Assembly (NCBI RefSeq): GCF_002854065.1
Contig: NZ_CP024147.1
Strand: one strand, 5' to 3'
DNA: 64,000 nucleotides
Source of the DNA: Escherichia coli
Lineage (GTDB): Bacteria; Pseudomonadota; Gammaproteobacteria; Enterobacterales; Enterobacteriaceae
Part shown: piece by piece, positions 1 to 64,000 of the stretch
Position numbering within the stretch: the first letter of the stretch is position 1
How the letters are laid out: every line of letters begins with the position of its first letter
Notes under the pieces: model-generated
What the model was told of the DNA's origin: nothing
Seen by the model: only the letters and a program-made list of their open reading frames with translations
The model's database searches: none
Program-made: the position numbers and the translations under genes

Positions 1-21
1 ATTTGTGGACTAAATCTAGTT

Positions 22-38
22 TTGGAAAAATATTCCAA
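22..38. promoter_or_regulatory. AllR operator-like palindrome TTGGAAaaatatTTCCAA upstream of allA
   Basis: Near-perfect inverted repeat TTGGAA/TTCCAA in the region upstream of allA; same half-sites recur before gcl. Confidence 0.5.
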
Positions 39-143
39 CTTTTGTATTGATGTTGTTCTCTTAAGGTTTTAGATTGCCTGTTATTGAAACCAAGCTGACC
101 GGTCGGCGGTGGTTGAACGGAATTATGTTACAAGGACAAAAAG

Positions 144-626
144 ATGAAACTTCAGGTATTACCGTTAAGTCAGGAAGCCTTTAGTGCTTATGGCGACGTA
201 ATCGAAACGCAGCAACGGGATTTTTTCCATATTAACAATGGCCTGGTGGAGCGTTACCACGATTTGGCGCTGGTTGAGATTCTTGAGCAAGACCGTACGC
301 TTATCAGCATTAACCGCGCGCAACCGGCGAATCTGCCGCTGACCATTCACGAACTCGAACGTCATCCGCTGGGTACTCAGGCCTTTATCCCGATGAAAGG
401 TGAGGTGTTTGTGGTGGTCGTGGCGTTAGGTGACGACAAACCAGACCTGTCAACCCTGCGGGCGTTTATTACCAACGGCGAACAGGGAGTGAATTACCAT
501 CGTAACGTCTGGCATCACCCACTTTTCGCCTGGCAGCGCGTCACCGATTTTCTGACCATCGATCGCGGCGGCAGTGACAACTGTGATGTTGAAAGTATTC
601 CTGAACAGGAACTCTGTTTTGCGTGA
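144..626 (+). CDS. allA: ureidoglycolate lyase
   Basis: 160-aa ORF recognised as AllA; located immediately upstream of allR as in E. coli. Confidence 0.9.
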
Positions 627-703
627 CGCCTGCAACCGACTTGCATAAGATAAACTAATTGTTCATTGTTTATGCTCACTTGTAGGTCGGAGTTAACGTA
701 GGT

Positions 704-1519
704 ATGACGGAAGTTAGACGGCGCGGCAGGCCAGGACAGGCGGAGCCTGTGGCACAGAAGGGCGCACAGGCATTAGAGCGGGGAATTGCGATTCTGCAAT
801 ATCTGGAAAAAAGTGGGGGAAGTTCGTCGGTTAGCGATATTTCTCTCAATCTGGATTTGCCGCTCTCCACGACCTTTCGCTTGCTGAAGGTTTTACAGGC
901 AGCGGATTTTGTCTATCAGGACAGTCAGTTAGGCTGGTGGCATATAGGATTAGGTGTCTTTAACGTCGGTGCAGCGTACATCCATAACCGCGATGTCCTC
1001 TCCGTCGCCGGGCCGTTTATGCGCCGCCTGATGTTACTTTCCGGCGAAACGGTCAATGTCGCGATCCGTAACGGCAATGAAGCGGTATTAATTGGTCAGT
1101 TAGAGTGTAAATCGATGGTCAGGATGTGCGCGCCACTGGGCAGTCGTCTGCCACTGCATGCTTCCGGTGCGGGCAAAGCGCTGCTTTATCCGCTGGCGGA
1201 AGAGGAGTTGATGAGCATCATTCTGCAAACCGGTTTGCAGCAGTTTACGCCAACTACGCTTGTGGATATGCCCACCCTGCTGAAGGACCTGGAACAAGCG
1301 CGTGAACTGGGCTATACCGTAGATAAAGAAGAGCATGTTGTAGGCCTGAATTGCATAGCTTCAGCAATTTATGACGATGTCGGTAGTGTTGTTGCCGCTA
1401 TCTCCATCTCCGGGCCTTCATCAAGACTGACAGAAGATCGTTTTGTCAGTCAGGGTGAGCTGGTCAGAGACACCGCCCGCGATATCAGCACGGCGTTGGG
1501 ACTGAAAGCACATCCATAA
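704..1519 (+). CDS. allR: IclR-family repressor of the allantoin regulon
   Basis: 271-aa ORF recognised as AllR; synteny allA-allR-gcl. Confidence 0.9.
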
Positions 1520-1531
1520 TGTCTGTCGCAT

Positions 1532-1556
1532 CCCGCTCTGCGGAGCGGGTTTTTTT
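1532..1556 (+). terminator. rho-independent terminator after allR
   Basis: Stem CCCGCTC/GAGCGGG with 4-nt loop followed by TTTTTTT. Confidence 0.6.
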
Positions 1557-1571
1557 GACAAAATTTGAAAG

Positions 1572-1588
1572 TTGGAAAATTTTTCCAA
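1572..1588. promoter_or_regulatory. AllR operator-like palindrome TTGGAAaatttTTCCAA in gcl promoter
   Basis: Inverted repeat TTGGAA/TTCCAA about 20 nt upstream of the gcl start; matches site at 22-38. Confidence 0.55.
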
Positions 1589-1608
1589 TTAATAGAGGTA
1601 GGAATAAA

Positions 1609-3390
1609 ATGGCAAAAATGAGAGCCGTTGACGCGGCAATGTATGTGCTGGAGAAAGAAGGTATCACCACCGCCTTCGGTGTTCCGGGAGCTGCAATCAA
1701 TCCGTTCTACTCAGCGATGCGTAAGCACGGCGGTATTCGTCACATTCTGGCGCGTCATGTGGAAGGTGCTTCGCACATGGCGGAAGGTTATACCCGCGCA
1801 ACGGCAGGGAATATCGGCGTATGTCTGGGGACTTCCGGTCCTGCGGGCACGGACATGATCACCGCGCTCTATTCTGCTTCTGCTGATTCCATTCCTATTC
1901 TGTGCATTACCGGCCAGGCTCCGCGCGCCCGTCTGCATAAAGAAGATTTTCAGGCCGTAGATATTGAAGCAATTGCTAAACCGGTCAGCAAAATGGCGGT
2001 TACAGTACGTGAAGCGGCGCTGGTGCCTCGCGTGCTGCAACAGGCATTTCACCTGATGCGTTCTGGTCGTCCGGGTCCGGTACTGGTGGATTTACCGTTC
2101 GACGTTCAGGTTGCGGAAATCGAGTTTGATCCTGACATGTACGAACCGCTGCCGGTCTACAAACCTGCTGCCAGCCGTATGCAGATCGAAAAAGCTGTAG
2201 AAATGTTAATCCAGGCCGAACGTCCGGTGATTGTTGCCGGGGGCGGGGTAATCAATGCTGACGCAGCTGCACTGTTACAACAGTTTGCTGAACTGACCAG
2301 CGTTCCGGTGATCCCAACGCTGATGGGCTGGGGCTGTATCCCGGACGATCATGAACTGATGGCCGGGATGGTCGGTCTGCAAACCGCGCATCGTTACGGT
2401 AACGCAACGTTGCTGGCGTCCGACATGGTGTTTGGTATCGGTAACCGTTTTGCTAACCGTCATACCGGTTCGGTAGAGAAATACACCGAAGGGCGCAAAA
2501 TCGTTCATATCGATATTGAGCCGACGCAAATTGGTCGCGTGCTGTGTCCGGATCTCGGCATTGTCTCTGATGCTAAAGCGGCGCTGACACTGCTGGTTGA
2601 AGTGGCGCAGGAGATGCAAAAAGCGGGTCGTCTGCCGTGTCGTAAAGAATGGGTCGCCGACTGCCAGCAGCGCAAACGCACTTTGCTGCGCAAAACCCAC
2701 TTCGACAACGTGCCGGTGAAACCGCAGCGCGTGTATGAAGAGATGAACAAAGCCTTTGGTCGCGATGTTTGTTATGTCACCACCATTGGCCTGTCACAAA
2801 TCGCTGCGGCACAAATGCTGCATGTCTTTAAAGACCGCCACTGGATCAACTGTGGTCAGGCTGGTCCGTTAGGCTGGACGATTCCGGCGGCGCTGGGGGT
2901 TTGTGCCGCTGATCCGAAACGCAATGTGGTGGCGATTTCTGGCGACTTTGACTTCCAGTTCCTGATTGAAGAGTTAGCCGTTGGCGCGCAGTTCAACATT
3001 CCGTACATCCATGTGCTGGTGAATAACGCCTATCTCGGCCTGATTCGTCAGTCACAACGCGCCTTTGACATGGACTACTGCGTGCAACTCGCTTTCGAGA
3101 ATATCAACTCCAGCGAAGTGAACGGTTACGGCGTCGACCACGTAAAAGTAGCGGAAGGTTTAGGTTGTAAAGCGATTCGCGTCTTCAAACCGGAAGATAT
3201 TGCACCGGCCTTTGAACAGGCGAAAGCCTTAATGGCGCAATATCGGGTACCGGTAGTCGTGGAAGTTATTCTCGAGCGTGTGACCAATATTTCGATGGGC
3301 AGCGAACTGGATAACGTCATGGAATTTGAAGATATCGCCGATAACGCAGCGGATGCACCGACTGAAACCTGCTTCATGCACTATGAATAA
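1609..3390 (+). CDS. gcl: glyoxylate carboligase (tartronate-semialdehyde synthase)
   Basis: 593 aa from [18 protein letters not shown]; ThDP-enzyme; track ORF 1519 start rejected because terminator and operator lie inside the extension. Confidence 0.92.
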
Positions 3391-3402
3391 GGGAGATAAA
3401 TA

Positions 3403-4179
3403 ATGTTACGTTTCTCTGCTAATTTATCGATGTTATTTGGTGAATATGATTTTCTCGTCCGTTTTGAGAAAGCTGCGCAGTGTGGTTTTCGCGGCGTTGA
3501 ATTTATGTTCCCTTATGACTACGACATTGAAGAATTAAAACAGGTACTGGCGAGTAATAAACTCGAACATACGCTGCACAATTTACCGGCAGGTGACTGG
3601 GCGGCGGGCGAGCGGGGTATTGCCTGTATTCCTGGCCGTGAAGAAGAGTTTCGGGATGGCGTAGCAGCAGCGATTCGTTATGCTCGTGCGCTGGGTAATA
3701 AAAAAATTAACTGTCTGGTCGGTAAAACGCCGACTGGTTTCAGCAGTGAACAGATTCACGCAACGCTTGTAGAAAACCTGCGTTATGCCGCGAATATGCT
3801 GATGAAAGAAGATATTTTATTACTGATTGAACCTATTAACCATTTTGATATTCCTGGTTTCCATCTCACCGGAACTCGGCAGGCGCTGAAATTGATTGAT
3901 GATGTTGGTTGCTGCAATTTGAAAATTCAGTATGACATTTATCACATGCAGCGGATGGAAGGTGAATTAACCAACACCATGACTCAGTGGGCCGATAAAA
4001 TTGGTCACCTGCAAATTGCCGATAATCCGCATCGCGGCGAACCGGGGACCGGAGAAATTAATTATGATTATCTCTTTAAGGTAATCGAAAATTCTGACTA
4101 CAACGGTTGGGTTGGTTGTGAATATAAACCCCAAACTACCACGGAAGCCGGTTTACGCTGGATGGATCCGTACCGTTAA
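3403..4179 (+). CDS. hyi: hydroxypyruvate isomerase
   Basis: 258-aa ORF recognised as Hyi; gcl-hyi-glxR synteny. Confidence 0.9.
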   Translation: MLRFSANLSMLFGEYDFLVRFEKAAQCGFRGVEFMFPYDYDIEELKQVLASNKLEHTLHNLPAGDWAAGERGIACIPGREEEFRDGVAAAIRYARALGNKKINCLVGKTPTGFSSEQIHATLVENLRYAANMLMKEDILLLIEPINHFDIPGFHLTGTRQALKLIDDVGCCNLKIQYDIYHMQRMEGELTNTMTQWADKIGHLQIADNPHRGEPGTGEINYDYLFKVIENSDYNGWVGCEYKPQTTTEAGLRWMDPYR

Positions 4180-4278
4180 AACGTAACGCTGTTCAGGCAA
4201 TGCTTTTTTAGGCCGCTAAGTTGGCAGGGGATCGTGTTGTCTGAATCCAGGAAAAGCAAAATTTAAAAGAGGTTAATT

Positions 4279-5157
4279 ATGAAACTGGGATTTATTGGCT
4301 TAGGCATTATGGGTACACCGATGGCCATTAATCTGGCGCGTGCCGGTCATCAACTGCATGTCACAACCATTGGTCCGGTTGCTGATGAATTACTGTCACT
4401 GGGTGCCGTCAGTGTTGAAACTGCGCACCAGGTAACGGAAGCATCGGACATCATTTTTATTATGGTGCCGGATACACCACAGGTTGAAGAAGTTCTGTTC
4501 GGTGAAAATGGTTGTACCAAAGCCTCGCTGAAGGGCAAAACCATTGTTGATATGAGCTCCATTTCCCCGATTGAAACTAAACGTTTCGCTCGTCAGGTGA
4601 ATGAACTGGGCGGTGATTATCTCGATGCGCCAGTCTCCGGCGGTGAAATCGGCGCGCGTGAAGGGACGTTGTCAATTATGGTTGGCGGTGACGAAGCGGT
4701 ATTTGAACGTGTTAAACCGCTGTTTGAACTGCTCGGTAAAAATATCACCCTTGTGGGCGGTAACGGCGACGGTCAAACCTGCAAAGTGGCAAATCAGATT
4801 ATCGTAGCGCTCAATATTGAAGCGGTCTCTGAAGCTCTGCTGTTTGCTTCAAAAGCCGGTGCAGACCCGGTACGTGTGCGCCAGGCGCTGATGGGCGGCT
4901 TTGCTTCCTCACGTATTCTGGAAGTTCACGGTGAGCGCATGATTAAACGCACCTTTAATCCAGGTTTCAAAATTGCGCTGCACCAGAAAGATCTCAACCT
5001 GGCACTGCAAAGTGCGAAGACACTGGCGCTGAACCTGCCAAACACCGCGACCTGCCAGGAGTTATTTAATACCTGTGCGGCAAACGGTGGCAGCCAGTTG
5101 GATCACTCTGCGTTAGTGCAGGCGCTGGAATTAATGGCGAATCATAATCTGGCCTGA
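4279..5157 (+). CDS. glxR: tartronate semialdehyde reductase
   Basis: 292-aa ORF with N-terminal GxGxxG NAD-binding motif (GFIGLGIMG); recognised as GlxR. Confidence 0.9.
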   Translation: MKLGFIGLGIMGTPMAINLARAGHQLHVTTIGPVADELLSLGAVSVETAHQVTEASDIIFIMVPDTPQVEEVLFGENGCTKASLKGKTIVDMSSISPIETKRFARQVNELGGDYLDAPVSGGEIGAREGTLSIMVGGDEAVFERVKPLFELLGKNITLVGGNGDGQTCKVANQIIVALNIEAVSEALLFASKAGADPVRVRQALMGGFASSRILEVHGERMIKRTFNPGFKIALHQKDLNLALQSAKTLALNLPNTATCQELFNTCAANGGSQLDHSALVQALELMANHNLA

Positions 5158-5325
5158 TACCCGCAATAAAAATGGCCGATATCAGAAAATGAATCGGCCA
5201 GCAATATTAAAAAAGAAAGCAGCCAAAGATGTTGCTTCAGTATTAAAAATAATATTTTTATTTTATTTGTTCCTCATAGCTAGATTAAAACAACGTTATT
5301 CGATACGTGAAATTAAGAGGGATTT

Positions 5326-6780
5326 ATGGAACATCAGAGAAAACTATTCCAGCAACGCGGCTATAGCGAAGATCTATTGCCGAAAACGCAAAGCCAGCGG
5401 ACCTGGAAAACATTTAACTATTTTACCTTATGGATGGGTTCGGTTCATAACGTTCCCAATTATGTGATGGTCGGCGGCTTTTTTATTCTCGGCTTGTCTA
5501 CCTTTAGTATTATGCTGGCAATTATCCTCAGCGCCTTTTTCATTGCCGCGGTAATGGTATTAAACGGCGCTGCGGGCAGTAAATACGGCGTACCGTTTGC
5601 CATGATCCTGCGTGCTTCTTACGGCGTACGTGGCGCACTGTTTCCCGGATTATTAAGAGGCGGTATTGCTGCCATTATGTGGTTTGGCCTGCAATGTTAC
5701 GCGGGGTCACTGGCCTGCTTGATTCTGATTGGCAAAATCTGGCCGGGATTTTTGACTCTCGGTGGTGATTTCACTCTATTAGGCCTTTCTCTACCGGGCT
5801 TAATTACTTTCTTACTCTTCTGGCTGGTCAACGTTGGTATAGGTTTTGGCGGTGGCAAAGTTTTAAATAAATTCACTGCCATTCTTAACCCGTGCATCTA
5901 TATCGTTTTCGGCGGTATGGCGATTTGGGCGATTTCGCTGGTCGGGCTCGGTCCAATCTTTGACTACATTCCGAGCGGTATTCAGAAAGCAGAAAACAGT
6001 GGATTCTTGTTCCTGGTGGTGATTAACGCGGTAGTTGCGGTCTGGGCGGCACCGGCGGTGAGCGCATCCGACTTTACGCAAAACGCCCACTCGTTTCGTG
6101 AGCAAGCGCTGGGGCAAACGCTGGGTTTAGTTGTGGCCTATATTCTGTTTGCGGTCGCTGGGGTATGTATTATTGCCGGAGCCAGTATTCACTACGGCGC
6201 TGACACCTGGAACGTGCTGGATATTGTTCAGCGTTGGGACAGCCTGTTTGCCTCGTTCTTTGCGGTACTGGTTATTCTGATGACGACCATTTCCACTAAC
6301 GCCACCGGTAATATTATTCCGGCCGGTTATCAGATTGCTGCCATTGCACCGACAAAACTGACCTATAAAAACGGCGTACTGATTGCCAGTATTATCAGCC
6401 TGCTGATCTGCCCGTGGAAATTAATGGAAAATCAGGACAGTATTTATCTGTTCCTCGATATCATCGGCGGAATGCTGGGTCCGGTAATTGGTGTCATGAT
6501 GGCGCATTATTTTGTGGTGATGCGTGGGCAAATTAATCTTGATGAACTGTACACCGCACCTGGCGATTATAAATATTACGATAACGGTTTTAACCTCACC
6601 GCGTTTTCAGTAACTCTGGTGGCCGTTATTTTATCTCTTGGCGGTAAGTTTATTCCCTTTATGGAACCGTTATCGCGTGTTTCATGGTTTGTCGGCGTCA
6701 TCGTCGCCTTTGCGGCCTACGCCTTATTAAAGAAACGTACAACAGCAGAAAAAACAGGAGAGCAAAAAACCATAGGTTAA
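5326..6780 (+). CDS. ybbW: allantoin permease (NCS1 family transporter)
   Basis: 484-aa polytopic membrane ORF recognised as YbbW/AllW. Confidence 0.85.
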   Translation: MEHQRKLFQQRGYSEDLLPKTQSQRTWKTFNYFTLWMGSVHNVPNYVMVGGFFILGLSTFSIMLAIILSAFFIAAVMVLNGAAGSKYGVPFAMILRASYGVRGALFPGLLRGGIAAIMWFGLQCYAGSLACLILIGKIWPGFLTLGGDFTLLGLSLPGLITFLLFWLVNVGIGFGGGKVLNKFTAILNPCIYIVFGGMAIWAISLVGLGPIFDYIPSGIQKAENSGFLFLVVINAVVAVWAAPAVSASDFTQNAHSFREQALGQTLGLVVAYILFAVAGVCIIAGASIHYGADTWNVLDIVQRWDSLFASFFAVLVILMTTISTNATGNIIPAGYQIAAIAPTKLTYKNGVLIASIISLLICPWKLMENQDSIYLFLDIIGGMLGPVIGVMMAHYFVVMRGQINLDELYTAPGDYKYYDNGFNLTAFSVTLVAVILSLGGKFIPFMEPLSRVSWFVGVIVAFAAYALLKKRTTAEKTGEQKTIG

Positions 6781-6839
6781 TTAATCCCGATATTGAACAT
6801 TGAGTTAAAAACCAATCTGTATTTTACAAGGAGTTTGTT

Positions 6840-8201
6840 ATGTCTTTTGATTTAATCATTAAAAACGGCACCGTTATTTTAGAAAACGAAGCTCGCGTTG
6901 TAGATATCGCCGTTAAAGGCGGCAAAATTGCTGCTATCGGTCAGGATCTGGGCGATGCAAAAGAAGTTATGGATGCGTCTGGTCTGGTGGTTTCGCCGGG
7001 CATGGTTGATGCGCACACCCATATTTCTGAACCGGGTCGTAGCCACTGGGAAGGTTATGAAACCGGTACTCGCGCAGCGGCAAAAGGTGGTATCACCACC
7101 ATGATCGAAATGCCGCTCAACCAGCTGCCTGCAACGGTTGACCGCGCTTCAATTGAACTGAAGTTCGATGCCGCTAAAGGCAAGCTGACTATCGATGCGG
7201 CACAACTCGGTGGCCTGGTGTCTTACAACATCGACCGTCTGCATGAGCTGGATGAAGTGGGCGTTGTCGGCTTCAAATGCTTCGTTGCGACCTGTGGCGA
7301 TCGCGGTATCGACAACGACTTCCGTGATGTAAACGACTGGCAGTTCTTCAAAGGTGCGCAGAAGCTGGGCGAACTGGGGCAGCCGGTGCTGGTGCACTGC
7401 GAAAACGCGCTGATCTGTGACGCACTGGGCGAAGAAGCGAAACGTGAAGGTCGCATAACTGCCCATGACTATGTGGCTTCGCGTCCGGTATTTACCGAAG
7501 TGGAAGCGATTCGCCGCGTGCTGTATCTGGCGAAAGTTGCCGGTTGCCGTCTGCACGTTTGCCATATCAGCAGCCCGGAAGGCGTTGAAGAAGTGACTCG
7601 TGCACGTCAGGAAGGTCAGGACGTTACTTGTGAATCCTGCCCGCATTACTTTGTACTGGATACCGATCAGTTCGAAGAAATCGGTACTCTGGCGAAGTGT
7701 TCACCGCCGATCCGCGATCTGGAAAACCAGAAAGGCATGTGGGAAAAACTGTTTAACGGTGAAATCGACTGCCTGGTTTCCAACCACTCACCATGCCCTC
7801 CGGAAATGAAAGCCGGCAACATCATGGAAGCATGGGGCGGTATTGCCGGTCTGCAAAACTGTATGGACGTGATGTTCGATGAAGCGGTACAGAAACGCGG
7901 AATGTCTCTGCCAATGTTCGGCAAATTAATGGCGACTAACGCAGCAGATATTTTCGGTCTGCAGCAAAAAGGCCGTATCGCCCCAGGAAAAGATGCCGAC
8001 TTCGTCTTCATTCAGCCGAATAGCAGCTATGTTCTTACCAATGACGATCTGGAATATCGCCACAAAGTCAGCCCGTATGTTGGCCGTACCATTGGCGCGC
8101 GTATCACGAAAACCATCTTACGTGGTGATGTGATTTACGACATCGAACAGGGCTTCCCTGTTGCGCCGAAAGGTCAATTTATCCTTAAACATCAGCAGTA
8201 A
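6840..8201 (+). CDS. allB: allantoinase
   Basis: 453-aa ORF with amidohydrolase metal-binding motifs (DAHTH); recognised as AllB. Confidence 0.92.
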
Positions 8202-8251
8202 TCTGGCCCCTGCAATGCCCGTCCTTGCGGCGGGCATTCTCCGGTTAAGGT

Positions 8252-9559
8252 GTGTTTATGTTCAATTTTGCAGTTAGCCGCGAAAGCCTGTTATCAGGAT
8301 TTCAGTGGTTTTTCTTTATTTTTTGCAACACGGTTGTGGTTCCTCCTACGCTACTTTCTGCTTTTCAGTTGCCGCAAAGTAGCCTGCTTACGCTCACGCA
8401 ATATGCTTTTCTTGCTACCGCACTGGCCTGCTTCGCTCAGGCGTTTTGCGGTCATCGTCGCGCTATTATGGAAGGGCCGGGGGGCCTGTGGTGGGGAACC
8501 ATCCTAACTATCACCCTTGGCGAAGCATCGCGCGGGACACCGATCAACGATATCGCCACCAGCCTGGCAGTGGGGATTGCGCTCTCCGGCGTGCTGACGA
8601 TGTTGATTGGTTTTAGCGGATTAGGCCATCGCCTGGCACGGTTATTTACGCCGTCGGTGATGGTCTTGTTTATGTTGATGCTGGGCGCGCAGCTGGCCAC
8701 TATCTTTTTCAAAGGTATGCTCGGGCTGCCGTTTGGCATAGCCGACCCAAATTTTAAAATTCAGTTACCACCGTTCGCGCTCTCGGTGGCGGTGATGTGC
8801 CTAGTACTGGCGATGATTATTTTCCTGCCGCAACGTTTTGCCCGTTATGGCCTGCTGGTCGGCACCATAACCGGCTGGTTGTTGTGGGACTTTTGCTTTC
8901 CTTCTTCGCATTCGCTCTCCGGTGAGTTGCACTGGCAGTGGTTCCCGCTCGGCAGTGGCGGTGCTTTGTCTCCGGGGATTATTCTGACGGCGGTGATTAC
9001 AGGTCTGGTGAATATCAGCAATACCTACGGTGCGATTCGGGGCACGGATGTTTTTTATCCGCAGCAGGGCGCGGGGAATACGCGTTATCGTCGTAGCTTT
9101 GTGGCGACCGGATTTATGACGCTGATAACCGTACCGCTGGCGGTAATTCCATTTTCACCGTTTGTTTCATCCATTGGTTTATTAACCCAGACTGGCGATT
9201 ACACGCGGCGTTCGTTTATTTATGGCAGCGTTATTTGCCTGCTGGTGGCGCTGGTTCCTGCACTCACGCGACTGTTTTGCAGTATCCCTTTACCCGTGAG
9301 TAGTGCGGTCATGCTGGTTTCTTATCTGCCTTTACTCTTTTCCGCGCTGGTGTTTAGCCAGCAAATAACGTTTACCGCTCGCAATATTTATCGACTCGCA
9401 TTGCCGTTATTTGTCGGCATATTTTTAATGGCATTACCGCCTGTGTATCTGCAAGACCTTCCATTAACGCTTCGTCCTCTGCTCAGTAACGGCTTATTGG
9501 TCGGGATTTTACTGGCTGTTCTTATGGATAACCTTATTCCGTGGGAACGCATCGAATAA
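8252..9559 (+). CDS. ybbY: putative purine/uracil permease family transporter
   Basis: 435-aa hydrophobic ORF recognised as YbbY; start may be 2 codons later. Confidence 0.8.
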   Translation: MFMFNFAVSRESLLSGFQWFFFIFCNTVVVPPTLLSAFQLPQSSLLTLTQYAFLATALACFAQAFCGHRRAIMEGPGGLWWGTILTITLGEASRGTPINDIATSLAVGIALSGVLTMLIGFSGLGHRLARLFTPSVMVLFMLMLGAQLATIFFKGMLGLPFGIADPNFKIQLPPFALSVAVMCLVLAMIIFLPQRFARYGLLVGTITGWLLWDFCFPSSHSLSGELHWQWFPLGSGGALSPGIILTAVITGLVNISNTYGAIRGTDVFYPQQGAGNTRYRRSFVATGFMTLITVPLAVIPFSPFVSSIGLLTQTGDYTRRSFIYGSVICLLVALVPALTRLFCSIPLPVSSAVMLVSYLPLLFSALVFSQQITFTARNIYRLALPLFVGIFLMALPPVYLQDLPLTLRPLLSNGLLVGILLAVLMDNLIPWERIE

Positions 9560-9580
9560 TTTGTTGAAAAAGGATTGATA

Positions 9581-10726
9581 ATGAAGATTGTCATTGCGCC
9601 AGACTCTTTTAAAGAGAGCTTAAGTGCAGAAAAATGTTGTCAGGCAATTAAAGCCGGGTTTTCGACCCTCTTTCCCGATGCGAACTATATCTGTTTGCCG
9701 ATAGCGGATGGCGGCGAAGGGACGGTGGATGCGATGGTCGCCGCGACGGGCGGCAACATCGTGACGCTTGAAGTCTGCGGGCCGATGGGCGAAAAAGTGA
9801 ATGCTTTTTATGGCATTACCGGCGACGGGAAAACGGCGGTGATTGAGATGGCGGCAGCAAGTGGCCTGATGCTGGTCGCGCCTGAAAAGCGTAATCCGTT
9901 GCTGGCCTCCAGTTTTGGTACGGGGGAGTTAATTCGTCATGCGCTGGATAACGGCATTCGCCATATTATTCTCGGCATTGGCGGCAGTGCGACGGTCGAC
10001 GGCGGTATGGGCATGGCGCAGGCGCTCGGTGTGCGTTTCCTTGATGCCGACGGTCAGGTGCTGGTGGCTAACGGCGGCAATTTAGCGCGCGTGGCAAGCA
10101 TTGAGATGGAGGAATGCGATCCGCGTCTGGCGAACTGCCATATTGAAGTAGCATGTGACGTTGATAACCCGCTGGTAGGGGCACGCGGCGCGGCGGCGGT
10201 GTTTGGCCCGCAAAAAGGGGCAACGCCGGAGATGGTCGAAGAACTTGAACAGGGGCTGCAAAATTACGCCCGTGTTTTACAACAGCAAACTGAAATTAAT
10301 GTCTGCCAGATGGCGGGCGGCGGCGCTGCGGGCGGTATGGGTATTGCGGCGGCGGTATTTCTCAATGCGGATATTAAACCGGGTATTGAGATTGTACTGC
10401 GTGCGGTCAACCTGGAGCAGGCGGTGCAGGGGGCAGCACTGGTGATCACCGGGGAAGGGCGCATTGACTCGCAAACGGCAGGCGGTAAAGCGCCGCTGGG
10501 CGTTGCGTCGGTGGCGAAGCAGTTTAATGTACCGGTGATTGGGATTGCTGGCGTATTGGGTGATGGCGTGGAAGTGGTGCACCAGTACGGCATTGACGCG
10601 GTATTCAGCATTTTGCCACGTCTGGCACCTTTAGCCGAAGTGCTCGCCAGCGGTGAAACCAATCTCTTCAACAGCGCGCGAAATATTGCCTGCGCCATTA
10701 AAATAGGTCAGGGAATTAAAAACTGA
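9581..10726 (+). CDS. glxK: glycerate kinase II
   Basis: 381 aa from [14 protein letters not shown]; recognised as GlxK. Confidence 0.88.
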
Positions 10727-10883
10727 CCCTTACCTTTAAAGCGGATGCTATTTATTTCGTATAAGAGCGCAGTGCTCATGCCGGATGCTGCATGAGCACT
10801 ATATCCTTCCTGAAAATCGCGCAAATTCTATATATTGCAGAGATCATGTAGGCCTGATAAGCGAAGCGCATCAGGCAATGTTA

Positions 10884-10911
10884 CAAAAAAAGCCACGGTA
10901 TAAACCGTGGC
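10884..10911 (-). terminator. rho-independent terminator downstream of allE (minus strand)
   Basis: Hairpin GCCACGGT-ataa-ACCGTGGC followed by U-run when read on minus strand. Confidence 0.5.
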
Positions 10912-10953
10912 AAAATCCAACATAGCTAAAAATAATCAGGCGAGTGGTATGAC

Positions 10954-11739
10954 TTAAATCTCTACGTCGCGGTTGCAATCTTTCGAGTAAATATAGCTGA
11001 ACGCTTCACCACGCCCTACGCCATAACCAGCCTGTAAAGAATAAGCGCCCATAAAGATGTAATCGCCTTTTTTCACCGGGATCCAGTTATTGTCGAGGTT
11101 ATAAACCCCCTGACCGGAAAGAATATAGGCACCGTGTTCCTGAACGTGTGTTTCGATATAACCATGGCTGGCACCTGGTGCAAAAGAGAGGATATGCATG
11201 TTCATATCAAAACCTAACTCTTTGGGCAGAAAATCCAGCAGGATCACATCATCCATACCTTCATAGTGAATGCGTTCCAGTTCGCTGGCATTGCCAGAAA
11301 CCAGCCACGGTGCATGGCCTTCTACCGGAACATAGCGGCGCTTATATAAAAAGATTTGGCTGTCTTCGGCCTGGGCGTTAACAAACGTCATTAAGGAGCC
11401 TGGCGGGCAATAAAGATAGCCACCTTCGCTTAAGGCAAATGTTTTGCCTTCGGCTTTGGCAGTGATATTTCCAGAGATCACATACAGGAACGTTTCAATG
11501 CCTTCGCCACCGAAGCCCTGTTGGTTGCCACCGTTTTGATGCAGTGTGACCAGATAATCAACAAAAGAGGCACCCAGCTTTGGCGTGGAGAGGATTGTCG
11601 CGTCACAATTTTCAAAGCCCGGAATAATATTTTTTACCAGACCGTCTGGTGTTAACAGTGCGAAATTACCGTGTTTCACAATCGCACGGTTAGCCAGTAA
11701 ATCATCGCGGTAACCGGTGACGTTATTTAAATATCCCAT
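10954..11739 (-). CDS. allE: ureidoglycine aminohydrolase (cupin)
   Basis: 261-aa ORF recognised as YlbA/AllE. Confidence 0.88.
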   Translation of the reverse strand: MGYLNNVTGYRDDLLANRAIVKHGNFALLTPDGLVKNIIPGFENCDATILSTPKLGASFVDYLVTLHQNGGNQQGFGGEGIETFLYVISGNITAKAEGKTFALSEGGYLYCPPGSLMTFVNAQAEDSQIFLYKRRYVPVEGHAPWLVSGNASELERIHYEGMDDVILLDFLPKELGFDMNMHILSFAPGASHGYIETHVQEHGAYILSGQGVYNLDNNWIPVKKGDYIFMGAYSLQAGYGVGRGEAFSYIYSKDCNRDVEI

Positions 11740-11749
11740 TTATGACTCC

Positions 11750-12985
11750 TTATTTCTGCCAGGCAAGTTGATAAAGCATGAGTGCCAACGTTTTGACCCC
11801 TTCGGCAAGGTCGGTAATATTGGTGCGTTCCGCCGGGTTATGGCTGATCCCGTTGATGCTGGGGATAAAAATCATGCAGGTTGGTACGCGAGGCGCGAAA
11901 ATTTGCGCGTCGTGCCCGGCACCACTGTGCATCACCCGGTAATTCAGTTTTTCACTTTCACACAATTCTGTCAGGGTGGCGACCAGGTCCTTATTCATCG
12001 GCACGGGTTCTTCGTCCATCCATAAATCGATATCAATACCAATGTCCATTTCATCGCAAATCGCCCGCATGTCGTTTTCTAACTGTTGGGTGAAATCACG
12101 CAGCACGGCGGCGTCGGTATGACGACAATCAATGGTGAACGTGGTTTTACCCGGCACCACATTCACCGTATTCGGGCGCGGCTCTACTTTCCCAAAGGTC
12201 AGAACCAGCGGATCGCCCATCTTTTTCGCTTTTTCGATCGACTGATGGCAAATGCGACTGAAAGCGTAAACCGTATCACGACGATAACCCATCGGCGTGG
12301 TGCCTGCATGGTTTGATTCGCCGTTCAGCGTCACCGTATAGCGACGTTGCCCGACAATTGCATTCACCACGCCAATTGATTGCCCATTACTTTCCAGCAC
12401 ACAGCCCTGTTCGATATGCAGTTCGACAAAGGCTTTAATATCCTGACGCGGAGTTAGCGGGGCGTCCGGCAGAGTAAATCCGCAAGCCTTCATCGCATCG
12501 ACAAAACTATTTCCTTTGGCATCACAGATATTCCGCACGTCGTCAGGATTCGCCAGCCCAAAGATATTTTTACTGCCCCAGAAAACATACGGGAAGCGGC
12601 TGCCTTCTTCTTCTGCCATCGCCACCACTTCAACCGTACGCAGCGGTGCGCCGTATTGCGTTTTCAGCCAGTCAATTGCCAGCCACGCCGCCAGCGCGCC
12701 GAATTGCCCGTCGAGGTTACCGCCGTTAACCACGGTATCGATATGCGAACCGCTCAGAACCACTTCCTGTGGATATTCGGTGCCATTCAGGCGACCGTAT
12801 AAATTCCCCACTTCATCGAAACGTGTTTCCAGCCCGCTTGCTGCCATTCTTTTTTTAAATTGCTGCTGGGTTTCCAGCCATTCCGGCGAATAAAGTAAAC
12901 GGGTCATCCCACCCGTTGGGTCAGCGCCAAATGAGGAAAGCCAGGGCAGCGCTTCTTCTATGGCTTGACGAAAATGTGTAATCAT
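11750..12985 (-). CDS. allC: allantoate amidohydrolase
   Basis: 411 aa from MITHFRQAIEE; M20 peptidase-family ORF recognised as AllC. Confidence 0.9.
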   Translation of the reverse strand: MITHFRQAIEEALPWLSSFGADPTGGMTRLLYSPEWLETQQQFKKRMAASGLETRFDEVGNLYGRLNGTEYPQEVVLSGSHIDTVVNGGNLDGQFGALAAWLAIDWLKTQYGAPLRTVEVVAMAEEEGSRFPYVFWGSKNIFGLANPDDVRNICDAKGNSFVDAMKACGFTLPDAPLTPRQDIKAFVELHIEQGCVLESNGQSIGVVNAIVGQRRYTVTLNGESNHAGTTPMGYRRDTVYAFSRICHQSIEKAKKMGDPLVLTFGKVEPRPNTVNVVPGKTTFTIDCRHTDAAVLRDFTQQLENDMRAICDEMDIGIDIDLWMDEEPVPMNKDLVATLTELCESEKLNYRVMHSGAGHDAQIFAPRVPTCMIFIPSINGISHNPAERTNITDLAEGVKTLALMLYQLAWQK

Positions 12986-13006
12986 AAGAAAGTCCTGTCT
13001 CAATAA

Positions 13007-14056
13007 TTATTGCGCAAAGGGATTTTTCGTTTCGTATGACGTGTTATAAAGCGCGTCGGAAATTAAATACTGGTAAATATCATCAACAATTTCGATGCCT
13101 TCGACGGCGGCTTTGCGTTGTTTAATATCCTGATCCTGTCCGGGATAATAAACCTGATTAAAACCGGGCGCGGGGGTAATGGCATTTAATTCGCGCATGG
13201 TCTGGCTAAGATGTTGACGGAATAATTCGCTGGAGGAGAAAAAGTTCGGGTTAATAACTACATGTAATTGCCCCAAATTACGCCCGGCGTGTAAATCGTC
13301 ATACATCGAACTAACCTGTCGCCCGAACGGTAAGCCGAGTAAGACGCCTGAGAGGACGTCAATCATCATCATCAGGCCATACCCTTTCGGCCCGGCTGCG
13401 GGGAGCAGAGCATGTACCGCGAACGGATCGGTTGTTGGTGCACCGTTTTTATCGACCGCCCAGGTATCCGGGATAGACATATTACGCGAGCGGGCGTCGA
13501 GCACTTTTCCCCATGCCTGTACGGTAGTCGCCATATCAAAGGTAAGGATCTCGTCGCCTTCTCCCGGCGCGGCAAAGGCCAGTGGGTTAGTACCGTAGTA
13601 AATTTCCGCGCCGCCAAACGGCACCACCATTGGATCGGACTGGCACATCGAAATGCCAATTAATCCGGCGCGGGCTGCCTGCTGCACAAAATAAGAGATT
13701 GCGCCGCTGTGACCCATCCGGCTGATACCGACCACCGCAACGCCATTTTGCTGGGCGGTTTTGATGGCATGTTCCATACCCATTTTCGCCGCGACCTGTC
13801 CGGCGGCATTGTCGGCATGTAAAATTGCCGAGCACGGCCCGGTTTCCTCAAGACGAAACTCCGGTTCGCGGTTGGTGCCGCCTTTTGAAATGCGTTCCGC
13901 GTAGTATTCCACGCGCACCGCGCCATGAGAGTGGATCCCTCTGGCATCGGCGTAAACCAATACTTCAGCCACGGTTGCAGCGTGCTCACGTTTTAACCCA
14001 GCCTGGCAGAGCTTATTCTCGATTAGCTGGTGGAGTGTTTCCCGACTGATTTTCAT
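13007..14056 (-). CDS. allD: ureidoglycolate dehydrogenase
   Basis: 349-aa ORF recognised as AllD; allE-allC-allD operon order. Confidence 0.9.
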   Translation of the reverse strand: MKISRETLHQLIENKLCQAGLKREHAATVAEVLVYADARGIHSHGAVRVEYYAERISKGGTNREPEFRLEETGPCSAILHADNAAGQVAAKMGMEHAIKTAQQNGVAVVGISRMGHSGAISYFVQQAARAGLIGISMCQSDPMVVPFGGAEIYYGTNPLAFAAPGEGDEILTFDMATTVQAWGKVLDARSRNMSIPDTWAVDKNGAPTTDPFAVHALLPAAGPKGYGLMMMIDVLSGVLLGLPFGRQVSSMYDDLHAGRNLGQLHVVINPNFFSSSELFRQHLSQTMRELNAITPAPGFNQVYYPGQDQDIKQRKAAVEGIEIVDDIYQYLISDALYNTSYETKNPFAQ

Positions 14057-14372
14057 CTGTCTTCCTTTTGAACGACGGTGTGAAGCATGACTGCAATTAA
14101 CATACAGGGAAAATATCTGGATTATGTGATCCAGACAGGCAAAAAAATATAGTTAGAATTTATTTGATAATCTTCGCGCTTTTAACCTGGTTTTTAAAAC
14201 AACCATGCTTATTAAAAAATAACGCGTAATAGTCTGGCGGTTATTTGAATTCTTTTGTTAATAATCCCTGTGTGATATTCATCACCTTATTTACTCGTTG
14301 TCATCGATACCGTAATCGCCACATTAACACTGCTCGTGCAATTGCCATGGGTGCAATTTTTAAGGAGTTGTT

Positions 14373-16040
14373 ATGAACCACGCCTTTATTAAAAAAGGGT
14401 GTTTTCAGGATTCGGTCAGTTTAATGATTATTTCACGAAAACTCAGCGAATCAGAAAATGTTGATGATGTTTCCGTAATGATGGGTACGCCCGCCAATAA
14501 AGCGTTATTAGATACCACAGGTTTCTGGCATGACGATTTTAATAACGCCACGCCGAACGATATTTGCGTGGCAATTCGTAGCGAAGCGGCGGATGCGGGG
14601 ATCGCGCAGGCGATTATGCAGCAGCTTGAAGAGGCGCTAAAACAACTGGCGCAGGGGGCAGGCAGCAGCCAGGCGTTGACGCAGGTGCGTCGCTGGGACA
14701 GTGCCTGTCAGAAATTACCCGATGCCAATCTGGCGCTGATTTCAGTGGCTGGCGAGTATGCGGCGGAGCTGGCGAATCAGGCGCTGGATCGCAACCTCAA
14801 CGTGATGATGTTCTCCGATAACGTCACGCTGGAAGATGAAATCCAACTTAAAACCCGCGCGCGGGAAAAAGGCTTGCTGGTGATGGGGCCGGACTGCGGT
14901 ACGTCGATGATTGCCGGCACGCCGCTGGCTTTTGCTAACGTGATGCCGGAAGGCAACATTGGCGTCATTGGCGCTTCCGGTACCGGGATTCAGGAGCTGT
15001 GCTCGCAGATTGCGCTGGCAGGGGAGGGAATTACTCACGCGATTGGCCTTGGCGGCCGCGACCTCAGCCGTGAAGTGGGCGGCATCAGTGCGCTAACAGC
15101 GCTGGAAATGCTCAGTGCAGACGAGAAAAGCGAAGTGCTGGCATTTGTTTCAAAACCACCTGCCGAAGCTGTGCGTCTGAAAATTGTTAATGCCATGAAA
15201 GCAACCGGCAAACCGACGGTGGCGCTGTTTTTAGGTTATACCCCGGCGGTGGCCCGCGACGAGAATGTCTGGTTTGCCTCCTCGCTGGATGAGGCCGCAC
15301 GCCTGGCTTGCCTGCTTTCACGCGTTACGGCGCGACGTAACGCGATAACGCCTGCCAGCAGCGGATTTATTTGCGGTTTGTATACCGGCGGTACGCTGGC
15401 TGCCGAAGCGGCGGGATTACTTGCCGGACACCTTGGCGTGGAAGCCGATGATGCCCATCATCACGGCATGATGCTCGACGCCGATGGTCACCAGATTATT
15501 GACCTCGGCGATGATTTCTACACCGTCGGGCGTCCCCATCCGATGATCGACCCAACCTTACGCAACCAGTTAATTGCCGATCTCGGCGCTAAACCGTCAG
15601 TGCGCGTATTGCTACTTGATGTCGTGATTGGCTTCGGCGCGACCGCCGATCCTGCCGCCTCGCTGGTAAGCGCCTGGCAAAAAGCCTGTGCTGCGCGTTC
15701 AGACAATCAACCACTGTATGCCATTGCCACGGTGACAGGCACTGAACGTGACCCGCAATGCCGCTCGCAGCAAATCGCCACGCTGGAAGATGCGGGGATT
15801 GCGGTCGTGAGTTCGCTACCGGAAGCCACCTTGCTGGCGGCAGCGTTAATTCATCCGCTCTCGCCTGCCGCACAGCAACACACACCGTCATTACTGGAAA
15901 ACGTCGCCGTGATTAACATCGGATTACGCAGTTTTGCGCTGGAGCTACAAAGCGCCAGCAAACCGGTTGTGCATTACCAATGGTCGCCAGTCGCCGGCGG
16001 CAATAAAAAACTGGCTCGTTTATTAGAACGTTTGCAATAA
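14373..16040 (+). CDS. fdrA: FdrA, succinyl-CoA synthetase alpha-like protein (proposed oxamate transcarbamylase subunit)
   Basis: 555-aa ORF recognised as FdrA. Confidence 0.85.
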   Translation: MNHAFIKKGCFQDSVSLMIISRKLSESENVDDVSVMMGTPANKALLDTTGFWHDDFNNATPNDICVAIRSEAADAGIAQAIMQQLEEALKQLAQGAGSSQALTQVRRWDSACQKLPDANLALISVAGEYAAELANQALDRNLNVMMFSDNVTLEDEIQLKTRAREKGLLVMGPDCGTSMIAGTPLAFANVMPEGNIGVIGASGTGIQELCSQIALAGEGITHAIGLGGRDLSREVGGISALTALEMLSADEKSEVLAFVSKPPAEAVRLKIVNAMKATGKPTVALFLGYTPAVARDENVWFASSLDEAARLACLLSRVTARRNAITPASSGFICGLYTGGTLAAEAAGLLAGHLGVEADDAHHHGMMLDADGHQIIDLGDDFYTVGRPHPMIDPTLRNQLIADLGAKPSVRVLLLDVVIGFGATADPAASLVSAWQKACAARSDNQPLYAIATVTGTERDPQCRSQQIATLEDAGIAVVSSLPEATLLAAALIHPLSPAAQQHTPSLLENVAVINIGLRSFALELQSASKPVVHYQWSPVAGGNKKLARLLERLQ

Positions 16041-16049
16041 GGGGTTCCC

Positions 16050-17309
16050 ATGTTTACATCAGTGGCGCAAGCCAATGCTGCGGTTATCGAACAAATTCGT
16101 CGCGCTCGTCCACACTGGCTGGATGTGCAACCGACTTCTTCACTTATCAGCGAACTAAACCAGGGCAAAACACTGCTTCACGCCGGGCCGCCAATGCGCT
16201 GGCAGGAGATGACCGGACCCATGAAAGGGGCGTGCGTGGGCGCATGTCTGTTCGAAGGTTGGGCGAAAGATGAAGCGCAGGCGCTGGCAATACTGGAGCA
16301 GGGGGAAGTGAACTTCATTCCTTGTCACCATGTGAATGCCGTCGGGCCAATGGGCGGCATTACTTCTGCCAGTATGCCGATGCTGGTGGTCGAGAATGTG
16401 ACCGACGGCAACCGGGCGTACTGCAACCTCAACGAAGGTATCGGCAAAGTGATGCGTTTTGGCGCTTACGGCGAAGATGTCCTGACTCGCCATCGCTGGA
16501 TGCGCGATGTGTTAATGCCAGTATTAAGCGCGGCGCTGGGGCGCATGGAGCGCGGTATCGATCTTACCGCGATGATGGCGCAGGGCATTACCATGGGCGA
16601 TGAGTTCCATCAACGCAATATTGCTTCCTCAGCACTGTTAATGCGTGCGCTGGCCCCACAAATTGCTCGCCTCGATCATGATAAACAGCACATCGCGGAA
16701 GTGATGGATTTCCTCAGCGTGACCGATCAGTTCTTCCTCAACCTCGCGATGGCTTACTGCAAGGCGGCGATGGATGCTGGCGCGATGATCCGCGCAGGCA
16801 GCATCGTCACGGCAATGACCCGCAACGGCAATATGTTCGGGATTCGGGTAAGCGGGCTGGGCGAACGCTGGTTTACTGCGCCTGTAAACACTCCGCAAGG
16901 TCTGTTTTTCACCGGCTTCTCGCAGGAGCAGGCGAACCCGGATATGGGCGATAGCGCGATTACCGAAACCTTTGGTATCGGAGGTGCGGCAATGATCGCA
17001 GCGCCTGGCGTAACGCGCTTTGTCGGTGCGGGTGGCATGGAAGCGGCCAGGGCGGTATCTGAAGAGATGGCGGAAATTTACCTTGAACGCAATATGCAGT
17101 TGCAGATCCCAAGCTGGGATTTTCAGGGCGCGTGCCTGGGACTGGACATTCGTCGCGTGGTAGAAACCGGCATTACGCCACTCATCAATACCGGTATCGC
17201 CCATAAAGAGGCGGGGATCGGGCAGATTGGCGCAGGCACCGTGCGGGCACCGCTGGCGTGCTTTGAACAGGCGCTGGAAGCACTGGCTGAAAGCATGGGT
17301 ATTGGTTGA
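16050..17309 (+). CDS. ylbE: DUF1116 protein YlbE, apparently intact here
   Basis: 419-aa uninterrupted ORF recognised as YlbE. Confidence 0.8.
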
Positions 17310-17319
17310 GAAACGCGCA

Positions 17320-18135
17320 ATGACGATCATCCATCCTCTGCTTGCCAGTAGTAGCGCACCGAATTATCGCCAGTCCTGGCGGTTAGCGGGAGTGTGGCGG
17401 CGGGCGATTAACCTGATGACGGAAAGCGGCGAACTGTTAACGCTGCATCGTCAGGGTAGTGGTTTCGGCCCCGGAGGATGGGTGCTTCGCCGCGCGCAAT
17501 TCGATGCGTTATGCGGTGGATTATGCGGCAATGAACGACCGCAGGTTGTGGCTCAAGGTATTCGCCTCGGGCGTTTCACGGTTAAACAGCCACAGCGTTA
17601 TTATTTGCTGCGTATTACGCCGCCTGCGCATCCTCAACCGCTTGCAGCTGCATGGATGCAACGCGCGGAGGAAACCGGGCTTTTCGGGCCACTGGTGTTG
17701 GCGGCAAGCGATCCGCTGCCTGCTGAATTACGCCAGTTTCGTCACTGTTTTCAGGCCGCGCTCAATGGCGTTAAGACCGACTGGCGGCACTGGCTGGGTA
17801 AAGGCCCCGGATTAACGCCAAGTCATGATGACACGCTGAGCGGAATGCTGCTGGCGGCCTGGTATTATGGTGCTTTAGATGCGCGCTCCGGTTGCCAGTT
17901 TTTTGCCTGTTCCGACAATCTTCAACTCGTTACCACAGCGGTGAGCGTCAGTTATTTACGTTATGCCGCGCAAGGATATTTCGCCTCGCCACTCCTGCAC
18001 TTTGTTCATGCTCTGAGTTGCCCGAAACGTACCGCTGTTGCGATTGATTCGCTGCTGGCGCTGGGGCATACGTCAGGGGCAGATACACTGCTGGGGTTCT
18101 GGCTTGGTCAACAATTATTACAAGGAAAACCATGA
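17320..18135 (+). CDS. ylbF: YlbF family protein
   Basis: 271 aa from [11 protein letters not shown]; track ORF extended upstream start rejected because it overlaps ylbE. Confidence 0.8.
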
Positions 18136-19025
18136 AAACACTGGTTGTAGCTCTTGGGGGCAATGCCTTGCTTCAGCGCGGTGAGGCGCTGACGGCAGAA
18201 AATCAATATCGCAATATCGCCAGTGCTGTACCCGCGCTGGCACGCCTGGCCCGTTCTTATCGGCTGGCGATTGTTCACGGCAACGGGCCGCAGGTGGGGC
18301 TGCTGGCGTTACAGAATCTGGCGTGGAAAGAGGTAGAACCGTATCCGCTGGATGTGCTGGTGGCGGAAAGCCAGGGGATGATTGGCTATATGCTGGCGCA
18401 GAGTTTGAGCGCACAGCCGCAGATGCCGCCTGTCACGACGGTGCTGACGCGCATTGAGGTTTCGCCTGATGATCCGGCGTTTTTGCAGCCAGAGAAATTT
18501 ATTGGTCCGGTTTATCAGCCAGAAGAACAAGAGGCACTGGAAGCGGCTTACGGCTGGCAGATGAAACGTGATGGTAAATATTTGCGCCGGGTGGTGGCGT
18601 CTCCGCAACCGCGTAAAATTCTCGACAGCGAAGCCATCGAGTTGTTGCTCAAAGAGGGGCATGTGGTGATTTGCAGTGGCGGCGGCGGTGTGCCTGTGAC
18701 GGATGACGGAGCAGGGAGTGAAGCAGTGATTGATAAAGATCTCGCCGCTGCGTTGCTCGCCGAGCAAATTAACGCCGATGGACTGGTGATCCTCACCGAT
18801 GCTGATGCGGTATATGAAAACTGGGGAACGCCGCAGCAACGTGCCATTCGCCATGCCACACCGGATGAGTTAGCGCCATTTGCCAAAGCCGATGGTTCGA
18901 TGGGGCCGAAGGTAACGGCGGTGAGTGGTTATGTCAGAAGCCGTGGTAAACCCGCGTGGATTGGGGCGTTATCGCGAATTGAAGAGACGCTGGCGGGCGA
19001 AGCGGGGACCTGTATTTCGCTGTAG
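18132..19025 (+). CDS. ybcF: carbamate kinase-like protein
   Basis: 297-aa ORF recognised as YbcF (ArcC-like); start overlaps ylbF stop (ATGA). Confidence 0.85.
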
Positions 19026-19029
19026 TGAT

Positions 19030-19150
19030 GAGAGCATCCGGCAATCGGTGCACCATGCCTGATGCGACGCTTGACGCGTCTTATCAGGCCTACAATGGGT
19101 ACCGGAGCGGTAAGCCGGATAAGGCGTTCACGCCGCATCCGGCAATCAAA
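19030..19150. repeat. REP/BIME palindromic units
   Basis: GCCTGATGCGACGCTT...GCGTCTTATCAGGCCTAC and GCCGGATAAGGCG...CGCATCCGGCA imperfect palindromes typical of enterobacterial REP. Confidence 0.5.
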
Positions 19151-19161
19151 TGAGCACCAGG

Positions 19162-20229
19162 TTAACTGAACTTACTCTGTGCCCACATCACACCGCTGGC
19201 ATACTCCGGCGGCAGTAGCGGGATTAAGGCTTCCAGCGTCGCGGACAGACGCGATGTGTCGCTGTCGGTCAAATTCAGATGCCCCACTTTACGGCCCGGA
19301 CGGACTTCTTTGTCGTACCAGTGCAGATGCACCAGCGGCAGTTTCAGCCAGTCATAATTCACATCGCTACCAATCAGGTTGATCATCACCGACGGACTAT
19401 TTACTACCGGTTGCGGTAACGGCAGATCGGTAATCGCCCGCAGATGCAGCTCAAACTGGCTGATGCTGGCACCGTTTTGTGTCCAGTGACCGCTGTTATG
19501 CACACGCGGAGCCAGTTCGTTGATCAGCAGACCTTGCGGGGTGACAAAACACTCCATCGCCATCACGCCCACATAGCCCAGCTCCTGCATAATCGCCGAC
19601 AGCATCTCTTCGGCTTGCGCTTGCTGCTGCGCATTGGCCTGCGGAAAAGCGACGCTGGTGCGCAAAATACCGTCCTGATGCAGGTTATGCGTCAGCGGAT
19701 AAAACACGGTGCTGCCATCAAAACCGCGCGCGCCAACCAGCGACACTTCACCAGAGAAGTTTATGCCCTGCTCGACTATACATTCGCCGTAGCATTCAGC
19801 CGGTAACTGTTCGGTTTCATCGGCGCGTAAACGCCATTGACCGCGACCGTCATAGCCACCAGTGCGACGCTTAACAATCGCCAGCTCACCTAAACGATCA
19901 AACACCGCAGGCCACTCGCTGCGATCGGCAAGTAACTGCCACGGTGCGGTTGGCAGGTGGAGCTTGTCGAAAAGCTGCTTCTGAGTCAGACGGTCGGCAA
20001 TAATCGGGAACACATCGCGGTTCACAAAGGCCGGATGGCGCGCCAGTTCGCGGGTTAATGCGGTTTCCGGCCAGCGTTCTATCTCAGCGGTAATCACGCT
20101 TTGTTGAAAAGGCACCGCCGCCGGTTCAGCGTCCAGCCCGACTGGCCAGACAGCAATGCCTAACGGTTCGCCTGCCTGACGCAGCATACGGCCTAACTGC
20201 CCGTTACCGAGGACGCAAACCTGTTTCAT
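19162..20229 (-). CDS. purK: N5-carboxyaminoimidazole ribonucleotide synthase
   Basis: 355-aa ATP-grasp ORF recognised as PurK. Confidence 0.92.
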
Positions 20230-20735
20230 GCCGCACCTCGCGGGTCCGGGTTTTCCAGCACTTCGTCGGTCTGGGCTTTGCGCCAGTCATTCAGACGCTG
20301 GTGCAGTTCTTTATCATGAGTCGCAAGAATTTGTGCTGCCAGTAACGCCGCGTTTGCCGCGCCAGCTTTACCAATCGCCAGCGTACCCACCGGAATGCCG
20401 CGCGGCATTTGTACGATGGAGTAGAGGCTATCGACACCGCTCAGTGCGGCGCTCTGTACTGGCACGCCCAGCACTGGCACCAGCGTTTTGGCGGCAATCA
20501 TGCCTGGCAGGTGCGCTGCGCCGCCTGCGCCCGCAATAATCACCTGATAACCGTTCTCTTCGGCACTTTCGGCGAAGCTGAATAGTTTATCGGGGGTGCG
20601 GTGAGCAGAAACCACTTCAACGTGGTGCGGGACATTCAGGATTTCGAAGATTTCGGCGGCGAACTGCATGGTAGCCCAGTCGCTTTTGGACCCCATCACG
20701 ATGGCGACACGCGCCGGATTATTGCGGGAAGACAT
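20226..20735 (-). CDS. purE: N5-CAIR mutase
   Basis: 169 aa from [19 protein letters not shown]; overlaps purK start. Confidence 0.92.
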
Positions 20736-20807
20736 GCGTCTTAAAACTCCTGTGGTGCACAACTCTCGGCTTTAGAGGGCACAGAGAATAGCACGGAAAG
20801 AGAGCAA

Positions 20808-20823
20808 GGAAAACGGTTGCGTG
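20808..20823. promoter_or_regulatory. PurR box-like site in purEK promoter
   Basis: Minus-strand reading ACGCAACCGTTTTCCT resembles PurR operator consensus ACGCAAACGTTTGCGT. Confidence 0.45.
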
Positions 20824-20852
20824 GCTGTGAAATCAGCAAAGTTGCGGGTTTT

Positions 20853-21575
20853 TTAAAACGGAAAATGAATTAGCTCAACGTCATCCGCCGTGACTTTCAC
20901 CATCGAACCTTCCGTATGCCAGGCACCCAGTACCACGCGAAAAGCAGGTTGCTGATTGGCGATAAGTTCATGCACCGCCGGGCGATGGGTATGCCCGTGG
21001 ATCAGCCATTGCACCTGATGTTTTTCCATCGCACTGACCACAGCGTTTTGGTTAACGTCCATGATCGCCAGCGATTTACTGCTGTTGGCTTCTTTACTGT
21101 TCGCGCGCATTCGCGCGGCAATGCGTTTGCGCACAAACAACGGCAGGGCGAGGAATAGCGTCTGCAGCCAGGGTTTGTGGACCTTGGCGCGAAAAGCCTG
21201 ATAACCCGCGTCATCGGTACACAGCGTGTCGCCATGCATAATCAGCACCCGGCGGCCATAAAGTTCGAGCACCTTTTCTTCCGGCAATAACGTCATGCCG
21301 CTTTCACGGGCAAAGCGTTTGCCGAGCAGAAAATCACGGTTGCCATGAATGAAATAACAGGGAACGCCGGAATCGGACACCGCTTTGATCGCTGCCGCCA
21401 TCTGGCGATGGAGTGGGTTGGGATCGTCGTCGCCAATCCATGCTTCAAACAGATCGCCAAGAATATACAGCGCGTCGGCCTTGCGGGCTTCTCCCGCTAA
21501 AAAACGCAGAAAACCGGCGGTGATCGCCGGTTCTTCCACGCAGAGATGAAGATCTGCAATAAAGAGTGTCGCCAC
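20853..21575 (-). CDS. lpxH: UDP-2,3-diacylglucosamine pyrophosphatase
   Basis: 240-aa ORF with calcineurin-like phosphoesterase motifs (DLHL, GNRD); recognised as LpxH. Confidence 0.9.
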
Positions 21576-21577
21576 GA

Positions 21578-22072
21578 TTACTCGCTAACGGTCACGCTTT
21601 CAATGATAACGTCTTCTTTTGGCACGTCCTGGTGCATACCGCTACGACCGGTTGCAACACCTTTGATTTTGTCTACCACGTCCATGCCTTCAACCACTTC
21701 AGCAAACACGCAATAGCCCCAACCTTGCAGGCTTTCGCCAGAGAAGTTCAGGAAGTCGTTATCAACCACGTTGATGAAGAACTGTGCAGTTGCAGAGTGC
21801 GGAGCCTGAGTACGGGCCATTGCCAGCGTACCACGGGTATTTTTCAGACCGTTGTTGGCTTCGTTTTTGATCGGTTCTTTGGTGGCTTTTTGTTTCATGC
21901 CCGGTTCAAAACCGCCGCCCTGAATCATAAAGCCGTTGATAACACGGTGGAAAATGGTGTTGTTGTAAAAACCTTCGCGGCAGTAGTCCAGGAAGTTTTT
22001 AACTGTTTCAGGTGCTTTATCGTCAAAAGTTTTGATGACAATATCGCCGTGATTGGTGTGGAAAGTAACCAT
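21578..22072 (-). CDS. ppiB: peptidyl-prolyl cis-trans isomerase B
   Basis: 164-aa cyclophilin ORF recognised as PpiB. Confidence 0.92.
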
Positions 22073-22245
22073 TTTTGCATCCTGTTCCGTTTGATTGGTG
22101 CTTCAACCCAGTTCGGGTCATATATAGGGTGGTGTTATAGCATAACCGCACGATCGGATCATCACGCAATGTATGCTGATTCGCGCGGGAAATATGGGTA
22201 TTATACGCAACTCAATTACCCACACATGTCTAAACGGAATCTTCG

Positions 22246-23631
22246 ATGCTAAAAATCTTCAATACTCTGACACGCCAAAAAGAGGAATTTAAGCCTATTC
22301 ACGCCGGGGAAGTCGGCATGTACGTGTGTGGAATCACCGTTTACGATCTCTGTCATATCGGTCACGGGCGTACCTTTGTTGCTTTTGACGTGGTTGCGCG
22401 TTATCTGCGTTTCCTCGGCTATAAGCTGAAGTATGTGCGCAACATTACCGATATCGACGACAAAATCATCAAACGCGCCAATGAAAATGGCGAAAGCTTT
22501 GTGGCGCTGGTGGATCGCATGATCGCCGAAATGCACAAAGATTTTGATGCGTTGAACATTCTGCGCCCGGATATGGAGCCGCGCGCGACGCACCATATCG
22601 CAGAAATTATTGAACTTACTGAACAACTGATCGCCAAAGGTCACGCTTATGTGGCGGACAACGGCGACGTGATGTTCGACGTCCCGACCGATCCGACTTA
22701 TGGCGTGCTGTCGCGTCAGGATCTCGACCAGCTGCAGGCAGGTGCGCGCGTTGACGTGGTCGACGACAAACGCAACCCGATGGACTTCGTTCTGTGGAAG
22801 ATGTCGAAAGAGGGCGAACCGAGCTGGCCGTCTCCGTGGGGCGCGGGCCGTCCTGGCTGGCACATTGAATGTTCGGCAATGAACTGCAAGCAGCTGGGTA
22901 ACCACTTTGATATCCACGGCGGCGGTTCAGACCTGATGTTCCCGCACCACGAGAACGAAATCGCGCAGTCCACCTGTGCCCATGATGGCCAGTATGTGAA
23001 CTACTGGATGCACTCGGGGATGGTGATGGTTGACCGCGAGAAGATGTCCAAATCGCTGGGTAACTTCTTTACCGTGCGCGATGTGCTGAAATACTACGAC
23101 GCGGAAACCGTGCGTTACTTCCTGATGTCGGGCCACTATCGCAGCCAGCTGAACTATAGCGAAGAGAACCTGAAGCAGGCGCGTGCGGCGCTGGAGCGTC
23201 TCTACACTGCGCTGCGCGGCACAGATAAAACCGTTGCGCCTGCCGGTGGCGAAGCGTTTGAAGCGCGCTTTATTGAAGCGATGGACGACGATTTCAACAC
23301 CCCGGAAGCCTATTCCGTGCTGTTTGATATGGCGCGTGAAGTGAACCGTCTGAAAGCAGAAGATATGGCAGCGGCGAATGCAATGGCATCTCACCTGCGT
23401 AAACTTTCCGCTGTATTGGGCCTGCTGGAGCAAGAACCGGAAGCGTTCCTGCAAAGCGGCGCGCAGGCAGATGACAGCGAAGTGGCTGAGATTGAAGCGT
23501 TAATTCAACAGCGTCTGGATGCCCGTAAAGCGAAAGACTGGGCGGCGGCAGATGCGGCGCGTGACCGTCTTAACGAGATGGGGATCGTGCTGGAAGATGG
23601 CCCGCAAGGGACCACCTGGCGTCGTAAGTAA
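22246..23631 (+). CDS. cysS: cysteinyl-tRNA synthetase
   Basis: 461-aa ORF with HIGH (CHIGHGR) and KMSKS motifs. Confidence 0.95.
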
Positions 23632-23666
23632 TTGCGCTATTGCCGGATGCGAGTTTTCGCATCCGG

Positions 23667-24188
23667 TTATCGTCTGCGCCACCACAACATTCCCATCAGT
23701 AGCATCCCCGGCAACCACACCCACATCAATTCAGAAATAATCACCTGATGCCCGTACGCTGTGGTGTAACGAGACAATGCAAACGGCGCGACTTTAATCA
23801 CCTGCCAGGGAGCGAAAAAGCGTTCATCTGACCACGGCCACAGCCAGCCAACGCCCTTACCGCCAGTGGTTACTGAATCCAGCAAGCTGTGCGATAGCAA
23901 CGAGACGGTTAAAAACAGCCAGCAGCGAATCAGCCCAGCCCTGAACCATCGGCGTCCAATCAGCACACATAACAGCGGGACAACAAACGCAAACACCAGC
24001 GAATGGGTAAACCCGCGATGACCAAAAACATTGCCGTAAGCAACGCCAAATTTAAACGACAATACGTCGGCGTCGGGCAGCATCGCCAGGATGATTCCGG
24101 CAAATAACAGACGCGGAGGGATGACTTTCGAACCCAACCCTAAACCAATGCATAGGGGAACGGCGGCGTGCGTAATAACGGTTGGCAT
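23667..24188 (-). CDS. ybcI: inner membrane protein YbcI
   Basis: 173-aa hydrophobic ORF recognised as YbcI. Confidence 0.8.
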   Translation of the reverse strand: MPTVITHAAVPLCIGLGLGSKVIPPRLLFAGIILAMLPDADVLSFKFGVAYGNVFGHRGFTHSLVFAFVVPLLCVLIGRRWFRAGLIRCWLFLTVSLLSHSLLDSVTTGGKGVGWLWPWSDERFFAPWQVIKVAPFALSRYTTAYGHQVIISELMWVWLPGMLLMGMLWWRRR

Positions 24189-24295
24189 GATGGTCGCTTC
24201 GGCAAAATGTCGATGCTATCAGCATGGATGAACGGGGCGTAGAGGGCAACAGTCTGAAAAGAGAACCGGCCTGTTGATACAGGCCGGGAAAGGGA

Positions 24296-24508
24296 TCAGG
24301 CAACAACCTGTACGCTGTGACCTGCAAAACTCACTGTCTGCCCGGCGACGATTTTGCAGCGTTTGCGCGTTTCAACCGCGCCATCAACTTTCACCTGGCC
24401 TTCGGCAATCGCGATTTTCGCCTGCGCGCCGCTTTCGCTCCAGCCTTCCAGTTTCAGCAAGTCGCACAGCTCAACGTGCGGATGTTTACCTAAAGAAAAT
24501 GTCGCCAT
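24296..24508 (-). CDS. ybcJ: S4-domain small RNA-binding protein
   Basis: 70 aa from MATFSLGKHPHVEL; start codon abuts folD stop; longer 88-aa track ORF would overlap folD. Confidence 0.75.
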   Translation of the reverse strand: MATFSLGKHPHVELCDLLKLEGWSESGAQAKIAIAEGQVKVDGAVETRKRCKIVAGQTVSFAGHSVQVVA

Positions 24509-24509
24509 G

Positions 24510-25376
24510 TTACTCACCCTGTGGATCATGATATTCAACGCACGCCTGAAGCGTGTTTTCAATCAGCGTGGCAACCGTCATCGGGCCAACGCCGCCGGGA
24601 ACAGGCGTAATGTATGAGGCGCGTTTAGCCGCGTCTTCAAACACGACGTCGCCCACAACTTTGCCATTTTCCAGACGGTTGATGCCGACATCAATCACAA
24701 TTGCGCCTTCTTTGATCCAGTCACCAGGAATAAAGCCCGGCTTGCCGACGGCAACGATCAGTAGATCGGCATTTTCTACGTGGTGACGCAGATTTTTAGT
24801 GAAACGGTGAGTCACGGTGGTGGTGCAACCTGCCAGCAGCAGTTCCATGCTCATCGGGCGGCCAACGATATTCGATGCGCCAATCACCACGGCGTTGAGG
24901 CCGAAGGTATCAATGTTGTAACGCTCAAGCAGCGTGACGATACCGCGCGGGGTGCAGGGACGCAGACGCGGCGCGCGCTGGCACAGACGACCGACGTTAT
25001 AAGGATGGAAACCGTCCACGTCTTTGTCCGGATGAATACGTTCCAGCACTTTGACGTTATCAATACCCGCCGGTAACGGCAGTTGAACCAGAATGCCATC
25101 GATGGTGTTGTCGGCATTCAGCGCATCGATAAGCTCCAACAGCTCCGCTTCGCTGGTGGTTTCCGGGAGGTCATAAGAGCGGGAGACGAACCCGACTTCT
25201 TCACAAGCCTTGCGTTTGCTTGCGACATAAATTTGCGATGCAGGGTTACTACCCACCAGCACAACGGCCAGTCCTGGTGCCCGCAGTCCGGCTGCAATAC
25301 GCGCCTGAACTTTTTGAGCAACTTCAGAGCGCACCTGCTGCGCAATCGTTTTACCGTCAATAATCTTTGCTGCCAT
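24510..25376 (-). CDS. folD: bifunctional methylene-THF dehydrogenase/cyclohydrolase
   Basis: 288-aa ORF recognised as FolD. Confidence 0.95.
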
Positions 25377-25846
25377 CAGAGAGAGGATTCCATCTGTTAC
25401 GTAGGTCGAAGGGGATGCGCCTATTTTGTCAGAAGCGGGGCGCGCTGTCAGGTTTCGTTTCAGATTTATCGCGTGAAGCGACCTCTTGCGAAGGTGAGGC
25501 GCACTGTCGCTGAGATTGAAAGCTTCATTTTTCGTCCATGATGGCGTTGTAAATCTGGAACTGATTTATTTCCTTGTCTAAGGATTAAGATAATTTAAGA
25601 AATACCTGACAATATAAAAAGAATTTTCAGCCTGGTAATTTACCGCTTCAGGTCTATATTTGTGTTGAATATATTTTGCGCGGAAGTATTCATCTAACGG
25701 GGCGCTCTATTTTTTAGAATAGAGTGCATATTTTCAATTAAGACATTCTTAGAGGATAAAAAGGAATTTAATACTATCAGTGTCTTAAATAAAGTAATCG
25801 GTTATATACGGATGTGGAGTCGATAAATGAGATTGAAGGAATATAT

Positions 25847-26389
25847 ATGAAATTAAGATTTATTTCGTCTGCGCTGGCTGCCGCACTATTCGCCGCTACG
25901 GGTAGTTATGCTGCCGTTGTAGATGGCGGTACAATTCACTTTGAAGGCGAACTGGTGAATGCTGCCTGTTCAGTGAATACTGACTCGGCAGACCAGGTTG
26001 TCACACTCGGTCAATATCGTACCGATATTTTCAATGCTGTTGGTAATACCTCTGCATTAATTCCATTCACTATACAGTTGAACGACTGCGATCCTGTTGT
26101 TGCCGCTAATGCTGCCGTTGCATTTTCTGGTCAGGCTGATGCAATCAATGATAATTTATTGGCCATTGCATCCAGTACCAATACAACAACAGCAACGGGT
26201 GTCGGTATTGAAATACTTGATAATACATCCGCAATTCTCAAACCTGATGGGAATAGCTTCTCAACCAACCAGAACTTGATCCCCGGGACCAACGTTCTTC
26301 CTTTTTCTGCACGTTATAAAGGCACCGGTACAAGTGCATCAGCAGGGCAAGCAAATGCTGACGCGACTTTTATTATGAGATACGAATAA
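25847..26389 (+). CDS. sfmA: type 1-like fimbrial major subunit
   Basis: 180 aa from [16 protein letters not shown] with signal peptide and SD AAGGA upstream; FimA-like. Confidence 0.85.
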
Positions 26390-26608
26390 TAAAAACCACG
26401 TTGTTTTGAATTATATACCACGTCTTATAACAAAGTAATGTACCGGTTGTCTGAAGCGGTATGGTGGCAATGTAAATCGAAATCATGTTCACTTTGTATC
26501 ATGCCGCTTTATTAAATGAAAAGGGAATGATGTGTTGTAAGAAACCAAAGCAATCATTTCTTTATATTTCTTATTTTTGCCGTCAGGAATACACAAGGCG
26601 TATTAACT

Positions 26609-27301
26609 ATGATGACTAAAATAAAGTTATTGATGCTCATTATATTTTATTTAATCATTTCGGCCAGCGCCCATGCTGCCGGAGGGATCGCATTAGGTGC
26701 CACGCGTATTATTTATCCCGCTGATGCTAAACAGACTGCGGTATGGATTAGAAATAGCCATACCAATGAGCGCTTTCTGGTCAATTCGTGGATTGAAAAC
26801 AGCAGCGGTGTAAAAGAAAAGTCATTCATCATTACACCGCCACTGTTTGTTAGTGAACCCAAAAGCGAAAATACTTTGCGTATTATTTACACCGGTCCAC
26901 CGCTGGCAGCAGATCGTGAGTCTCTGTTCTGGATGAATGTTAAGACGATCCCTTCGGTAGATAAAAATGCATTGAACGGCAGGAATGTTTTGCAACTGGC
27001 GATTTTATCGCGCATGAAGTTATTTCTCCGTCCAATTCAACTACAAGAATTACCCGCAGAAGCGCCGGACACACTCAAGTTTTCGCGATCCGGTAACTAT
27101 ATCAATGTTCATAATCCATCACCTTTTTATGTCACCCTGGTTAACTTACAAGTGGGCAGCCAAAAGTTGGGGAATGCTATGGCTGCACCCAGAGTTAATT
27201 CACAAATTCCCTTACCCTCAGGAGTGCAGGGAAAGCTGAAATTTCAGACCGTTAATGATTATGGTTCAGTAACCCCGGTCAGAGAAGTGAACTTAAACTA
27301 A
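26609..27301 (+). CDS. sfmC: periplasmic fimbrial chaperone
   Basis: 230-aa PapD-like chaperone ORF. Confidence 0.88.
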
Positions 27302-27331
27302 CCGAATCATCTGACAATATCAGAGCTAATT

Positions 27332-29941
27332 ATGAAAATACCCACTACTACGGATATTCCGCAGAGGTATACCTGGTGTCTGGCCGGAATTTGTTATTCA
27401 TCTCTTGCCATTTTACCCTCCTTTTTAAGCTATGCGGAAAGTTATTTCAACCCGGCATTTTTATTAGAGAATGGCACATCCGTTGCTGATTTATCGCGCT
27501 TTGAGAGAGGTAATCATCAACCTGCGGGCGTGTATCGGGTGGATCTCTGGCGTAATGATGAGTTCATTGGTTCACAGGATATCGTATTTGAATCGACAAC
27601 AGAAAATACAGGTGATAAATCAGGTGGGTTAATGCCCTGTTTTAACCAGGTATTCCTTGAACGAATTGGCCTTAATAGCAGTGCATTTCCCGAGTTAGCC
27701 CAGCAGCAAAACAATAAATGCATCAATTTACTGAAAGCTGTACCTGATGCCACAATTAACTTTGATTTTGCAGCGATGCGCCTGAACATCACGATTCCTC
27801 AGATAGCGTTGTTGAGTAGCGCTCACGGTTACATTCCGCCTGAAGAGTGGGATGAAGGTATTCCTGCTTTACTCCTGAATTATAATTTCACCGGTAACAG
27901 AGGTAATGGTAACGATAGCTATTTTTTTAGTGAGCTCAGCGGGATTAATATTGGCCCGTGGCGTTTACGCAACAATGGTTCCTGGAACTATTTTCGCGGA
28001 AATGGATATCATTCAGAACAGTGGAATAATATTGGCACCTGGGTACAGCGCGCCATTATTCCGCTGAAAAGTGAACTGGTAATGGGAGACGGCAATACAG
28101 GAAGTGATATTTTCGATGGCGTTGGATTTCGTAGTGTACGGCTTTACTCTTCCGATAATATGTATCCTGATAGCCAGCAGGGGTTTGCCCCAACGGTACG
28201 TGGGATTGCCCGTACGGCGGCCCAGCTAACGATTCGGCAAAATGGTTTTATTATCTATCAAAGCTATGTTTCCCCCGGCGCTTTTGAAATTACAGATTTG
28301 CACCCGACATCTTCAAATGGCGATCTGGACGTCACCATCGACGAACGCGATGGTAATCAGCAGAATTACACAATTCCGTATTCAACAGTGCCAATTTTAC
28401 AACGCGAAGGGCGTTTCAAATTTGACCTGACGGCGGGCGATTTTCGTAGCGGTAATAGTCAGCAATCATCGCCTTTCTTTTTTCAGGGCACGGCACTCGG
28501 CGGTTTACCACAGGAATTTACTGCCTACGGCGGGACGCAATTATCTGCCAATTACACCGCCTTTTTATTAGGGCTGGGGCGCAACCTCGGGAACTGGGGC
28601 GCAGTGTCGCTGGATGTGACCCATGCGCGCAGCCAGTTAGCCGACGACAGTCGTCATGAGGGGGATTCCATTCGCTTCCTCTATGCGAAATCGATGAACA
28701 CCTTCGGCACCAATTTTCAGTTAATGGGTTACCGCTATTCGACACAAGGTTTTTATACCCTTGATGATGTTGCGTATCGTCGAATGGAGGGGTACGAATA
28801 TGATTACGATTACGACGGTGAGCATCGCGATGAACCGATAATCGTGAATTACCACAATTTACGCTTTAGCCGTAAAGACCGTTTGCAGTTAAATATTTCA
28901 CAATCACTTAATGACTTTGGCTCGCTTTATATCTCTGGTACCCATCAAAAATACTGGAATACTTCGGATTCAGATACCTGGTATCAGGTGGGGTATACCA
29001 GCAGCTGGGTTGGCATCAGTTATTCGCTCTTATTTTCGTGGAATGAATCTGTAGGGATCCCCGATAACGAACGTATTGTCGGACTTAATGTTTCAGTGCC
29101 TTTCAATGTTCTGACCAAACGTCGCTACACCCGGGAAAATGCGCTCGACCGCGCTTATGCCTCCTTTAACGCCAACCGTAACAGCAACGGGCAAAATAGC
29201 TGGCTGGCAGGCGTTGGTGGGACCTTACTGGAAGGCCACAACCTGAGTTATCACGTAAGCCAGGGCGATACTTCGAACAATGGGTACACGGGCAGCGCCA
29301 CGGCAAACTGGCAGGCCGCTTACGGTACGCTGGGGGTCGGGTATAACTACGACCGCGATCAACATGACGTTAACTGGCAGCTGTCTGGTGGTGTGGTCGG
29401 ACATAAAAATGGCATAACGCTGAGCCAGCCTTTAGGGGATACCAATGTTTTGATTAAAGCGCCTGGCGCAGGCGGTGTACGCATTGAAAATCAAACTGGC
29501 ATTTTAACCGACTGGCGCGGCTATGCGGTGATGCCGTATGCCACGGTTTATCGGTATAACCGTATCGCGCTTGATACCAATACGATGGGGAATTCCATCG
29601 ATGTTGAAAAAAATATTAGCAGCGTTGTGCCGACGCAAGGCGCGTTGGTTCGTGCCAATTTTGATACCCGCATAGGCGTGCGGGCGCTCATTACCGTTAC
29701 CCAGGGCGGAAAACCGGTGCCGTTTGGATCACTGGTACGGGAAAACAGTACCGGAATAACCAGTATGGTGGGTGATGACGGGCAAGTTTATTTAAGTGGT
29801 GCGCCATTGTCTGGTGAATTACTGGTTCAGTGGGGAGACGGCGCGAACTCACGCTGCATTGCGCACTATGTATTGCCGAAGCAAAGCTTACAGCAAGCCG
29901 TCACAGTTATTTCGGCAGTTTGCACACATCCTGGCTCATAA
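27332..29941 (+). CDS. sfmD: fimbrial outer membrane usher
   Basis: 869-aa usher ORF, FimD-like. Confidence 0.9.
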
Positions 29942-29953
29942 AGGAAATTATCA

Positions 29954-30961
29954 ATGAAGATAATCTGCAGATTATTATTGGCGATGGCATGTTTGTGTCT
30001 GGCAAACATATCCTGGGCTACTGTTTGTGCAAATAGTACTGGCGTAGCAGAAGATGAACACTATGATCTCTCAAATGTCTTTAATAGCACCAATAACCAG
30101 CCAGGGCAGATTGTTGTTTTACCGGAAAAATCCGGCTGGGTAGGTGTGTCAGCAATTTGTCCACCCGGCACGCTGGTGAATTATACATACCGTAGTTATG
30201 TCACTAACTTTATTGTTCAGGAAACTATCGATAATTATAAATATATGCAATTAAATGATTATCTATTAGGTGCGATGAGTCTGGTTGATAGTGTGATGGA
30301 TATTCAATTTCCCCCGCTAAATTATATTCGTATGGGAACAGATCCTAACGTTTCGCAAAACCTTCCGTTCGGGGTGATGGATTCTCGTTTGATATTTCGT
30401 TTAAAGGTTATTCGGCCCTTTATTAACATGGTGGAGATCCCCAGACAGGTGATGTTTACCGTGTATGTGACATCAACGCCTTACGATCCGTTGGTTACAC
30501 CTGTTTATACCATTAGTTTTGGTGGCCGGGTTGAAGTACCGCAAAACTGCGAATTAAATGCCGGGCAGATTGTTGAATTTGATTTTGGTGATATCGGCGC
30601 ATCGTTATTTAGTGCGGCAGGGCCGGGTAATCGACCTGCTGGTGTCATGCCGCAAACCAAGAGCATTGCGGTCAAATGTACGAATGTTGCTGCGCAGGCT
30701 TATTTAACAATGCGTCTGGAAGCCAGTGCCGTTTCTGGTCAGGCGATGGTGTCGGACAATCAGGATTTAGGTTTTATTGTCGCCGATCAGAACGATACGC
30801 CGATCACGCCTAACGATCTCAATAGCGTTATTCCTTTCCGTCTGGATGCAGCTGCGGTAGCCAATGTCACACTTCGCGCCTGGCCTATCAGTATTACCGG
30901 TCAAAAACCGACCGAAGGGCCGTTTAGCGCGCTGGGGTATTTACGCGTCGATTATCAATGA
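29954..30961 (+). CDS. sfmH: fimbrial adhesin-like subunit
   Basis: 335-aa ORF with signal peptide; FimH-like position after usher. Confidence 0.8.
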   Translation: MKIICRLLLAMACLCLANISWATVCANSTGVAEDEHYDLSNVFNSTNNQPGQIVVLPEKSGWVGVSAICPPGTLVNYTYRSYVTNFIVQETIDNYKYMQLNDYLLGAMSLVDSVMDIQFPPLNYIRMGTDPNVSQNLPFGVMDSRLIFRLKVIRPFINMVEIPRQVMFTVYVTSTPYDPLVTPVYTISFGGRVEVPQNCELNAGQIVEFDFGDIGASLFSAAGPGNRPAGVMPQTKSIAVKCTNVAAQAYLTMRLEASAVSGQAMVSDNQDLGFIVADQNDTPITPNDLNSVIPFRLDAAAVANVTLRAWPISITGQKPTEGPFSALGYLRVDYQ

Positions 30962-30971
30962 GGTACGGAGA

Positions 30972-31487
30972 ATGAGAAGAGTATTCTTTAGCTGTTTCTG
31001 CGGGTTAATGTGGAGTTCCAGTGGATGGGCAGCTGACCCTTTAGGAACGATTAATATCAATTTGCACGGTAACGTTGTTGATTTCTCCTGTACCGTAAAC
31101 ACAGCGGATATTGATAAGACGGTAGATTTAGGCAGATGGCCTACGACACAATTACTGAACGCTGGCGATACCACGGCACTCGTCCCTTTTAGCCTGCGGC
31201 TGGAGGGATGTCCTCCGGGTTCAGTTGCGATTTTATTTACGGGAACGCCGGCATCTGATGCCAACCTGCTGGCTCTGGATGATCCCGCAATGGCACAAAC
31301 CGTTGCCATCGAATTACGTAATAGCGATCGCTCCCGGCTCGCACTGGGGGAGGCGAGCCCGACTGAGGAAGTAGATGCAAATGGCAATGTCACACTAAAC
31401 TTTTTTGCCAATTATCGAGCGTTAGCCAGCGGTGTTCGGCCAGGTGTGGCGAAAGCGGATGCGATATTTATGATCAATTATAATTAA
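30972..31487 (+). CDS. sfmF: fimbrial minor subunit
   Basis: 171 aa from MRRVFFSCFCGLMW; FimF/G-like. Confidence 0.8.
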   Translation: MRRVFFSCFCGLMWSSSGWAADPLGTININLHGNVVDFSCTVNTADIDKTVDLGRWPTTQLLNAGDTTALVPFSLRLEGCPPGSVAILFTGTPASDANLLALDDPAMAQTVAIELRNSDRSRLALGEASPTEEVDANGNVTLNFFANYRALASGVRPGVAKADAIFMINYN

Positions 31488-31489
31488 TA

Positions 31490-32122
31490 TTATATTAATT
31501 CGTATAATTTGGCGTAGTCGATAAGCTCTACAATTGAATGTAAACCTAGCTTGCCATAAATATTAGATTTATGCGCACTAACTGTTTTATTGCTAAGTAA
31601 TAACTTATCGGCAATTTCTTTATTAGATAATCCGCTAACCAGATAACGTAATATGGTCACTTCACGATTAGATAGCACAGTGACCGTTGAACTATTCGTA
31701 CTACATTTATTGCTTTTTATATAGTTAAGCGTTTCGCTGGGAAAAAACGTGTATCCGGAGAGGATCATCTGAACGGCATGAAAAATATCATTCTGATCAT
31801 TGCATTTACTGACAAAACCGTTAGCACCAGCTTGTATCGCTCTGCCAGCATAAAAGCATTCTGATTTCGATGATAAAAATAACACTTTCACTGTGCTCTG
31901 GATTTGTTTGATCCTTTTCAGGAAGGTAAAACCGTCTGTTCCGGGCAAGTCTATATCCATAATGATTAAATCAACAGGACGGGTTCGGAGATAATCGATG
32001 GTTATGCGGTAATCATCCGTTTTCAGGACAATCTGCAATTCACTGTTTTTTTGCAACAGAACTTCAATAGACATTCTGATGATAGGATGAGTATCCATAA
32101 TGATCACCGACGTTGGTTTCAT
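31490..32122 (-). CDS. fimZ: LuxR-family response regulator of fimbrial expression
   Basis: 210 aa from MKPTSVIIMDTHPIIR; receiver domain plus C-terminal HTH. Confidence 0.88.
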   Translation of the reverse strand: MKPTSVIIMDTHPIIRMSIEVLLQKNSELQIVLKTDDYRITIDYLRTRPVDLIIMDIDLPGTDGFTFLKRIKQIQSTVKVLFLSSKSECFYAGRAIQAGANGFVSKCNDQNDIFHAVQMILSGYTFFPSETLNYIKSNKCSTNSSTVTVLSNREVTILRYLVSGLSNKEIADKLLLSNKTVSAHKSNIYGKLGLHSIVELIDYAKLYELI

Positions 32123-32364
32123 AGTTACCAGTCTCATAGGAGCGGACAATTTTCCGTTAGGGCGGTAAATTGTACTTTGATACATGAAAATACGGGTTTT
32201 CTTGATTCAGACGCGCAGCGATGTGCATTTGTTTGCCGCTATAGCGAAATAAATCAGAAAATCAGACGCGGTCGTTCACTTGTTCAGCAACCAGATCAAA
32301 AGCCATTGACTCAGCAAGGGTTGACCGTATAATTCACGCGATTACACCGCATTGCGGTATCAAC

Positions 32365-32441
32365 GCGCCCTTAGCTCAGTTGGATAGAGCAACGACCTTC
32401 TAAGTCGTGGGCCGCAGGTTCGAATCCTGCAGGGCGCGCCA
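32365..32441 (+). tRNA. argU: tRNA-Arg (anticodon UCU)
   Basis: 77-nt sequence GCGCCCTTAGCTCAGTTGGATAGAGCAACGACCTTCTAAGTCGTGGGCCGCAGGTTCGAATCCTGCAGGGCGCGCCA with cloverleaf and CCA end. Confidence 0.95.
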
Positions 32442-32443
32442 TT
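32397..32443. repeat. prophage attL core (47 bp, 3' half of argU)
   Basis: Identical 47-bp copy found at 48894-48940. Confidence 0.8.
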
Positions 32444-32456
32444 ACAATTCAATCAG

Positions 32457-33620
32457 TTACGCCTTCTTTATATCCTCCATAATTCCAGAGTGGGACATAT
32501 TTGGGACATTATCACCAAAAATGTCGTCTATTTTCCTCGCATGCTCTGTCAAATGATTAGGCGCAAGGTGAGCATACCTACGAACCATTTCTATGGACTC
32601 CCATCCGCCCATTTCCTGAAGCACTGATAATGGGACGCCTGACTGAATCAGCCAGCTTGCCCAGGTGTGTCTGAGGTCATGGAAACGGAAATCTTCAATT
32701 CCTGCACGACGACAAGCTGATAGCCATGATGTCTTGCTGTCGATGCGCATCTTCCTGACCGCAGGCGTTGATGTTCCATCTGCTCGCTTAGCCGCCTTGG
32801 TATGTACAAACACCCATTTGTGATGCTTGCCTATTTGATCACGCAACACTTTACAGGCGGTATCGTTCAGCGCCACACCAATGGCGCGGTTTGATTTGCT
32901 CTCTTCTGGATTCACCCAGGCAACTCGTCGCTGCATGTCGATTTGTTGCCATTCCAGATTTATGATGTTCGACTTTCTCAGACCAGTTGCCAGCGCAAAC
33001 TTGACGACAGATTTCAGTGGTTCGGGGCACTCATCAATAAGGCGTTTTGCTTCCTCCTTTTCCAGCCATCTGACTCGCTTGTTTCTGACCGCTGGTATCT
33101 TGATGACAGGCGCTTTTTCCAGCCACTTCCAGTCGCGTTCTGCAGCACGGAGAATGGCCTTTATCATGGCAAGATGCTTTGCCTTTGTCTGAGTTGATAC
33201 TGGCTTTGGTTCATAAACAGGCAGTTCTTTACCTTTCCTGATGGCGGCCTGAACTTTCTGTTTCCATATTTCTTTCGTCTTTCTGTTATGCATTCTGCTT
33301 ACAGCAGAGTAAATCTTTGCCTCCGAGATATCTTTAAGCCTTATACCCTCAAAATGTTCAAGCCAGAACTCAATCCGGCTTTTATCTGAATCGAGAGATT
33401 TTTTATCAGCTTTTTCCTCAAGCCATCTTAGGCAGGCCTCTTCAAAAGTGACATCAGGTAAATCCCCTAGCTTTTCTACTCGCCAGAGTTCTGCTTTTCG
33501 CTTGTCGTGCAACTCCTGAGCTTGCCGCTTGTCCTTTGTGCCAAGAGATTCCTTAATTCGTTTCCCGCCCGGGAGCGAATACGAGGCATACCATATTTCA
33601 TTTCTGCGGAAGAGTGACAT
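32457..33620 (-). CDS. intD: prophage tyrosine integrase
   Basis: 387-aa ORF with C-terminal R..H..R..Y catalytic region ([10 protein letters not shown]); adjacent to tRNA. Confidence 0.9.
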
Positions 33621-33847
33621 TTTCTTTCCTCTGTTATGCCATCACCCGCGCTCACCTGGACAGTATGCAGCGGAGACTGAAGCGCCGCAATGCAGGCTTG
33701 CCGTGTTGTGAGGTAAGGAGATTTTGGCTTGGTTGGATCTTTACGTGTTGCCTGTAGGCGGCCTGTTCGTATCCAGTTGGTGGCGGTTGGTCTGGATATC
33801 TTAAGAAACTGACAGGCCTCATCGAGTGTGAGGCTGTATGATTCCAT
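33476..33847 (-). CDS. excisionase/AlpA-like wHTH protein (possibly degenerate)
   Basis: [34 protein letters not shown] motif; reading frame runs 145 nt into int, suggesting altered 3' end. Confidence 0.5.
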
Positions 33848-34097
33848 GGTTACCTCTGCTTTTTGAACGCATGTCACGTAACTTCTTAATGTGTTCTGCC
33901 GTTTCGATCTCTTCTGCTATCCGATCTGCATCAGCTTTATTCACAGGTTCAAAGTCATGATTAAAGCGGAACATGCTGGCGATACATGTTCTGCCTTTTC
34001 GGATGTAGTGAACTTTGTTGTGGGTAGAACGCAGGATTTTGCAGGGAGTGCCGTGGTGGTCGACGTACCAGGTGTTAGGAAAAATGATTCTGAACAT
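33819..34097 (-). CDS. hypothetical prophage protein
   Basis: 92-aa ORF in early-left operon orientation; no recognisable motif. Confidence 0.35.
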   Translation of the reverse strand: MFRIIFPNTWYVDHHGTPCKILRSTHNKVHYIRKGRTCIASMFRFNHDFEPVNKADADRIAEEIETAEHIKKLRDMRSKSRGNHGIIQPHTR

Positions 34098-34144
34098 TTT
34101 TACACCTCAGTTGGACGATGTTGAAATTTGCTGCTTTGAGGCCA

Positions 34145-34363
34145 TCACAGTCCCCATTGTTTGTTCTTAAGTTCGATCTCCTCCTGGCAACTCGCACAAG
34201 TCCGACAACCCTGAACAGCCAGGCGTCTTCGCTCATCTATCGGATCGCCACACTCACAACAATGAGTTGCGGATACAGTCTGGTAGTTCAGACGACGCAT
34301 TTTTATTGCTGTATTGCGCTGTAATTCTTCGATTTCTGATGCTGAATCAATGATGTCTGCCAT
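34145..34363 (-). CDS. TraR/DksA-family C4 zinc-finger protein
   Basis: 72-aa ORF with CxxC...C..C motif (CCECGDPIDERRR...CRTCASC). Confidence 0.6.
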   Translation of the reverse strand: MADIIDSASEIEELQRNTAIKMRRLNYQTVSATHCCECGDPIDERRRLAVQGCRTCASCQEEIELKNKQWGL

Positions 34364-34590
34364 CTTTCATTAATCCCTGAATTGTTGGTTAATACGCTTG
34401 AGGGTAAATGCGAATAATAAAAAAGGAGCCTGTAGCTCCCTGATGATTTTGCTTTTCATGTTCACCGTTCCTTAAAGACGCCGTTCAACATGCCGATCGC
34501 CATGCTTAAATGAGTCGGTGTGAATCCCATCAGCGTTACCGTTTCGCGGTGCTTCTTTAGTATCTGGCTGAAAGAGGGGGTTATTAAGGC

Positions 34591-34953
34591 GTGAATACCT
34601 ACAGCATCACATTACCCTGGCCTCCGAGCAATAATCGCTATTACCGCCATAATCGCGGGCGCACGCACGTCAGCGCAGAGGGGCAGGCATACCGCGATAA
34701 CGTCGCCCGAATCATTAAAAACGCAATGCTGGATATCGGCCTGGCTATGCCTGTGAAAATCCGCATTGAGTGCCACATGCCGGATCGCCGTCGCCGTGAC
34801 CTGGATAATCTGCAAAAAGCCGCTTTTGACGCACTCACTAAAGCAGGTTTCTGGCTGGATGATGCTCAGGTCGTTGATTACCGCGTTGTGAAGATGCCTG
34901 TTACCAAAGGTGGGAGGCTGGAACTGACCATCACCGAAATGGGGAATGAATGA
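34591..34953 (+). CDS. rusA: Holliday junction resolvase RusA
   Basis: 120-aa ORF recognised as RusA; GTG start with AGAGGGGG SD. Confidence 0.9.
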
Positions 34954-35090
34954 TGTTTGAGTTTTATATGGCAGAACTTCTTCGCCACCGCTGGGGGCAT
35001 CTGCGCTTATATCGTTTCCCCGGTTCTGTTTTGACCGATTACCGAATACTGAAGAGTTACGCCAAAACCCTGACAGGAGCAGGAGTATGA
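34950..35090 (+). CDS. ylcG: small prophage protein
   Basis: 46-aa [19 protein letters not shown] overlapping rusA stop; recognised as YlcG. Confidence 0.5.
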
Positions 35091-35175
35091 AGTCAGAGAT
35101 AACAATCAACTAATACTGTTTTGTTGATTTTTGCTTGTAATTGGCGTTTTGGTCTGATTTTTGTGGAGTAAGTTG

Positions 35176-35559
35176 ATGCGTGATATTCAGATGGTTCTTG
35201 AGCGTTGGGGAGCGTGGGCGGCTAATAATCATGAAGATGTGACCTGGTCGTCCATTGCCGCCGGTTTTAAGGGATTAATTCCTTCAAAAGTAAAATCTCG
35301 CCCGCAATGTTGTGACGATGACGCGATGATCATTTGCGGGTGCATGGCCCGTCTGAAAAAGAACAACAGCGATTTGCACGATTTATTAGTAGATTATTAT
35401 ATAGTCGGTATGACATTCATGTCACTGGCAGGTAAGCATTGCTGCTCTGATGGTTATATCGGGAAAAGGTTACAAAAGGCTGAGGGCATAATTGAAGGGA
35501 TGTTAATGGCATTAGATATCCGGTTAGAGATGGATATCGTTGTTAATAACTCTAATTAA
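35176..35559 (+). CDS. quuD: late gene antiterminator Q
   Basis: 127 aa from [18 protein letters not shown] with zinc-binding cysteines; phage Q family. Confidence 0.85.
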
Positions 35560-35589
35560 TACGCCAATTATTTACTAAAAGTTATTAAA

Positions 35590-35740
35590 AATGGGGCGTT
35601 GAAGCGCCCCCAAAAATAAAGGGTAATATATAACAGAAGGTTTGTATAGTTAGAAGCAAGGTTGTGCTTCTAAAGGAAGTGGCTTGAGGGAGCCACTTAT
35701 ATGTTGGGGAGGCAAAGCCTCCCACAACATATCTTTTAGT
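35590..35740. terminator. cluster of four stem-loops between convergent quuD and nmpC
   Basis: GGGGCG-ttgaa-CGCCCC; GAAGCA-aggttg-TGCTTC; AAGTGGCT-tgaggg-AGCCACTT; GTTGGGGAGGC-aaa-GCCTCCCACAAC followed by T-run. Confidence 0.4.
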
Positions 35741-35747
35741 AATCAAA

Positions 35748-36830
35748 TTAGAACTGGTAAACCATACCTACAGCAACGATATCATCGGTAGCAACGCCAG
35801 ATGCTTTCGTGAAATCGCTCTTATCAATCAGGTTGATTTTGTAGTCAACAAAAGTGGACATATTTTTGTTGAAGTAATAGGTTGCACCTACATCAACATA
35901 TTCAACCAGGTCCTGATCACCCCAAACACCCAAGTCTTTTCCTTTAGAATGCAGGTAAGCAACGGATGGACGCAGGCCGAAGTCGAACTGATATTGTGCA
36001 ACAGCTTCGAAGTTTTGTGCTTTGTTGGCAATATGGTTATTACCAAAAACAGTCATGTTCTGGGTTTCAGAATAGGTGGTGGCCAGATAGATGTTGTTCG
36101 CATCATATTTCAGACCAGCTGCCCATACTTCAGCATTTTGACCAGAAGCATTCAGACCGTTGTTACCGTAGATAACCTGATTATTAGTGCGATCAGATTT
36201 AGCATAGGTTGCACCCACGCCGAATCCTTCATACTCATAAGTAGTTGAGAAACCGAAACCATCGCCATTAGCTTCAGTTACTTCATTTCGGTCATTTTTG
36301 CCCTGATACTGAGCTGCAAAGTTCAGGCCATCAACCAGACCAAAGAAGTCGTTGTTACGATAAGTTGCAACACCTGTGGTGCGACCAGTCATGAACACAT
36401 CTGTTTGGGTCCAGGTATCGCCACCGAATTCTGGCAGAACGTCAGTCCACGCACCGATGTCGTATGCTACACCGTAGTTACGGCCGTAATCGATTGAGCC
36501 GTAGTCACCGAATTTCAGGCCAGCGAAGGCAAGACGGGTTTTATCTTTGGAGGAACCTTGAGATTCAGCGCGGTTGCCTTTGAATTCATATTCCCACTGA
36601 CCGAAACCAGTCAGTTGATCGTTGATTTGGGTTTCACCTTTGAAGCCAAGACGGGCATAAGTAGTATCACCATCATCTGCATCATTAGAGGAGAAGTAGT
36701 GCTTAGCATTAACTTTCCCGTACAGATCCAGCTTGTTACTGTCTTTATTATAAATTTCAGCTGCCTGAGCAGACATCGCCATCAGTACTGATGCAGCTAC
36801 AGCAGAAATTGCCACTGTTAATTTTTTCAT
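35748..36830 (-). CDS. nmpC: OmpC/OmpF-family outer membrane porin, intact
   Basis: 360-aa ORF with signal peptide [23 protein letters not shown] and C-terminal ...VYQF; recognised as NmpC. Confidence 0.9.
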
Positions 36831-37258
36831 CGTGAGCCCTTTTTTTTGAACTATTATTAAAAAATGATGTCACTGCGCGATAAATATTCATCTAATCAAT
36901 GTGATTATTTCAAGATGTAAGTTTTGGTTTCTCGTTTAATTTGTGAAGTAGATCTCTATTTTTATCTGAACTTTTTTCTATCGAATCCTATTCATGGCTC
37001 TTGGCTGAATAAAAATAAATCTATTAGCCAATTTATATTAATGGCTGTTATTTATAAGTGCTCTATAATTTGAAGGTTCAATTTAAATTGGCTAAAAATA
37101 ACGCTGGAAATTATTTGTTGGTTATTTGTTGAGATTTTCTTATGTATTTGTAGTGGTGTTTTCAATACTCGGTAGCATTCTCGCAAATATCATTTAGTGG
37201 TTTACGTACGTAAAAAATTGGTTATGCTGTTAAGAGTGGTTACTTCGTTACACAGCTT

Positions 37259-37290
37259 AAACCCGCCGTCGAGCGGGTTTTTCCATTTTT
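37259..37290 (+). terminator. tR'-like rho-independent terminator upstream of lysis genes
   Basis: ACCCGC-cgtcga-GCGGGT followed by TTTTT; about 115 nt upstream of holin start. Confidence 0.55.
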
Positions 37291-37403
37291 TGAGTCTCGA
37301 TATTAGCTGATAACCCAATACCTGAGTTATTCACTGACTCCGAGTCTGTTACGTTTCGTAGTATTCCCTCAATTTACACCCGCTTTGTCTGCGAGGTGGG
37401 GTT

Positions 37404-37619
37404 ATGAAATCCATGGATAAGTTAACAACGGGTGTCGCCTATGGCACCTCAGCAGGTAGTGCCGGGTACTGGTTTTTACAGCTGCTCGATAAAGTCACGC
37501 CCTCACAGTGGGCAGCAATAGGTGTGCTGGGTAGCCTGGTATTTGGCCTGCTGACGTACCTGACAAACCTTTATTTCAAGATTAAAGAAGATAAGCGCAA
37601 GGCTGCGAGAGGTGAATAA
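37404..37619 (+). CDS. essD: class II holin (phage 21 S-like)
   Basis: 71-aa ORF with two TM segments and charged C-terminus. Confidence 0.85.
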
Positions 37620-38116
37620 TGCCTCCATCATTACGAAAAGCTGTTGCTGCTGCTATTGGTGGCGGGGCTATTGCTATAGCATCTGTGTTAATCACTGGCC
37701 CAAGTGGTAACGATGGTCTGGAAGGTGTGAGACATAATCCTTACAAAGACATAGTTGGTGTATGGACTGTATGTTACGGGCATACAGGAAAAGACATCAT
37801 TCCCGGTAAAACGTATACCGAAGCAGAGTGCAAAGCCCTCCTGAATAAAGACCTTGCCACTGTCGCCAGACAAATTAACCGGTACATCAAAGTCGATATA
37901 CCGGAAACAACGCGCGGCGCTCTTTACTCGTTCGTCTACAACGTGGGTGCTGGCAATTTCAGAACATCGACGCTTCTTCGCAAAATAAACCAGGGTGATA
38001 TTAAAGGCGCATGTGATCAGCTACGGCGCTGGACATACGCTGGCGGTAATCAATGGAAAGGACTGATGACTCGCCGTGAGATTGAGCGTGAAGTCTGTTT
38101 GTGGGGGAAACAATGA
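37619..38116 (+). CDS. rrrD: phage lysozyme (endolysin)
   Basis: 165-aa ORF with T4-lysozyme-like motifs; ATG overlaps holin stop. Confidence 0.9.
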
Positions 38117-38571
38117 GCAGAGTAACCGCGATTATCTCCGCTCTGGTTATCTGCATCATCGTCTGCCTGTCATTGGCTGTTAATCATTACCGTGATAACG
38201 CAATCGCCTACAAAGAGCAGCGCGATAACAAGGCCAGTGAACTGGAGAAGGCGAACGCCACCATCGCTGACATGCGGAAGCGTCAACGTGATGTAGCAGA
38301 ACTCGACGCAAGATACACAAAGGAGCTTGCTGATGCTAACGCGACTATCGAAAGTCTCCGTGCTGATGTTTCTGCTGGGCGTAAGCGCCTGCAAGTCGCC
38401 GCCACCTGTGCAAAGTCAACGACCGGAGCCAGCGGCATGGGCGATGGAGAAAGCCCAGGACTTACAGCAGATGCTGAACTCAATTATTACCGTCTCCGAA
38501 GTGGAATCGACAAGATAACCGCGCAGGTTAACTACCTGCAGGAATACATCAGGACGCAATGCCTGAAATAA
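38113..38571 (+). CDS. rzpD: i-spanin Rz
   Basis: 153 aa from [17 protein letters not shown]; N-terminal TM then coiled coil; lambda Rz-like. Confidence 0.85.
38327..38518 (+). CDS. rzoD: o-spanin Rz1 lipoprotein embedded in +1 frame of Rz
   Basis: 63-aa ORF with lipobox LLGVSAC and proline-rich region, nested in Rz. Confidence 0.6.
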
Positions 38572-38603
38572 TTTTTTTGCAAATCACAAAGTCCATTTAA
38601 TGA

Positions 38604-38627
38604 GCCTCGCGATGCGGGGCTTTTTTT
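38604..38627 (+). terminator. rho-independent terminator after lysis cassette
   Basis: GCCTCGC-gat-GCGGGGC hairpin followed by TTTTTTT. Confidence 0.55.
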
Positions 38628-38866
38628 ACATCTGAATTTCACAGCGCATCTCACGCGCATATTACATCACCCGAGCCTTTCAGAAAGTTGAGCCTGAGAA
38701 CTGCCGTATATGGTGGCGACCATCTCGGGGCGGCTTTTCTGTGAGACAGGCTCACTTTCTAAAAGGTAAAGACGCTATGAACCAATTAGAAGAAAAGCTT
38801 CAAAGAATGATTTCCTTATACAAGGAAGATAACTGCCAAAAAGTTCCTTAAAACATCGCAGAGTTA

Positions 38867-39265
38867 ATGGAATTGGCAAGTGAATTTTCTGGCATGCTTA
38901 AGTCGTCAGGTGTTCGGTCAGCGTTCTTTGTTGAAATGCTGATGCACGGCGGACTTATGGCAACAATGAGACGTGTAATGGAAGACCAGAGAAAAGAACC
39001 TCCTCAGGTATACGTTTTGTCATCGAAGAAAACTGGGCTAACCAAAATTGGGTATTCATCCAACATTCCACAACGCATCAAATCGCTTGGCAACTCTGGA
39101 CCAGACTGCTTGAAGCTTGAGTGCCTGATCCCTGGTGGAAGAGAAACTGAAAACATGCTTCATCGCAAATTTGCCGCAAAGAGAAAGCACGGTGAATGGT
39201 TCGCCCTGTCCAAGGATGACATTGAGGGATTGAAATCTGTAGCGATTACTTCTGATGGCTATTAA
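38867..39265 (+). CDS. T5orf172/GIY-YIG-like domain protein
   Basis: 132-aa ORF; motif VYVL..TGLTKIGYS..RIKSL...HRKF...HGEWFAL; in frame with a 24-codon upstream ORF separated by one TAA. Confidence 0.45.
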   Translation: MELASEFSGMLKSSGVRSAFFVEMLMHGGLMATMRRVMEDQRKEPPQVYVLSSKKTGLTKIGYSSNIPQRIKSLGNSGPDCLKLECLIPGGRETENMLHRKFAAKRKHGEWFALSKDDIEGLKSVAITSDGY

Positions 39266-39943
39266 TGCTTGTTTAGAGCAATTTTCATAACAACTCTTCA
39301 TTACAAAGCCCATCTACTGGTGGGCTTGATAATGAAACCGTGATTTACATCCCCACAATCCGGGTATGTAAAAGATAGTTCAGGCGAGAACGGATTTAAC
39401 TAAATCTGTGCGCCACCAGTTAACGGCAGTACCACGAAACAACCCAAGCCAGTAAGTGGGGAAATAACACCGGCAGCCACTGAAAGATGAACCTCCTGCC
39501 TTATGGCAAAAAAGATTCTTTGTGGTGGCGGACTGATGGAAAGACATCCTAATTTCAGCCAAACATTGAAGGAGTTGTTATGTCAGCAGAAGGTTTCAAT
39601 AACCCATCAAAATTCCGGGATGAGTGGGATAGCAGCGTAAAGAGTAAGTGATGCCATCACAAAAGCCATTCCCTACAGAGTGGCTTTGATAATGGCTTAT
39701 ACCCTACACGGGATAACTTAACTGATATCCTTTTTAAAGGATAAAGGTATTCAAGCCTGACACATCATGCGCTGTATCGTCGCCGTATTCCCGTATTAAC
39801 AGAGACCGTAGCCCGACGGGGAACTCCTTCTGCGCGAGTGTGCGGGAATAATCAAAAACGATGCACACCGGGGTTACCGGGTACACATATTTCATCATGC
39901 CAGCGAGTCCGGTTCTGGCACGGAAGAAACCGGACGTTATGAT

Positions 39944-40354
39944 TTAGTGCGGAAATATTTGTGTAGTGTTCTGAATGTTCTCAGTAAAGAGTAATGAATT
40001 ATCAAAGGTATAGTAATACCTTTTGTTTTCGTGGATATTTGTAATCCATCTGAAAACCCCTGCTGTAGCAAGATTTTTCCTGTATTCGTAAAATGATAAC
40101 TCTCCTGATTTGAATCCTTTTAATGTGGTTTCTATAAGGCATTTATTTTTTGAAAATCTTACATTTACAACCTTACCCTGTCCTTTTATTAAAACCGTAT
40201 TATCGTTTTCAAGAACAAGATGAATATTCTCTGTGGCTAAATAGTAAATGTAATGTGAGACATTGTGACGTTTTAGTTCAGAATAAAACCAGTGATAGTT
40301 TAAATTATTTCGCACTTTATCGAATATTTGTTTAAAAATGGCAACCTGAGCCAT
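39944..40354 (-). CDS. ybcV: prophage protein YbcV-like
   Basis: 136 aa from [14 protein letters not shown]; recognised tentatively. Confidence 0.55.
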
Positions 40355-40411
40355 TGTAGTACCTTCCATGTGATATGAAGGTACCTAGTCTGCACGATTA
40401 TCTAAATTGCT

Positions 40412-40645
40412 TCAATCTGGTCTGACCTGCTTTCTGAGCAATTCAGTAATGTCACTCTTTTCTTTGTTTGCTTCAGGCGAAACTCTTTTTTCTGAGCACA
40501 GTCTTCGGCGGCAGGCTTCAATGACCCAGGCTGAGAAATTCCCGGACCCTTTTTGATCAAGAGCGATGTTAATTTGTTCAATCATTTGGTTAGGAAAGCG
40601 GATGTTGCGGGTTGTTGTTCTGCGGGTTCTGTTCTTCGTTGACAT
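40412..40645 (-). CDS. ribbon-helix-helix-like small prophage protein
   Basis: 77-aa basic ORF; RNIRFPNQMIEQINIALDQKGSGNFSAWVIEACRRRL resembles RHH DNA-binding fold. Confidence 0.45.
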   Translation of the reverse strand: MSTKNRTRRTTTRNIRFPNQMIEQINIALDQKGSGNFSAWVIEACRRRLCSEKRVSPEANKEKSDITELLRKQVRPD

Positions 40646-40819
40646 GAGGTTGTCCCGTATTCAGTGTCGCTGATTTGTATTGTCTGAAGTTGTTTTTACG
40701 TTAAGTTGATGCAGATCAATTAATATGATACCTGCGTCATAATTGATTATTTGACGTGGTTTGATGGCGTAGATGCACGTTGTGACATGCAGATGATAAT
40801 TATTATCATTTTGCGGGTC

Positions 40820-41030
40820 CTTTCCGGCGATCCGACAGGTTACGGGGCGGCGACCTCGCGGGTTTTCGCTATTTATGAAAATTTTCCGGTTTAAGGCGTT
40901 TCCGTTCTTCTTCGTCGTAACTTAATGTTTTTATTTAAAATACCCCCTGAAAAGAAAGGAAACGACAGGTGCTGAAAACGAACTTTTGGGCCTTTGTCGT
41001 TTCCTTTCTCTGTTTTTGGCCGTGGAATGA
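40820..41030 (+). other. lambda-type cos site (cosQ/cosN/cosB)
   Basis: GGGCGGCGACCT cohesive-end sequence at 40845-40856 followed by Nu1-binding R-site repeats CGTTTCC and IHF-like AT tract; matches lambda left end. Confidence 0.75.
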
Positions 41031-41033
41031 ACA

Positions 41034-41858
41034 ATGGAAGTCAACAAAAAGCAGCTGGCTGACATTTTCGGTGCGAGTATCCGTACCATTCAGAACTGGC
41101 AGGAACAGGGAATGCCCGTTCTGCGAGGCGGTGGCAAGGGTAATGAGGTGCTTTATGACTCTGCCGCCGTTATAAGATGGTATGCCGAAAGGGATGCTGA
41201 AATTGAGAACGAAAAGCTGCGCCGGGAAGTTGAAGAACTGCGGCAGGCCAGCGAGACAGATCTCCAGCCAGGGACTATTGAGTACGAACGCCATCGACTT
41301 ACGCGTGCGCAGGCCGACGCACAGGAGCTGAAAAATGCCAGAGACTCCGCTGAAGTGGTGGAAACCGCATTCTGTACTTTCGTGCTGTCGCGGATCGCAG
41401 GTGAAATTGCCAGTATTCTCGACGGGATCCCCCTGTCGGTGCAGCGGCGTTTCCCGAACGGCACGGTCGATGTGTTCCGCGGCTGGGTCAGCAGTATCGG
41501 TAAGGCGGTGACGGCGAAGGAAGTGATTACCCGCACGGTGAAAGTCACCAACGTAGGACGTCCGTCGATGGCAGAAGATCGCAGCACGGTAACAGCGGCA
41601 ACCGGCATGACCGTGACGCCTGCCAGCACCTCGGTGGTGAAAGGGCAGAGCACGACGCTGACCGTGGCATTCCAGCCGGAAGGCGCAACCGACAAGAGCT
41701 TCCGTGCGGTGTCTGCGGATAAAACAAAAGCCACCGTGTCGGTCAGTGGTATGACCATCACCGTGAAAGGTGTTGCTGCAGGCAAGGTCAACATTCCGGT
41801 CGTATCCGGTAATGGTGAGTTTGCTGCGGTTGCAGAAATCAACGTCACCGCCAGTTAA
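41034..41858 (+). CDS. nohD: terminase small subunit Nu1 N-terminal 141 aa fused to tail tube V-like Ig (Big_2) C-terminal domain
   Basis: First 141 aa match lambda Nu1 ([30 protein letters not shown]...); remainder matches C-terminus of lambda gpV ending VTAS. Confidence 0.85.
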
Positions 41859-41873
41859 TCCGGAGAGTCAGCG

Positions 41874-42224
41874 ATGTTCCTGAAAACCGAATCATTTGAA
41901 CATAACGGTGTGACCGTCACGCTTTCTGAACTGTCAGCCCTGCAGCGTATTGAGCATCTCGCCCTGATGAAACGACAGGCAGAACAGGCGGAGTCAGACA
42001 GCAACCGGAAGTTTACTGTGGAAGACGCCATCAGAACCGGCGCTTTTGTGGTGGCGATGTCCCTGTGGCATAACCATCCGCAGAAGACAAAGCTGCCTTC
42101 TATGAATGAATTGGTGCTCATACGCACTCCGTTGCGATTGGTTCACATGGACACACCATCACCGTTAACGCTGCTGGTAACGCGGAAAACACCGTCAAAA
42201 ACATCGCATTTAACTATATTGTGA
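41874..42224 (+). pseudogene. tail assembly chaperone G-like fragment
   Basis: First ~80 aa match lambda gpG (MFLKTESFEHNGVTVTLSEL...), then diverge. Confidence 0.6.
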
Positions 42225-42234
42225 GGCTTGCATA

Positions 42235-42819
42235 ATGGCATTCAGAATGAGTGAACAACCACGGACCATAAAAATTTATAATCTGCTGGCCGGAACTAAT
42301 GAATTTATTGGTGAAGGTGATGCATATATTCCGCCTCATACAGGTCTGCCAGCAAACAGTACCGATATTGCACCGCCAGATATTCCTGCTGGCTTTGTGG
42401 CTGTTTTCAACAGTGATGAGGCATCGTGGCATCTCGTTGAAGACCATCGGGGTAAAACGGTTTATGACGTAGCGTCAGGGGACGCGTTATTTATTTCTGA
42501 ACTCGGTCCGTTACCGGAAAATGTTACCTGGTTATCGCCGGAAGGGGAGTTTCAGAAGTGGAACGGCACAGCCTGGGTGAAAGATGCAGAAGCAGAAAAA
42601 CTGTTCCGGATCCGGGAGGCGGAAGAAACAAAAAACAGCCTGATGCAGGTAGCCAGTGAGCATATTGCGCCACTTCAGGATGCTGTAGATCTGGAAATCG
42701 CAACGGAGGAAGAAACCTCATTGCTGGAAGCCTGGAAAAAGTATCGGGTGTTGCTGAACCGTGTTGATACATCAACTGCACCTGATATTGAGTGGCCTAC
42801 GAACCCTGTCAGGGAGTAA
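42235..42819 (+). CDS. tfaD: tail fiber assembly protein
   Basis: 194-aa Tfa-family ORF. Confidence 0.8.
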
Positions 42820-42873
42820 TCATTGGGATTATGCCGCAGCACGTCTTAAGCAAGAACGTGCTGCGGTTGGATG

Positions 42874-43542
42874 CTATTTTTTCCCTGAAGCGGAAAACAT
42901 TACTACAGTACCTTGAACCTTGGTTTTAACATTCTCGAAATGCTCTGAGAGTATATGTGTTAAGCCTTCTTCAGAATCTTTTGTGTTTGAAAAGATGCCT
43001 TTCTGATTGTAAATGCGCATCAGTTTTTGACCGAAGCTATTGTGCACAACTCCATCGCCAAGAATTGTGGCTCCGTATAGAGTTCCATCGTCAGTTAAGG
43101 CCTGCGCCGCATTGCGTATTACACAGCTTTTTGTAGATATATTTCCAGGCAGGCAGTGAAGAAGGTAAAACATGGAAATGGAATCAAATTGACCATGTAA
43201 CGCCGCGGGATAAGGTTCAAAAACATCATGGCTAATTTTATGTTTAATTTTTGATTCCCCAGCCCTTGTAGATGCCGCGTTCAGGCTAGCTTCGTTCAAA
43301 TCCATTAAAGATATCAGACTACTCTCAGGTACGTGAGTAAGGTAAAACCCAGTTCCAACACCAATATCCAGATGGTTGTTACCTAAATGTTCCAGAAAGT
43401 GTGGAAGAAGGTGTTCCTTTGTAGGACATCCCCATGCAAGCCGATTTGATACTCCCAAAACCCACCAGTCATAAAGCTTTAGGGTAAGTGGTGTGTAAAT
43501 TTTAGCCCCATCATCTGTGTTTTTTTTCATTAATTTCACCAT
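42874..43542 (-). CDS. ybcY: class I SAM-dependent methyltransferase
   Basis: 222-aa ORF with motif I DIGVGTGF. Confidence 0.7.
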   Translation of the reverse strand: MVKLMKKNTDDGAKIYTPLTLKLYDWWVLGVSNRLAWGCPTKEHLLPHFLEHLGNNHLDIGVGTGFYLTHVPESSLISLMDLNEASLNAASTRAGESKIKHKISHDVFEPYPAALHGQFDSISMFYLLHCLPGNISTKSCVIRNAAQALTDDGTLYGATILGDGVVHNSFGQKLMRIYNQKGIFSNTKDSEEGLTHILSEHFENVKTKVQGTVVMFSASGKK

Positions 43543-43598
43543 GTTATAGTTTTATTTGTGAGTTAAATCAATTATGGCAATGAATTACAAGGGGTTAA

Positions 43599-43852
43599 AT
43601 GCTGCCGCAGCATAGCGATATTGAAATAGCCTGGTATGCTTCAATACAGCAGGAGCCGAATGGCTGGAAGACCGTCACCACACAGTTCTACATCCAAGAA
43701 TTCAGTGAGTATATTGCGCCACTGCAGGATGCTGTAGATCTGGAAATCGCAACGGAGGAAGAAAGATCGTTGCTGGAAGCCTGAAAAAAGTATCGGGTGC
43801 TGCTAAACCGTGTGGACACTTCCGTAGCACCAGATATCGAGTGGCTTATTCA
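43599..43852 (+). pseudogene. tfaX: tail fiber assembly gene remnant truncated by IS1
   Basis: C-terminal Tfa-like segment with internal TGA, duplicate of tfaD 3' end, interrupted by IS1. Confidence 0.6.
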
Positions 43853-43907
43853 GGTGATGCTGCCAACTTACTGATTTAGTGTATGATGGTGTTTTTGAGG
43901 TGCTCCA

Positions 43908-44183
43908 GTGGCTTCTGTTTCTATCAGCTGTCCCTCCTGTTCAGCTACTGACGGGGTGGTGCGTAACGGCAAAAGCACTGCCGGACATCAGCGCTATCTC
44001 TGCTCTCACTGCCGTAAAACATGGCAACTGCAGTTCACTTACACCGCTTCTCAACCCGGTACGCACCAGAAAATCATTGATATGGCCATGAATGGCGTTG
44101 GATGCCGGGCAACCGCCCGCATTATGGGCGTTGGCCTCAACACGATTTTCCGCCATTTAAAAAACTCAGGCCGCAGTCGGTAA
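43908..44183 (+). CDS. insA: IS1 InsA
   Basis: 91-aa [33 protein letters not shown]. Confidence 0.9.
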
Positions 44184-44605
44184 CCTCGCGCATACAGCCG
44201 GGCAGTGACGTCATCGTCTGCGCGGAAATGGACGAACAGTGGGGATACGTCGGGGCTAAATCGCGCCAGCGCTGGCTGTTTTACGCGTATGACAGTCTCC
44301 GGAAGACGGTTGTTGCGCACGTATTCGGTGAACGCACTATGGCGACGCTGGGGCGTCTTATGAGCCTGCTGTCACCCTTTGACGTGGTGATATGGATGAC
44401 GGATGGCTGGCCGCTGTATGAATCCCGCCTGAAGGGAAAGCTGCACGTAATCAGCAAGCGATATACGCAGCGAATTGAGCGGCATAACCTGAATCTGAGG
44501 CAGCACCTGGCACGGCTGGGACGGAAGTCGCTGTCGTTCTCAAAATCGGTGGAGCTGCATGACAAAGTCATCGGGCATTATCTGAACATAAAACACTATC
44601 AATAA
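44102..44605 (+). CDS. insB: IS1 InsB (expressed as InsAB' by -1 frameshift)
   Basis: 167-aa ORF in -1 frame relative to insA; A6C slippery motif at 44159-44165. Confidence 0.85.
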
Positions 44606-45181
44606 GTTGGAGTCATTACCGCTTATTCAACCATAATAAACAGTATGTATATCATAGGTTATTAATTGTGAGTTTTTTCGGTGTGTTATTTGTTTGTTTG
44701 ATGTTATGCTTTTGCGCCCCAAAAGGTTGTTTAGATGTATTTTATCAATTGATTTTCAATATCGTTTAATAAAGAAAAATTAAGCAAGCTGGATGTTGGT
44801 TTTTTGTTAATTGAATGGTTCTAATAATGTTTTTTTACTGTTGTTGAATGTGACTTGATAAGAAATGCAAGTAAAAATGATACTCTTTTTATTTTAAATT
44901 CAAACGGTTGACATATATATAGCAAGAGGTTTCAGGTGCGTTGTAGTGAGTTTATGTTAATAAAAAGTATAGTAAGCGTTGAAAAATGTAACTTTGAAAT
45001 ACGTTAGAATAAAAAACAATATACATATAATAATTTAATCTTAAATGAAATTTATTAAAATTTGCAAACTATAATTTTGTGTATAAAAATATAAATGCAC
45101 ATCATCCTGATTATGATTGTGTATTTAATTGGTTGTTATTTGACTGCTATCAACTTGTTTTAATTTTATGATAGGTGCAAG

Positions 45182-64000: not shown

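Follow-up and report, generated by a model that had tools for sequence, protein, structure and literature searches.

Gene order and features of the locus

The window analysed here, a stretch of 64,000 nucleotides, is a segment of the E. coli chromosome whose left edge falls between allS and allA; allA, allR and gcl come next (Table 1). Over its first 1.7 kb it matches E. coli chromosomes with 100% identity, and 5,404 of the 5,426 complete genomes contain the region. According to the RefSeq annotation of identical DNA, allS lies directly to the left in divergent orientation and is cut off by the window edge; with the full sequence taken from an identical genome, the allS-allA intergenic region measures 229 bp. 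Both HTH_IclR and IclR_C are found by Pfam in AllR, and its effector domain corresponds to PDB 1TF1 (E=2e-110), so that a gene for a cognate IclR-family repressor is present at the locus itself. One of the strains with 100% identity over the first 1.7 kb, CUWW06 (NZ_CP182139.1), is not collinear with the window beyond ~5 kb, the differences being located at ~5200-6800, ~29000-31000 and ~35000-60000. This strain carries an IS5 in ybbW, a gene that is intact in the window (5326-6780), together with IS1 copies, and is devoid of ~25 kb present in the window between the intD/rusA prophage remnant and cusC.

An intrinsic terminator separates allR from the gcl promoter and also forms the 3' end of the small RNA AllZ, which has been verified by northern blot (PMC8175672). 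The terminator folds with -14.8 kcal/mol (z=-2.9), and its stem varies with compensatory changes. In Table S1 of Kim et al. 2012 a transcription start assigned to gcl is located 284 nt upstream of the gcl ATG; this start maps to approximately position 1325 of the window, and is the 5' end of AllZ within allR, not the AllR-controlled promoter of gcl.

A long open reading frame (1519-3390) begins at an ATG overlapping the allR stop codon and thereby adds 90 nt (1519-1608) to the gcl reading frame, an extension that holds the allR terminator, putative promoter elements and the second of the two palindromes described below. The initial annotation had placed this palindrome inside the extension and had favoured the downstream start at 1609, and both statements hold: the RefSeq start of gcl is the same, the crystallised Gcl chains in the PDB align from residue 31 of the long frame, and 17 of the 19 non-Escherichia orthologs have an in-frame stop 6-57 nt before a conserved ATG-GCA-AAA-ATG. 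The true start of gcl at 1609 is accordingly well supported.

Table 1. Genes and regulatory features at the left end of the window (positions refer to the window unless stated otherwise).
Feature	Position	Strand	Basis
Putative allS -10, TATCAT	10-15 bp left of window start (L001 2985-2990)	-	Conserved alignment blocks
Putative allS -35, TTTAGT	9-14	-	Conserved alignment blocks
Box 1, AllR operator of the divergent allS-allA control region, TTGGAAAAATATTCCAA (TTGGAA-AAATA-TTCCAA)	22-38	none	Pattern match, motif, conservation
Putative allA promoter: -35 TTGATG (47-52), 17-bp spacer, -10 TAGATT (70-75)	47-75	+	Sequence and hexamer conservation
allA, ureidoglycolate lyase, target gene of box 1	144-626	+	RefSeq annotation; Pfam Ureidogly_lyase
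allR, IclR-family repressor reading the boxes	704-1519	+	RefSeq; Pfam HTH_IclR and IclR_C; PDB 1TF1
AllZ sRNA, 3' part of allR and terminator	~1322-1556	+	K-12 annotation b4831, 533629-533863
allR intrinsic terminator (stem 1532-1549 and T-run), also 3' end of AllZ	1532-1556	+	Terminator scan, fold, compensatory changes
Putative gcl -35, TTGACA, 11 bp upstream of box 2	1555-1560	+	Sequence; TTG at fixed distance from box in orthologs
Box 2, AllR operator of the gcl operon promoter, TTGGAAAATTTTTCCAA (TTGGAA-AATTT-TTCCAA)	1572-1588	none	Pattern match, motif, conservation
gcl Shine-Dalgarno region, GAGGTAGGA	1595-1603	+	Sequence; GAGGTAG conserved in most orthologs
gcl, glyoxylate carboligase, first gene of the box 2-controlled operon	1609-3390	+	RefSeq; PDB alignment; in-frame stops in orthologs

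Two palindromes and their conservation

Two 17-bp palindromes with identical half-sites and a 5-bp spacer in each, as reported in the initial annotation, are indeed present in the sequence, one in the allS-allA region (box 1) and one within the 90-nt extension (box 2). The string first written down for box 1, TTGGAAaaatatTTCCAA, contains one extra letter, although its coordinates and spacer length were right, and the symmetry had been understated: box 2 is a perfect 8-1-8 palindrome (TTGGAAAA-T-TTTTCCAA), and in box 1 seven of the eight positions of each arm are symmetric. The pattern TTGGAANNNNNTTCCAA (TTGGAA-N5-TTCCAA) was searched on both strands of the 64 kb and has exactly two matches, boxes 1 and 2; no match occurred in any of 100 dinucleotide-preserving shuffles. 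Allowing up to two mismatches added a single match, at 59430, within a TolC-family open reading frame adjoining cusF, which corresponds to chance level (3.6 expected). On a symmetrised weight matrix derived from 40 orthologous sites, boxes 1 and 2 score 26-29 bits, the next match reaches 15.7 bits and the best of 50 shuffles 17.1. Many IclR-family regulators have a second, tandem box 18-22 bp from the main box. Inspection by eye revealed no such tandem AllR box at this distance from either palindrome, and the sole candidate in the flanks among the top 15 matrix matches (1554-1570, 3.2 bits) lies ~17-18 bp from the main box. Neither the allD-allF (fdrA) control region nor any other part of the allantoin cluster yielded a further AllR box in the same matrix scan, in agreement with PMC12535856.

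Conservation of the palindromes was assessed in 22 enterobacterial loci obtained from a scan with the AllR protein (66-100% identity, one genome per species), representing Escherichia, Citrobacter, Klebsiella, Raoultella, Superficieibacter, Buttiauxella, Izhakiella, Atlantibacter and Providencia; allS, allA, allR, gcl and hyi were mapped in each locus by tblastn, and boxes were then searched. In all 20 loci containing both regions, whose AllR orthologs are 66-91% identical, a single box occurs in the allS-allA spacer and another shortly upstream of gcl, and the two partial loci each have the one box that their sequence spans. The 40 boxes of the complete loci comprise 36 exact copies and four with one mismatch, and ~170 kb of sequence flanking the loci contain five matches with two mismatches and none with one or fewer. 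In the alignment of the allS-allA spacer (19 taxa) column identity is 0.96 in the box against 0.58 in the rest, the corresponding values for the allR-gcl spacer (20 taxa) being 0.94 and 0.68, and no other 17-mer of either spacer is as conserved as the box. The boxes are thus kept at orthologous positions. Their twelve half-site positions are conserved at 0.99-1.00 (0.996 half-site identity for the gcl box in 20 taxa), and the five central positions vary while staying A/T-rich. The record labelled 'Chryseobacterium sp. 18061' (L011) contains an enterobacterial allS-allA-allR-gcl locus nearly identical to that of 'Citrobacter sp. 18056' (L023) from the same study; mislabelling or contamination of this assembly is the probable reason.

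The centre of the allS-allA box keeps a nearly constant distance to the allA ATG (110-115 bp in 18 of the 19 loci), and that of the gcl box lies 21-36 bp from the gcl ATG. In Providencia rettgeri (L022, 3117-3440) the allS-allA spacer is ~100 bp longer, with box 1 at 215 bp from allS, compared with 86-116 bp elsewhere, and still at 110 bp from allA. Since all of the extra length is found on the allS side, box placement appears to be tied to the allA promoter, and the control of allS may differ in Providencia.

Within E. coli, the allS-allA intergenic region of the window is identical to that of K-12 at 229 of 229 bases, box 1 included. The gcl box differs from that of K-12 MG1655 at its centre (1580), where T in the window strain stands against A in MG1655; each allele is the exact reverse complement of the other, and the symmetry is unchanged. 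The two strains differ again 2 bp beyond the downstream end of the box (1590, T in the window and A in K-12). Of the E. coli gcl upstream regions sampled, the most divergent one retains an intact box among five flanking changes. In strain A8 (L028), of a divergent lineage with 92.7% identity over 55 aligned bp, the allS/allA box is TTGGAAAAATATCCCAA, with the half-site variant TCCCAA; 71 genomes are found in the 90-95% identity band.

Other blocks of the allS-allA region are also conserved across genera, namely TGTGG (4-8), AAATC (12-16), TTGATG (47-52) and GGTTTTAGATTG (65-76), as well as CTGATTTATCAGTATTTTTACATGATA just left of the window (L001 2958-2990). Some of these may be read as promoter hexamers. 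Because nitrogen and anaerobic control of allS have been reported (PMC12535856), other regulators might bind at TGTGG-N6-TC and at the upstream block.

Assignment of the palindromes to AllR

The AllR motif is given as KTTGGAAWAWTWTTCCAAC in PMC8222616, which cites Rintoul et al. 2002. Box 1 with its flanks (21-39, TTTGGAAAAATATTCCAAC) agrees with this motif at 19 of 19 positions, and box 2 with its flanks (1571-1589, GTTGGAAAATTTTTCCAAT) at 18 of 19, the last flanking base alone being different, so that both boxes conform to the consensus. In addition, AAATCTAGTTTTGGAAAAATATTCCAACTTTTGTATT is given as the AllR recognition site, after Rintoul 2002, in PMC13300388, and positions 12-48 of the window are identical in every letter to this 37-bp sequence. 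The initial annotation had called for a comparison with published AllR footprints; box 1 coincides with the experimentally defined recognition sequence as quoted there, and box 2 corresponds to a published site by location only, a location upstream of gcl that secondary sources, PMC12535856 among them, support. According to PMC12535856, AllR binds at the gcl operon promoter as well as in the control region between allS and allA, and glyoxylate is the inducer. Furthermore, a 2025 preprint shows that the AllR site in front of gcl is occupied by protein in vivo, and a 2025 ChIP-seq/BLI study (BoltzNet) treats AllR as a factor of high specificity with a small number of strong sites. Direct binding of AllR, relieved by glyoxylate, is attributed to Rintoul 2002, Walker 2006 and Hasegawa 2008 by later papers that cite them. 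The operators described for E. coli K-12 (Rintoul et al. 2002, J Mol Biol 324:599) are associated with the same genes, at the same positions, as the boxes of the window, which lie in the allS-allA intergenic region and in the gcl promoter of the allantoin gene cluster. Hence, the palindromes almost certainly serve as operators for the IclR-family repressor AllR, whose gene lies between them. The proposal that they serve repression of allA and gcl by AllR therefore fits the motif match, the sequence quoted from Rintoul, ortholog conservation and the literature.

The operator of the paralogous regulator IclR at aceBAK and iclR resembles the AllR boxes in several respects, since it is likewise an A/T-rich palindrome with a TGGAA/TTCCA core, overlaps a promoter and is read by a glyoxylate-responsive repressor of the same family. 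We may ask, therefore, whether the palindromes are bound mainly by IclR, the closest solved paralog of AllR (E=1e-44), in particular as their cores TGGAAAATTTTTCCA and TGGAAAAATATTCCA agree with 12 and 11, respectively, of the 14 specified positions of the IclR motif, TGGAAATNATTTCCA. Nevertheless, the bases flanking the centre are consistently unlike that motif (AAA-N-TTT or AAA-N-TAT as opposed to AAT-N-ATT), the AllR boxes add an outer T/A pair that is invariant, and in all genomes sampled they are accompanied by allR and the target genes. The gene context is also different: the boxes are found at allS/allA and gcl, in allantoin/glyoxylate catabolism, rather than at an aceBAK or iclR promoter of the glyoxylate bypass, and the literature assigns the sites to AllR on the basis of footprinting, ChIP and BLI. 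Binding mainly by IclR is, on these grounds, very unlikely, even though the similarity of the two motifs is such that some cross-recognition of the AllR boxes by IclR may occur.

A role of the palindromes as RNA hairpins, in a leader or an attenuator, instead of as DNA operators, is scarcely credible. The gcl box would form a small hairpin as RNA (-7.1 kcal/mol, z=-2.2), but both box hairpins (-4.4 and -7.1 kcal/mol) are weak beside the neighbouring allR terminator, and the terminator scan calls neither box, its only call in the region being 1532-1549. In the box arms five of the six pairs never vary and no compensatory change is observed, in contrast to the terminator stem, which compensates in the same alignment; this invariance does not by itself disprove RNA pairing. 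However, the same sequence is found at two non-homologous loci, and box 1 is located upstream of both putative divergent promoters, where it is probably not transcribed, which together point to a sequence-specific reader of DNA. As for chance palindromes without function, which are common in A/T-rich intergenic DNA and whose level is indeed reached in the two-mismatch search, the probability is close to nil, given two exact matches where the shuffles yield none, and this reading is effectively refuted by the retention of both boxes at orthologous positions across genera while the surrounding spacers drift to 58-68% column identity.

Putative promoter geometry and repression by AllR

The operator reading can be set against the promoters of the three target transcription units. 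The putative allA promoter scores below the threshold of the consensus scan, and its assignment, like that of the allS promoter, relies on conserved hexamers. Box 1 would be centred ~52 bp upstream of both the allA and the allS starts, adjoining both -35 elements, and the 37-bp recognition sequence reaches into both putative -35 hexamers, which would fit a single site that hinders the polymerase at both divergent promoters. Rintoul and colleagues are said to have found, as early as 2002, that a single AllR site in the allS-allA region keeps RNA polymerase from either divergent promoter. Other repressor sites formed by a single palindrome are shared by divergent promoters, where one symmetric site between back-to-back promoters controls both genes, as is likewise the case for box 1; in contrast to other such sites, box 1 appears to be placed at ~-52, beside both -35 hexamers, and not over a -10 element or a start.

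At gcl, TTGACA is a perfect -35 hexamer that abuts the T-run of the allR terminator, and the box lies 6 bp upstream of the Shine-Dalgarno region. Judging from the position of this -35, the -10 element and the transcription start would be located inside or at the edge of box 2, and the -10 proposed within the box is a poor match to the consensus. A sigma-70 promoter with this TTGACA must put its -10 and start in or at the box, and therefore bound AllR would exclude RNA polymerase. The only promoter called by the consensus scan, TTTCCA-17-TAAAAT, overlaps the gcl start codon and was rejected because it leaves no leader or Shine-Dalgarno sequence. In the genome-wide table of transcription starts of Kim et al. 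2012, obtained under non-inducing conditions, no start is listed at the box-proximal, AllR-controlled promoters, which are in the repressed state in such cells.

Most probably, the invariant TTGGAA half-sites on either side of the A/T-rich 5-bp centre are recognised by an AllR dimer, either free or as part of a tetramer, each half-site being contacted by one wHTH of the dimer. From box 1, midway in the 229-bp region between the putative back-to-back promoters, AllR represses the activator gene allS as well as allA, and from box 2 it would keep RNA polymerase off the promoter that serves the gcl-hyi-glxR-...-glxK operon. According to the literature, AllR leaves the DNA in the presence of glyoxylate, and the genes are induced.

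The location of the first site upstream of allA, as proposed in the initial annotation, is correct and yet incomplete, in that the site is shared with the divergent allS. Similarly, the two sites had been described as paired, and two operators do exist, but the term is not to be taken as cooperation, because they are independent and 1.55 kb apart. The distance between the boxes is 1,541-1,636 bp in all genera sampled, with no conserved helical phase. A loop in which tetrameric AllR bridges the operators and couples allS/allA to gcl, or, separately, an occlusion of the upstream and -35 contacts of both promoters by a mirror-symmetric box 1 at ~-52, is an unlikely elaboration of the operator reading, the support for which is limited to geometry, with the operators bracketing allA-allR.

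Control of allS, allA and the gcl operon by AllR has been known since 2002, and in biological terms nothing new emerges from the present analysis, whose additions are confirmatory. With regard to annotation, two genuine operators, both characterised by experiment, and the true start of gcl were identified from the sequence alone. The small additions consist of a footprint conserved from Escherichia to Providencia, of natural alleles that allow a flip of the central base (A/T) while the half-sites are invariant, one divergent E. coli strain excepted, and of what appears to be a symmetric placement of box 1 between the divergent promoters.

Follow-up and report, generated by a model that had tools for sequence, protein, structure and literature searches.

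Positions 14373-19025 of the window (the whole stretch of E. coli DNA that was analysed, 64,000 nucleotides long) very probably hold the allFGHK operon of the species, an intact ylbE being the normal state in E. coli, K-12 included, and the K-12 'pseudogene' reducing to one G missing from a superseded MG1655 reference and from a W3110 record of 2006. The four genes (Table 1) lie in the order F-G-H-K, divergent from allDCE and inside the allantoin cluster (ORF table and K-12 comparison); in the K-12 annotation, allD opens the divergent allDCE operon. The layout described in the sequence-only reading, which was made from the letters without database searches, stands: the ORF table and the junction sequences give gaps of 9 nt between fdrA and ylbE (16041-16049) and 10 nt between ylbE and ylbF (17310-17319), a 4-nt overlap of the ylbF stop with the ybcF start (ATGA, 18132-18135), an AT-rich divergent spacer toward allD, and a ylbE frame free of interruption. 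For ylbF, the longest ORF in the table begins at TTG 17227, as against the annotated ATG. This structure is real yet not unusual, with spacing as usually met inside bacterial operons.

Table 1. Positions of the allFGHK operon and associated features in the window
Feature	Position	Strand	Description
allD (ureidoglycolate dehydrogenase)	13007-14056	-	349 aa; 99.1% identity to K-12 AllD
allD/fdrA divergent regulatory spacer	14057-14372	.	316 bp; GC 35.8% versus 56.6% for the operon
Counterpart of AllS-bound allFp -203/-144	14170-14229	+	51/60 bases as in K-12; position from PMC12535856
Counterpart of ArcA-P-bound allFp -142/-83	14231-14290	+	57/60 bases as in K-12; position from PMC12535856
fdrA = allF	14373-16040	+	Oxamic transcarbamylase subunit, succinyl-CoA-synthetase-alpha-like fold
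ylbE = allG	16050-17309	+	Oxamic transcarbamylase subunit; 419 aa, no internal stop
GGGGG run, ylbE nt 252-256	16301-16305	+	Site of the historical K-12 'frameshift'; alignment of window, MG1655 v3, W3110, BW25113 and DH10B
ylbF = allH	17320-18135	+	Oxamic transcarbamylase subunit; 271 aa from annotated ATG
ybcF = allK	18132-19025	+	Catabolic carbamate kinase; start overlaps ylbF stop
REP/BIME repeats	19026-19161	.	Between convergent ybcF and purK; 136 bp versus 194 bp in the K-12 alignment

We compared the locus with its K-12 MG1655 counterpart (fdrA-ylbE-ylbF-ybcF, b0518-b0521), which encodes an oxamic transcarbamylase (EC 2.1.3.5) and a catabolic carbamate kinase. Gene order, gene lengths, junctions (9, 10, -4), the 316-bp spacer and the neighbours allDCE and purK are the same in both. 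The encoded proteins are 98.4-99.7% identical, with nine residue differences in AllF (98.4% identity), two in AllG, four in AllH (98.5% identity) and one in AllK; at the nucleotide level the four genes together carry 73 synonymous or missense substitutions and the spacer carries 13, and there is no structural difference. Downstream of ybcF the window has one REP unit fewer than K-12, and this REP/BIME stretch gives sub-threshold matches to the REP-derived Rfam family naRNA4; the Rfam scan of 13000-20500 otherwise returned a single spurious eukaryotic hit. From allA to ybcF, each of the 16 genes has its full length and encodes a protein 98-100% identical to its K-12 counterpart, and the order is collinear with K-12 from allA to purE; allS sits immediately beyond the window edge. 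Of 5,426 complete genomes of E. coli, 5,407 contain the 5.1-kb locus.

The sequence-only reading had taken ylbE for a frameshift pseudogene in K-12 and had proposed, on that basis, that this strain may have the functional version. The contrast with K-12 is not borne out. NC_000913.3, the current MG1655 reference, has ylbE (b4572) annotated as an intact gene of 419 aa, and the gene is likewise intact in BW25113, in DH10B and in a second MG1655 assembly (NZ_CP032667). Alignment of the window allele with NC_000913.3 reveals 13 nucleotide and two amino acid differences (A29T, E38Q) and no indel, so the frameshift difference that the claim depended on is not supported; the two alleles come close to the identity that the sequence-only reading had named as refuting it, and the window carries GGGGG at the site in question, as does current MG1655. 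A four-G form is found in W3110 record NC_007779.1 (2006), whose ylbE differs only by one G of the run and by a silent change at nt 114, and older papers treat ylbE in the MG1655 reference as a pseudogene: PMC5460176 and PMC4404585, in which strains were set against the older reference, place the 4-G frameshift allele in the older MG1655 sequence and list the gene there as a pseudogene. The ylbE of NC_007779.1 and of U00096.2 is the same gene in the same context, with the same flanks to the G run, and has GGGG where the window has GGGGG and A at nt 114 where the window has G. When we simulated the deletion of one G from the run, a stop arose at codon 87, 5' of the AllG domain, which is the stop met in the GGGG records.

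How widespread is this allele? Among the matches listed, from 5,417 genomes matched, the exact 4-G allele occurs in four records (W3110, CIT, LIM and CAR), a count of this exact allele; the other genomes listed have the 5-G form, like the window. An intact gene is a property of the current K-12 reference and of almost all E. coli. CIT, LIM and CAR are MG1655-derived records in which the gene, with GGGG, is flagged 'frameshifted', as it is in W3110, and the old-reference length and coordinates of these records suggest that they are products of a reference-guided consensus. Taken at face value, the W3110 RefSeq record, these three and the pseudogene listings of the older papers would favour a K-12 in which ylbE is frameshifted and non-functional, this strain retaining a functional ancestral allele, with anaerobic allantoin use expected to differ between them. 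We regard this as highly improbable: the intact K-12 assemblies named above speak against it, the three additional records would be accounted for by their coordinates, and the EcoGene 3.0 paper reports a small number of minor errors in the U00096.2 sequence, with correction due in U00096.3 (PMC3531124). Wild-type MG1655, moreover, makes oxamate from allantoin and requires allG to do so (PMC11326118); since an allG deletion phenotype could be obtained in MG1655, K-12 has a working allG allele, and for MG1655 the frameshift account has already been refuted by published genetics.

That the genes form a single operon beside allDCE, serving an anaerobic oxalurate/oxamate branch with carbamoyl phosphate and ATP as its products, had also been proposed from the sequence, and experiments in K-12 MG1655 support it (PMC9843812, PMC11326118, PMC12535856). 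The four genes are co-transcribed in MG1655, as determined by RT-PCR, and carbamate kinase kinetics have been measured on purified K-12 YbcF (PMC9843812). The purified AllF-AllG-AllH complex of K-12 has OXTCase activity, and MG1655 deleted for allF, allG or allH makes almost no oxamate or none at all (PMC11326118); expression of the K-12 allF operon needs both AllS and ArcA (PMC12535856). The functional reading of the operon is correct, but it is already published for K-12. By likeness to K-12, transcription of the operon in the window would start in the AT-rich spacer common to it and the divergent allDCE and would follow the K-12 pattern, in which AllS activates during growth on allantoin as nitrogen source and ArcA does so under anaerobiosis. 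AllD would oxidise ureidoglycolate to oxalurate, the substrate of the operon; the three-subunit AllF-AllG-AllH enzyme would convert oxalurate and phosphate to oxamate and carbamoyl phosphate, the oxamate being excreted as a dead end; and AllK would make ATP by passing the phosphate on to ADP, leaving carbamate to fall apart into NH3 and CO2.

The closest genome (CUWW06, operon match 100%) bears an IS5 within allW, which encodes the allantoin transporter, and an IS1 in fimD/sfmD; by BLAST, both insertions are absent from the window. We considered broken allantoin uptake in this strain and rejected it, allW being intact in the window. Nothing within the window was found to contradict the best explanation of the locus.

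Protein family matches agree with these assignments. FdrA scores 1040 bits against NCBIfam NF004760 (cut-off 433) over its full length (1-555), matches PDB entry 3DMY ('Protein fdrA') and has the wild-type residue at D296. YbcF scores 620.9 bits against the carbamate kinase equivalog NF006926 (cut-off 416) and also matches TIGR00746 (arcC). YlbE and YlbF drew no family from NCBIfam and were assigned with Pfam: residues 87-302 of YlbE match PF06545 (AllG, formerly DUF1116; E = 1.1e-97, model positions 1-215 of 215), and residues 158-263 of YlbF match PF11392 (AllH, formerly DUF2877; E = 8e-29). A homologue of YlbE is present in the PDB (3CLQ). ATCase (PyrB), OTCase (ArgF/ArgI) and YgeW share with AllFGH the type of reaction, in which a carbamoyl group moves reversibly between carbamoyl phosphate and an acceptor that is an amine or an amide, and the catabolic OTCase of arginine deiminase operons is likewise paired with a carbamate kinase for ATP (PMC11326118, PMC9843812). 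AllFGH differs from these classical transcarbamylases in having no sequence relationship to them and in needing three different gene products; no carbamoyl-phosphate-binding or Asp/Orn-binding domain of the OTCase/ATCase kind is among the NCBIfam or Pfam hits of AllF, AllG and AllH.

FdrA could instead be read as an acyl-CoA synthetase of the succinyl-CoA synthetase type, which is what its PGAP name ('acyl-CoA synthetase FdrA') implies and what the resemblance of residues ~114-290 to succinyl-CoA synthetase alpha subunits, where they align with the CoA-binding/ligase-CoA region of the SucD family, might lead one to expect. Unlike SucD, however, FdrA has an additional N-terminal and a long C-terminal region, it falls far under the cut-offs of the succinyl-CoA synthetase models (53.6 versus 336 bits), and a simple pattern search did not find a GHAG-type phosphohistidine motif in it. 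The AllFGH reaction as described uses no CoA: the purified AllF-AllG-AllH complex interconverts oxamate plus carbamoyl phosphate and oxalurate plus Pi, with no CoA listed in the assay mix (PMC11326118). A synthetase role is thus very hard to sustain for FdrA, and we retain its assignment as a transcarbamylase subunit.

The spacer between allD and fdrA is exactly as long as its K-12 counterpart, and an alignment of nine strains shows invariant flanks and a polymorphic centre. EMSA in K-12 placed AllS on allFp -203/-144 and phosphorylated ArcA on allFp -142/-83 (PMC12535856), and, of the 13 substitutions that set the spacer apart from K-12, 12 sit inside the counterparts of these two fragments. 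The putative AllS-binding counterpart differs from K-12 at 9 of 60 bases, and its core, TTTTAACCTG(A/G)TTTTTAAAACAAC, is conserved across the nine strains; in the putative ArcA-binding counterpart the block GGTTATTTGAATTCTTTTGTTAATAAT is invariant in the same strains. We rejected the idea that these differences are special to the window, as the nine-strain alignment identifies them as species-wide polymorphism between conserved core blocks. The spacer allele of the window is common (613 records at least 99% identical).

Spacings such as 9 nt, 10 nt and -4 nt are usual in operons. Translational coupling of the four genes, as the sequence-only reading suggested, would be consistent with this spacing, and compact junctions would probably help to balance the supply of the three subunits. 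Such junctions might instead reflect genome compaction only, each cistron being translated from its own ribosome-binding site without coupling, an account that their ordinariness would favour and that we hold to be possible, if somewhat doubtful. Shine-Dalgarno-like motifs lie 5-7 nt 5' of the start codons of fdrA (AAGGAG), ylbE (AAGGGG, which runs into the fdrA stop) and ybcF (AAGGAA), and K-12 deletions of allF and allH are at least partially complemented in trans (PMC11326118). Against independent translation, the Shine-Dalgarno-like sequence of ylbF, 10 nt past the end of ylbE, is a weak one, and the ybcF start lies within the end of ylbF (ATGA); in addition, allG in trans failed to complement the K-12 allG deletion, and plasmids carrying allFG or allGH gave back only 7-16% of the oxamate (PMC11326118), a result that fits polarity or a need for stoichiometry and is not proof of coupling. 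The conserved junction lengths might point further, to junctions kept since AllF, AllG and AllH must arise side by side on one mRNA (by coupling or co-translational assembly) for the enzyme to be active. Such a requirement would explain both the failure of allG in trans and the mere 7-16% of oxamate obtained with two-gene plasmids, and it would make the rare haplotype of the window (nine AllF and four AllH substitutions) one natural variant of the assembly; we think this unlikely. A consensus scan found promoter- and terminator-like sites within the operon to be no more numerous than in shuffled sequence, and the scan is therefore uninformative on internal promoters or terminators; in the window, support for a single four-gene transcript comes from the compact junctions.

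Work on K-12 from 2021 to 2025 characterised the allFGHK operon together with its enzymes and regulators, and the Pfam names AllG and AllH already exist. The idea that ylbE is a pseudogene in K-12 is out of date and lives on in the W3110 record of 2006 and in a few others that keep the coordinates of the old reference; comparisons against such 4-G records will keep yielding a false 'restored gene' signal, and an intact ylbE is not to be flagged as a strain-specific gain.

Aligned base by base with the K-12 MG1655 locus, as the sequence-only reading had proposed for confirming a frameshift there, ylbE has equal length, 13 nt substitutions and no indel, with two amino-acid changes (A29T and E38Q). 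In the current MG1655 reference (NC_000913.3), ylbE (b4572) is annotated as an uninterrupted CDS of 1260 nt, and one intact YlbE protein, WP_000495367.1, is common to BW25113, DH10B and an independent MG1655 assembly. The supposed contrast, in which the gene is frameshifted in K-12 and intact here, is thus wrong. The W3110 record (NC_007779.1), in which ylbE has 1259 nt and is flagged 'frameshifted', departs in the alignment from the remaining K-12 records at two ylbE positions and no others: nt 114 is A instead of G, and the run at nt 252-256 is GGGG instead of GGGGG (the 4-G allele), which leads to a stop at codon 87, just ahead of the AllG domain. Resequencing papers list the same pair of differences relative to the old MG1655 reference, as 547,694 A>G and 547,831 +G (PMC5460176) or as a silent substitution at position 114 and an insertion at base 253 (PMC4404585). 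The few discrepancies reported in that reference, U00096.2, were described by EcoGene 3.0 as sequence errors, independently confirmed and due for correction in U00096.3 (PMC3531124), and the ylbE+ allele appears in the literature for MG1655 stocks and NCM3722.

To count the 4-G allele we used an 81-nt probe bearing it, which matched 5,417 genomes; among the records listed only four matched exactly (W3110 and three MG1655 derivatives), and the remainder aligned with a one-base gap. In length and coordinates the three MG1655-derived records coincide with the old MG1655 reference, an agreement that suggests an error passed down with the record and not a biological difference. Together, the record comparison and the probe count indicate that intact ylbE is the norm in E. 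coli, K-12 included. The three derivatives are CIT, LIM and CAR, annotated 'frameshifted' as is the W3110 RefSeq record; the 4-G gene lies at 3582-4840 in the W3110 locus (L003, NC_007779.1) and at 1291-2549 in L007 (NZ_CP026028.1).

The four-gene layout (fdrA-ylbE-ylbF-ybcF, or allF-allG-allH-allK) was borne out in both coordinates and junctions. The gaps are 9 nt (fdrA/ylbE) and 10 nt (ylbE/ylbF), and the ylbF stop is fused with the ybcF start in ATGA (18132-18135). For ylbF, the longest ORF would begin at TTG 17227 (302 aa) and share 83 nt with ylbE; the annotated ATG is at 17320.

Coordinates of the operon and its surroundings in the window
Feature	Coordinates	Detail	Basis
allD	13007-14056	minus strand	
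allD-fdrA spacer	14057-14372	316 bp	
fdrA	14373-16040		ORF table and junction sequences
ylbE	16050-17309	419 aa, no internal stops	ORF table and junction sequences
ylbF	17320-18135	271 aa from annotated ATG	ORF table and junction sequences
ybcF	18132-19025		ORF table and junction sequences
REP/BIME repeats	19026-19161	3' of ybcF, up to convergent purK	sub-threshold Rfam naRNA4 matches
Prophage region	33572-59628	intD, rusA, quuD neighbours	
IS1 copy	43853-44620	inside prophage region	

Shine-Dalgarno-like motifs precede fdrA, ylbE and ybcF, with a weak one at ylbF. This weak site, the ATGA overlap of ylbF and ybcF, and the poor complementation of allG in trans in K-12 make translational coupling across the allFGHK junctions plausible; independent translation of each cistron is a live alternative. 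The tight junctions would probably aid balanced subunit production. FdrA codon 2 (14376-14378) reads AAC (Asn) in the window, where K-12 and seven further strains from a diverse sample have ATC (Ile).

Because allD, allC and allE all lie on the minus strand, the spacer upstream of fdrA is a divergent control region. At 35.8% GC it is AT-rich beside the operon (56.6%) and the window as a whole (49.6%). Of its 316 positions, 13 are different in K-12, and 12 of those lie within the two EMSA fragments (14170-14290) that are bound by AllS and ArcA in K-12. When nine diverse strains are aligned, the central stretch proves polymorphic species-wide, with both flanks and the blocks resembling AllS and ArcA cores conserved; on this alignment, the differences may be read as ordinary variation. 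The only sigma-70-like consensus matches on the + strand of the spacer (14097-14125 and 14132-14159), no more numerous than in shuffled sequence, lie upstream of both fragments, an odd placing for activator sites if either is the real promoter.

Family searches place all four proteins. FdrA scores 1040 bits against NCBIfam NF004760 (cut-off 433) and also matches the solved structure 3DMY; YlbE matches PF06545 (E = 1.1e-97), a family that today bears the name 'Oxamate carbamoyltransferase subunit AllG', and has a homologue of solved structure, 3CLQ; YlbF matches PF11392, 'subunit AllH' (E = 8e-29); and YbcF scores 620.9 bits against NF006926, a carbamate kinase equivalog with a cut-off of 416. 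The searches with FdrA, YlbE and YlbF found no resemblance to ATCase- or OTCase-type transcarbamylases, and FdrA bears a weak likeness to succinyl-CoA synthetase alpha subunits, far under the cut-offs of those families.

Of 5,426 complete E. coli genomes, 5,407 contain the 5.1-kb locus at a coverage of at least 80%. From allA to purE the window is collinear with MG1655, and the 18 proteins (PurK, PurE and the 16 of the allA-ybcF stretch) are 98-100% identical to K-12 over their full lengths, except for the last residue of PurK. The operon haplotype (14057-19160) is rare: just 5 of 5,446 records share 99% identity or more over its whole length. Taken by itself, the 316-bp spacer allele is common, with 613 records at that level. 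This combination points to a recombinational mosaic, a pattern usual for E. coli. Beyond ybcF, the spacer to purK has one REP unit fewer than K-12 (136 versus 194 bp).

The operon matches at 100% in one strain only, CUWW06. In this closest relative, IS5 sits in allW, the allantoin transporter gene, and IS1 in fimD/sfmD. Both insertions are absent here (window 5117-6420 and 29574-30378; CUWW06 locus L002, 6170-7364 and 30518-31285), and CUWW06 is not the strain from which the window comes; allW is confirmed intact in the window. CUWW06 also has no counterparts of window 35547-43852 and 44621-59628, losses that are apparently IS1-associated deletions reaching into cusC.

All published functional work on the locus was performed in K-12. 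Oxamate formation was first linked to fdrA through a lab-evolved D296Y variant and an fdrA deletion (PMC8550087); residue D296 is wild type here. RT-PCR detected every two-, three- and four-gene transcript, and YbcF, once purified, proved to be a catabolic carbamate kinase (PMC9843812). Deletion of allF, allG or allH abolishes or nearly abolishes oxamate production and diverts flux to oxalate, and the purified AllF-AllG-AllH complex catalyses the oxamate/carbamoyl phosphate reaction (PMC11326118). Expression needs anaerobic conditions and allantoin and depends on both AllS, which binds fragment -203/-144, and ArcA, which binds -142/-83 (PMC12535856). These K-12 transcripts, enzymes and regulators show that the anaerobic oxalurate/oxamate pathway proposed from the sequence was right; the role of allFGHK is already known, and by now textbook-level for this locus. 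The K-12 contrast was the sole claim able to make the window special. The window agrees with K-12 in its genes, their order, the junctions and the putative promoter cores, all intact, and we infer that the operon works in this strain as it does there.

Follow-up and report, generated by a model that had tools for sequence, protein, structure and literature searches.

A predicted lambda orf73 ortholog stranded in a DLP12-type defective prophage of Escherichia coli, and most likely silent there

Introduction

Does a small zinc-finger gene in a cryptic prophage provide its Escherichia coli host with a working regulator of RNA polymerase (RNAP), or is it carried along as inert phage DNA? The question is raised by a 72-codon open reading frame in a stretch of 64,000 nucleotides of E. 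coli DNA (assembly GCF_002854065.1, contig NZ_CP024147.1), which was analysed at its full length and is referred to here as the window. An initial annotation had described this reading frame as a TraR/DksA-like zinc-finger gene in the early-left remnant of a prophage, had named the PF01258 profile as a check of the family, and had proposed that the product could affect host physiology if expressed.

Assignment of the reading frame to the TraR branch

The window's list of open reading frames contains an intact, ATG-initiated frame of 72 codons plus stop at positions 34145..34363 on the minus strand. Its product, MADIIDSASEIEELQRNTAIKMRRLNYQTVSATHCCECGDPIDERRRLAVQGCRTCASCQEEIELKNKQWGL, carries exactly the motif HCCECGDPIDERRRLAVQGCRTCASCQ that the initial annotation had quoted as the C4 zinc-finger signature of a 72-residue protein. 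A Pfam profile search matched residues 33-64 to PF01258 (zf-dskA_traR) with 37.3 bits and E=2.8e-9, above the gathering score of 24.9 bits, and a PHROG search matched residues 1-70 to PHROG 54, 'DksA-like zinc-finger protein', with E=3.6e-26. The family match of the product is far beyond chance. Sequence searches of the PDB aligned the entire window protein with the chains of F-plasmid TraR (5w1s and 6n57) at E about 1e-4; the best match was YbiI (2kgo), limited to the zinc-finger segment (residues 31-67, E=1.2e-5).

Among the NCBIfam models, TIGR02419 (C4_traR_proteo) scored the window protein at 53.9 bits, under its cut-off of 59.7, while lambda Orf73 scored 54.7, also under the cut-off, and F TraR 80.5, which passes. 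Because the validated lambda Orf73 itself falls below it, this cut-off is a conservative annotation threshold rather than one that defines the family, and the sub-threshold score was rejected as a case against membership. The cut-off of the TraR equivalog NF010268 was not reached (25.8 against 108 bits), that of the YbiI model NF008243 was far from reached (42.8 against 96 bits), and the DksA-like model of NCBIfam gave no match to the protein at E<=0.01. DksA proper, with about 150 residues, a long N-terminal coiled coil and the ppGpp site-2 residues, is excluded, since the window protein has 72 residues and a single N-terminal helix; members of the TraR branch have about 70-75 residues, with one such helix replacing the DksA coiled coil.

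A BLASTP comparison with lambda Orf73 gave 62 identical residues of 71 aligned (87%; E=3e-47); five of the nine differences lie in the C-terminal helix (E62D, I63L, K66I, N67S and W70R). The dN/dS ratio between the two genes is 0.18, which at the level of sequence indicates purifying selection within the phage family. In lambda the gene lies on the complement of about 30392-30613, between ea22 and orf61, encodes a 73-residue product and is unannotated in NC_001416. This record omits orf73 although the gene has been experimentally characterised; PGAP calls it in a K-12 lambda lysogen, under the name 'TraR/DksA family transcriptional regulator'. The window gene occupies the position of the orf73 orthologous group, flanked by an orf61-like gene on one side and the int-xis end on the other; the t2 region upstream is kept, and the order of the genes around it agrees with that of phage SfI and of strain FG92-1.

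The window protein is 100% identical to SfI_0031 of phage SfI and to RefSeq WP_000763385.1. The same WP_000763385.1 is annotated by PGAP, as 'TraR/DksA family transcriptional regulator', in strain 100416, the closest complete E. coli genome. Many Stx-converting phages carry the 72-residue allele at 93-100% identity, and a tblastn search of phage genomes returned 514 records overall, with SfI at 100% identity and the lambda locus at 87%. From these comparisons the gene at 34145..34363 is assigned as the lambda orf73 ortholog, within the TraR branch of the DksA/TraR family.

A protein that retains the critical residues of TraR

The N-terminus of the window protein, MADIIDSA, contains the DxxDxA motif at D3, D6 and A8. 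All three residues are invariant in an alignment with lambda Orf73 and F TraR, and all of 10 divergent homologs keep D6, while D3 and A8 are nearly invariant in them. The zinc ligands C35-x2-C38-x17-C56-x2-C59 (CxxC-17-CxxC) are invariant in the homolog alignment, and two further cysteines, C36 and C53, stand at the positions of the two extra cysteines of lambda Orf73. R46 and R47 align with R48 and R49 of TraR, R47 being invariant and R46 nearly so in the homologs; in TraR this arginine pair contacts the rim helices and beta'Si3. The window protein retains every residue that is experimentally important in TraR and lambda Orf73.

An AlphaFold2 model of the protein, computed from a 10-sequence alignment, has a mean pLDDT of 77 with weak termini, and comprises a helix at residues 3-27, a zinc knuckle and a second helix at residues 57-70. 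Foldseek placed TraR in its RNAP complex (6n57_M) as the top PDB match of the model, with a probability of 1.00, a TM-score of 0.54 and E=2.6e-3; YbiI and then DksA rank next, and the DksA structures align over the zinc domain and one helix only. Zinc-ribbon motifs are widespread, and the very small size of the protein keeps the Foldseek E-values modest, which would leave room for a generic small zinc-ribbon protein whose function is unrelated to RNA polymerase. However, the protein is homologous to TraR from end to end, in the N-terminal DxxDxA helix as well as in the zinc knuckle, and lambda Orf73, with which it shares 87% identity, has been shown biochemically to bind RNAP, so that we give a generic zinc ribbon almost no credence. 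The family named in the initial annotation holds at the levels of sequence, motif and predicted fold, and can be sharpened to an ortholog of lambda Orf73.

Expected action on RNA polymerase

The activity of lambda Orf73 has been described in detail (Gopalkrishnan et al., mBio 2022, PMC9239242). It competes with DksA for E. coli RNAP, inhibits rrnB P1 in the absence of ppGpp with an IC50 of about 50 nM, also inhibits rpsT P2, and complements a dksA-null strain when induced (PMC9239242). The D3N and D6N variants lose activity, so that D3 and D6 of the DxxDxA motif are required (PMC9239242). Orf73 raises phage yield about 4-fold, and when a defective prophage in single copy expresses it from pL, growth is slowed and plating efficiency falls about 10^4-fold (PMC9239242). 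Host promoters are poorly activated, possibly owing to the two extra cysteines, and disturbed folding caused by these cysteines was raised by the authors as a possibility (PMC9239242). Binding to the RNAP secondary channel, ppGpp-independent inhibition of rrnB P1 and complementation of a dksA null were also shown for four more distant homologs, and homologs with 32-49% identity to TraR are all active (PMC9239242).

By homology, the window protein would occupy the secondary channel of E. coli RNAP without binding DNA and without ppGpp. The N-terminal helix bearing DxxDxA would extend to the active-site region; the globular C4 zinc domain, with its arginine pair, would touch the rim helices and beta'Si3, and the C-terminal helix would touch betaSi1. 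Promoters for rRNA and ribosomal proteins would then be strongly inhibited and the host would grow more slowly, and the protein would probably be a poor activator, as is lambda Orf73, on account of its two extra cysteines. In its native context the gene would belong to the pL/N-dependent early-left genes of the phage and redirect resources of the host in the course of lytic growth. The protein, if made, should thus inhibit rRNA and ribosomal-protein promoters through the secondary channel, a prediction well supported by its close homology to lambda Orf73; given the RNAP binding, the inhibition of rrnB P1 and the slowed growth reported for lambda Orf73, the suggestion that it could affect host physiology if expressed was a reasonable one.

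An intact reading frame could nonetheless encode an impaired protein, in which substitutions in the C-terminal helix, or misfolding promoted by the six cysteines, weaken RNAP binding and leave a decaying relic. Relative to lambda Orf73, residues 62-70 do contain five of the nine substitutions, the authors of the mBio study considered that extra cysteines may disturb folding (PMC9239242), and the pLDDT of the model is only 77, with weak termini. Against this, the same 72-residue allele is found in the complete SfI genome and, at 93-100%, in many Stx-converting phages; because these phages carry it, the allele is the normal one of a large group of intact phage genomes and not a product of decay. 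All of the experimentally critical residues are kept, and far more divergent homologs, 32-49% identical to TraR, are all active (PMC9239242). We regard an impaired protein as very improbable, and a functional Orf73-type inhibitor remains the preferred reading of the coding sequence.

A gene cut off from its native promoter by deletion

The left flank of the prophage consists of the sfm fimbrial genes, fimZ and tRNA-Arg(TCT). This tRNA gene, argU (32365..32441, plus strand), was located by ARAGORN, Rfam and the annotation, and forms the DLP12-type attachment site and left boundary of the prophage. It is followed on the minus strand, in the ORF list and the annotation, by an intD-type tyrosine integrase of 387 residues (32457..33620) and by a xis-like ORF of 133 codons with a Pfam HTH_17 match (33476..33877), which overlaps the 5' end of intD. 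PGAP treats only a 66-bp piece of the xis-like ORF as an HTH pseudogene, and SfI annotates a 116-residue excisionase at this place. Directly downstream of the TraR-type gene, in the same leftward operon, lies a DUF4222 gene of 92 residues (33819..34097, minus strand; PF13973, 69.4 bits; phrog_285; also called by PGAP). The assignment of the TraR-type gene itself (34145..34363, minus strand) draws together Pfam, PHROG, BLASTP, the motif residues and the structural model.

Upstream of the TraR-type gene, PGAP, PHROG and alignment identify the 3' fragment of a 71-residue early-left gene (34462..34563, minus strand; phrog_303), which is intact in strain FG92-1 and has here lost its N-terminal part to a deletion. 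On the identical region of strain 100416, PGAP labels the fragment a 'cell division protein ZapA' pseudogene. The deletion joint falls at about 34560..34564 when the sequence is aligned with FG92-1 and SfI, in both of which the intervening genes are still present. It connects the early-left (exo-xis) module, on its left, with the final bases of ybcO and the region upstream of rusA, on its right; missing between them are exo through N, pL, nutL, the immunity region, the replication genes and most of nin. Past the joint, the first gene on the right is rusA (34591..34953, plus strand; 120 residues; PF05866, 82 bits; annotated), which is divergent from the TraR-type gene. Beyond it follow ylcG, quuD, an nmpC/ompC-like porin gene and essD-rrrD-rzpD, and then a GIY-YIG gene, a terminase pseudogene, tail fragments, appY and ompT.

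The setting is that of a DLP12-type defective prophage at argU without pL, N/nutL, immunity, replication and most morphogenesis genes. The description of the locus as a prophage early-left remnant agrees with these neighbours, from tRNA-Arg(TCT) through intD, the xis-like ORF and DUF4222 to the joint with rusA. Among 5426 complete E. coli genomes, a query spanning the joint is contiguous only in strains 100416 and CUWW06, and the joint is present in one of 80 IMG/VR loci; the occurrence of the remnant in two of the 5426 genomes points to a recent, lineage-specific deletion. Other strains carry different deletion variants of the same prophage.

Several other features of the window were recorded in passing. 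The nmpC/ompC-like porin gene within the prophage is intact (35748..36830, minus strand; 360 residues); its K-12 copy is disrupted by IS5. The GIY-YIG nuclease family ORF (38867..39265, plus strand; 132 residues) comes directly after the essD, rrrD, rzpD lysis cassette. Rfam matches reaching their gathering scores, all on the plus strand, were IS009 at 42578..42776 (229.5 bits), the STnc480 sRNA at 10881..10947 (87.6 bits) and, just above threshold, the ES036/CssrF sRNA at 10813..10855 (38.1 bits).

Prospects of transcription

About 200 bp of DNA upstream of the window gene align with lambda with few mismatches. Within this segment, a terminator scan and RNA folding identified a terminator-like hairpin of eight pairs with a 3-nt loop, followed by a T-run (34419..34441, minus strand), on the gene's own strand and 60 nt upstream of its ATG; the terminator scan itself gave 34441..34423. 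The hairpin sequence is identical in lambda and is kept in essentially all of the 80 related IMG/VR loci. The element is the one that Bloch et al. (PLoS One 2014, PMC4195576) predicted as a terminator, t2, separating orf61 from orf73 in both lambda and phi24B. In lambda, the mRNA levels of orf73, ea22 and ea8.5, downstream of t2, are lower (PMC4195576). The same study lists a BPROM-predicted promoter for orf73, p1, with the -35 element TCATCA and the -10 box TTTTATTAT (34414..34446, minus strand; PMC4195576, Table 3). It overlaps the t2 hairpin, and both elements are intact in the window. Since its spacing is non-canonical, p1 is treated here as unproven, and a consensus scan of the minus strand over 33400-35300 found no sigma70-like site, p1 included.

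The deletion would have left the gene with these roughly 200 bp of lambda-like upstream DNA, containing the t2 hairpin and at most a weak predicted p1. With pL, N and nutL lost to the deletion and a terminator-like hairpin upstream, expression in the remnant is doubtful. From the missing pL and the consensus scan we infer that the window gene is most likely silent or very weakly expressed; as p1 and t2 are both intact, weak autonomous expression from this region may occur.

Transcription entering from farther upstream was also considered. The nmpC/ompC-like porin gene lies on the same strand and is followed at 35610..35593 by a GC-rich terminator-like hairpin, which makes read-through from it unlikely. 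A strong sigma70-like sequence, GTGACA-18-TATAAT, which matches 11 of 12 positions and contains the palindrome TGACATGAATGTCA, lies antisense within quuD (35396..35425, minus strand), about 1 kb upstream of the TraR-type gene, and would fire leftward through ylcG and rusA in the direction of that gene; it is identical in strain 100416 and not in FG92-1. Transcripts from this site would still meet t2, and partial read-through could follow.

Two further elements close to the joint were noted. On the plus strand, a 9/12 promoter-like sequence, TTAATA-18-AATAAT (34389..34418), points toward rusA across the joint and scores no better than shuffled sequences; rusA is normally silent in the DLP12 prophage of K-12. 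On the minus strand, a 29-codon ORF, MKSKIIRELQAPFLLFAFTLKRINQQFRD (34370..34459), runs across the t2 hairpin and stops 6 nt short of the ATG of the TraR-type gene. This ORF is annotated in phage SfI as SfI_0032. A PHROG search with it gave no match and its polymorphisms, five synonymous to ten nonsynonymous, are barely better than those of the other frames; it is not claimed as a gene.

These elements bear on an alternative in which the gene has become a domesticated regulator, a ppGpp-independent, DksA-like brake on ribosome synthesis that would be expressed, perhaps during oxidative stress, either from p1 or from read-through transcripts of the antisense quuD site. Such a role would fit the identity of the intact p1 and t2 to those of lambda and phi24B, the high level of phi24B orf73 mRNA after H2O2 treatment (PMC4195576) and the 11/12 promoter-like site on the same strand (35425..35396). 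Yet p1 is a BPROM prediction with non-canonical spacing that the consensus scan missed, and lambda mRNA falls downstream of t2 (PMC4195576). The effect of lambda Orf73 in a single-copy defective prophage, which is strongly deleterious to plating (PMC9239242), speaks against its retention as a host function.

Occurrence across E. coli genomes

Counted at an identity of at least 90% in 5426 complete E. coli genomes, the 219-bp gene is present in 3298 (about 60%), often in several copies and consistently annotated. The TraR-type gene is already known, already annotated and very common. The argU-intD block was found in 1645 genomes at a coverage of at least 80%, and the int-proximal DUF4222-TraR block in only 933. 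This block is missing from roughly 40% of the intD-bearing genomes, K-12 strains match only the intD part, and some genomes carry yfdT at its position; truncated and nonsense alleles of the TraR-type gene also occur. Such a distribution is the pattern expected of mosaic, decaying prophage DNA and not of a conserved, host-domesticated gene.

Domestication draws some apparent support from the intact ORF and from the predominance of synonymous changes among close alleles in the 80 IMG/VR loci. As these loci were chosen by protein identity, the synonymous excess was rejected as evidence of selection and the dN/dS of 0.18 between the window gene and lambda orf73 was used in its place, and the intact ORF is compatible with, but not evidence for, some selective retention. 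The absence of the block from many intD-bearing genomes, including K-12, argues against domestication, as do the truncated copies in others. Neither the retention counts (933 against 1645) nor the rarity of the exact remnant (2/5426) supports it. We consider a domesticated regulator unlikely. The narrower proposal of a 'stringent mimic', in which the stranded gene is transcribed from p1, for example under oxidative stress, and retained by the host as a ppGpp-independent brake on rRNA synthesis, appears more doubtful again.

Discussion

Taken together, the evidence favours, with a probability of about 0.85, an orf73 ortholog encoding a would-be RNAP inhibitor that was stranded by deletion and persists as a silent or weakly expressed neutral passenger, not as a regulator of its host. 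Because the family, the RNAP-bound structure and the activity of lambda Orf73 are all published, the gene has little importance beyond its correct annotation. If stranded genes of the orf73 type were expressed, from p1 or by read-through, the many E. coli strains with copies in defective prophages would harbour a latent inhibitor of ribosome synthesis, and, given the toxicity of lambda Orf73, growth, persistence or the interplay between prophage and host could then be affected.

The window protein can be set against five known systems. E. coli YbiI (2KGO) is the best PDB sequence match over the zinc-finger segment and stands second in the fold search; it differs in being a chromosomally encoded protein of 88 residues, and the match is limited to residues 31-67. 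With E. coli DksA the window protein shares the PF01258 C4 zinc finger and would share the secondary-channel site on RNAP and the acidic tip residues (PMC9239242); DksA, in contrast, is a protein of about 151 residues with a long coiled coil, and is fully active only with ppGpp. F-plasmid TraR (5W1S, 6N57) is alike in its size, its three-element architecture, the DxxDxA motif, the CxxC-17-CxxC spacing and the equivalents of R48/R49. It is only 31% identical to the window protein, has four cysteines, is encoded in the conjugative transfer operon and activates tra and some host promoters.

Phage SfI encodes the identical protein and has the same downstream DUF4222, xis and int genes and the same type of integration module. 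Its record is a complete genome in which exo, bet, gam, kil and cIII are still present upstream; all of these are deleted in the window. In lambda, ea22 and ea8.5 follow orf73, whereas in the window this place is taken by DUF4222 and an SfI/DLP12-type xis-int pair, and pL, N and nutL have been deleted. The window protein is one residue shorter than lambda Orf73 and carries nine substitutions, mostly in the C-terminal helix. Common to both are the MADIIDSA N-terminus, the six cysteines, of which the two extra ones occupy matching positions, the ERRR segment, the location of the gene within the exo-xis segment of the early-left operon and the t2 hairpin upstream.

Follow-up and report, generated by a model that had tools for sequence, protein, structure and literature searches.

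A K-12-type rusA gene behind a prophage deletion scar, and a recurrent deletion hotspot at the right end of the scar

The resolvase gene rusA lies next to a divergently oriented TraR-like gene in the window, the 64,000-nucleotide stretch of Escherichia coli DNA analysed here (contig NZ_CP024147.1). The two genes are separated by 227 bp (34364-34590). A first-pass annotation regarded this gap as the upstream region of a cryptic rusA, AT-rich and poor in promoters, and interpreted the GTG start of the gene as a further sign of crypticity. This raises the question of whether the gap is a control region at all and, if not, how it originated. The evidence taken together strongly favours one explanation: a K-12-type rusA, likely silent, in an eroded DLP12-type prophage, preceded by a deletion scar whose right end is a recurrent hotspot.

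The gene itself is ordinary, a K-12 allele and an already known member of the RusA family. The first-pass annotation of an intact gene of 120 codons with a GTG start was confirmed by the open reading frame (ORF) list and by two comparisons. The product is identical to the crystallised E. coli RusA (PDB 1Q8R) in 120/120 residues and matches the Pfam family RusA (PF05866) with 82 bits (cut-off 22.8) over profile positions 1-123 of 124. Its accession, WP_001099712.1, is that of K-12 RusA and is also annotated in the near-identical strain 100416. An in-frame TAA (34585-34587) precedes the GTG by one codon and therefore excludes a longer form starting upstream. R69, D70, D72, K76 and D91 are all readable in the translation. 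In E. coli RusA, D70, D72 and D91 make up the catalytic acidic triad and R69 and K76 are basic residues, according to work cited in the reference list of PMC1636454. The predicted product is a K-12-type RusA Holliday-junction resolvase. Its identity to the characterised K-12 enzyme suggests that it would cleave junctions and suppress ruv mutations.

By its gene content, the locus is a heavily eroded DLP12-type lambdoid prophage remnant at argU. It combines the integration at argU beside fimZ with intD and the block rusA-ylcG-quuD-porin-essD-rrrD (Table 1). A xis remnant on the minus strand is annotated after intD. The neighbour of rusA matches a C4 zinc-finger profile (PF01258), in agreement with its initial designation as a divergent TraR-like gene. 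Downstream of quuD, an intact nmpC-type porin gene and essD-rrrD-Rz are followed by further remnants and then by appY, ompT, envY and nfrA. The closest complete genome is that of strain 100416 (99.9% identity), from which the window differs by two extra insertions, IS1 (43853-44620) and IS2 (47112-48440).

Table 1. Features of the argU-rusA region and its immediate surroundings. Positions refer to the window.
Feature	Position	Strand	Evidence or remark
fimZ	31490-32185	-	just upstream of argU
tRNA-Arg (argU), DLP12-type attachment site	32365-32441	+	Rfam tRNA, 72 bits at 32365-32438; RefSeq annotation of strain 100416
intD integrase, 387 aa	32457-33620	-	ORF list; intD in the annotation of strain 100416
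DUF4222 protein, prophage left arm	33819-34097	-	Pfam PF13973, 69 bits; annotation
TraR/DksA-family zinc-finger protein, 72 aa	34145-34363	-	Pfam zf-dskA_traR PF01258, 37.3 bits (cut-off 24.9); annotation
Sole sigma-70-like match towards rusA, TTAATA-18-AATAAT, 9/12, weak	34389-34418	+	consensus scan; hairpin directly after
Terminator-like hairpin, 8-pair stem and T-run, leftward, between the orf61/ZapA-like and TraR genes	34423-34441	-	terminator scan
3' remnant of lambda-orf61-like gene, N-terminus missing (full gene 71 aa; PGAP 'ZapA' or 'hypothetical')	34462-34563	-	pseudogene in 100416 and CUWW06
Deletion junction TA, hotspot 'R'	34561-34562		Megablast break at query 962/963; three-way alignment; eight classes
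ybcO tail, last 10 codons and stop, TGA overlapping the rusA GTG	34563-34594	+	K-12 alignment; six-frame translation
rusA ribosome-binding site (RBS), AGGGGG, 10 nt 5' of GTG	34575-34580	+	positional equivalent of the RBS annotated in X92588 (phage 82)
rusA, Holliday-junction resolvase	34591-34953	+	ORF list; 1Q8R identity; Pfam
ylcG, 46 aa, overlaps the rusA stop (ATGA)	34950-35090	+	ORF list; annotation
quuD, Q antiterminator	35176-35559	+	Pfam Phage_antitermQ, 181 bits; annotation

In intact relatives, rusA belongs to the nin region and to a co-oriented run of close or overlapping genes, ylcH-ybcN-ninE-ybcO-rusA-ylcG-Q. The K-12 genes ybcO (573085-573375) and rusA (573372-573734) share the four nucleotides GTGA. 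The phage 82 record of the rus discoverers (X92588; Mahdi et al. 1996) has the order orf96(ybcO)-rus-orf45(ylcG)-Q, the same GTGA overlap of the orf96 stop with the rus start, and AGGGGG annotated by the authors as RBS. It contains a single proposed promoter, located before orf33, approximately 1.06 kb upstream of rus. The phage 82 protein differs from the RusA of the window in 5 amino acids, and the hotspot sequence GGTTATCTGGCTGAAAGAGGGGG is conserved. Phage 82 is, however, a functional phage that transcribes rus with the nin region, whereas the window holds a remnant without early promoters. A GTG codon and a rather distant RBS in a stop/start overlap would be the usual layout of translationally coupled nin genes. 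Because K-12 and phage 82 natively use this GTG too, the codon is no evidence of decay or crypticity, contrary to the first reading.

The rusA of the K-12 prophage DLP12 (ybcP; activated alleles rus-1 with IS2 and rus-2 with IS10) encodes the same 120 residues without a difference and shares the GTG start and the RBS. It occupies the same chromosomal site, argU beside fimZ, and is followed by the same genes, ylcG, quuD, an nmpC-type porin gene and essD-rrrD. The upstream sides differ. In K-12, rusA is immediately preceded by ybcN-ninE-ybcO and overlaps the last of these genes; emrE, ybcK, ybcL and ybcM are present as well. In the window, the order ybcN-ninE-ybcO is absent, and the left arm of the prophage (int, DUF4222, TraR, orf61 remnant) runs directly into what is left of ybcO, its last ~30 nt.

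The gap is composite. Its first piece (34364-34461) is the 5' region of the TraR gene and carries the leftward terminator-like hairpin. The second piece is a 102-bp 3' remnant of an orf61/ZapA-like gene with 49% GC, the full-length version of which is present in the intact left arm of the O121:H19 strain 16-9255. The third piece comprises the last ~30 nt of ybcO, which now form the end of a chimeric ORF of 24 codons, from a GTG at 34520 to the TGA at 34594. The GC content of the whole gap is 44.1%, compared with 49.6% for the window, which places it at the 22nd percentile among all 227-bp windows. The initial description of the gap as AT-rich holds clearly for the TraR-proximal 98 bp (36.7% GC), but not for the remainder (49-52% GC). 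The Rfam search revealed no family in the gap; just the argU tRNA was found.

The origin of this arrangement was traced by a Megablast search of the region against 5,426 complete E. coli genomes. The matches split exactly at 34561/34562. Thousands of genomes match one of the two parts, the left one (int through the orf61-like gene) or the right one (ybcO-rusA-ylcG-quuD), and both parts occur close together in 7 of the 5,426. A three-way alignment of the window, K-12 and the intact left arm of the O121:H19 strain placed the crossover within a shared TA dinucleotide, 30 nt upstream of the rusA GTG. The exact junction of the window is present in two complete genomes (100416 and CUWW06) and one IMG/VR contig. 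The native ybcO-rusA arrangement is found in 2,968 genomes; in roughly 500 more, the ybcO-family allele is a second one, with its recombination point 56 nt 5' of the TA. Nowhere else in the window does the displaced left-arm sequence occur, and the event was for this reason classified as a deletion, not an insertion. A single illegitimate deletion joined a TA in the orf61/ZapA-like gene of the left arm to the TA 5' of rusA. Lost with it were exo/bet, N, the immunity region, O/P and the nin genes through ybcO codon ~86. The alignments, the orf61 remnant and the ybcO tail thus replace the initial view of the gap as an upstream region between divergent genes. A native divergent control region, in which AT-richness, a missing promoter and the GTG keep rusA cryptic, would suit the divergent orientation across 227 bp, the lack of a strong promoter match and the reported quiescence of K-12 rusA, but is scarcely credible for a scar that holds a gene remnant and a ybcO tail, is shared by 2 complete genomes out of 5,426, against 2,968 with ybcO-rusA, is only mildly AT-rich (44% GC, 22nd percentile), has a native coupled GTG, lacks a counterpart of the TraR-rusA adjacency in all 46 phage records with this rusA, and is contradicted by the alignments.

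The consequences for rusA expression follow from what the scar retains and what it has lost. The consensus scan found a single weak promoter-like site reading towards rusA (Table 1), and the pattern matches in the region number 4, compared with 3.6 +/- 1.7 in shuffled sequences. As far as a pattern scan reaches, this bears out the initial statement that no strong promoter faces rusA. All ORFs and annotated genes of the argU-rusA interval (~2.1 kb; int, xis remnant, DUF4222, TraR) are located on the minus strand. The deletion took the only promoter that the phage 82 authors proposed for the gene block, together with all early promoters. The gene retains its own RBS and start codon, and appears to have lost every plausible source of transcription as well as the translational coupling to ybcO. 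In the window, rusA is probably silent in effect, because all genes between argU and rusA are encoded on the opposite strand, the operon promoter is deleted, the ybcO coupling is lost and the promoter match is no better than chance.

Appreciable expression of rusA is unlikely. It could proceed from the weak site at 34389-34418, from transcription on the argU side, or by coupling to the chimeric ORF 34520-34594. The 9/12 match lies on the correct strand, the GTGA overlap at the end of the chimeric ORF is the native one, and antisense or read-through transcription could yield some RusA. With the native RBS kept and the chimeric ORF ending in the native overlap, a chance transcript could therefore be translated. 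The gene is also intact, with 0-4 substitutions, in the sequences that share this junction, but this may merely reflect a recent deletion. Moreover, the promoter match is at chance level and is followed by a hairpin with a partial T-run, and no convincing RBS precedes 34520.

K-12 rusA is normally quiescent and is activated by an upstream insertion of IS2 or IS10 (PMC1636454, PMC10956419). The first-pass annotation of a silent gene that insertions can activate agrees with this literature as far as K-12 is concerned. The K-12 result is not simply transferable to the window, since ybcO, the reported target context of the insertions in K-12, is absent here; the stretch reported to take the activating elements is gone. 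No outward-transcribing IS of the rus-1/rus-2 kind lies upstream of rusA, and according to the ORF list and the annotation there is no IS between argU and rusA, both IS1 and IS2 of the window being located downstream. IS2 does thus occur elsewhere in the same prophage remnant. Expression of rusA would presumably require a new promoter, e.g. an IS with outward transcription, within ~200 bp upstream.

The right end of the scar is shared with other rearrangements. The first clue came from other genomes with the left arm near rusA, which showed differing left truncation points and an identical right end. The sample comprised 120 IMG/VR loci that contain a 37-mer across the rusA start and were unselected for rearrangement. 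It was supplemented by exact scans for a non-native base before TATCTGGCTGAAAGAGGGGG in IMG/VR, JGI metagenomes and GTDB representative genomes. Eight distinct left flanks were found joined to exactly the same TA, in the format [left sequence]-TA-TCTGGCTG...rusA (Table 2). The source prophages are integrated at argU, thrW, icd and other sites. In 8/8 classes, the intact left partner has a TA at the crossover, for which the chance expectation is about (1/16)^8. All eight are deletions, and the displaced sequence of the left partner is missing downstream in every class. The loci L008 and L013 are identical up to the junction and then differ by a simple 5.7-kb deletion. The deleted spans range from ~0.35 kb up to most of a prophage early region. 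The full 120-codon ORF of rusA is present in 6/8 classes. In the A10 class, rusA has been fused to Q through a further deletion, and the contig L131 stops within rusA. The right end of the scar is a recurrent, nucleotide-precise and one-sided deletion hotspot in lambdoid prophages.

Table 2. Classes of deletion junctions at the TA 30 nt upstream of rusA.
Class	Left partner	Occurrence	Microhomology (nt)
1	orf61/ZapA-like gene	window, 100416, CUWW06, L076	2
2	DUF1317 gene	PK8566; EC20-4B-2 (same two-piece match, assigned by match only)	2
3	DUF1382 gene	A10 at icd; L129	3
4	site near xis	L008	2
5	Dam-like methylase gene, thrW prophage sharing the left arm of the window	L057	4
6	cro-like gene, + strand	L116, L130	3
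7	codon 20 of lambda-type O	H6; H5 (same partial match, assigned by match only)	2
8	gam, with divergent rusA allele	L131	2

Within the 120-locus set, the 1 kb 5' of rusA shows ~10 classes of rearrangement, 4 of which hit this dinucleotide. Each of the other classes is a singleton: one has IS3 inserted, one has lost sequence within ybcN-ybcO, and two are fusions to the left arm. Among complete genomes, such junctions are rare, with at most ~58 of 3,511 matching records and 7 identified. None of the 46 sequenced phages with this rusA contains such a junction, which is to be expected of deletions that eliminate essential genes. Another hot site, weaker than the first, is the exo/orf60a spacer (GCGCC-TA-CCCGG). 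It accounts for two further classes with different right ends, which cross at a TA in ybcN (GGT-TA-TGAAACC) and at ACC in ybcO, respectively. No description of a hotspot at ybcO/rusA was found in the literature searched.

The precision and polarity of the hotspot were assessed by exact-pattern scans, which would miss crossovers displaced by more than 2 nt or located in divergent rusA alleles. In IMG/VR, reciprocal products (ybcO...GGTTA joined to foreign DNA) were not found, and a second pattern for such products matched just C-to-G or C-to-T point variants. Some of the one-sidedness may stem from the way in which prophages are detected in IMG/VR. Junctions 1-2 nt further to the right were likewise absent from IMG/VR. 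A 4-nt gyrase-type heteroduplex, for which crossovers 1-2 nt rightward are expected, was rejected on this result. The IMG/VR scan was equally negative for junctions at the other copy of GGTTAT, located 21 nt downstream; a determining role of the motif was dismissed, since this second copy is never used. No IS end abutting the TA was detected in IMG/VR, the JGI metagenomes or the GTDB representatives. The scans yielded deletion junctions, point variants and one chance match, which speaks against a former IS at the site that caused an adjacent deletion and was then excised. The chance match lies in a carboxypeptidase gene of Clostridiaceae. A mobile rusA-Q segment inserted into TA sites was also rejected, the displaced left sequence being absent downstream and the pair L008/L013 representing a 5.7-kb deletion.

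A mechanism has to explain a fixed endpoint with a variable partner, an obligatory match of 2 nt (TA), the restriction to deletions and the retention of the rusA side only. DNA that is broken or nicked specifically at GGT/TA, or a replication fork arrested there, would meet this pattern. The rusA-side end would be kept and then ligated, or the nascent strand or primer terminus would switch, to any leftward TA. Joining would require just the 2-nt terminal TA as microhomology. Among the alternatives, a break, nick or arrest with rejoining at TA microhomology is tentatively preferred, at a little less than an even chance. A stable DNA hairpin or cruciform is not predicted at the site (folding z = +0.74 versus shuffles), and dyad symmetry around the TA amounts to 2/12 over 12 nt on each side. 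A weak inverted repeat of 21 nt with 71% complementarity is present at the site. What is taken here to be the gyrase cleavage consensus fits the site in 10/13, a post hoc comparison. None of the consensuses assumed for Chi, dif/cer, Ter, lambda att, the ends of the IS10, IS5, IS1 and IS3 families, and relaxase nic sites fits. Deletion hotspots with one fixed end were reportedly described by Bierne, Michel and Ehrlich between 1986 and 1991 at terB and at the origin nick sites of M13 and pC194. These are said to share with the present site the nucleotide-fixed endpoint, the variable other end, the very short homology, the polarity and the restriction to deletions. Unlike them, positions 34561-34562 show no recognisable Ter, origin, HUH nickase site or nick consensus.

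A more specific form of this mechanism is possible, though doubtful. The TA in GGT/TA/TCTGGCTGAAAGAGGGGG may be the target of an unrecognised site-specific activity in the lambdoid nin region that cleaves DNA or arrests forks. The activity might be YbcO or a host factor acting on the rusA-side 30 bp, and the breaks would be healed by TA microhomology, thereby grounding prophages. YbcO is a His-Me finger nuclease (PMC5714182). It is the natural suspect, because the 3' end of its own gene contains the site.

An enzymatic alternative to breakage and rejoining is improbable. A TA-specific transposase or an enzyme of the serine recombinase type would take the rusA-side 30 bp as a pseudo-end and join it to TA targets. 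Such an enzyme would account for the strict TA crossover on both partners in 8/8 classes and for the exact one-sided retention of rusA, as expected of a transposon end or a 2-bp staggered exchange. The IS630 terminal repeat TA/AATAGCTGCGCGG and the hotspot TA/TCTGGCTGAAAGA agree, however, in 6/13 positions, and an IS630 pseudo-end was rejected for want of a terminal inverted repeat at this identity. An element was not seen at the site in any sequence. A serine recombinase would need dyad-symmetric half-sites, which are missing (2/12), and its palindromic TA core should permit inversions as well as deletions, whereas eight deletions and no inversion were found.

That the endpoint is shared through selection or ascertainment, not mutational bias, is very improbable. 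All events retain the RBS and gene of rusA and remove the nuclease gene ybcO (PMC5714182), and the scans were anchored on sequence right of the TA. Two more TAs within the next 25 nt are unused, however, so selection cannot fix a single dinucleotide. The 120-locus set does contain other endpoints in ybcN and ybcO, each a singleton, and in the complete genomes no weaker partial match ranks below the junctions at site R.

The decay of prophages has been described as a grounding by random deletions and IS elements (PMC6379469). The window fits this description as a defective prophage that has lost immunity, replication and recombination functions and kept its lysis cassette and morons. It departs from the description in one respect: at least eight independent lineages share one exact endpoint, where decay is held to be random. 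The review makes no mention of such a site (PMC6379469). What is new here is a rare deletion variant whose breakpoint coincides with a recurrent, precise and polar hotspot; the gene behind it was already known.

In a prophage remnant, the space that separates two divergent genes can turn out to be the scar of a deletion, and it is unsafe to read such a space as a promoter region or to copy regulatory knowledge from K-12 onto it. The classes represented by H6 and L116 place rusA and Q directly behind pR, which predicts SOS-inducible RusA in the strains concerned. A hotspot of such precision and polarity implies a specific DNA transaction, i.e. cleavage, nicking or arrest, at this position of the nin region. 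If YbcO or another nin protein were responsible, this would provide a function for a widespread uncharacterised phage nuclease. If true, the proposal would also supply a mechanism for the recurrent disarming of lambdoid prophages, in which replication and immunity are lost, while rusA, Q and the lysis cassette are kept.

Besides the hotspot 30 nt upstream of the rusA start, the right-hand deletion end common to eight junction classes, a further recurrent endpoint, weaker than the first, lies in the exo/orf60a spacer, at GACGAAAGTGATCGCGCC-TA-CCCGG. It is shared by two classes that differ in their right-hand partners. The crossover lies at a TA inside ybcN (GGT-TA-TGAAACC) in one of them and at an ACC inside ybcO in the other.

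The motif CAGGTT(A)TCTGGCTG forms a 14/15-nt direct repeat. One copy is at the hotspot, where it codes for IWL of YbcO, and the other is 287 bp downstream within rusA, where it codes for FWL. The first copy is reduced to its TCTGGCTG core in the window. A Clostridiaceae MAG likewise contains the hotspot 21-mer, translated as DIWLKEGE within a D-Ala-D-Ala carboxypeptidase-like gene. This is a chance occurrence with no relation to the phage locus.

Coordinates of features in the window and in other sequences
Feature	Position	Remarks
exo/orf60a endpoint	L107 ~2828-2860; L006 (ET776) ~3634-3660	intact copies e.g. L075 ~370-385
CAGGTT(A)TCTGGCTG repeat	L002 (K-12) ~2997-3011 and ~3285-3297; window 34563-34570 and 34850-34857	
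Hotspot 21-mer, Clostridiaceae MAG	L145 1926-1946	
rusA-Q fusion, A10	L005 3505-4317	
rusA-ylcG-Q behind early rightward promoter, H6	L128 4282-5394	
nmpC-type porin gene	window 35748-36830 (-)	intact, 360 aa; top NCBIfam match OmpC subfamily
132-aa ORF	window 38867-39265 (+)	downstream of lysis cassette; GIY-YIG nuclease in strain 100416 annotation
IS1	window 43853-44620	768 bp; within tail-fibre-assembly gene remnant
IS2	window 47112-48440	NCBIfam matches to IS2 TnpA and TnpB

Among the other genes of the prophage remnant, the nmpC-type porin gene is uninterrupted in the window, whereas its K-12 counterpart is broken by IS5. No NCBIfam match was found for the 132-aa ORF. The minus-strand ompT gene carries an IS2 insertion about 23 nt inside its 5' end. 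In the K-12 rus-1 allele, rusA is activated by an element of the same type (PMC1636454, PMC10956419); the IS2 of the window, however, is located 12.5 kb downstream of rusA. Strain 100416, otherwise 99.9% identical, lacks both this IS2 and the IS1 of the window.

In strain A10, of the icd-prophage class, rusA has lost its 3' end and is joined to a Q gene devoid of its N-terminus, the result of a second deletion within the same prophage remnant. Two hotspot classes, represented by strain H6 and by the loci L116/L130, have rusA-ylcG-Q brought directly behind the early rightward promoter by deletion. H6 has an in-frame fusion of O codons 1-20 to the 10 final codons of ybcO, with a stop codon that overlaps the GTG of rusA. 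In L116, 6 nt separate the end of a truncated cro-like ORF from the GTG that follows. Because rusA-ylcG-Q follows the early rightward promoter and cI is kept, at least in H6, RusA and Q are predicted to be SOS-inducible in both classes.

Follow-up and report, generated by a model that had tools for sequence, protein, structure and literature searches.

Genes at the locus and integrity of the porin gene

The window, a 64,000-nucleotide stretch of Escherichia coli DNA, contains a porin gene on the strand opposite to that of its phage neighbours. These features were located with the ORF list and Pfam searches.

32365-32441: tRNA-Arg(UCU) gene
35176-35559, forward strand: quuD (Q), late antiterminator of the Q21 family (PF06530, E = 1.2e-53)
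35748-36830, reverse strand: intact nmpC/lc porin gene (360 aa, ATG to stop codon)
37404-37619, forward strand: essD, S21-type holin of 71 aa (phage P21 holin S, E = 2e-35)
37619-38116, forward strand: rrrD, endolysin (phage lysozyme, E = 2.3e-48)
38101-38571, forward strand: Rz (Pfam matches and annotation of a 99.9% identical genome)
38327-38518, forward strand: Rz1, embedded in Rz (same evidence)
37404-38571, forward strand: the whole lysis cassette, essD-rrrD-Rz/Rz1

The porin gene is therefore situated between Q and an S21-type lysis cassette. PF06530 was named as the Q21 family by Yin et al. (PMC9388147). The longest ORF in the quuD frame encodes 132 aa, starting at 35161 and ending at 35559.

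A Pfam search matched residues 29-360 of the porin to positions 1-337 of the 337-position Porin_1 profile (PF00267, E = 3.6e-152). The whole mature length aligned with the solved chains of OmpK37, OmpC, OmpK36, PhoE and OmpF, the best E-value being 2e-135. Codons 1-23 (36762-36830) encode a signal peptide identical to the annotated 23-aa Lc signal peptide of phage PA-2, and its length was taken from that annotation. The translation contains the loop-3 motif PEFGG and ends in VYQF, an aromatic end that serves as the beta-signal. By homology, 35748-36830 is the nmpC/lc porin gene, encoding a general bacterial porin of the OmpC/OmpF/PhoE class. Its product would form a trimer of 16-strand beta-barrels with a diffusion channel.

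K-12 NmpC was reconstructed by joining its two fragments (365 aa) and aligned with the window protein. The alignment ran end to end with 330 of 365 residues identical and two in-frame gaps, one of 3 residues and one of 2; it showed neither a stop nor a frameshift. In MG1655, nmpC is annotated as a pseudogene split by IS5B (574591-575785) after codon 346; no IS element was found within the window gene. An earlier note, made from the letters alone, had described a complete 360-aa porin ORF on the opposite strand, had taken it for the nmpC that IS5 disrupts near its 3' end in K-12, and had suggested alignment to K-12 nmpC as a check. All of this was borne out: the ORF runs from ATG to stop with a full-length Porin_1 match, 330 of 365 residues agree with K-12 NmpC and likewise with PA-2 Lc, the locus is the same, and IS5 is absent. 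The end of Q at 35559 and the other coordinates given there also agreed with the ORF list and scans.

A 2.6-kb segment of the window matches E. coli strain 100416 at 99.9% identity. In that strain the order is fimZ, tRNA-Arg, intD, a group of DUF4222, TraR-like and zapA-fragment genes, rusA, ylcG, quuD, porin, essD, rrrD and Rz, with appY, ompT and envY further along after Rz. The element is DLP12, that is, a DLP12-type cryptic, defective lambdoid prophage integrated at argU. Highton 1985 and Blasband 1986, as cited in later papers, place nmpC in qsr'/DLP12, a defective prophage, and have it interrupted by IS5 in K-12; the citation for the lc gene of PA-2 is Blasband et al. 1986.

The putative late promoter and terminator of Q

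With the nmpC-essD spacer as query, 353 phage records were matched. Most matched only at 37200-37282, and in most of the 353 records this match sits at or just past a Q gene. In the 933W record (Y10775.2), the depositor's features on the matched stretch are a putative promoter homologous to pR' and a putative terminator homologous to tR'. The window, K-12, 933W, SfII and PhiR40_1 were then compared in one five-sequence alignment. The blocks GTTTACG, CGTAAAAA, TATnnT, TAAGAGTGGTTAC and a terminator stem AAACCCGCC...GCGGGTTT occurred in this conserved order. The following elements were proposed.

37201-37206, forward strand: -35 of pR', TTTACG (alignment to 933W, SfII, PhiR40_1 and K-12)
37223-37228, forward strand: -10 of pR', TATGCT, after a 16-nt spacer (same alignment)
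37231-37243, forward strand: invariant block TAAGAGTGGTTAC, putative transcript start region (alignment)
37259-37291, forward strand: tR', intrinsic terminator predicted to end the short pR' transcript (scan, fold and alignment to the annotated tR' of 933W)

The terminator scan reported a forward-strand stem at 37259-37280 followed by TTCCATTTTT, and this sequence folds as a hairpin with a U-tract. The homology of 37200-37291 to the pR' and tR' annotated in 933W places the late promoter and terminator downstream of the porin. We assign 37201-37291, about 110 bp upstream of the holin gene, as the putative pR' and tR' of the window Q subtype. Transcription from pR' would start at about 37235, and the TAAGAGTGGTTAC block is likely the sigma-dependent pause or Q-loading region.

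A consensus promoter scan with a 9-of-12 threshold found no site in either intergenic spacer, 36831-37403 included. The proposed pR' hexamers match the consensus at 8 of 12 positions. As the scan gave no site, promoters were placed by homology. The window Q is 98% identical to K-12 QuuD, 84% to PhiR40_1 Q and 77% to 933W Q; its match to the solved Q21 is distant and confined to the N-terminal part (E = 1e-7). The Q proteins of 933W and PhiR40_1 belong, like that of the window, to PF06530. The Q21 binding repeat is TGAGCA (PMC6606751). This repeat is not present in the window pR' block, and the Q21 site is not transferable to QuuD because the two proteins are only distantly related. An Rfam scan of 34900-38700 at E <= 1 gave a single match, Trp_leader over pR'-tR'. 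It was sub-threshold (21 bits, where the gathering score is 41; E = 0.61) and was rejected as reflecting terminator likeness.

The putative pR' is thus not adjacent to Q: it lies 1.64 kb from the Q stop codon, with the porin between. Such a separation by the porin has long been known from DLP12 and PA-2. The earlier note had placed a tR'-like terminator at 37259-37290 and the late promoter somewhere in the nmpC-holin spacer. Alignment with the annotated 933W tR', the scan and the fold agree on the former, and the latter is narrowed to 37201-37228 by alignment with the annotated 933W pR'. The alignment also refines the position of the porin, which appears to sit not merely between Q and the terminator but between Q and its own promoter.

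The hairpin block between quuD and nmpC

Four inverted repeats were found in the 190-nt spacer between the convergent quuD and nmpC genes.

35593-35610, reverse strand: hairpin 1, GGGGCG/CGCCCC with six G-C pairs, then AUUUUU (scan and fold)
35650-35673: hairpin 2, 9 bp without a U-tract, in the predicted nmpC 3' UTR
35677-35698: hairpin 3, 8 bp without a U-tract, in the predicted nmpC 3' UTR
35699-35732, forward strand: hairpin 4, 15-bp stem with one bulge, then CUUUU(U) (read directly from the sequence)

Hairpin 4 was not reported by the terminator scan, which allows no unpaired base within a stem. The block is flanked by a 10-bp inverted repeat, TTACTAAAAG (35572-35581) and CTTTTAGTAA (35733-35742). 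The folding z-scores of the spacer were -8.5 on the reverse and -6.9 on the forward strand, and none of 200 shuffles folded as well. The cluster of four hairpins that had been noticed at 35590-35740 was therefore real, spanning 35593-35732 and folding beyond shuffled sequences on both strands. A 53-aa ORF on the reverse strand (35585-35746) was dismissed as non-coding because it consists of the hairpin sequence.

On the nmpC strand, hairpin 1 is the sole canonical intrinsic terminator. It is predicted to end the nmpC transcript and would leave it with a 3' UTR of about 155 nt. Since hairpin 1 is the farthest from the stop codon, hairpins 4, 3 and 2 would fall within this 3' UTR. In the direction of Q, CUUUU(U) comes after hairpin 4, which could therefore stop transcripts leaving Q. 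This allocation of hairpins to transcripts is inferred from their strand and U-tracts.

The block is 96% identical across seven versions, a divergence too small for covariation to be informative. Among these versions, hairpin 1 keeps an invariant stem with a varying loop, a single change in hairpin 4 shifts its bulge, and the stems of hairpins 2 and 3 are broken by changes in the Lambda_4C10 group. In phages, the block was seen solely at Q-porin junctions (36 of 36 records). The idea that it is an independent mobile or repeated element was rejected on that ground, within the phage collection.

The nmpC promoter region and reports of expression

The nmpC-essD spacer is 98% identical to that of K-12 (563 of 573 positions). 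The stretch that corresponds to K-12 PnmpC -199 to -1 has only 2 differences.

36831-37029, reverse strand: predicted nmpC promoter/regulatory region, in which an A8 run closely precedes the ribosome-binding site

In K-12, a sigma-70 promoter within -199 to -1 was shown by deletion and 5' RACE (PMC11677980). The earlier expectation that 36831-37403 holds the nmpC promoter is supported by the 98% identity to this mapped region. The same stretch had also been called AT-rich as a whole. This is right for about 400 of its 573 bp: GC content is 26.5-30% over 36800-37200, but 43% at 37200-37400.

PnmpC is listed as CRP-activated and as repressed by OmpR, IHF and MprA in RegulonDB-type data (PMC11677980), and the PA-2 record J02580 annotates two CRP sites. 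A shift to 37 °C raised nmpC mRNA 16.5-fold (PMC8544407), and this mRNA was reported as a target of RybB (PMC3333887). NmpC protein was found by proteomics in STEC strain PMK5 (PMC9731836). In E. coli B, nmpC is termed a "quiescent" porin gene by the title of Prilipov et al. 1998, so that an intact copy may still give no protein under laboratory conditions. From the near-identity to the mapped promoter, the nmpC promoter may well be active in the window strain, and NmpC would then be expected in its outer membrane.

Distribution and alleles of the module

The Q-porin-holin module was counted when at least 80% of the query was covered in one place. It was present in 2392 of 5426 complete E. coli genomes and, at the same coverage, in 36 phage records, some of them of inducible and plaque-forming phages. 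The phage records include the PA-2 lc record J02580, many lambdoid phages of recent isolation, and 434B, a phage that had acquired the K-12 DLP12 segment, IS5 included. The exact 360-aa protein occurs on at least 1000 public contigs under the names porin OmpD, outer membrane porin protein LC and porin OmpC. In some genomes nmpC is interrupted by IS30 or ISVsa5. As nearly half of complete E. coli genomes have the module, the arrangement is ordinary; being so common, it makes an intact nmpC the normal state and K-12 the exception.

With about 90% identity to K-12 NmpC and PA-2 Lc, the window allele differs from them in clustered patches. Six porin alleles were compared and formed at least three groups. 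They varied only in patches at about residues 149-154, 182-187, 216-231, 263-267, 294-310 and 335-347, which we take, from the topology of OmpF and OmpC, to be the end of loop 3 and loops 4-8.

A probable variable cargo slot between Q and pR'

The Q proteins of these phages diverge after the residues LEMD (about 35536), and homology resumes at the -35 of pR'. The point of divergence marks the left junction of what appears from these alignments to be a cargo slot. Its contents were as follows.

933W, PhiR49_2 and ASU11: slot empty (933W Q ends inside pR')
PhiR40_1: 148-aa ORF, reverse strand, no Pfam match
SfII: 340-aa ORF directly upstream of pR', reverse strand, no Pfam match (SfII Q gene not located)
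phiP27: GIY-YIG nuclease gene, forward strand
DLP12, PA-2 and relatives: nmpC

The content of the slot thus varies between related phages, and we classify nmpC, on this comparative evidence, as a phage moron, a lysogenic-conversion cargo gene in the variable Q/pR' slot. Its putative own signals are a predicted terminator at hairpin 1 and a promoter region 98% identical to the mapped one of K-12.

Very probably, then, this is the Q-nmpC-pR'-lysis segment of an argU-integrated DLP12-type prophage, in which nmpC is a moron with its own signals outside Q control. The gene would be read from a sigma-70 promoter of its own, within the AT-rich spacer, to its own intrinsic terminator, hairpin 1, against the direction of phage late transcription. 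Lying upstream of pR' and pointing away from it, nmpC would not need Q for its transcription from the resident prophage; with pR' downstream of the porin, the gene would not come under late-gene control. Q would act only on the short pR' transcript, allowing read-through of tR' into essD-rrrD-Rz/Rz1. References cited in PMC7918800 have the DLP12 lysis cassette controlled by its own Q. Rightward transcripts from Q would probably be halted at hairpin 4 before running antisense into nmpC.

A broader reading can be put forward only tentatively. The slot may be a recurrent site for cargo (nmpC, the 148-aa ORF, the 340-aa ORF and the GIY-YIG gene), and the 190-bp hairpin block may be a cargo-borne bidirectional transcription insulator and 3'-UTR stabiliser. 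If true, this would be a small general design rule that keeps lysogenic-conversion genes outside Q control, unlike stx, which lies downstream of tR'.

Alternative explanations

The intact gene could be silent in its host, at the transcriptional or post-transcriptional level, ordinarily adding nothing to the outer membrane and kept only by hitch-hiking with the prophage remnant. The "quiescent" of the E. coli B title points this way, as do the repressors OmpR, IHF and MprA listed for PnmpC and the insertions of IS5 (K-12), IS30 and ISVsa5 in several genomes. The upstream region also has a GC content of 26-30%, a composition characteristic of DNA silenced by H-NS. Against this, PnmpC transcripts were detectable in K-12 (PMC11677980), the mRNA was induced at 37 °C (PMC8544407) and the protein was detected in an STEC strain (PMC9731836). 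The abundance of the exact protein on public contigs, and variation in discrete patches rather than in stops or frameshifts, also argue against silence. We consider a silent gene unlikely, though it is a good deal more plausible than the two readings below.

The late promoter could instead follow Q directly, at 35560-35650, and run antisense through nmpC, with 37200-37291 as merely a second terminator. This would fit the canonical cassette, which has pR' directly after Q (bioRxiv 10.1101/651190), and 933W, where pR' overlaps the end of Q. The -35, -10 and transcript start of 933W, however, align with 37200-37245 and not with 35560-35650. The phage matches to 35540-35760 are Q-porin junctions only, the promoter scan gave no site in 35560-35650, and the hairpins there would block the transcript before Q loading. 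We regard such a promoter as highly improbable. Slightly less probable still is that the gene is a chromosomal ompC/ompD paralogue that came to lie near phage genes by chance and is no phage cargo. The RefSeq/NCBI pipeline name "ompC: porin OmpC" and the high similarity to OmpC-class structures would be compatible with such an origin. But the same gene lies between Q and holin in 36 free phage genomes, is missing from the same slot in related phages, and here is inside an argU-integrated DLP12 element; the phage records refute a chromosomal origin. The preferred reading remains that of a prophage moron placed between Q and pR'.

Significance and comparison with known systems

An intact nmpC in a DLP12-type prophage is established biology. 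The only additions made here are the precise placement of pR' and tR' by homology and the view of the Q-pR' interval as a variable slot. The significance beyond correct annotation is small. The RefSeq name "porin OmpC" could mislead porin inventories made for studies of antibiotic permeability or phage receptors. An extra OmpC-class porin with variable patches can alter phage and colicin sensitivity and permeability, and strain-level studies should therefore count nmpC.

The closest relatives are other copies of the same module. K-12 nmpC (b0553, in DLP12) has the same locus, quuD-nmpC-essD, with the same orientation, flanking spacers and hairpin block. Its first 148 residues are identical to those of the window allele, whereas later substitutions are clustered and the protein has 365 rather than 360 aa. 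The window allele lacks IS5B, and the IS5 target TTAG of K-12 reads TTCG in it. The window prophage also lacks the xisD-to-ybcO region of K-12 DLP12 and is even more decayed. The lc gene of PA-2 (Lc porin, "protein 2"; GenBank J02580) is the same gene with the same layout relative to the lysis genes. The PA-2 allele is of the 365-aa K-12 type, and the window porin belongs to a different allele group. No counterpart of PA-2 ORF1 of at least 40 aa was present in the window ORF list. PA-2 is a viable phage, whereas the window prophage lacks immunity, replication and most structural genes. In the complete genomes of phages PhiR70_1 and ev243, the DNA of the Q-porin-holin module is 98.7% identical to that of the window, and the PhiR70_1 porin is identical to the window porin at 358 of 360 residues. 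Lambda_4C10, another recently sequenced lambdoid phage with a complete genome, also has a porin gene.

Salmonella OmpD and E. coli OmpC, OmpF and PhoE belong to the same family and length class as NmpC. They are core chromosomal, whereas nmpC is carried by a prophage and occurs in some strains but not in others. The Q-pR'-tR' cassette of 933W has a pR'-tR' block of about 85 bp in common with the window, including TAAGAGTGGTTAC and the terminator stem. The 933W Q gene shares its last codons with pR'; in the window, the gene and the promoter would be 1.64 kb apart with a reverse-strand porin in between. The cargo of 933W, stx2, is downstream of tR' and under Q control, whereas the porin cargo of the window would be outside it.

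nmpC as an insertion sequence target

In the window, nmpC is an intact porin gene. At the exact position of the K-12 IS5 insertion (35803-35813, after codon 346), it reads TTCG. The IS5 target in K-12 nmpC is TTAG/CTAA, and the difference changes Leu to Ser in ...FTKA[L/S]GV.... The K-12 IS5 target tetranucleotide is therefore absent from the window allele. In E. coli NZ_CP100994 and NZ_AP027588, the porin gene region was broken by other insertion sequences, namely an IS30-family element and the IS4-like ISVsa5. Because different elements interrupt the porin region in other strains, nmpC seems to attract insertion sequences repeatedly, beyond IS5 in K-12.

Sequences on either side of nmpC

A homopolymer run at 36833-36840, A8 on the coding strand, follows the nmpC promoter and precedes the ribosome-binding site. 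The same run is one base shorter in K-12. In some phage records (Chlobot and PhiR63_2), the frame stays open through the run from an upstream ATG, and the porins are annotated as 385 and 380 aa, 20-25 residues longer. The corresponding upstream ORF of the window (36757-36891) is out of frame with nmpC.

On the other side, a block of four hairpins separates nmpC from quuD (Q). The entire block is flanked by a 10-bp inverted repeat, TTACTAAAAG (35572-35581) and CTTTTAGTAA (35733-35742). On both strands, the two arms were paired in the minimum-energy fold. The block could have been acquired in one piece, but no independent copies of it were found in phages.

The pR'-tR' element (late promoter and terminator of Q) overlaps an Rfam Trp_leader match at 37164-37286 (+). 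At 21 bits and E=0.61, the match stayed below the gathering score of 41 and most likely reflects a mere attenuator/terminator likeness.

Prophage context and comparison with K-12 and phage 434B

Compared with K-12 DLP12, the window copy is much more deleted, as seen at 32365-34590. The copy is without the immunity, N and nin regions. The genes of this part, rusA and the ORF after Rz are as follows.

32457-33620, minus strand, intD
33819-34097, minus strand, DUF4222 gene, directly after intD
34145-34363, minus strand, TraR/DksA-type zinc-finger gene, between the DUF4222 gene and rusA
34591-34953, plus strand, rusA, next after the TraR/DksA-type gene
38867-39265, plus strand, 132-aa ORF after Rz, with Pfam MUG113 and T5orf172 matches

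The 132-aa ORF is annotated as a GIY-YIG nuclease family protein in the 99.9% identical genome (E. coli strain 100416). Since K-12 carries borD in this area, on the opposite strand, the ORF marks a further swap of cargo, on the downstream side of the lysis cassette.

In laboratory phage 434B (OL657227.1, 1469-5060), the phage's own segment was replaced by the Q-nmpC::IS5-lysis segment of K-12 DLP12. Its depositors annotated this segment as non-homologous to 434 and placed a crossover in ylcG. Phage 434B thus documents the acquisition of the Q-nmpC-lysis module by a phage from the cryptic prophage.

Follow-up and report, generated by a model that had tools for sequence, protein, structure and literature searches.

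A Glu25-to-stop allele of an HK106-gp64-type T5orf172 gene in the DLP12 prophage of Escherichia coli

The window, a stretch of 64,000 nucleotides from an Escherichia coli genome, contains an element that can be recognised from the identity of its genes as the cryptic prophage DLP12. Its lysis cassette is made up of the genes for the holin EssD (37404–37619), the lysozyme RrrD (37619–38116) and Rz (38101–38571), with Rz1 (38327–38518) embedded in the last of these. On the far side of the holin gene is an OmpC-like porin gene (35748–36830, minus strand). Downstream of the cassette are a DUF1398 (ybcV-like) gene and a YlcI/YnfO gene, both on the minus strand, and then a homologue of Nu1. A near-identical RefSeq genome has intD, rusA, quuD, essD and rrrD annotated, with the order unchanged. 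The gene described here, which is interrupted by an in-frame TAA, directly follows Rz/Rz1, where the preliminary description had placed it. In the DLP12 of K-12 the same slot, between rzpD/rzoD and ybcV, is occupied by borD, which lies on the opposite strand and, like the Bor of lambda, encodes an unrelated protein. Using tblastn with K-12 BorD no Bor homologue was found anywhere in the window (best E 4.6), in line with the earlier observation that there is no Bor-like lipoprotein signal peptide at this position.

Several other features of the prophage can be seen. The porin gene (nmpC/ompC-like, 360 amino acids) is intact in the window and interrupted by IS5 in K-12. At 41034–41858 on the plus strand an open reading frame of 274 residues joins the N-terminus of Nu1, in frame, to a Phage_TTP_12/Big_2 domain, which is the C-terminal Ig-like domain of the major tail protein. 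From such a fusion it follows that DLP12 has lost a large internal segment with its head and proximal tail genes, and hence that the prophage is defective. Further downstream there is a 768-bp IS1 (43853–44620) with open reading frames for InsA (91 residues) and InsB (167 residues), 23-nt terminal inverted repeats and a 9-bp target-site duplication, GCTTATTCA, at 43844–43852 and 44621–44629. This IS1 is absent from the equivalent position in strain 100416, the best-matching complete genome, which shows four differences from the window in 11 kb (99.97% identity).

The features in and around the interrupted gene are as follows.

38602–38630, plus strand: rho-independent terminator after Rz, found by the terminator scan (9-pair stem with 6 GC pairs, then TTTTTTT).
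38631–38776, plus strand: conserved leader, containing a second hairpin followed by a U-rich tail (about 38706–38739) and a Shine–Dalgarno-like AAAGG (38762–38766) 10 nt before the ATG.
38777–38848, plus strand: codons 1–24 of the ancestral 162-codon gene, encoding helix 1 and the first part of helix 2 in the N-terminal domain.
38849–38851, plus strand: premature stop codon TAA in place of an ancestral GAA (Glu25); the sole difference from strain 214-4 over 528 nt.
38852–38866, plus strand: codons 26–30 (NIAEL), now untranslated, with a weak Shine–Dalgarno-like GAG 5–7 nt before the next ATG.
38867–39265, plus strand: residual 132-codon open reading frame, Met31 to Tyr162 and the stop codon; WP_000417740.1 (GIY-YIG nuclease family protein) in the PGAP annotation.
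39002–39241, plus strand: T5orf172/MUG113 (GIY-YIG superfamily) domain, residues about 76–155, with Tyr79, Lys90-Ile-Gly92, Arg100, Glu125 and His129 invariant and Glu140 nearly so.
39306–39327, plus strand: 7-bp hairpin (AAGCCCA / TGGGCTT) without a T-run, 41 nt past the stop codon; read from the sequence and of uncertain significance.

From the ATG at 38777 there are 24 sense codons (MNQLEEKLQRMISLYKEDNCQKVP) before the TAA, and 3′ of the TAA another five in-frame sense codons lead to a second ATG at 38867. This opens the 132-residue open reading frame, which closes with TAA at 39263–39265. Both the sequence and the six-frame list of open reading frames bear out the description of two frames in register, with one TAA between them. 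WP_000417740.1 is annotated by PGAP as a normal gene rather than as a pseudogene, and the exact 132-residue product is recorded on 116 contigs. The 678 nt that separate the nuclease gene from the DUF1398 gene (39266–39943) carry no annotated gene; two parts of this stretch, 39414–39548 and 39678–39745, are 90–96% identical to intergenic sequence of phages epsilon34 and HK106. The hairpin at 39306–39327 was not called by the terminator scan.

Intact versions of the gene are found both in other strains and in phages. Strain 214-4 differs from the window by a single base in 528 nt, with G instead of T at 38849 so that the codon reads GAA, and is annotated with a 489-nt coding sequence for a protein of 162 residues (WP_016245257.1) that is identical to the window protein once this one base has been restored. 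Codons 1–24 of the window are the same as codons 1–24 of WP_016245257.1 and of gp64 of phage HK106 (YP_007151734.1). The full 162 residues are present in HK106 gp64, with 99.4% identity to the restored protein, and in the corresponding protein of phage Chlobot, with 100% identity; both phages are lambdoid and viable. PHROG 4284 matches the restored protein over residues 1–162 (E 8.9e-88). Since changing one base gives both an end-to-end match to PHROG 4284 and an identical RefSeq protein, the arrangement of the two reading frames is not a matter of chance. Once its stop is removed, the window gene is the same gene as that represented by HK106 gp64, WP_016245257.1 and PHROG 4284 (99.4–100% amino acid identity over 162 residues), and in HK106 it follows Rz, the terminator and the leader just as it does here. 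The window copy differs from HK106 gp64 in having TAA for Glu25, in retaining as an open reading frame only the C-terminal 132 residues (31–162), and in belonging to a defective prophage rather than to a viable phage.

The family as a whole also argues for the longer gene. Its 13 aligned members, from E. coli, Salmonella, Klebsiella and metagenomic sources, are all about 160–163 residues in length, and in an alignment that extends down to 35–50% identity conservation takes in the first 30 residues, with Glu25 almost invariant, showing that the sequence upstream of Met31 belongs to the gene. A 71-nt probe centred on the TAA was run against complete E. coli genomes, 81 of which hold the site. 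The window version was present in two of these and the other 79 differ from it, the one aligned base by base (214-4) having GAA. Within a sample of 60 genomes spread over the 81, 41 carry the GAA allele with 100% identity over all 489 nt. As would be expected for a pseudogene, the window copy thus has a premature stop where a conserved full-length orthologue is intact in most genomes. From these comparisons of sequence, the TAA is a mutation of a longer gene of 162 codons that arose through a single G-to-T change at Glu25, and the earlier reading of a T5orf172-type gene interrupted by a nonsense mutation is supported. Programmed read-through of the TAA was also considered, and was rejected because the window version is missing from 79 of the 81 genomes and the allele aligned to it codes for Glu at this position. 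A single intact copy of the 162-residue gene is carried on NZ_OY754386.1, a 42,747-bp record classed as a plasmid, which may instead be the genome of a lambdoid phage in circularised or episomal form.

The region between Rz and the gene is more widely distributed than the gene itself. The terminator after Rz is annotated in HK106 and epsilon34 as well, and is conserved in an alignment of the leader. Over the roughly 200 nt from the stop codon of Rz to ATGAA (38572–38781), the window, HK106, epsilon34 and phi80 show about 85% conservation, and the similarity breaks off immediately after the ATGAA (38777–38781). What follows differs: in HK106 the GIY-YIG gene, in epsilon34 a divergent allele of it, and in phi80 a Rha-family gene, of which the equivalent ATG is the annotated start. 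The last 41 nt of the leader are shared by about 560 E. coli genomes, where they precede Rha or KilA-N genes. The divergent allele, found as gp68 of epsilon34 and gp64 of g341c, both of them Salmonella phages, encodes a protein of 161 residues that is 33% identical over residues 28–153. It occupies the same slot, with the same leader upstream and conserved sequence downstream; the gene body shows no detectable nucleotide similarity to the window and the host phage is P22-like. With the divergent allele in epsilon34, Rha in phi80 and bor in K-12, the slot has sharp borders at 38781 and about 39414, and the leader acts as a fixed “socket” into which different cassettes can be exchanged. Given that it is conserved across phages and ends at ATGAA, the ATG at 38777 can be taken as the native start. 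The GTG at 38741, from which some gene callers derive 174-residue products, was rejected as a start, as it is inside the leader shared with Rha genes that begin at the ATG. Folding of the RNA from 38596–38790, a stretch that includes the terminator hairpin, gave a z-score of −4.05, and a search of 38400–40000 against Rfam yielded no credible family, only a chance match to a miRNA (E 0.13).

The nature of the protein was investigated with profile searches and a structural model. The T5orf172-type motif that had been noticed in the sequence is reflected in Pfam matches of the 132-residue product to MUG113 (PF13455, 4.6e-14, residues 60–121) and T5orf172 (PF10544, 9.6e-10, residues 48–120), with the canonical GIY-YIG profile (PF01541) reaching 0.18 only. 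An AlphaFold model based on the family alignment has a mean pLDDT of 87.6 and consists of three long helices (residues 3–20, 23–43 and 49–71; pLDDT 87–94) followed by a domain with a beta-beta-alpha-beta-alpha arrangement. Profile, alpha/beta fold and motif residues all place the protein in the T5orf172/MUG113 group of the Pfam clan GIY-YIG. Among the residues that are invariant in all 13 family members, Tyr79, Lys90-Ile91-Gly92, Arg100 and Glu125 appear from their spacing and secondary structure to fit the GIY, YIG, Arg and Glu motif positions. Their likely equivalents in I-TevI would be Tyr6, Tyr17, Arg27 and Glu75, an assignment that again comes from motif spacing and secondary structure rather than from a residue-level structural alignment.

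The N-terminal part is quite different in character. Residues 1–74 are acidic, with a pI of 4.6–5.4 across the family, and the nuclease domain has a pI of 9.4. No match to residues 1–74 was found in Pfam or NCBIfam, nor did a search with the protein give any match in NCBIfam. When a profile of the N-terminal domain was compared with 1.84 billion representative proteins, six were found, four of them known family members or fragments of these and two short fragments; none of the six, the two short ones being uninspected, has the domain fused to another that might hint at its function. No solved structure was matched in sequence searches with the full-length profile or with the domain profile. 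The domain could be involved in oligomerisation, in binding a partner or in autoinhibition.

T5orf172 is treated as a subfamily of GIY-YIG in which nuclease activity, dependent on the conserved Glu, has been demonstrated for Odn (Gp88) of phage ICP1 (PMC8263062, PMC10448857). In Odn the first helix that follows the Arg contains neither His nor Tyr (PMC8263062). The HK106-gp64-type protein is similar in that its T5orf172 domain is C-terminal, the Arg and Glu are conserved and the His/Tyr after the Arg is missing. T5orf172 genes have been proposed to be homing endonucleases, found at genetic exchange boundaries and in many cases close to terminase genes (PMC10448857). In the same way the present gene is located at a boundary of exchangeable phage modules, near the terminase end. 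The putative T5orf172 homing endonucleases and Odn carry zinc-finger (CapR, DUF723, DUF4397) or RepA_N domains, whereas the HK106-gp64-type protein has its acidic orphan three-helix domain, and no recognisable DNA-binding or specificity domain of the kind associated with homing endonucleases is joined to the nuclease.

Taken as a whole, we think it likely that the locus is an HK106-gp64-type gene of DLP12 that has probably been inactivated or attenuated by the change of Glu25 to TAA, and whose intact form is a late-expressed, predicted DNA endonuclease. It is an accessory gene of lambdoid phages, situated between S-R-Rz/Rz1 and the DUF1398/YlcI/terminase end of DLP12, with an ancestral product of 162 residues in which an acidic three-helix domain (residues 1–74), confined to this small family, precedes a basic T5orf172-type GIY-YIG domain (about 76–155). 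In a live phage the gene would belong to the late transcript, made when Q-modified polymerase passes through the terminator after Rz, and translation would begin at the conserved AAAGG-N10-ATG. Late expression is suggested by the strand, which is that of the lysis genes, by the position after the terminator and by a simple scan of 38450–39500 that found no sigma-70-like promoter, which leaves room for an independent one. The intact protein would then be a small metal-dependent DNA endonuclease, and might take part in phage–phage or phage–host DNA conflict as a homing or exclusion nuclease. The assignment as a nuclease is based on the invariance of Tyr79, Arg100 and Glu125, together with membership of the subfamily in which the activity of Odn has been demonstrated (PMC8263062, PMC10448857).

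Against a nuclease are the absence of a recognisable DNA-binding domain, unlike most T5orf172 homing endonucleases, and the acidity of the N-terminal domain. The intact protein might instead be a domesticated T5orf172 DNA-binding regulator, like CapR of PLE, or a defence or exclusion factor expressed from the prophage. This seems to us improbable: invariant Tyr79, Arg100 and Glu125 would argue for retained catalysis, and the orientation and position of the gene fit a late transcript, with no promoter-like site for expression in the lysogen having been found. For the defence context that had been suggested there is a weak, domain-level match to the PADLOC candidate PDC-S57 (E 7e-6), which covers 81 of the 212 profile positions (3–83), corresponding to the shared nuclease domain rather than to the full-length protein.

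On the allele in the window, translation from 38777 ends once 24 residues have been made. Ribosomes could re-initiate at Met31, which is 15 nt further on and preceded by a weak GAG, and so make the 132-residue protein; the preliminary description was right in proposing a nonsense mutation in an ancestral gene of about 162 codons, and the inactivation that it suggested is probable rather than demonstrated. A protein started at Met31 would have lost helix 1 together with one third of helix 2; its N-terminal domain would probably misfold and its nuclease domain would be intact. Loss of endonuclease function through the truncation is what we would predict, and loss or strong attenuation is the most likely effect of the TAA, since the missing segment is conserved, one lineage with the TAA has since also lost the nuclease core by deletion, and the prophage is defective. 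That lineage is GDSC2227PM, in which the TAA is accompanied by a 403-bp deletion equivalent to 39032–39434 of the window, so that no gene is annotated there. The deletion is bounded by two copies of an 8-nt microhomology. In this strain DLP12 is reduced to a fragment of the integrase gene joined next to that for Rz. The TAA occurs on both prophage backgrounds, with nohD and the large terminase kept in one carrier and the Nu1–tail-protein fusion in three others, so either the nonsense mutation predates the deletion that gave rise to the fusion or it has been moved by recombination. In a prophage already without its head genes, the change of Glu25 to TAA fits neutral decay.

The intactness of the 132-residue frame, with the whole nuclease domain kept and a start codon 15 nt past the stop, is evidence against inactivation, and some truncated protein may be made and active. 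Taken further, the 132-residue protein could be functional by itself, made from Met31 by termination and re-initiation, with the first 30 residues dispensable or regulatory. The frame contains a full T5orf172 domain and is treated by PGAP as a normal coding sequence, its ATG follows closely on the stop with the GAG upstream, and its exact product is widely recorded. In addition, other strains have reached the same 132-residue product by other routes, namely a nonsense change of Glu17 (TAA), deletions of 4 bp near codon 17 and of 1 bp just 5′ of Met31, and an inserted IS66, giving at least five independent upstream lesions that all spare the frame. The look-up that revealed these lesions, however, used the exact 132-residue product as its query and is therefore skewed towards lesions at the N-terminus. 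Breaks elsewhere in the gene do occur: some copies have a junction following Asp70 or Ser83, or a stop at residue 151, and among complete genomes 1 bp is inserted in FCI56 and the 3′ end is truncated in BKQ37E. At least four of the 81 copies in complete genomes are broken (about 5%). The conservation of the lost segment, which in the model forms helix 1 of a confidently predicted bundle so that the remainder of the N-terminal domain would be likely to misfold, and the subsequent deletion of the nuclease core in one TAA carrier also speak against a functional 132-residue protein, and we regard it as unlikely. In their pattern the lesions resemble the scattered decay that a dispensable gene would undergo in a dead prophage.

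A more specific proposal is that the N-terminal lesions have been selected rather than being neutral, because loss of the segment yields a stand-alone T5orf172 nuclease, re-initiated at Met31, that is tolerated or differently active. If so, the acidic N-terminal bundle would be regulatory, autoinhibitory or the source of the cost of the full-length protein. As judged from the sequences collected, the lesions would be compatible both with such selection and with ascertainment bias, and we consider selection very unlikely.

That the TAA is an error of sequencing or assembly in a strain with an intact gene, as its single-base difference from the common allele might suggest, is barely credible, given that the TAA recurs in at least seven assemblies, independent of one another and drawn from NCBI and ENA, two of them complete genomes, and that the 132-residue protein has a long-standing RefSeq accession of its own. 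It is therefore a segregating allele. The window is also identical to the draft assembly JJLU01000022.1 across 6.4 kb.

Our conclusion is that the TAA in the window is a rare and probably pseudogenising allele of a known but uncharacterised phage gene, and most likely represents ordinary decay in a dead prophage. Much of this was already on record, as the 162- and 132-residue forms both have RefSeq accessions, the family has a PHROG and the phage stems from collections of the 2012 era. The nonsense allele represents a minor variant. WP_000417740.1, the 132-residue protein of PGAP, is an N-terminally truncated remnant of a 162-residue phage protein. By itself the finding adds one more decaying accessory gene to DLP12 and matters little. 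The gene family is of wider use: its protein is compact, combines T5orf172 with an orphan N-terminal domain, and is encoded where the mosaic genomes of lambdoid phages have a sharply defined junction. With this small and convenient system one could ask if the boundaries of recombination in temperate coliphages are marked by T5orf172 nucleases, as has been proposed for ICP1-like phages, and the object for that question would be the intact gene of HK106 rather than the broken copy in the window.

Follow-up and report, generated by a model that had tools for sequence, protein, structure and literature searches.

Two imperfect palindromes in a prophage region of Escherichia coli, here called hairpins A and B, share a fold that is under selection, is biased to one strand and keeps a fixed asymmetric internal loop, and the evidence below establishes that this fold has a fixed place in the late operon of phages and lies at recombination breakpoints. 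The window analysed is a stretch of 64,000 nucleotides from contig NZ_CP024147.1 (assembly GCF_002854065.1); positions count from its first letter, and the strand as given is called the + strand. The hairpin is a real and widespread element, apparently undescribed so far, and most likely acts in messenger RNA. Its RNA-level role, the enzyme involved and the direction of cause between function and recombination are what we infer from these observations.

Hairpin A occupies 39297-39336 on the + strand (core 39299-39334) and is seen as inverted repeat I3 (39297-39312/39321-39336), as an RNA fold and as a covariance model match of 57.4 bits. As + strand RNA it has a lower stem of 7 bp (TTCATTA/TAATGAA), a CA/GA internal loop, an upper stem of 9 bp (AAGCCCAUC/GGUGGGCUU) and the apical loop UACU; a 96-nt segment, in which a second hairpin is included, folds at -33 kcal/mol with z = -5.5. 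Hairpin B occupies 39653-39696 on the same strand (core 39655-39694), with inverted repeat I2 (39653-39671/39678-39696), the RNA fold and a covariance model match of 54.4 bits behind it. Its lower stem, GCCAU/AUGGC, has 5 bp plus one C-A mismatch adjoining the CA/GA internal loop, and above this stand a 10-bp upper stem (AAAGCCAUUC/GAGUGGCUUU) and the apical loop CCUACA (z = -4.4). Common to both are a lower stem, a 2x2 internal loop of 5'-CA-3' facing 5'-GA-3', an upper stem of 9-10 bp and a small loop; the cores align in register, and the arms they have in common are the direct repeats D3 and D13.

The sequence-only reading had placed and quoted both copies correctly, as the repeat finder's I3, I2, D3 and D13 confirm, and had described a unit of about 65 bp with 7-bp stems. 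The conserved part is smaller, a hairpin of 36-40 nt (40-44 nt with the extended lower stem), and the upper stems in the RNA fold are 9-10 bp long. The downstream "CCC...GGG" halves, once counted as shared, are non-homologous, and about six unrelated forms follow GATAATG in relatives. In the window the one after A is the second hairpin at 39344-39372 on the + strand (TTTACATcCCC / GGGtATGTAAA, inverted repeat I20, also seen in the fold), which is not conserved and is swapped for unrelated small hairpins in other phages.

A generic pattern of this kind (5-bp stem with at most one mismatch, CA, 7-bp stem, loop of 4-15, GA), sought on both strands, is observed twice against 0.37 expected per shuffled 64-kb window, and both occurrences are on one strand, 356 nt apart. 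The covariance model, partly built from copies A and B themselves, finds A and B as its sole matches in the window; the next best, at 39997-40046 on the minus strand within a DUF1398 gene, scores 11.9 bits (E = 2.5) and was treated as chance. No Rfam 15 family reaches its gathering and E-value thresholds at A or B, the sole overlap being a chance hairpin match to mir-458 on the minus strand (22.2 bits against a threshold of 59). A scan for intrinsic terminators calls neither copy, and the absence of a U-tract noted earlier is borne out, the stem being followed by GAUAAUG. Three further identities were tried and rejected. Read as a promoter, with GATAAT as the -10, the region has no sigma-70-like site at or near the hairpins in the scan, and the variable loop length would shift any -35. 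The likeness of GGGATAAC to the type I-E 3' handle of CRISPR repeats comes with a mismatched stem and length, and the GGGATAAC portion is not conserved. Similarity to an IHF or XerCD/dif-like site is partial, limited to the core and judged by eye only, and it is missing from class B2.

Relatives were collected in three samples: 120 IMG/VR loci, retrieved through a 20-mer that lies downstream of B; 80 loci, retrieved through the protein HkbM/DUF2560 encoded downstream (identical proteins only, hence an independent sample without deeper divergence); and the annotated phages HK106, HK620, epsilon34, HK022, HK544, P22, Stx2-1717, FSL SP-016, AsXd-1 and Louie. Far from being absent from related prophages, as the sequence-only reading had allowed it might be, the hairpin is decisively present in HK620, HK022, HK106, P22, Sf6, ES18 and the Stx2 phages, and the core of A is 100% identical in Stx2 phages 1717 and 2851. 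A BLAST search with 38560-39960 matches 363 phage records and 4,045 of 5,426 E. coli genomes, nearly always in pieces that begin or end at the hairpins. For example, query position 1093 corresponds to 39652, where homology begins exactly at B in many E. coli prophages, and one match consists of 39299-39334 alone. When the hairpins themselves are used as queries, A is found in 1,367 and B in 1,872 of the 5,426 complete E. coli genomes (25-34%), the annotation at the matched positions always being "none", and the median is one place per genome having any hairpin. The well-annotated HK620 record likewise has no feature at the hairpin positions.

Across about 200 loci and the annotated phages, the hairpin is confined to the interval enclosed by Rz and the first head or packaging gene, lies on the strand of the late transcript and is present in one or two copies per phage. 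It is intact at the same place in 73 of the 74 loci chosen by HkbM, and the 74th has a chimeric hairpin. A boundary element scattered genome-wide was considered and rejected, there being only two covariance model matches in the whole HK620 genome, as in the 64-kb window.

That the two different stems of A and B both pair had pointed to a selected structure, and the larger collection upholds this, with five classes related by compensatory changes, a near-invariant CA/GA loop and wobbles on the transcribed + strand. The upper-stem classes are AAGCCCA/TGGGCTT, GAAGCCC/GGGCTTC, AAAGCCA/TGGCTTT, GAGACCA/TGGTCTC and, in P22, GAGGCCA/TGGCCTC; the lower stem takes the form CATTA/TAATG or TATTG/CAATA. 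Among the roughly 200 phage loci the intermediates between classes are G.U wobbles on the + strand, as in the A-U, G.U, G-C series GAGACCA/TGGTCTC, GAGGCCA/TGGTCTC and GAGGCCA/TGGCCTC (P22). Since all the sequences are closely related and recombining, the five classes represent few independent events. Over 44 distinct hairpins pairing stands at 97.4%, a figure biased upward by prior filtering of the set for pairing; 7 of the 14 pairs show two-sided changes, and the covariation score reaches 0.411 where shuffles give 0.224, none of 500 shuffles attaining the observed value. Sliding the 3' partners out of register leaves only 33-52% paired. An independent RNAalifold run yields an upper stem of 10 pairs with compensatory changes in 6.

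Because of that filtering, the count was repeated on loci chosen only by a downstream DNA anchor (125 instances, 31 distinct sequences, one chimera included), and 95.4% of positions are still paired. The CA/GA internal loop is present in 29 of these 31 sequences; AsXd-1 has AA/GA. In the upper stem, read on the + strand, there are 12 G.U cells and no A.C cells, and every polymorphism there (AAGCCTA, AAGCTCA, GAGGCCA, GAGGTCA, GGGGCCA) is G.U-compatible on that strand. The lower stem is looser, with 17 G.U against 9 A.C cells, C-A and A-C mismatches being tolerated. Pairing falls from 95.4% on the + strand to 90.1% when the sequences are read as the - strand. The + strand is the sense strand of the late transcript, and to judge by these alignments the bias favours folding of that strand, in the sense of the late operon.

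The neighbours of the hairpin vary as freely as its fold is fixed. Over 330 instances the left 20 nt fall into about 17 unrelated contexts and the right 20 nt into about 6, in 31 combinations, and both edges of the hairpin are sharp breakpoints of homology: a conserved 36-40 nt sits exactly where phage homology starts and stops. Most left contexts have a stop codon 1-3 nt ahead of the hairpin. Both ORF assignments made from the sequence hold in the window, the GIY-YIG/T5orf172 gene ending 31 nt upstream of A and the 23-codon ORF ending 1 nt from the extended stem of B, or 3 nt from its core at 39655. The position 3' of small ORFs stands; the tie to those particular ORFs is incidental, given the 17 or so upstream contexts that occur. 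About 35 of the 330 instances, in two left-context clusters, follow immediately on a bona fide terminator (for example GCGGGGCTTTTTATTGC-CATTACAAAAGCC and ...GGGGCTTTTTATTGC|CATTACAAAAGCC). A hairpin in that position cannot be the terminator of that cassette, and it would be transcribed mainly by read-through (Q-modified) polymerase.

One or two slots are delimited in this way, each opening with a conserved leader (leader 1 or leader 2). Between Rz and A the cargo is Rha, KilA-N with HkbL, GIY-YIG, a protein annotated as anti-CRISPR, or nothing. The spacing from A to B ranges from 233 to 1,540 nt across phages, and the cargo there is gp49-like or protease-like, a KilA-N protein, or a small protein of 61, 72 or 80 aa. 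Every phage keeps at least one hairpin, even where cargo is absent, and in locus L152 it is kept although the downstream sequence is deleted. Several loci bear marks of exchange at the hairpin. In L034, L041 and L126 an A hairpin is joined to the downstream flank of B. In L095 and L176, about 40 nt upstream of the anchor, lies a chimera in which the left arm and loop start of class A meet the loop end and right arm of class B1; its arms are unpaired, and the junction within the loop is rare. Compared with phages whose slot 1 is empty, HK620 has a second copy of the 9-bp sequence CATTACAAA at the left end of its slot-1 insert. In P22 the pid moron, in opposite orientation and with its own terminator, directly follows the hairpin plus GGCTTATACC (L129 1550-1640, which is P22 40349-40439). 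The annotated P22 "orf25" begins in the hairpin loop and is probably spurious.

In the window the series begins at a lambdoid-type lysis cassette of holin, endolysin and Rz (37.4-38.6 kb, + strand). Directly after the Rz stop, at 38582-38604 on the + strand, is a half copy of the hairpin, a member of direct-repeat family D3 (38583, 39300, 39656). It reads AATCA-CA-AAGTCCA-TTTAATGAG, left arms and loop only, is fused to the Rz terminator, and has a loop, TTTAATGAG, identical to that of the P22 hairpin. HK620 and epsilon34 carry its homologue, "CATTACAAATACCAGGATTT" (CATTACAAATACC...), ahead of the same terminator, and its left context leads to a complete hairpin in phages whose slot 1 is empty, a further mark of exchange. 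The intrinsic terminator itself (38602-38629, + strand; 38602-38622 as called by the scan) is a 9-bp stem followed by T7, and is annotated as rho-independent in the HK106, HK544 and epsilon34 records.

Leader 1, about 150 nt at 38630-38777 on the + strand, is conserved upstream of the slot-1 cargo whatever that cargo is, and is common to phages with Rha, KilA-N or GIY-YIG genes (homologues at L002 1531-1672, L003 1536-1674, L125 2765-2881 and L129 705-848). It has no Rfam match. It is predicted to form a long nested helix in which CCTTTCAGAAAG pairs with CTTTCTAAAAGG beside the ribosome-binding site, around an inner hairpin that resembles a terminator; in the consensus fold of five sequences, two-sided changes occur at 8 pairs. 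Leader 1 may be a cis-regulatory RNA in its own right. The slot-1 cargo that follows, a GIY-YIG/T5orf172 gene (phrog_4284; 38778-39265, + strand), has an in-frame TAA at 38849-38851 where HK106 gp64 has GAA (...QKVP*NIAEL...); the gene is interrupted by this nonsense codon, and the 132-aa ORF from 38867 is thus its tail.

Leader 2, about 210 nt of non-coding sequence at 39337-39545 on the + strand, is a conserved stretch lying between hairpins A and B. Its homologue in P22 makes up the body of the small RNA P22G, and in other phages it is the 5' leader of the slot-2 cargo. At 39443-39478 it contains a partial, sub-threshold match to the Rfam family Proteo-phage-1 (19.8 bits against 42); CCCAAG...GAAAUAACACCGGCAGCC matches both ends of that family, and the family's two internal hairpins are missing. 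In slot 2 stands the putative 23-codon ORF (39580-39651, + strand) with a strong AAGGAG Shine-Dalgarno; it belongs to no PHROG family and is unannotated in HK544 despite the same sequence there. Beyond B, a weak terminator-like hairpin (39710-39735, + strand; GGGATA...TATCCT, then TTTT) is conserved downstream of B-type hairpins, and past it the DUF1398 gene lies on the opposite strand. The 3' part of that gene, at 39997-40046 on the minus strand, holds AAAGGTAT/ATACCTTT, an 8-bp palindrome without mismatch that has CA and GATAAT at its flanks; its likeness to the hairpin motif is probably chance. Upstream of the lysis genes, at 35748-36830, an nmpC-like porin gene is reminiscent of DLP12. The ORF at 41034-41858 starts like the small terminase subunit Nu1/NohD and ends in an Ig-like (Big_2-type) domain, the domains having been recognised by eye; its composition suggests that a large internal deletion fused packaging and tail genes and that the prophage is defective. 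The surroundings of the lysis genes suggest a defective DLP12-like prophage.

Transcript data from P22 touch the same structures. A 2026 study of small RNAs in P22-infected Salmonella describes ten phage RNAs (PMC13397905). One of them, P22F, maps to the leader before rha, a position homologous to leader 1 (PMC13397905). Another, P22G, is 204 nt long and runs from the end of rha through the leader-2 homologue to a 3' end, ...GCAGAGGCCAU, inside the P22 hairpin (PMC13397905). That boundary lies in the apical loop, away from the canonical RNase III position. The reference sequences do not differ there, so it is no alignment artefact of that kind; because the reads are of 101 nt and the boundary rule is coarse (PMC13397905), it is suggestive only. 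In phage BTP1 the late genes form one long polycistronic transcript (PMC7067206). About 22 bp fit into RNase III, which in vivo favours a cleavage centre of two G-C/C-G pairs with A/U on either side (PMC6212723). The hairpin adds up to about 20 helix positions (5-8 bp in the lower stem, the 2x2 loop, 9-10 bp in the upper stem), at the lower limit for this enzyme, whose substrates have about 20-22 bp of helix and may contain internal loops. The upper stem carries invariant C-G, C-G and A-U pairs near its top, a loose fit to the preference of RNase III that is not diagnostic: the ACCA of class B2 agrees with the W-S-S-W preference (PMC6212723), and classes A and B1 have SSS. A symmetric 11+11-bp site is unavailable, since the stem extends just 3-4 bp from the invariant CC/GG towards the loop.

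These features can be assembled into a model. A and B belong to one family of sense-strand hairpins that lambdoid and P22-like phages carry in their late operon, where the stretch from the lysis cassette (S-R-Rz) to the first head or packaging gene is organised as one or two slots, each running from a conserved structured leader through a variable accessory ORF to the hairpin. In a Q-antiterminated late transcript, or in a cargo transcript that reaches the hairpin, the irregular helix of about 20 positions would serve as a processing or stability signal, most likely as the target of an endonuclease that cuts double strands, RNase III for instance. Recognition would rest on the fixed CA/GA loop together with the upper stem's invariant CC/GG and A-U pairs, and the stem that remains would protect the upstream cistron, so that variable cargo is uncoupled from the morphogenesis genes downstream. 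As the sole sequence common to otherwise unrelated neighbours, the hairpin also offers 36-40 bp of homology through which phage or host recombination can swap cargo. We give this whole reading, a sense-strand RNA processing or stability hairpin of RNase III-like geometry that doubles as homology for cassette exchange, an even chance of being right.

The alternatives place the function elsewhere. One is that the hairpin works in DNA, as a single-strand fold or cruciform at which a recombinase or nuclease moves cargo in the manner of an integron attC site. The sharp breakpoints at both edges with their 31 left-right combinations, the 9-bp duplication beside the HK620 insert, the chimeric hairpins of L095 and L176 and the half copy at the Rz terminator (38582-38604) would all follow from such a site; its layout of two stems parted by an unpaired spacer and topped by a variable loop recalls attC, stop codons adjoin it as in integron cassettes, and the strand bias is compatible with it too, because G.T wobbles are tolerated in folded single-stranded DNA as well. 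We nevertheless consider it unlikely. The neighbours are Rz, cargo, DUF2560, HNH and terminase genes, with no intI or attI beside the hairpin and no integron integrase, HUH or other dedicated enzyme conserved there; the attC core sites R''/R' (RYYYAAC ... GTTRRRY) are absent from all 44 hairpin variants; and no phage has more than two copies. Ordinary homologous recombination in 36-40 bp, combined with selection for intact units, predicts the same breakpoints, and the leaders conserved on the other side of the cargo supply ordinary homology as well. A hybrid of the two readings, in which the leaders and a strand-specific hairpin, read in single-stranded form by a nuclease or recombinase, would both process the transcript and catalyse exchange of cargo, has an outside chance in our estimation. 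It would amount to a small integron-like cassette system without an integron integrase, carrying accessory, anti-defence or superinfection genes, and would make the lysis-to-packaging interval of lambdoid phages a dedicated socket for such cargo.

It is equally conceivable, and in our judgement improbable, that the hairpin is a passive recombination linker (a "boundary sequence") or a small selfish palindrome, free of any RNA function. Breakpoints of homology do coincide with it, and there is precedent for such linkers (Susskind and Botstein 1978; Clark et al. 2001, both as cited in PMC3029335). However, a passive linker needs no fold, and here pairing is kept through two-sided changes in 7 of 14 pairs while CA/GA stays fixed; moreover, one hairpin is retained where there is no cargo to exchange, and the hairpin survives the downstream deletion in L152. 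A palindromic operator, bound as double-stranded DNA by a dimeric phage or host protein, we hold to be distinctly improbable. The palindrome is imperfect, with conserved outer half-sites CATTA...TAATG, and in classes A and B1 the IHF consensus core, TATCAA, can be seen by inspection on the minus strand. Against this, the half-sites vary by class (CATTA/TAATG versus TATTG/CAATA; AAGCCCA versus GAGACCA) so that complementarity alone is conserved, the asymmetry of CA versus GA and the G.T-only polymorphisms are unexpected of a symmetric duplex site, and the ATCAA core is missing in class B2. Finally, an atypical intrinsic or Rho-dependent terminator of the cargo genes would suit a stable, GC-containing stem just 3' of ORFs, but is very improbable for an element that lacks a U-tract (GAUAAUG), is not called by the scan, and in about 35 of 330 instances already stands behind a bona fide terminator.

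Whichever of these applies, an unannotated element absent from Rfam is present in about one quarter to one third of complete E. coli genomes and in the model phages P22, HK620, HK022, Sf6 and Stx2. It provides a concrete case for the old, unsettled idea that short conserved linkers partly drive phage mosaicism, the linker here being a single small, covarying hairpin flanked by about 17 different neighbours on the left and 6 on the right. The hairpin further marks the exact edges of a hotspot for Rha, KilA-N, GIY-YIG, gp49-like, anti-CRISPR-annotated and pid-type accessory genes, edges that are useful for accessory-gene mining and for engineered insertions. Should the role in RNA processing or stability be true, the hairpin would act as a natural insulator, allowing phages to exchange cargo with late-gene expression undisturbed.

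The element is of a familiar kind, an intercistronic mRNA hairpin or a module linker, in a context richer than the sequence-only reading described. RNase III hairpins are well known from the polycistronic mRNAs of phages, as at the R1.1-type sites of T7 and the N-leader and sib sites of lambda. Like these, the hairpin is intercistronic in a long phage transcript, and its helix is irregular, measures about 20 bp and is broken by an internal loop; the role predicted for it, separation of cistrons with a protective 3' stem, is the same; unlike them, it has no sequence similarity to those sites, is short for RNase III and coincides with recombination breakpoints. REP elements, which stabilise upstream mRNA, are like it in being imperfect palindromes of about 35-40 nt with a conserved internal mismatch just 3' of genes in operons. 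REP/BIME elements, however, are dispersed in hundreds of copies, are linked to RAYT and have the signature GTAG/CTAC, whereas the hairpin occurs once or twice per phage at a single locus and ends in CATTA...TAATG or TATTG...CAATG with no GTAG. The put-type antiterminator RNA of HK022, which modifies RNA polymerase, consists of two stems and lies just downstream of an early promoter; the position of the hairpin, 3' of late-operon cargo, argues against a likeness.

Comparison can also be made to systems in which a stem-loop accompanies variable genes. The PeSL (promoter-early stem-loop) cassettes of T4-type phages, reportedly described by Arbiol et al. in 2010, are said to occur in many copies and to include an early promoter. 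They too are short repeated stem-loop motifs that flank variable ORFs and have been proposed to drive modular shuffling; the hairpin differs in lying 3' rather than 5' of the ORFs and in having no promoter detectable in or near it. With integron attC sites it shares an inverted repeat conserved in structure and variable in sequence, an unpaired spacer, a variable loop, a place after the stop codons of cassettes and the setting of cassette boundaries; it differs in having no IntI/attI, no R/L box consensus and at most two cassettes, and in the conserved leaders 5' of the cargo. The boundary or linker sequences in the modular theory of lambdoid phage evolution (Susskind and Botstein 1978; Clark et al. 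2001, for HK620), as the citing literature characterises them, are likewise short, conserved and located at the junctions of non-homologous modules, and the many left-right combinations seen around the hairpin agree with this. Unlike a plain linker, the hairpin covaries and keeps its internal loop fixed, and this implies a function beyond homology.

Follow-up and report, generated by a model that had tools for sequence, protein, structure and literature searches.

The closest described counterpart of the site reported here is the cos of the K-12 cryptic prophage DLP12 (qsr'), which likewise lies upstream of nohD in a prophage at argU with a 45-bp att repeat. De Paepe and colleagues (2014; PMC3945230) grew lambda on MG1655 carrying a marker in DLP12 and found lambda x DLP12 recombinants to be about 100-fold commoner than those with Rac or Qin. 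Ten of the 19 lambda x DLP12 junctions lay directly beside cos, a clustering that the authors explained by double-strand breaks at the cos sites of lambda and DLP12 alike, and recombinants with DLP12 R/Rz or nu1 in place of lambda's were active and viable (PMC3945230). In the Feiss laboratory, E. coli C serves as the indicator because the defective prophages of K-12 carry cosN. Taken together, this choice of indicator and the DLP12 recombination data indicate that the field already treats the DLP12 cos as live.

In lambda, the initiation of packaging requires cosN and cosB, and its termination requires a downstream cosQ and cosN (PMC4669245, PMC4856287, PMC9026076). After nicking cosN, terminase stays with the end that bears cosB; this end docks on the portal and is then translocated (PMC4669245, PMC4856287). 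The end that bears cosQ is open to attack by nucleases (PMC4669245, PMC4856287, PMC9026076). Without termination, packaging continues and the particle is lost (PMC4856287), and uncut DNA sticking out of the head prevents the joining of a tail. A helper terminase acts in trans on repressed chromosomal prophages, and a segment between two chromosomal cos sites is packaged at 1-4 virions per cell (PMC4669245). Reviews and recent primary papers hold that a cos terminase cannot do without a second cos and that lambda-like cos phages perform neither generalised nor lateral transduction.

Here we describe a cos in a 64,000-nucleotide stretch of DNA (hereafter the window) from a non-K-12 E. coli; outside IS1 and IS2, the window shares 99.93-99.96% identity with E. 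coli strain 100416 (NZ_CM128593.1). A preliminary description had noted an intact cos matching the left end of lambda, with the terminase large subunit gene gone, and had suggested that a superinfecting lambdoid phage with a compatible terminase could package the prophage DNA in trans and thereby mobilise nmpC, appY and ompT. As far as its sequence can tell, the site is with high probability a competent cohesive-end relic, left by a lambdoid prophage of DLP12 (qsr') type that has decayed at argU, which would act by the steps proposed in the Discussion.

Results

A complete lambda-type cos

The 12-mer GGGCGGCGACCT occurs only once in the 64-kb window, at 40845-40856 (+), even when 1 mismatch is allowed. 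By itself this 12-mer is not significant, since 26% of shuffled sequences give a match within 1 mismatch; we identify the site as cos because the alignment surrounding GGGCGGCGACCT settles its identity. Homology to lambda is contiguous across the cohesive-end junction (40483-41456, +): by blastn and alignment, 40483-40844 is 94.5% identical to lambda 48141-48502, and 40845-41456 is 97.2% identical to lambda 1-613. Lambda 48487-72, which holds cosN, I2 and R3, is matched base for base. On the cos maps of Feiss et al. 2015 (PMC4669245), Sippy et al. 2016 (PMC4856287) and Murialdo & Feiss 2022 (PMC9026076), with the 16-bp definition of cosN taken from the last (PMC9026076), a complete lambda-type cos comprising cosQ, cosN, I2, R3, I1, R2 and R1 spans 40815-41009 (Table 1). 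The range first given for it, 40820-41030, misses five bases of cosQ and otherwise covers cosN to R1.

Table 1. The cryptic prophage, the subsites of its cos and the adjoining fusion ORF
Feature	Position	Strand	Basis or comparison
DLP12-like cryptic prophage, 16.5 kb, contains cos	32397-48939	.	bounded by 45-bp att repeats
cosQ, termination subsite (GGGTCCT)	40815-40821	+	identical to lambda 48473-48479, which we take to be the position of cosQ on lambda
cosN, 16 bp: the 12-nt GGGCGGCGACCT and 2 bp per side	40843-40858	+	16/16 vs lambda
I2, bent cosN-cosB spacer (lambda bp 18-50)	40862-40894	+	33/33 vs lambda, spacing kept
R3, critical TerS (Nu1) binding site (lambda bp 50-65)	40894-40909	+	16/16 vs lambda
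I1 region, R3-R2 (IHF site, intrinsic bend)	40910-40952	+	two differences vs lambda, no indel
R2, TerS binding site, inverted vs R3 and R1	40953-40968	-	16/16 vs lambda R2 16-mer
R1, accessory TerS binding site	40994-41009	+	15/16 vs lambda
nohD'::V' fusion, Nu1 1-141 in frame with V 114-246, 274 aa	41034-41858	+	Pfam, residue mapping

The termination subsite sits within the block CGGGTCCTTTCCGG, which is conserved at the right ends of lambda, N15 and phi80; in the phi80 record cosQ is annotated in the region equivalent to this block. The right end of HK97 is unrelated and uninformative for the conservation of cosQ. The cosQ-cosN spacing is that of lambda, as are the cosN-R3 and R3-R2 spacings, and R2-R1 is 1 bp shorter. 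The heptamer CGTTTCC, of which there are 12 copies per 64 kb on both strands, occurs three times within 108 bp, at 40897-40903 (+, R3), 40958-40964 (-, R2) and 40998-41004 (+, R1), that is, in the lambda order R3>, <R2, R1>; the Nu1-binding repeats claimed downstream of cosN are thereby confirmed.

The bases on which function is known to depend are conserved. An early packaging step requires I2 (PMC4856287), and mutation of R3 bp 56, 58 and 59 impairs packaging (PMC4669245, PMC9026076); these three genetically defined positions and the whole of the R3 contact bp 55-63 are as in lambda. The two differences in I1 are A73G (40917) and T102C (40946). In R1, which is non-essential (PMC4669245), the sole change is at the outermost base, lambda C151T. 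Substitutions in cosN or the R sites that abolish packaging, named in advance as what would overturn the claim of an intact cos, were looked for by alignment and none was found: cosN, I2, R3 and R2 carry no substitution at all, so that the claim appears sound at the level of sequence. The Nu1 start codon (41034) is 25 bp past R1, placing cos directly upstream of Nu1. A scan for promoters and terminators around cos gave matches at chance level only.

The prophage and its neighbourhood

The perfect 45-bp att repeats are the 3' end of argU (32397-32441) and a copy at 48895-48939; argU itself occupies 32365-32441 and is adjoined by intD. From the annotation of strain 100416 and K-12 and the ORFs of the window, the genes run in the order intD, a few small early remnants, rusA, ylcG, quuD, nmpC, essD, rrrD, Rz, an ORF with a T5orf172 domain, ybcV, ylcI, cos, nohD', V', G', a tail-fibre fragment, tfa, ybcY, tfaX', appY and ompT. 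Integration at argU with duplication of the tRNA 3' end and the order of the late-region and moron genes are both those of DLP12. The early region is nearly all deleted and intD is intact (387 aa); no replication genes are annotated from int to rusA, and blastn gave no lambda O/P homology. The 16.5-kb remnant may have kept the ability to excise.

The nmpC porin gene at 35748-36830 (-), interrupted by IS5 in K-12, is intact (360 aa). An IS2 at 47112-48440, missing in strain 100416, breaks ompT after codon 8, in the signal peptide, with the remainder of the gene at 46181-47111 beside it; ompT is probably inactive in the source strain. An IS1 with a 9-bp target duplication, also missing in strain 100416, lies at 43853-44620 in the interval between the tfaX remnant and appY. 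In place of bor, which is absent, there is a 132-aa ORF at 38867-39265 (+) with T5orf172/MUG113 (GIY-YIG-like) domains; it matches phrog_4284 (unknown function) and, weakly, the PADLOC candidate PDC-S57, and may be a moron or a homing-type nuclease. The only Rfam match is to IS009 (229 bits, full length), inside tfa at 42578-42776 (+).

Loss of the packaging and structural genes

When the window was searched by tblastn, lambda A, W, B, C, D, E, FI, FII, Z, U, H and J gave no match; only the N-terminal part of Nu1, the C-terminal part of V, G (1-81), the tail of stf, and tfa were matched. The terminase large subunit gene is thus gone, as had been noted, and gpA and the portal and capsid genes are all absent from the window; Nu1 is truncated too. 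By blastn, lambda homology stops at 613, restarts at 9285, stops at 9947 and restarts at 21848. The junction 613->9285, at a TTCC microhomology, is that of the fusion ORF, whose V portion is tail protein V (major tail protein) and in which Pfam recognises Phage_Nu1 (residues 1-145) and Big_2 (residues 189-267; Ig-like). This ORF is without the C-terminal 40 residues of TerS, which are assigned to TerL binding (PMC9026076), and keeps the DNA-binding and oligomerisation parts; the recognition helix (residues 17-24) and wing (residues 31-39) of its Nu1 fragment are identical to lambda's. RefSeq labels its pieces as pseudogenes. A PADLOC match (mad1) of the Nu1 HTH as a defence system was rejected as generic HTH similarity. 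At 42110, a second deletion junction (lambda 9947->21848) links residues 1-81 of the tail chaperone G with the final ~40 codons of the side tail fibre gene; tfa comes next and is intact.

The differences from lambda recur in isolated phages

Within the minimal functional cos, taken as lambda 48442-178, the insert of a working cosmid (PMC4856287), the window and lambda show 14 differences. Our alignment of this region took in PhiR26_1, PhiR42_1, PhiR34_1, PhiR49_1, Kati, 2H10 and K-12 DLP12. All 14, the 1-bp deletion included, are found in one or more of the isolated phages, and at most of the differing positions it is lambda that stands apart. A73G and T102C are also present in PhiR26_1, PhiR42_1, PhiR34_1, PhiR49_1 and 2H10, the R1 change C151T is common to PhiR26_1 and 2H10, and the shortening between R2 and R1 is common to all other natural phages compared. 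PhiR26_1 is 100% identical to the window over 40791-41104 and matches 238 of the 239 positions of the minimal cos, the remaining base (40790) being that of PhiR42_1; its Nu1 differs from that of lambda by L132I only and has the same recognition helix and wing. We infer the viability of the PhiR phages from their database records (complete genomes with the propagation host stated); a literature search found no paper describing them. The allele used in the K-12 DLP12 experiments differs from that of the window at 9 of 239 positions. Since the window and K-12 DLP12 carry different alleles, PhiR26_1 did not simply copy its cos from its MG1655 host.

By every criterion that can be read from the DNA, the cos is intact; it would be a competent relic, and a terminase of lambda specificity would be expected to recognise and cut it. 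Support for cleavage and packaging at this cos is indirect, coming by analogy from its identity with isolated phages and from the experiments on K-12 DLP12. The identity of the cos core to lambda (94%) is no higher than that of the flanks (94.5% and 97.2%); as the core is conserved no better than its surroundings, nothing indicates selection on cos in situ.

Direction and termination of packaging

The direction of packaging at this cos, from cosN toward cosB, is that of the + strand. The gene nmpC, upstream of cosQ, is therefore on the unpackaged side, where DNA is degraded or recombines, contrary to the suggestion that packaging could mobilise it. For termination, a second cosQ-cosN is needed about 38-51 kb downstream. 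No second cosN is present in the window, which extends 23 kb beyond cos, and no cosQ-cosN composite was found 20-60 kb downstream of cos in the near-identical strain 100416. Over the same 20-60 kb of strain 100416, cosN-like 12-mers with 2 mismatches number 4 against 4.3 expected. One such 12-mer, GGGCAGCGACCA, lies ~41 kb downstream in the right orientation; it was rejected for its chance-level frequency, its flanks without cosQ and its absence from the composite search. A second lambda-type cos is reported for strain 100416 in the search of the genome collection. With no second cosQ-cosN in range, completion of packaging is not expected.

Having no O/P module, the 16.5-kb element cannot supply packageable concatemers. 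The lower packaging limit of lambda is about three-quarters of its genome length, and an excised 16.5-kb circle would fall far under it. The site is of the cos type and not a headful (pac) site, so that it does not qualify as a platform for lateral transduction. The idea of packaging in trans by a superinfecting phage therefore holds in part: a helper terminase can act in trans, but a second cosQ-cosN is missing. For the genes named with it, appY is on the packaged side, but a particle carrying it could not be finished, and ompT, for which there is no terminating cos either, is split after its codon 8 by IS2 in the source strain.

Discussion

Based on these findings, we propose how the cos of the decayed prophage would behave in a cell in which a phage of lambda specificity is growing. 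The TerS (Nu1) of that phage would bind R3 and R2 over the IHF bend, and the bound TerS would position TerL so that cosN is nicked at 40845/40856; the terminase complex would presumably remain on the right-hand, cosB-bearing end. As one outcome, the exposed left end could stimulate homologous recombination with the phage, which would pick up cos-adjacent prophage DNA, as experiments on K-12 DLP12 have demonstrated for that prophage. As the other, rightward packaging could start into nohD'-tfa-appY-ompT::IS2-envY-nfrAB-cus and then the ent/fep cluster (as arranged in strain 100416); it would stall with no second cosQ-cosN within one head-length, and no normal transducing particle would arise. 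The cos itself would have persisted as a site that chance deletions spared and that gathered no substitutions of its own. It has no demonstrated host function. For the genes to the left of cos, the realistic route of mobilisation is homologous recombination into a viable lambdoid phage.

Two other readings bear on whether the site could work and what it could move. It is unlikely that a superinfecting lambdoid phage packages the prophage and its flanks directly from cos and so transduces nmpC, appY and ompT, even though the cos is intact in sequence and trans-packaging from chromosomal cos sites is real (PMC4669245). Unidirectional packaging toward cosB excludes nmpC; no terminating cos is in range and failure to terminate is lethal for the particle; ompT is disrupted by IS2; the element, at 16.5 kb, cannot replicate; and, per current literature, cos phages do no generalised or lateral transduction. 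In its favour, non-excising lambda prophages give 'docL' heads, in which packaging has run from cos into the bacterial DNA; after nuclease trimming such heads can transduce, at low frequency. A literature search on lambda 'doc' particles brought up nothing relevant. That the cos only looks intact, with function abolished by the R2-R1 spacing, A73G/T102C or C151T, for example, is very unlikely. Its 14 differences from lambda in the minimal cos and the known importance of the cosN-cosB spacing (PMC9026076) would fit such a reading, but every one of these differences, the 1-bp deletion included, is also carried by isolated phages, with lambda mostly the outlier. Moreover, the cosN-R3 and R3-R2 spacings are intact, R1 is merely accessory, and the more divergent cos region of K-12 DLP12 works in lambda recombinants (PMC3945230).

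A further reading gives the locus a role of its own: selection would maintain cos and the truncated TerS as a device against phages or for hijacking them, in which Nu1(1-141)::V' forms mixed complexes with phage TerS and/or occupies cosB, like the Rpp of the PICIs. What the truncation takes away is precisely the 40-residue C-terminal stretch to which TerL binding is assigned, and Rpp proteins, too, are without a TerL-binding tail and heterodimerise with the DNA-binding domain of TerS. The ORF is open over 274 codons and lies downstream of a Q-dependent late operon, from which a superinfecting phage could conceivably activate it. We nevertheless regard this reading as extremely improbable. The junction is an ordinary microhomology deletion, K-12 and further strains have other deletions, including ones with full-length nohD, and RefSeq treats the pieces as pseudogenes; the cosB is of phage type, with no private specificity as in PICIs, there is no excision-replication module, and expression of the fusion ORF is only hypothetical. 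More broadly, it is quite unlikely either that terminase-less cos relics, which most E. coli genomes contain, serve as start points of low-level, one-directional chromosomal packaging or that Nu1(1-141)::V' is an Rpp-like interfering TerS. If the former were true, chromosomal packaging from this cos during growth of a phage of lambda specificity would carry appY-envY-nfr-cus-ent, and cos phages would have their own equivalent of lateral transduction, something whose existence the current literature denies.

In the preferred reading, the site is a sequence-competent relic that would act mainly through recombination. Of 5,426 complete E. coli genomes, 4,590 (85%) contain a match to the 255-bp cos core, 3,968 of them with at least 80% coverage; the median number of lambda-type cos places per complete genome is 2 and the maximum 8. 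A core of 100% identity is present in at least 21 genomes, mostly annotated beside nohD or nohA. A cos in a DLP12 remnant is an ordinary, already known feature, and beyond correct annotation its importance is small. Cryptic-prophage cos sites are a known nuisance for packaging genetics, and they are recombination hotspots at which infecting lambdoid phages exchange late-region DNA. Genes are mobilised from them through recombination into a viable phage rather than through direct packaging; which flank could be carried depends on the packaging direction, and at this cos nmpC is left out.

Among known systems, the cos-type PICIs (EcCICFT073, its relatives and the Rpp system) share with the locus a lambda-like cosQ and cosN, the lack of an own terminase and helper dependence. 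They have a private cosB, an rpp gene, an excision-replication programme and concatemer packaging, whereas the window has a phage-type cosB with lambda R sites, no rpp and no replication module; its gene after cos is a Nu1 fragment and its intD comes without replication genes, so that it does not belong with them. The cos of lambda has the same subsites in the same order and orientation and with the same critical spacings, and its cosQ, cosN, I2, R3 and R2 are identical; the window differs from it by 14 substitutions or indels at non-contact positions and by having no cognate terminase adjacent. PhiR26_1 and PhiR42_1 (PV340555, PV340562) carry the full Nu1, A and head genes that the window is without.

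K-12 DLP12 shares with the window the neighbourhood quuD-nmpC-essD-rrrD-rzpD...ylcI-cos-nohD-tfa-ybcY-tfaX-appY-ompT. In comparison with it, the window has a far more reduced early region, an intact nmpC, a replacement for bor, and the additional IS1 and IS2. K-12 DLP12 keeps a full nohD and an A' fragment without V' or G', whereas in the window Nu1 is cut at 141 and V' and G' are kept; from these differing remains it follows that the K-12 and window lineages lost their structural genes by independent deletions from a fuller argU prophage. What both have retained is the same lambda-type complex cos, of which the K-12 copy is functional in lambda recombinants and a recombination hotspot (PMC3945230).

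Follow-up and report, generated by a model that had tools for sequence, protein, structure and literature searches.

Probable neutral deletion scars, with a chimeric Nu1-V reading frame, in a DLP12-type cryptic prophage of Escherichia coli

Introduction

Two adjacent open reading frames in a lambdoid region of an Escherichia coli chromosome do not correspond to single phage genes: the first begins as Nu1 of lambda and ends as the major tail protein V, and the second begins as G and ends as something else. How did such frames arise, and is the first of them a by-product of prophage decay or a protein that has been kept for use? The answer that we favor, with a probability of roughly 0.9, is that they are neutral deletion scars in a cryptic lambdoid prophage of the DLP12 type at argU, the products of ordinary decay.

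The DNA analyzed here, called the window, is a stretch of 64,000 nt of E. coli DNA (assembly GCF_002854065.1, contig NZ_CP024147.1), and the remnant that it contains is seen in chromosomes of E. coli and Shigella. Two references were used, namely lambda (NC_001416, by BLAST) and the viable 48.2-kb phage PhiR26_1 (PV340555.1), the latter being the better of the two.

The prophage remnant at argU

32365-32441, plus strand: argU, tRNA-Arg (UCU), found by ARAGORN; the attachment site
32440 to about 48945, no strand: lambdoid prophage remnant, DLP12-type as judged from the BLAST map against PhiR26_1, the sister-genome annotation and the called genes
40845-40856, plus strand: cosN cohesive-end sequence GGGCGGCGACCT, intact by reading the sequence
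42235-42819, plus strand: tfa (tail fibre assembly), 194 aa, apparently intact (ORF list, sister annotation, called genes)

The left end of the prophage is set at 32440, where BLAST aligns base 1 of PhiR26_1, and an integrase ORF of the intD type (387 aa, 32457-33620) lies at this end beside argU. The left 2.1 kb of the remnant is 99% identical to PhiR26_1, and the left end of the K-12 element is near-identical to the same phage over 1.28 kb. From left to right the remnant carries int, a TraR-like gene, the scar J0 (see below), rusA, ylcG, Q, porin, S, R, Rz, a GIY-YIG gene, ybcV, ylcI and cos, and then Nu1'-V', G', stf', tfa, ybcY, tfaX, IS1, appY and ompT::IS2. On the right side tfa, ybcY, tfaX, appY, ompT and envY (with nfrA) stand as in DLP12, according to the sister-genome and K-12 annotations; the window and the sister genome are 99.96% identical over 9.1 kb by BLAST. 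Base 1 of lambda aligns to window 40845, and cosB is intact from cosN to the start of Nu1 (sequence reading and BLAST against lambda). The particle genes from A through U and from T through J are missing, together with the whole immunity and replication region, and the prophage is thus defective. Judged from these sequence features, the element at 32440-48945 is a member of the DLP12-type cryptic lambdoid prophages.

Three deletion junctions

The segment 40845-42868 splits by BLAST into three blocks that are colinear with lambda NC_001416. Window 40845-41456 corresponds to lambda 1-613 (cos and Nu1 codons 1-141; 97.2% identity), window 41448-42110 to lambda 9285-9947 (V codons 111-246, the V-G spacer and G codons 1-79; 96.4%), and window 42110-42868 to lambda 21848-22608 (the final 41 codons of stf/orf-314, and tfa; 92.7%). 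The blocks are closer to PhiR26_1, at 97.8-98.4% identity (Nu1 segment, 97.8%; V-G, 98.2%; stf'-tfa-ybcY-tfaX, 98.4%), and the order is identical, the ordinary lambda order being kept in that phage; the int/att end is 99.0% identical. Unlike the remnant, PhiR26_1 is complete (48.2 kb), with Nu1, V, G and stf as separate, full-length genes, and it serves here as a model of the undeleted ancestor. Comparison with it resolves three junctions.

34561/34562, no strand: J0, early-region scar, PhiR26_1 2123 joined to 14428; microhomology of 2 nt (TA)
41448-41456, plus strand: J1, PhiR26_1 21137 joined to 29817; 8,680 bp deleted
42110/42111, no strand: J2, ...ATGAATGAA/TTGGTGCTCAT..., PhiR26_1 30479 joined to 43132; 12,653 bp deleted; microhomology of 1 nt

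Measured against PhiR26_1, J0 has removed about 12.3 kb containing exo, bet, gam, kil, cI, cro, cII, O, P, ren and the nin genes. On the maps of both lambda and PhiR26_1, J1 has removed the Nu1 C-terminus, A, W, B, C/Nu3, D, E, FI, FII, Z, U and the V N-terminus, and J2 the G C-terminus, T, H, M, L, K, I, J, lom and nearly all of stf. A sequence-only reading of this locus had proposed that the terminase large subunit, the portal, the capsid and most tail genes were removed, and both maps bear this out. Its two deletions in the morphogenesis region are likewise real and separate (J1 and J2), but the third scar, J0 at 34561, had been missed.

At J1 the homology, CG(T/C)TT(T/C)CCG, is 9 nt long and imperfect, the parents agreeing at seven of the nine positions; 2 nt are exact, with the crossover in the central TT. 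This stretch encodes Arg-Phe-Pro in both parents (Nu1 aa 139-141 and V aa 111-113). Since the reading frame of V is +1 with respect to that of Nu1, and 8,680 equals 1 modulo 3, the fusion is in frame. Alignment to lambda Nu1 and V, which sets J1 at 41448-41456, agrees with a switch that had been called near 41457. J2 is out of frame and joins G aa 1-79 to the final 41 codons of stf; the G-like sequence had been said to diverge near 42115, and although the match to G does run for 79 aa, the true break is at 42110/42111. Five mismatches cluster immediately to the left of J2; repair damage was considered as their source and rejected, because they belong to a natural G allele that is also present in PhiR47_2.

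We propose that an ancestor built like PhiR26_1 would have lost three blocks via illegitimate recombination, a process needing little or no homology. J0 would have taken the early region, J1 the part from the Nu1 C-terminus to the V N-terminus, and J2 that from the G C-terminus into stf, sparing only 41 codons of the latter. J1 would have landed by luck in the common Arg-Phe-Pro triplet and kept the frame, a 1-in-3 chance, which would yield a Nu1(1-141)-V(114-246) ORF, and the out-of-frame J2 would let G(1-79) continue through 37 wrong-frame stf codons. The right endpoint of J2 is not random (see below), and therefore illegitimate recombination explains J2 only partly.

Distribution of the scars

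The 2.2-kb architecture, and each junction taken alone, was found in one of 5,426 complete E. coli genomes, that of strain 100416. In this genome PGAP already describes the pieces as partial pseudogenes and names the V part 'Ig-like domain-containing protein'. The source of the strain was human stool from the Gambia. At least 69 contigs labeled E. coli encode the exact 274-aa protein of the Nu1-V frame; a variant with T144K is labeled Shigella dysenteriae, and all carriers share the gene context. The scars are confined to one narrow E. coli/Shigella lineage, for which the three junctions are good markers.

Seven assemblies have zero SNPs among them across the scar region 41034-42234 (1.2 kb), which leaves no substitutions for a dN/dS test; the rare variants in the 90% cluster of the chimera are all single amino-acid changes. 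The chimeric frame is open in every assembly of the lineage, IS-rich strains included. Each retained protein segment has a counterpart of 100% identity in a viable phage: PhiR42_1 for Nu1 1-141, PhiR26_1 (V residues 111-246) for the 136 aa of V, which upholds the earlier claim that the C-terminal part is V-like, and PhiR47_2 for G 1-79. Since the deletions these segments have gathered no changes. Because of this identity and the lack of polymorphism, the scars are recent and clonal.

E. coli genomes hold several copies of Nu1, V, G, stf and tfa, with a median of five matching places per genome, and repeated lambdoid prophage sequence that collapsed in assembly might in theory have produced the junctions. 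This is improbable in the extreme, since the same junctions recur in an assembly of 'complete genome' level, in a single contig of 4.7 Mb, in several independent drafts and in metagenome contigs, and the partners lack homology of k-mer length that could mislead an assembler. Another possibility is that J1 and J2 were made in one complex rearrangement instead of by sequential deletions. Consistent with a single event, none of the genomes and contigs recovered has only one of the two junctions: both queries give one and the same complete genome, and all drafts carry both. We nevertheless consider it unlikely, since J1 has a 9-nt imperfect homology whereas J2 has 1 nt and lies at a recurrent site (S4, see below), and in a clonal lineage the lack of intermediates is weak evidence. 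Under the preferred reading, that of sequential deletions in a decaying prophage, the Nu1-V finding is of small import, and it offers a clean example of prophage dismantling, in which three deletions at short homologies can be assigned to one E. coli/Shigella lineage.

Products of the junctions

41034-41858, plus strand: Nu1-V chimera, 274 aa; Nu1 aa 1-141, then V aa 114-246, the RFP triplet being common to both parents
41874-42224, plus strand: G' ORF, 116 aa; gpG aa 1-79, then 37 aa of stf read out of frame
42110-42234, plus strand: orphan stf 3' fragment; the last 41 codons (IGAHTHSV...NYIVRLA) and the stop, with no in-frame start codon

Both ORFs had been given with these limits, and the ORF list contains them as described. 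The first 141 aa of the chimera had been assigned to lambda Nu1, in agreement with the match to lambda 1-613, which covers Nu1 codons 1-141. Pfam finds Phage_Nu1 (PF07471) at aa 1-145, Phage_TTP_12 at 135-180 (model positions 90-135 of 135) and Big_2 at 189-267 (E = 4.7e-20), the last corresponding to the Ig-like C-terminal domain of gpV. Among PDB entries, the Nu1 DNA-binding domain 1j9i matches aa 1-68, 6hn7_B covers aa 1-98, and the gpV Ig-like domain 2l04 matches aa 186-274. The winged-helix DNA-binding domain at the N-terminus of Nu1 is therefore kept, as the 1j9i and Pfam matches show. The V part had been described as the Ig-like domain, which is indeed present, but ~47 residues from the end of the tube domain belong to the chimera as well. 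The complete N-terminal tube domain of gpV (about residues 1-156; the N-domain in PDB 2k4q has 156 residues) is not there; V contributes residues 111-246 only, and hence only the end of that domain. AlphaFold2, run on the chimera without an alignment, gave a mean pLDDT of 44.5, too low to inform on the fold. PADLOC returned weak matches that we take as meaningless, a generic HTH match (mad1, aa 1-55) on the chimera and JAB on G'.

The Nu1-V fusion is absent as a single gene from phage records searched by DNA and by tblastn, where no record reaches 80% coverage, in agreement with the earlier view that it is not a normal phage gene. Nor does it retain the C-terminal region of Nu1 that binds the large subunit beside a terL gene, since residues 142-181 are replaced by V and A is deleted. 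The truncation gpNu1-deltaP141 of Catalano reportedly stops at the last Nu1 residue of the chimera and lacks the gpA-binding domain. The Ig-like domain of gpV is dispensable, and the tube stump is half a domain and likely unfolded. With Nu1 residues 142-181 and A gone, and with V reduced to this stump and the Ig-like domain, the chimera cannot do its phage job.

The second ORF stops 10 nt before the ATG of tfa. Its last 37 aa are not a divergent part of G, as the sequence-only reading had implied, but the stf C-terminus in the wrong frame. NCBIfam TIGR01674 matches aa 1-79 only (model positions 1-80 of 138), so that instead of a full-length G with a 3' slippery site leading into T there remain 79 of 140 aa of G, and T is deleted. 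Without the G/GT slippery site and T, G' cannot serve as a tail assembly chaperone. The orphan stf fragment is labeled 'phage tail protein, missing N-terminus' by PGAP in the sister genome.

Transcription of the chimera is conceivable as Q-dependent read-through of the late operon, and any that occurs would be of this kind. Upstream, the frames of the Q homologue, the holin, the lysozyme and Rz are all open (ORF list and called genes). A strong terminator-like hairpin follows Rz at 38602-38622, and the early region that would drive Q has been removed by J0. A promoter scan upstream of the chimera revealed no convincing promoter of its own, and promoter-like sites are fewer there than in shuffled sequence.

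In principle, the chimera has a dominant-negative architecture: it keeps the cosB-binding and dimerisation parts of Nu1 and loses at least part of the large-subunit-binding region. PICI Rpp proteins bind the N-terminal domain of lambda TerS and block phage packaging, and TerL binding has been assigned to Nu1 residues 100-181 (PMC6739421). By analogy, the chimera might have been domesticated as a TerS decoy that binds cosB or pairs with an incoming Nu1, fails to recruit the large subunit and so disturbs packaging. Besides the precedent for TerS-directed interference that Rpp provides (PMC6739421), this idea draws on the retained wHTH DNA-binding and dimerisation domain (1j9i, aa 1-68; 6hn7_B, 1-98; Pfam, 1-145), on the missing residues 142-181 with no adjoining terL gene, and on an ORF that is open in all members of the lineage. 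We nevertheless regard it as very improbable. Retention of the frame had one chance in three, the chimera is found in one narrow clade only, and identity to phage proteins without polymorphism gives no selection signal, the 90%-cluster variants being single amino-acid changes throughout. Furthermore, the V stump, amounting to half a domain, probably does not fold, the ORF has no promoter of its own (promoter-like sites lying below the shuffled level), and the sole PADLOC match is the generic HTH one. The analogy with Rpp is functional only, since Rpp is a distinct, conserved PICI gene with shown activity whereas the chimera is a truncated Nu1. Judged by its sequence, the chimera is most likely a by-product that is not kept by selection. 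The 274-aa protein deserves a flag as a pseudogene fusion, and it shows how chimeric 'terminase small subunit' or 'Ig-like domain protein' entries reach databases.

Comparison with other defective prophages

DLP12 of K-12 resembles the remnant in its argU site, its int end and its backbone of Q, porin, lysis genes and cos, and its order nohD - aaaD' - tfaD - ybcY - tfaX - appY - ompT leads to the same right neighbours (ybcY, tfaX, appY, ompT, envY and nfrA). Both elements are defective through deletion of morphogenesis genes. However, K-12 DLP12 has one morphogenesis scar (PhiR26_1 21550 joined to 43403), whereas the remnant has two, J1 and J2. Nu1 142-181, as part of a full-length nohD (181 aa), and about 100 codons of A are kept in K-12 but missing from the remnant; the remnant in turn keeps the V'-G' island and the 3' end of stf, both of which are absent from K-12 DLP12. 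The early-region scars also differ, and the remnant has the GIY-YIG gene in place of bor. Because each element keeps DNA that is missing in the other, neither is derivable from the other and their deletions are independent.

Strain KFu019 has the same flanks as the remnant and scars that are different again, and strain CUWW06 has J0 and later lost quuD to cusC via an IS1-bounded deletion. The DLP12-type family thus shows independent and ongoing decay, which fits the view that defective prophages are reservoirs for recombination with incoming phages (PMC3945230). YmfN of the K-12 prophage e14, annotated as 'chimeric replication protein/phage terminase', would by that annotation be, like the chimera, a deletion-made ORF that fuses two unrelated phage genes; its partners are a replication protein and a large terminase, in a different prophage.

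A recurrent breakpoint in stf

42110/42111 (PhiR26_1 43132/43133; lambda 21848/21849): S4, A/TTGGTGCTCAT (GGTA in native stf), 41 codons before the stf stop; the right end of J2
S4 context: CTGTCGGTA/TTGGTGCTCAT
Invariant 41-mer suited to anchoring a survey of S4: AACGCTGCTGGTAACGCGGAAAACACCGTCAAAAACATCGC

The right end of J2 recurs in other prophages. The first recurrence was found in E. coli GDSC2227PM, which joins Nu1 aa 169 to stf at the very nucleotide of J2 (...CTGATA/TTGGTGCTCAT). A search of 5.8 billion proteins with the 37-aa wrong-frame tail yielded small ORFs with other N-termini fused exactly at its first residues, LVLIRT, the partners being lambda P aa 33, a Z-like protein at aa 27 and an 18-aa N-terminus; two further fusions lie off S4, 13 codons upstream or 8 codons downstream. 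An unbiased DNA scan anchored 57 nt downstream of S4, covering 140 loci, added two new S4 partners (A at PhiR26_1 22800, and a sequence that follows an L-like C-terminus) and two junctions 9 and 44 nt right of S4; A at 22726 and a site inside stf, at 42704, came from enriched scans. The left partners known at S4 thus number at least nine (G aa 79, Nu1 aa 169, A at two positions, P aa 33, Z aa 27, internal stf and two more), and the flanking genes place several of these remnants at different chromosomal loci. The unbiased searches alone gave 15 junction types with their endpoint in the region formed by the final ~840 nt of stf and the beginning of tfa, and 7 of these are at S4. The chance of this is about 2e-14 under a uniform model and about 3e-7 if TA-preceded positions alone are eligible.

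The left partners at S4 end in GATA, GGTA, GTTA, TTTA, TCTA or TGAA, and thus nearly always in TA. A fixed DNA end or strand-transfer point at A/TTGG, joined via 1-4 nt of homology, describes these data. We tentatively suggest that the right end of J2 could be a nucleotide-precise, reusable breakpoint, made by site-directed breakage or strand transfer by a putative nuclease or recombinase that truncates lambdoid prophages leftwards and spares tfa and the cargo; we hold this to be a real possibility that falls somewhat short of an even chance. Among ~139 native stf loci there were no insertions at S4 and no deletions running rightwards from it. If the suggestion is true, an S4-specific activity would be a directed route of prophage inactivation at one nucleotide of side-tail-fibre genes, and it would account for the many remnants that retain tfa and cargo. 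It is the recurrence of S4 alone that lifts the interest of this locus above ordinary prophage decay.

Several candidates for the nature of S4 were rejected. A site of the Pin/Gin/Cin type (pix/gix core AAACC NN GGTTT) does not fit, the e14 pix arms AAACCTTGGTTTGGGAGAAGG and CCTTCTCCCAAACCAACGTTT sharing only TTGGT with S4. For the Rci shufflon, comparison with seven R64 sfx sites gave matches of 5/7 to the spacer GTGCCAA and 4/12 to the 12-bp arm TCCGGTNNNTGG, the cleavage position in sfx being the one that we assume for Rci. A DNA hairpin at S4 has a z-score of -0.3, and no notable local repeats were found around the site. A mosaic boundary with P2-like phages lies 12 nt upstream, and so off the site. 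Chi, the gyrase consensus and the nic site of the F plasmid, as we take these sequences to be, do not put a cut at the S4 nucleotide, and what is presumably the XerC arm of dif, GGTGCTCATAC, matches at 9 of 11 positions, but the join lies 2 nt outside the arm. A literature search on illegitimate recombination and microhomology, on defective prophages and on tail-fibre-assembly genes gave nothing relevant to S4.

From the sequences of the remnants, junctions look as if they are re-used. Some left breakpoints are found again where the right partner is another one: GDSC2227PM and TUM9812 share Nu1-169, and L161 and KFu019 share A-22800. Furthermore, the stf site at 42704 is the right partner in one remnant and the left partner in another.

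Recurrent breakpoint in stf

The right endpoint of J2, the deletion scar that joins G to stf in the window, falls at a site in stf (S4) whose position can be given in the viable phage PhiR26_1 and in lambda.

42110/42111 (PhiR26_1 43132/43133; lambda 21848/21849): right endpoint of J2 (S4), sequence …GGTA/TTGGTGCTCAT, the slash marking the join

This breakpoint, with the stf stop 41 codons further downstream, recurs with nucleotide exactness among lambdoid remnants (the window and loci L019, L119-L123, L129, L147, L161 and L229-L233 from other genomes), where it is joined to at least nine different left partners, most of them ending in TA. Several of the joins lie at demonstrably different chromosomal loci, and some junctions appear to have been re-used. 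In E. coli GDSC2227PM (L019), the ORF at 2505-3125 consists of Nu1 residues 1-169 followed by 37 wrong-frame stf codons, which are identical to those that end the truncated G ORF of the window. This ORF, annotated in the database as a 'terminase small subunit', is really another scar product.

Third deletion scar

34561-34562: J0, third deletion scar of the remnant

At J0 the TraR-like/int end runs straight into the end of ybcO, followed by rusA; the genes for recombination, immunity and replication, about 12.3 kb in all, have been lost. Contiguous J0 was found in only two complete genomes, those of strains 100416 and CUWW06. Strain CUWW06 (E. coli, NZ_CP182139.1) shares its lineage with the window, and carries a deletion from quuD to cusC, with an IS1 at its boundary, that has removed the remaining prophage together with appY, ompT, envY, nfrAB and cusRS.

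GIY-YIG genes and the 3' end of tfa

38867-39265: GIY-YIG/T5orf172-type gene, 132 aa, following Rz

This gene, which has a weak PADLOC match to PDC-S57 (E = 4e-6), holds in the window the slot that is occupied by bor in K-12 DLP12 and PhiR26_1. In the S4-type remnants L120-L122, a different GIY-YIG gene lies directly 3' of tfa. In remnants with differing downstream cargo, homology stops at one common point (about PhiR26_1 43820, or window 42798-42800) in the 3' end of tfa, directly past the …DIEWP codons and about 20 nt upstream of the tfa stop. This point forms a sharply defined mosaic boundary for the exchange of cargo.

Insertion sequences and gene disruption

43853-44620: IS1, 768 bp, between tfaX and appY, with a 9-bp duplication on its flanks
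47112-48440: IS2, about 1.33 kb, inside the outer-membrane protease gene ompT (about 46181-48900, minus strand)
54175-56016, minus strand: nfrB, apparently split into ORFs of 390 and 210 aa

Neither of two sister strains, 100416 and GCA_900449015.1, carries this IS1; GCA_900449015.1 instead has one of its own between Rz and the GIY-YIG gene. The IS2 encodes a TnpB of 301 aa (NF006918 match), and the residual ompT ORF (46181-46897) covers omptin residues 80-317 only; ompT is intact in sister strains. Shigella and EIEC have typically lost OmpT. The first nfrB ORF matches positions 1-385 of the 723 in the NfrB profile, under the curated cut-off, and the split gene is probably a pseudogene.
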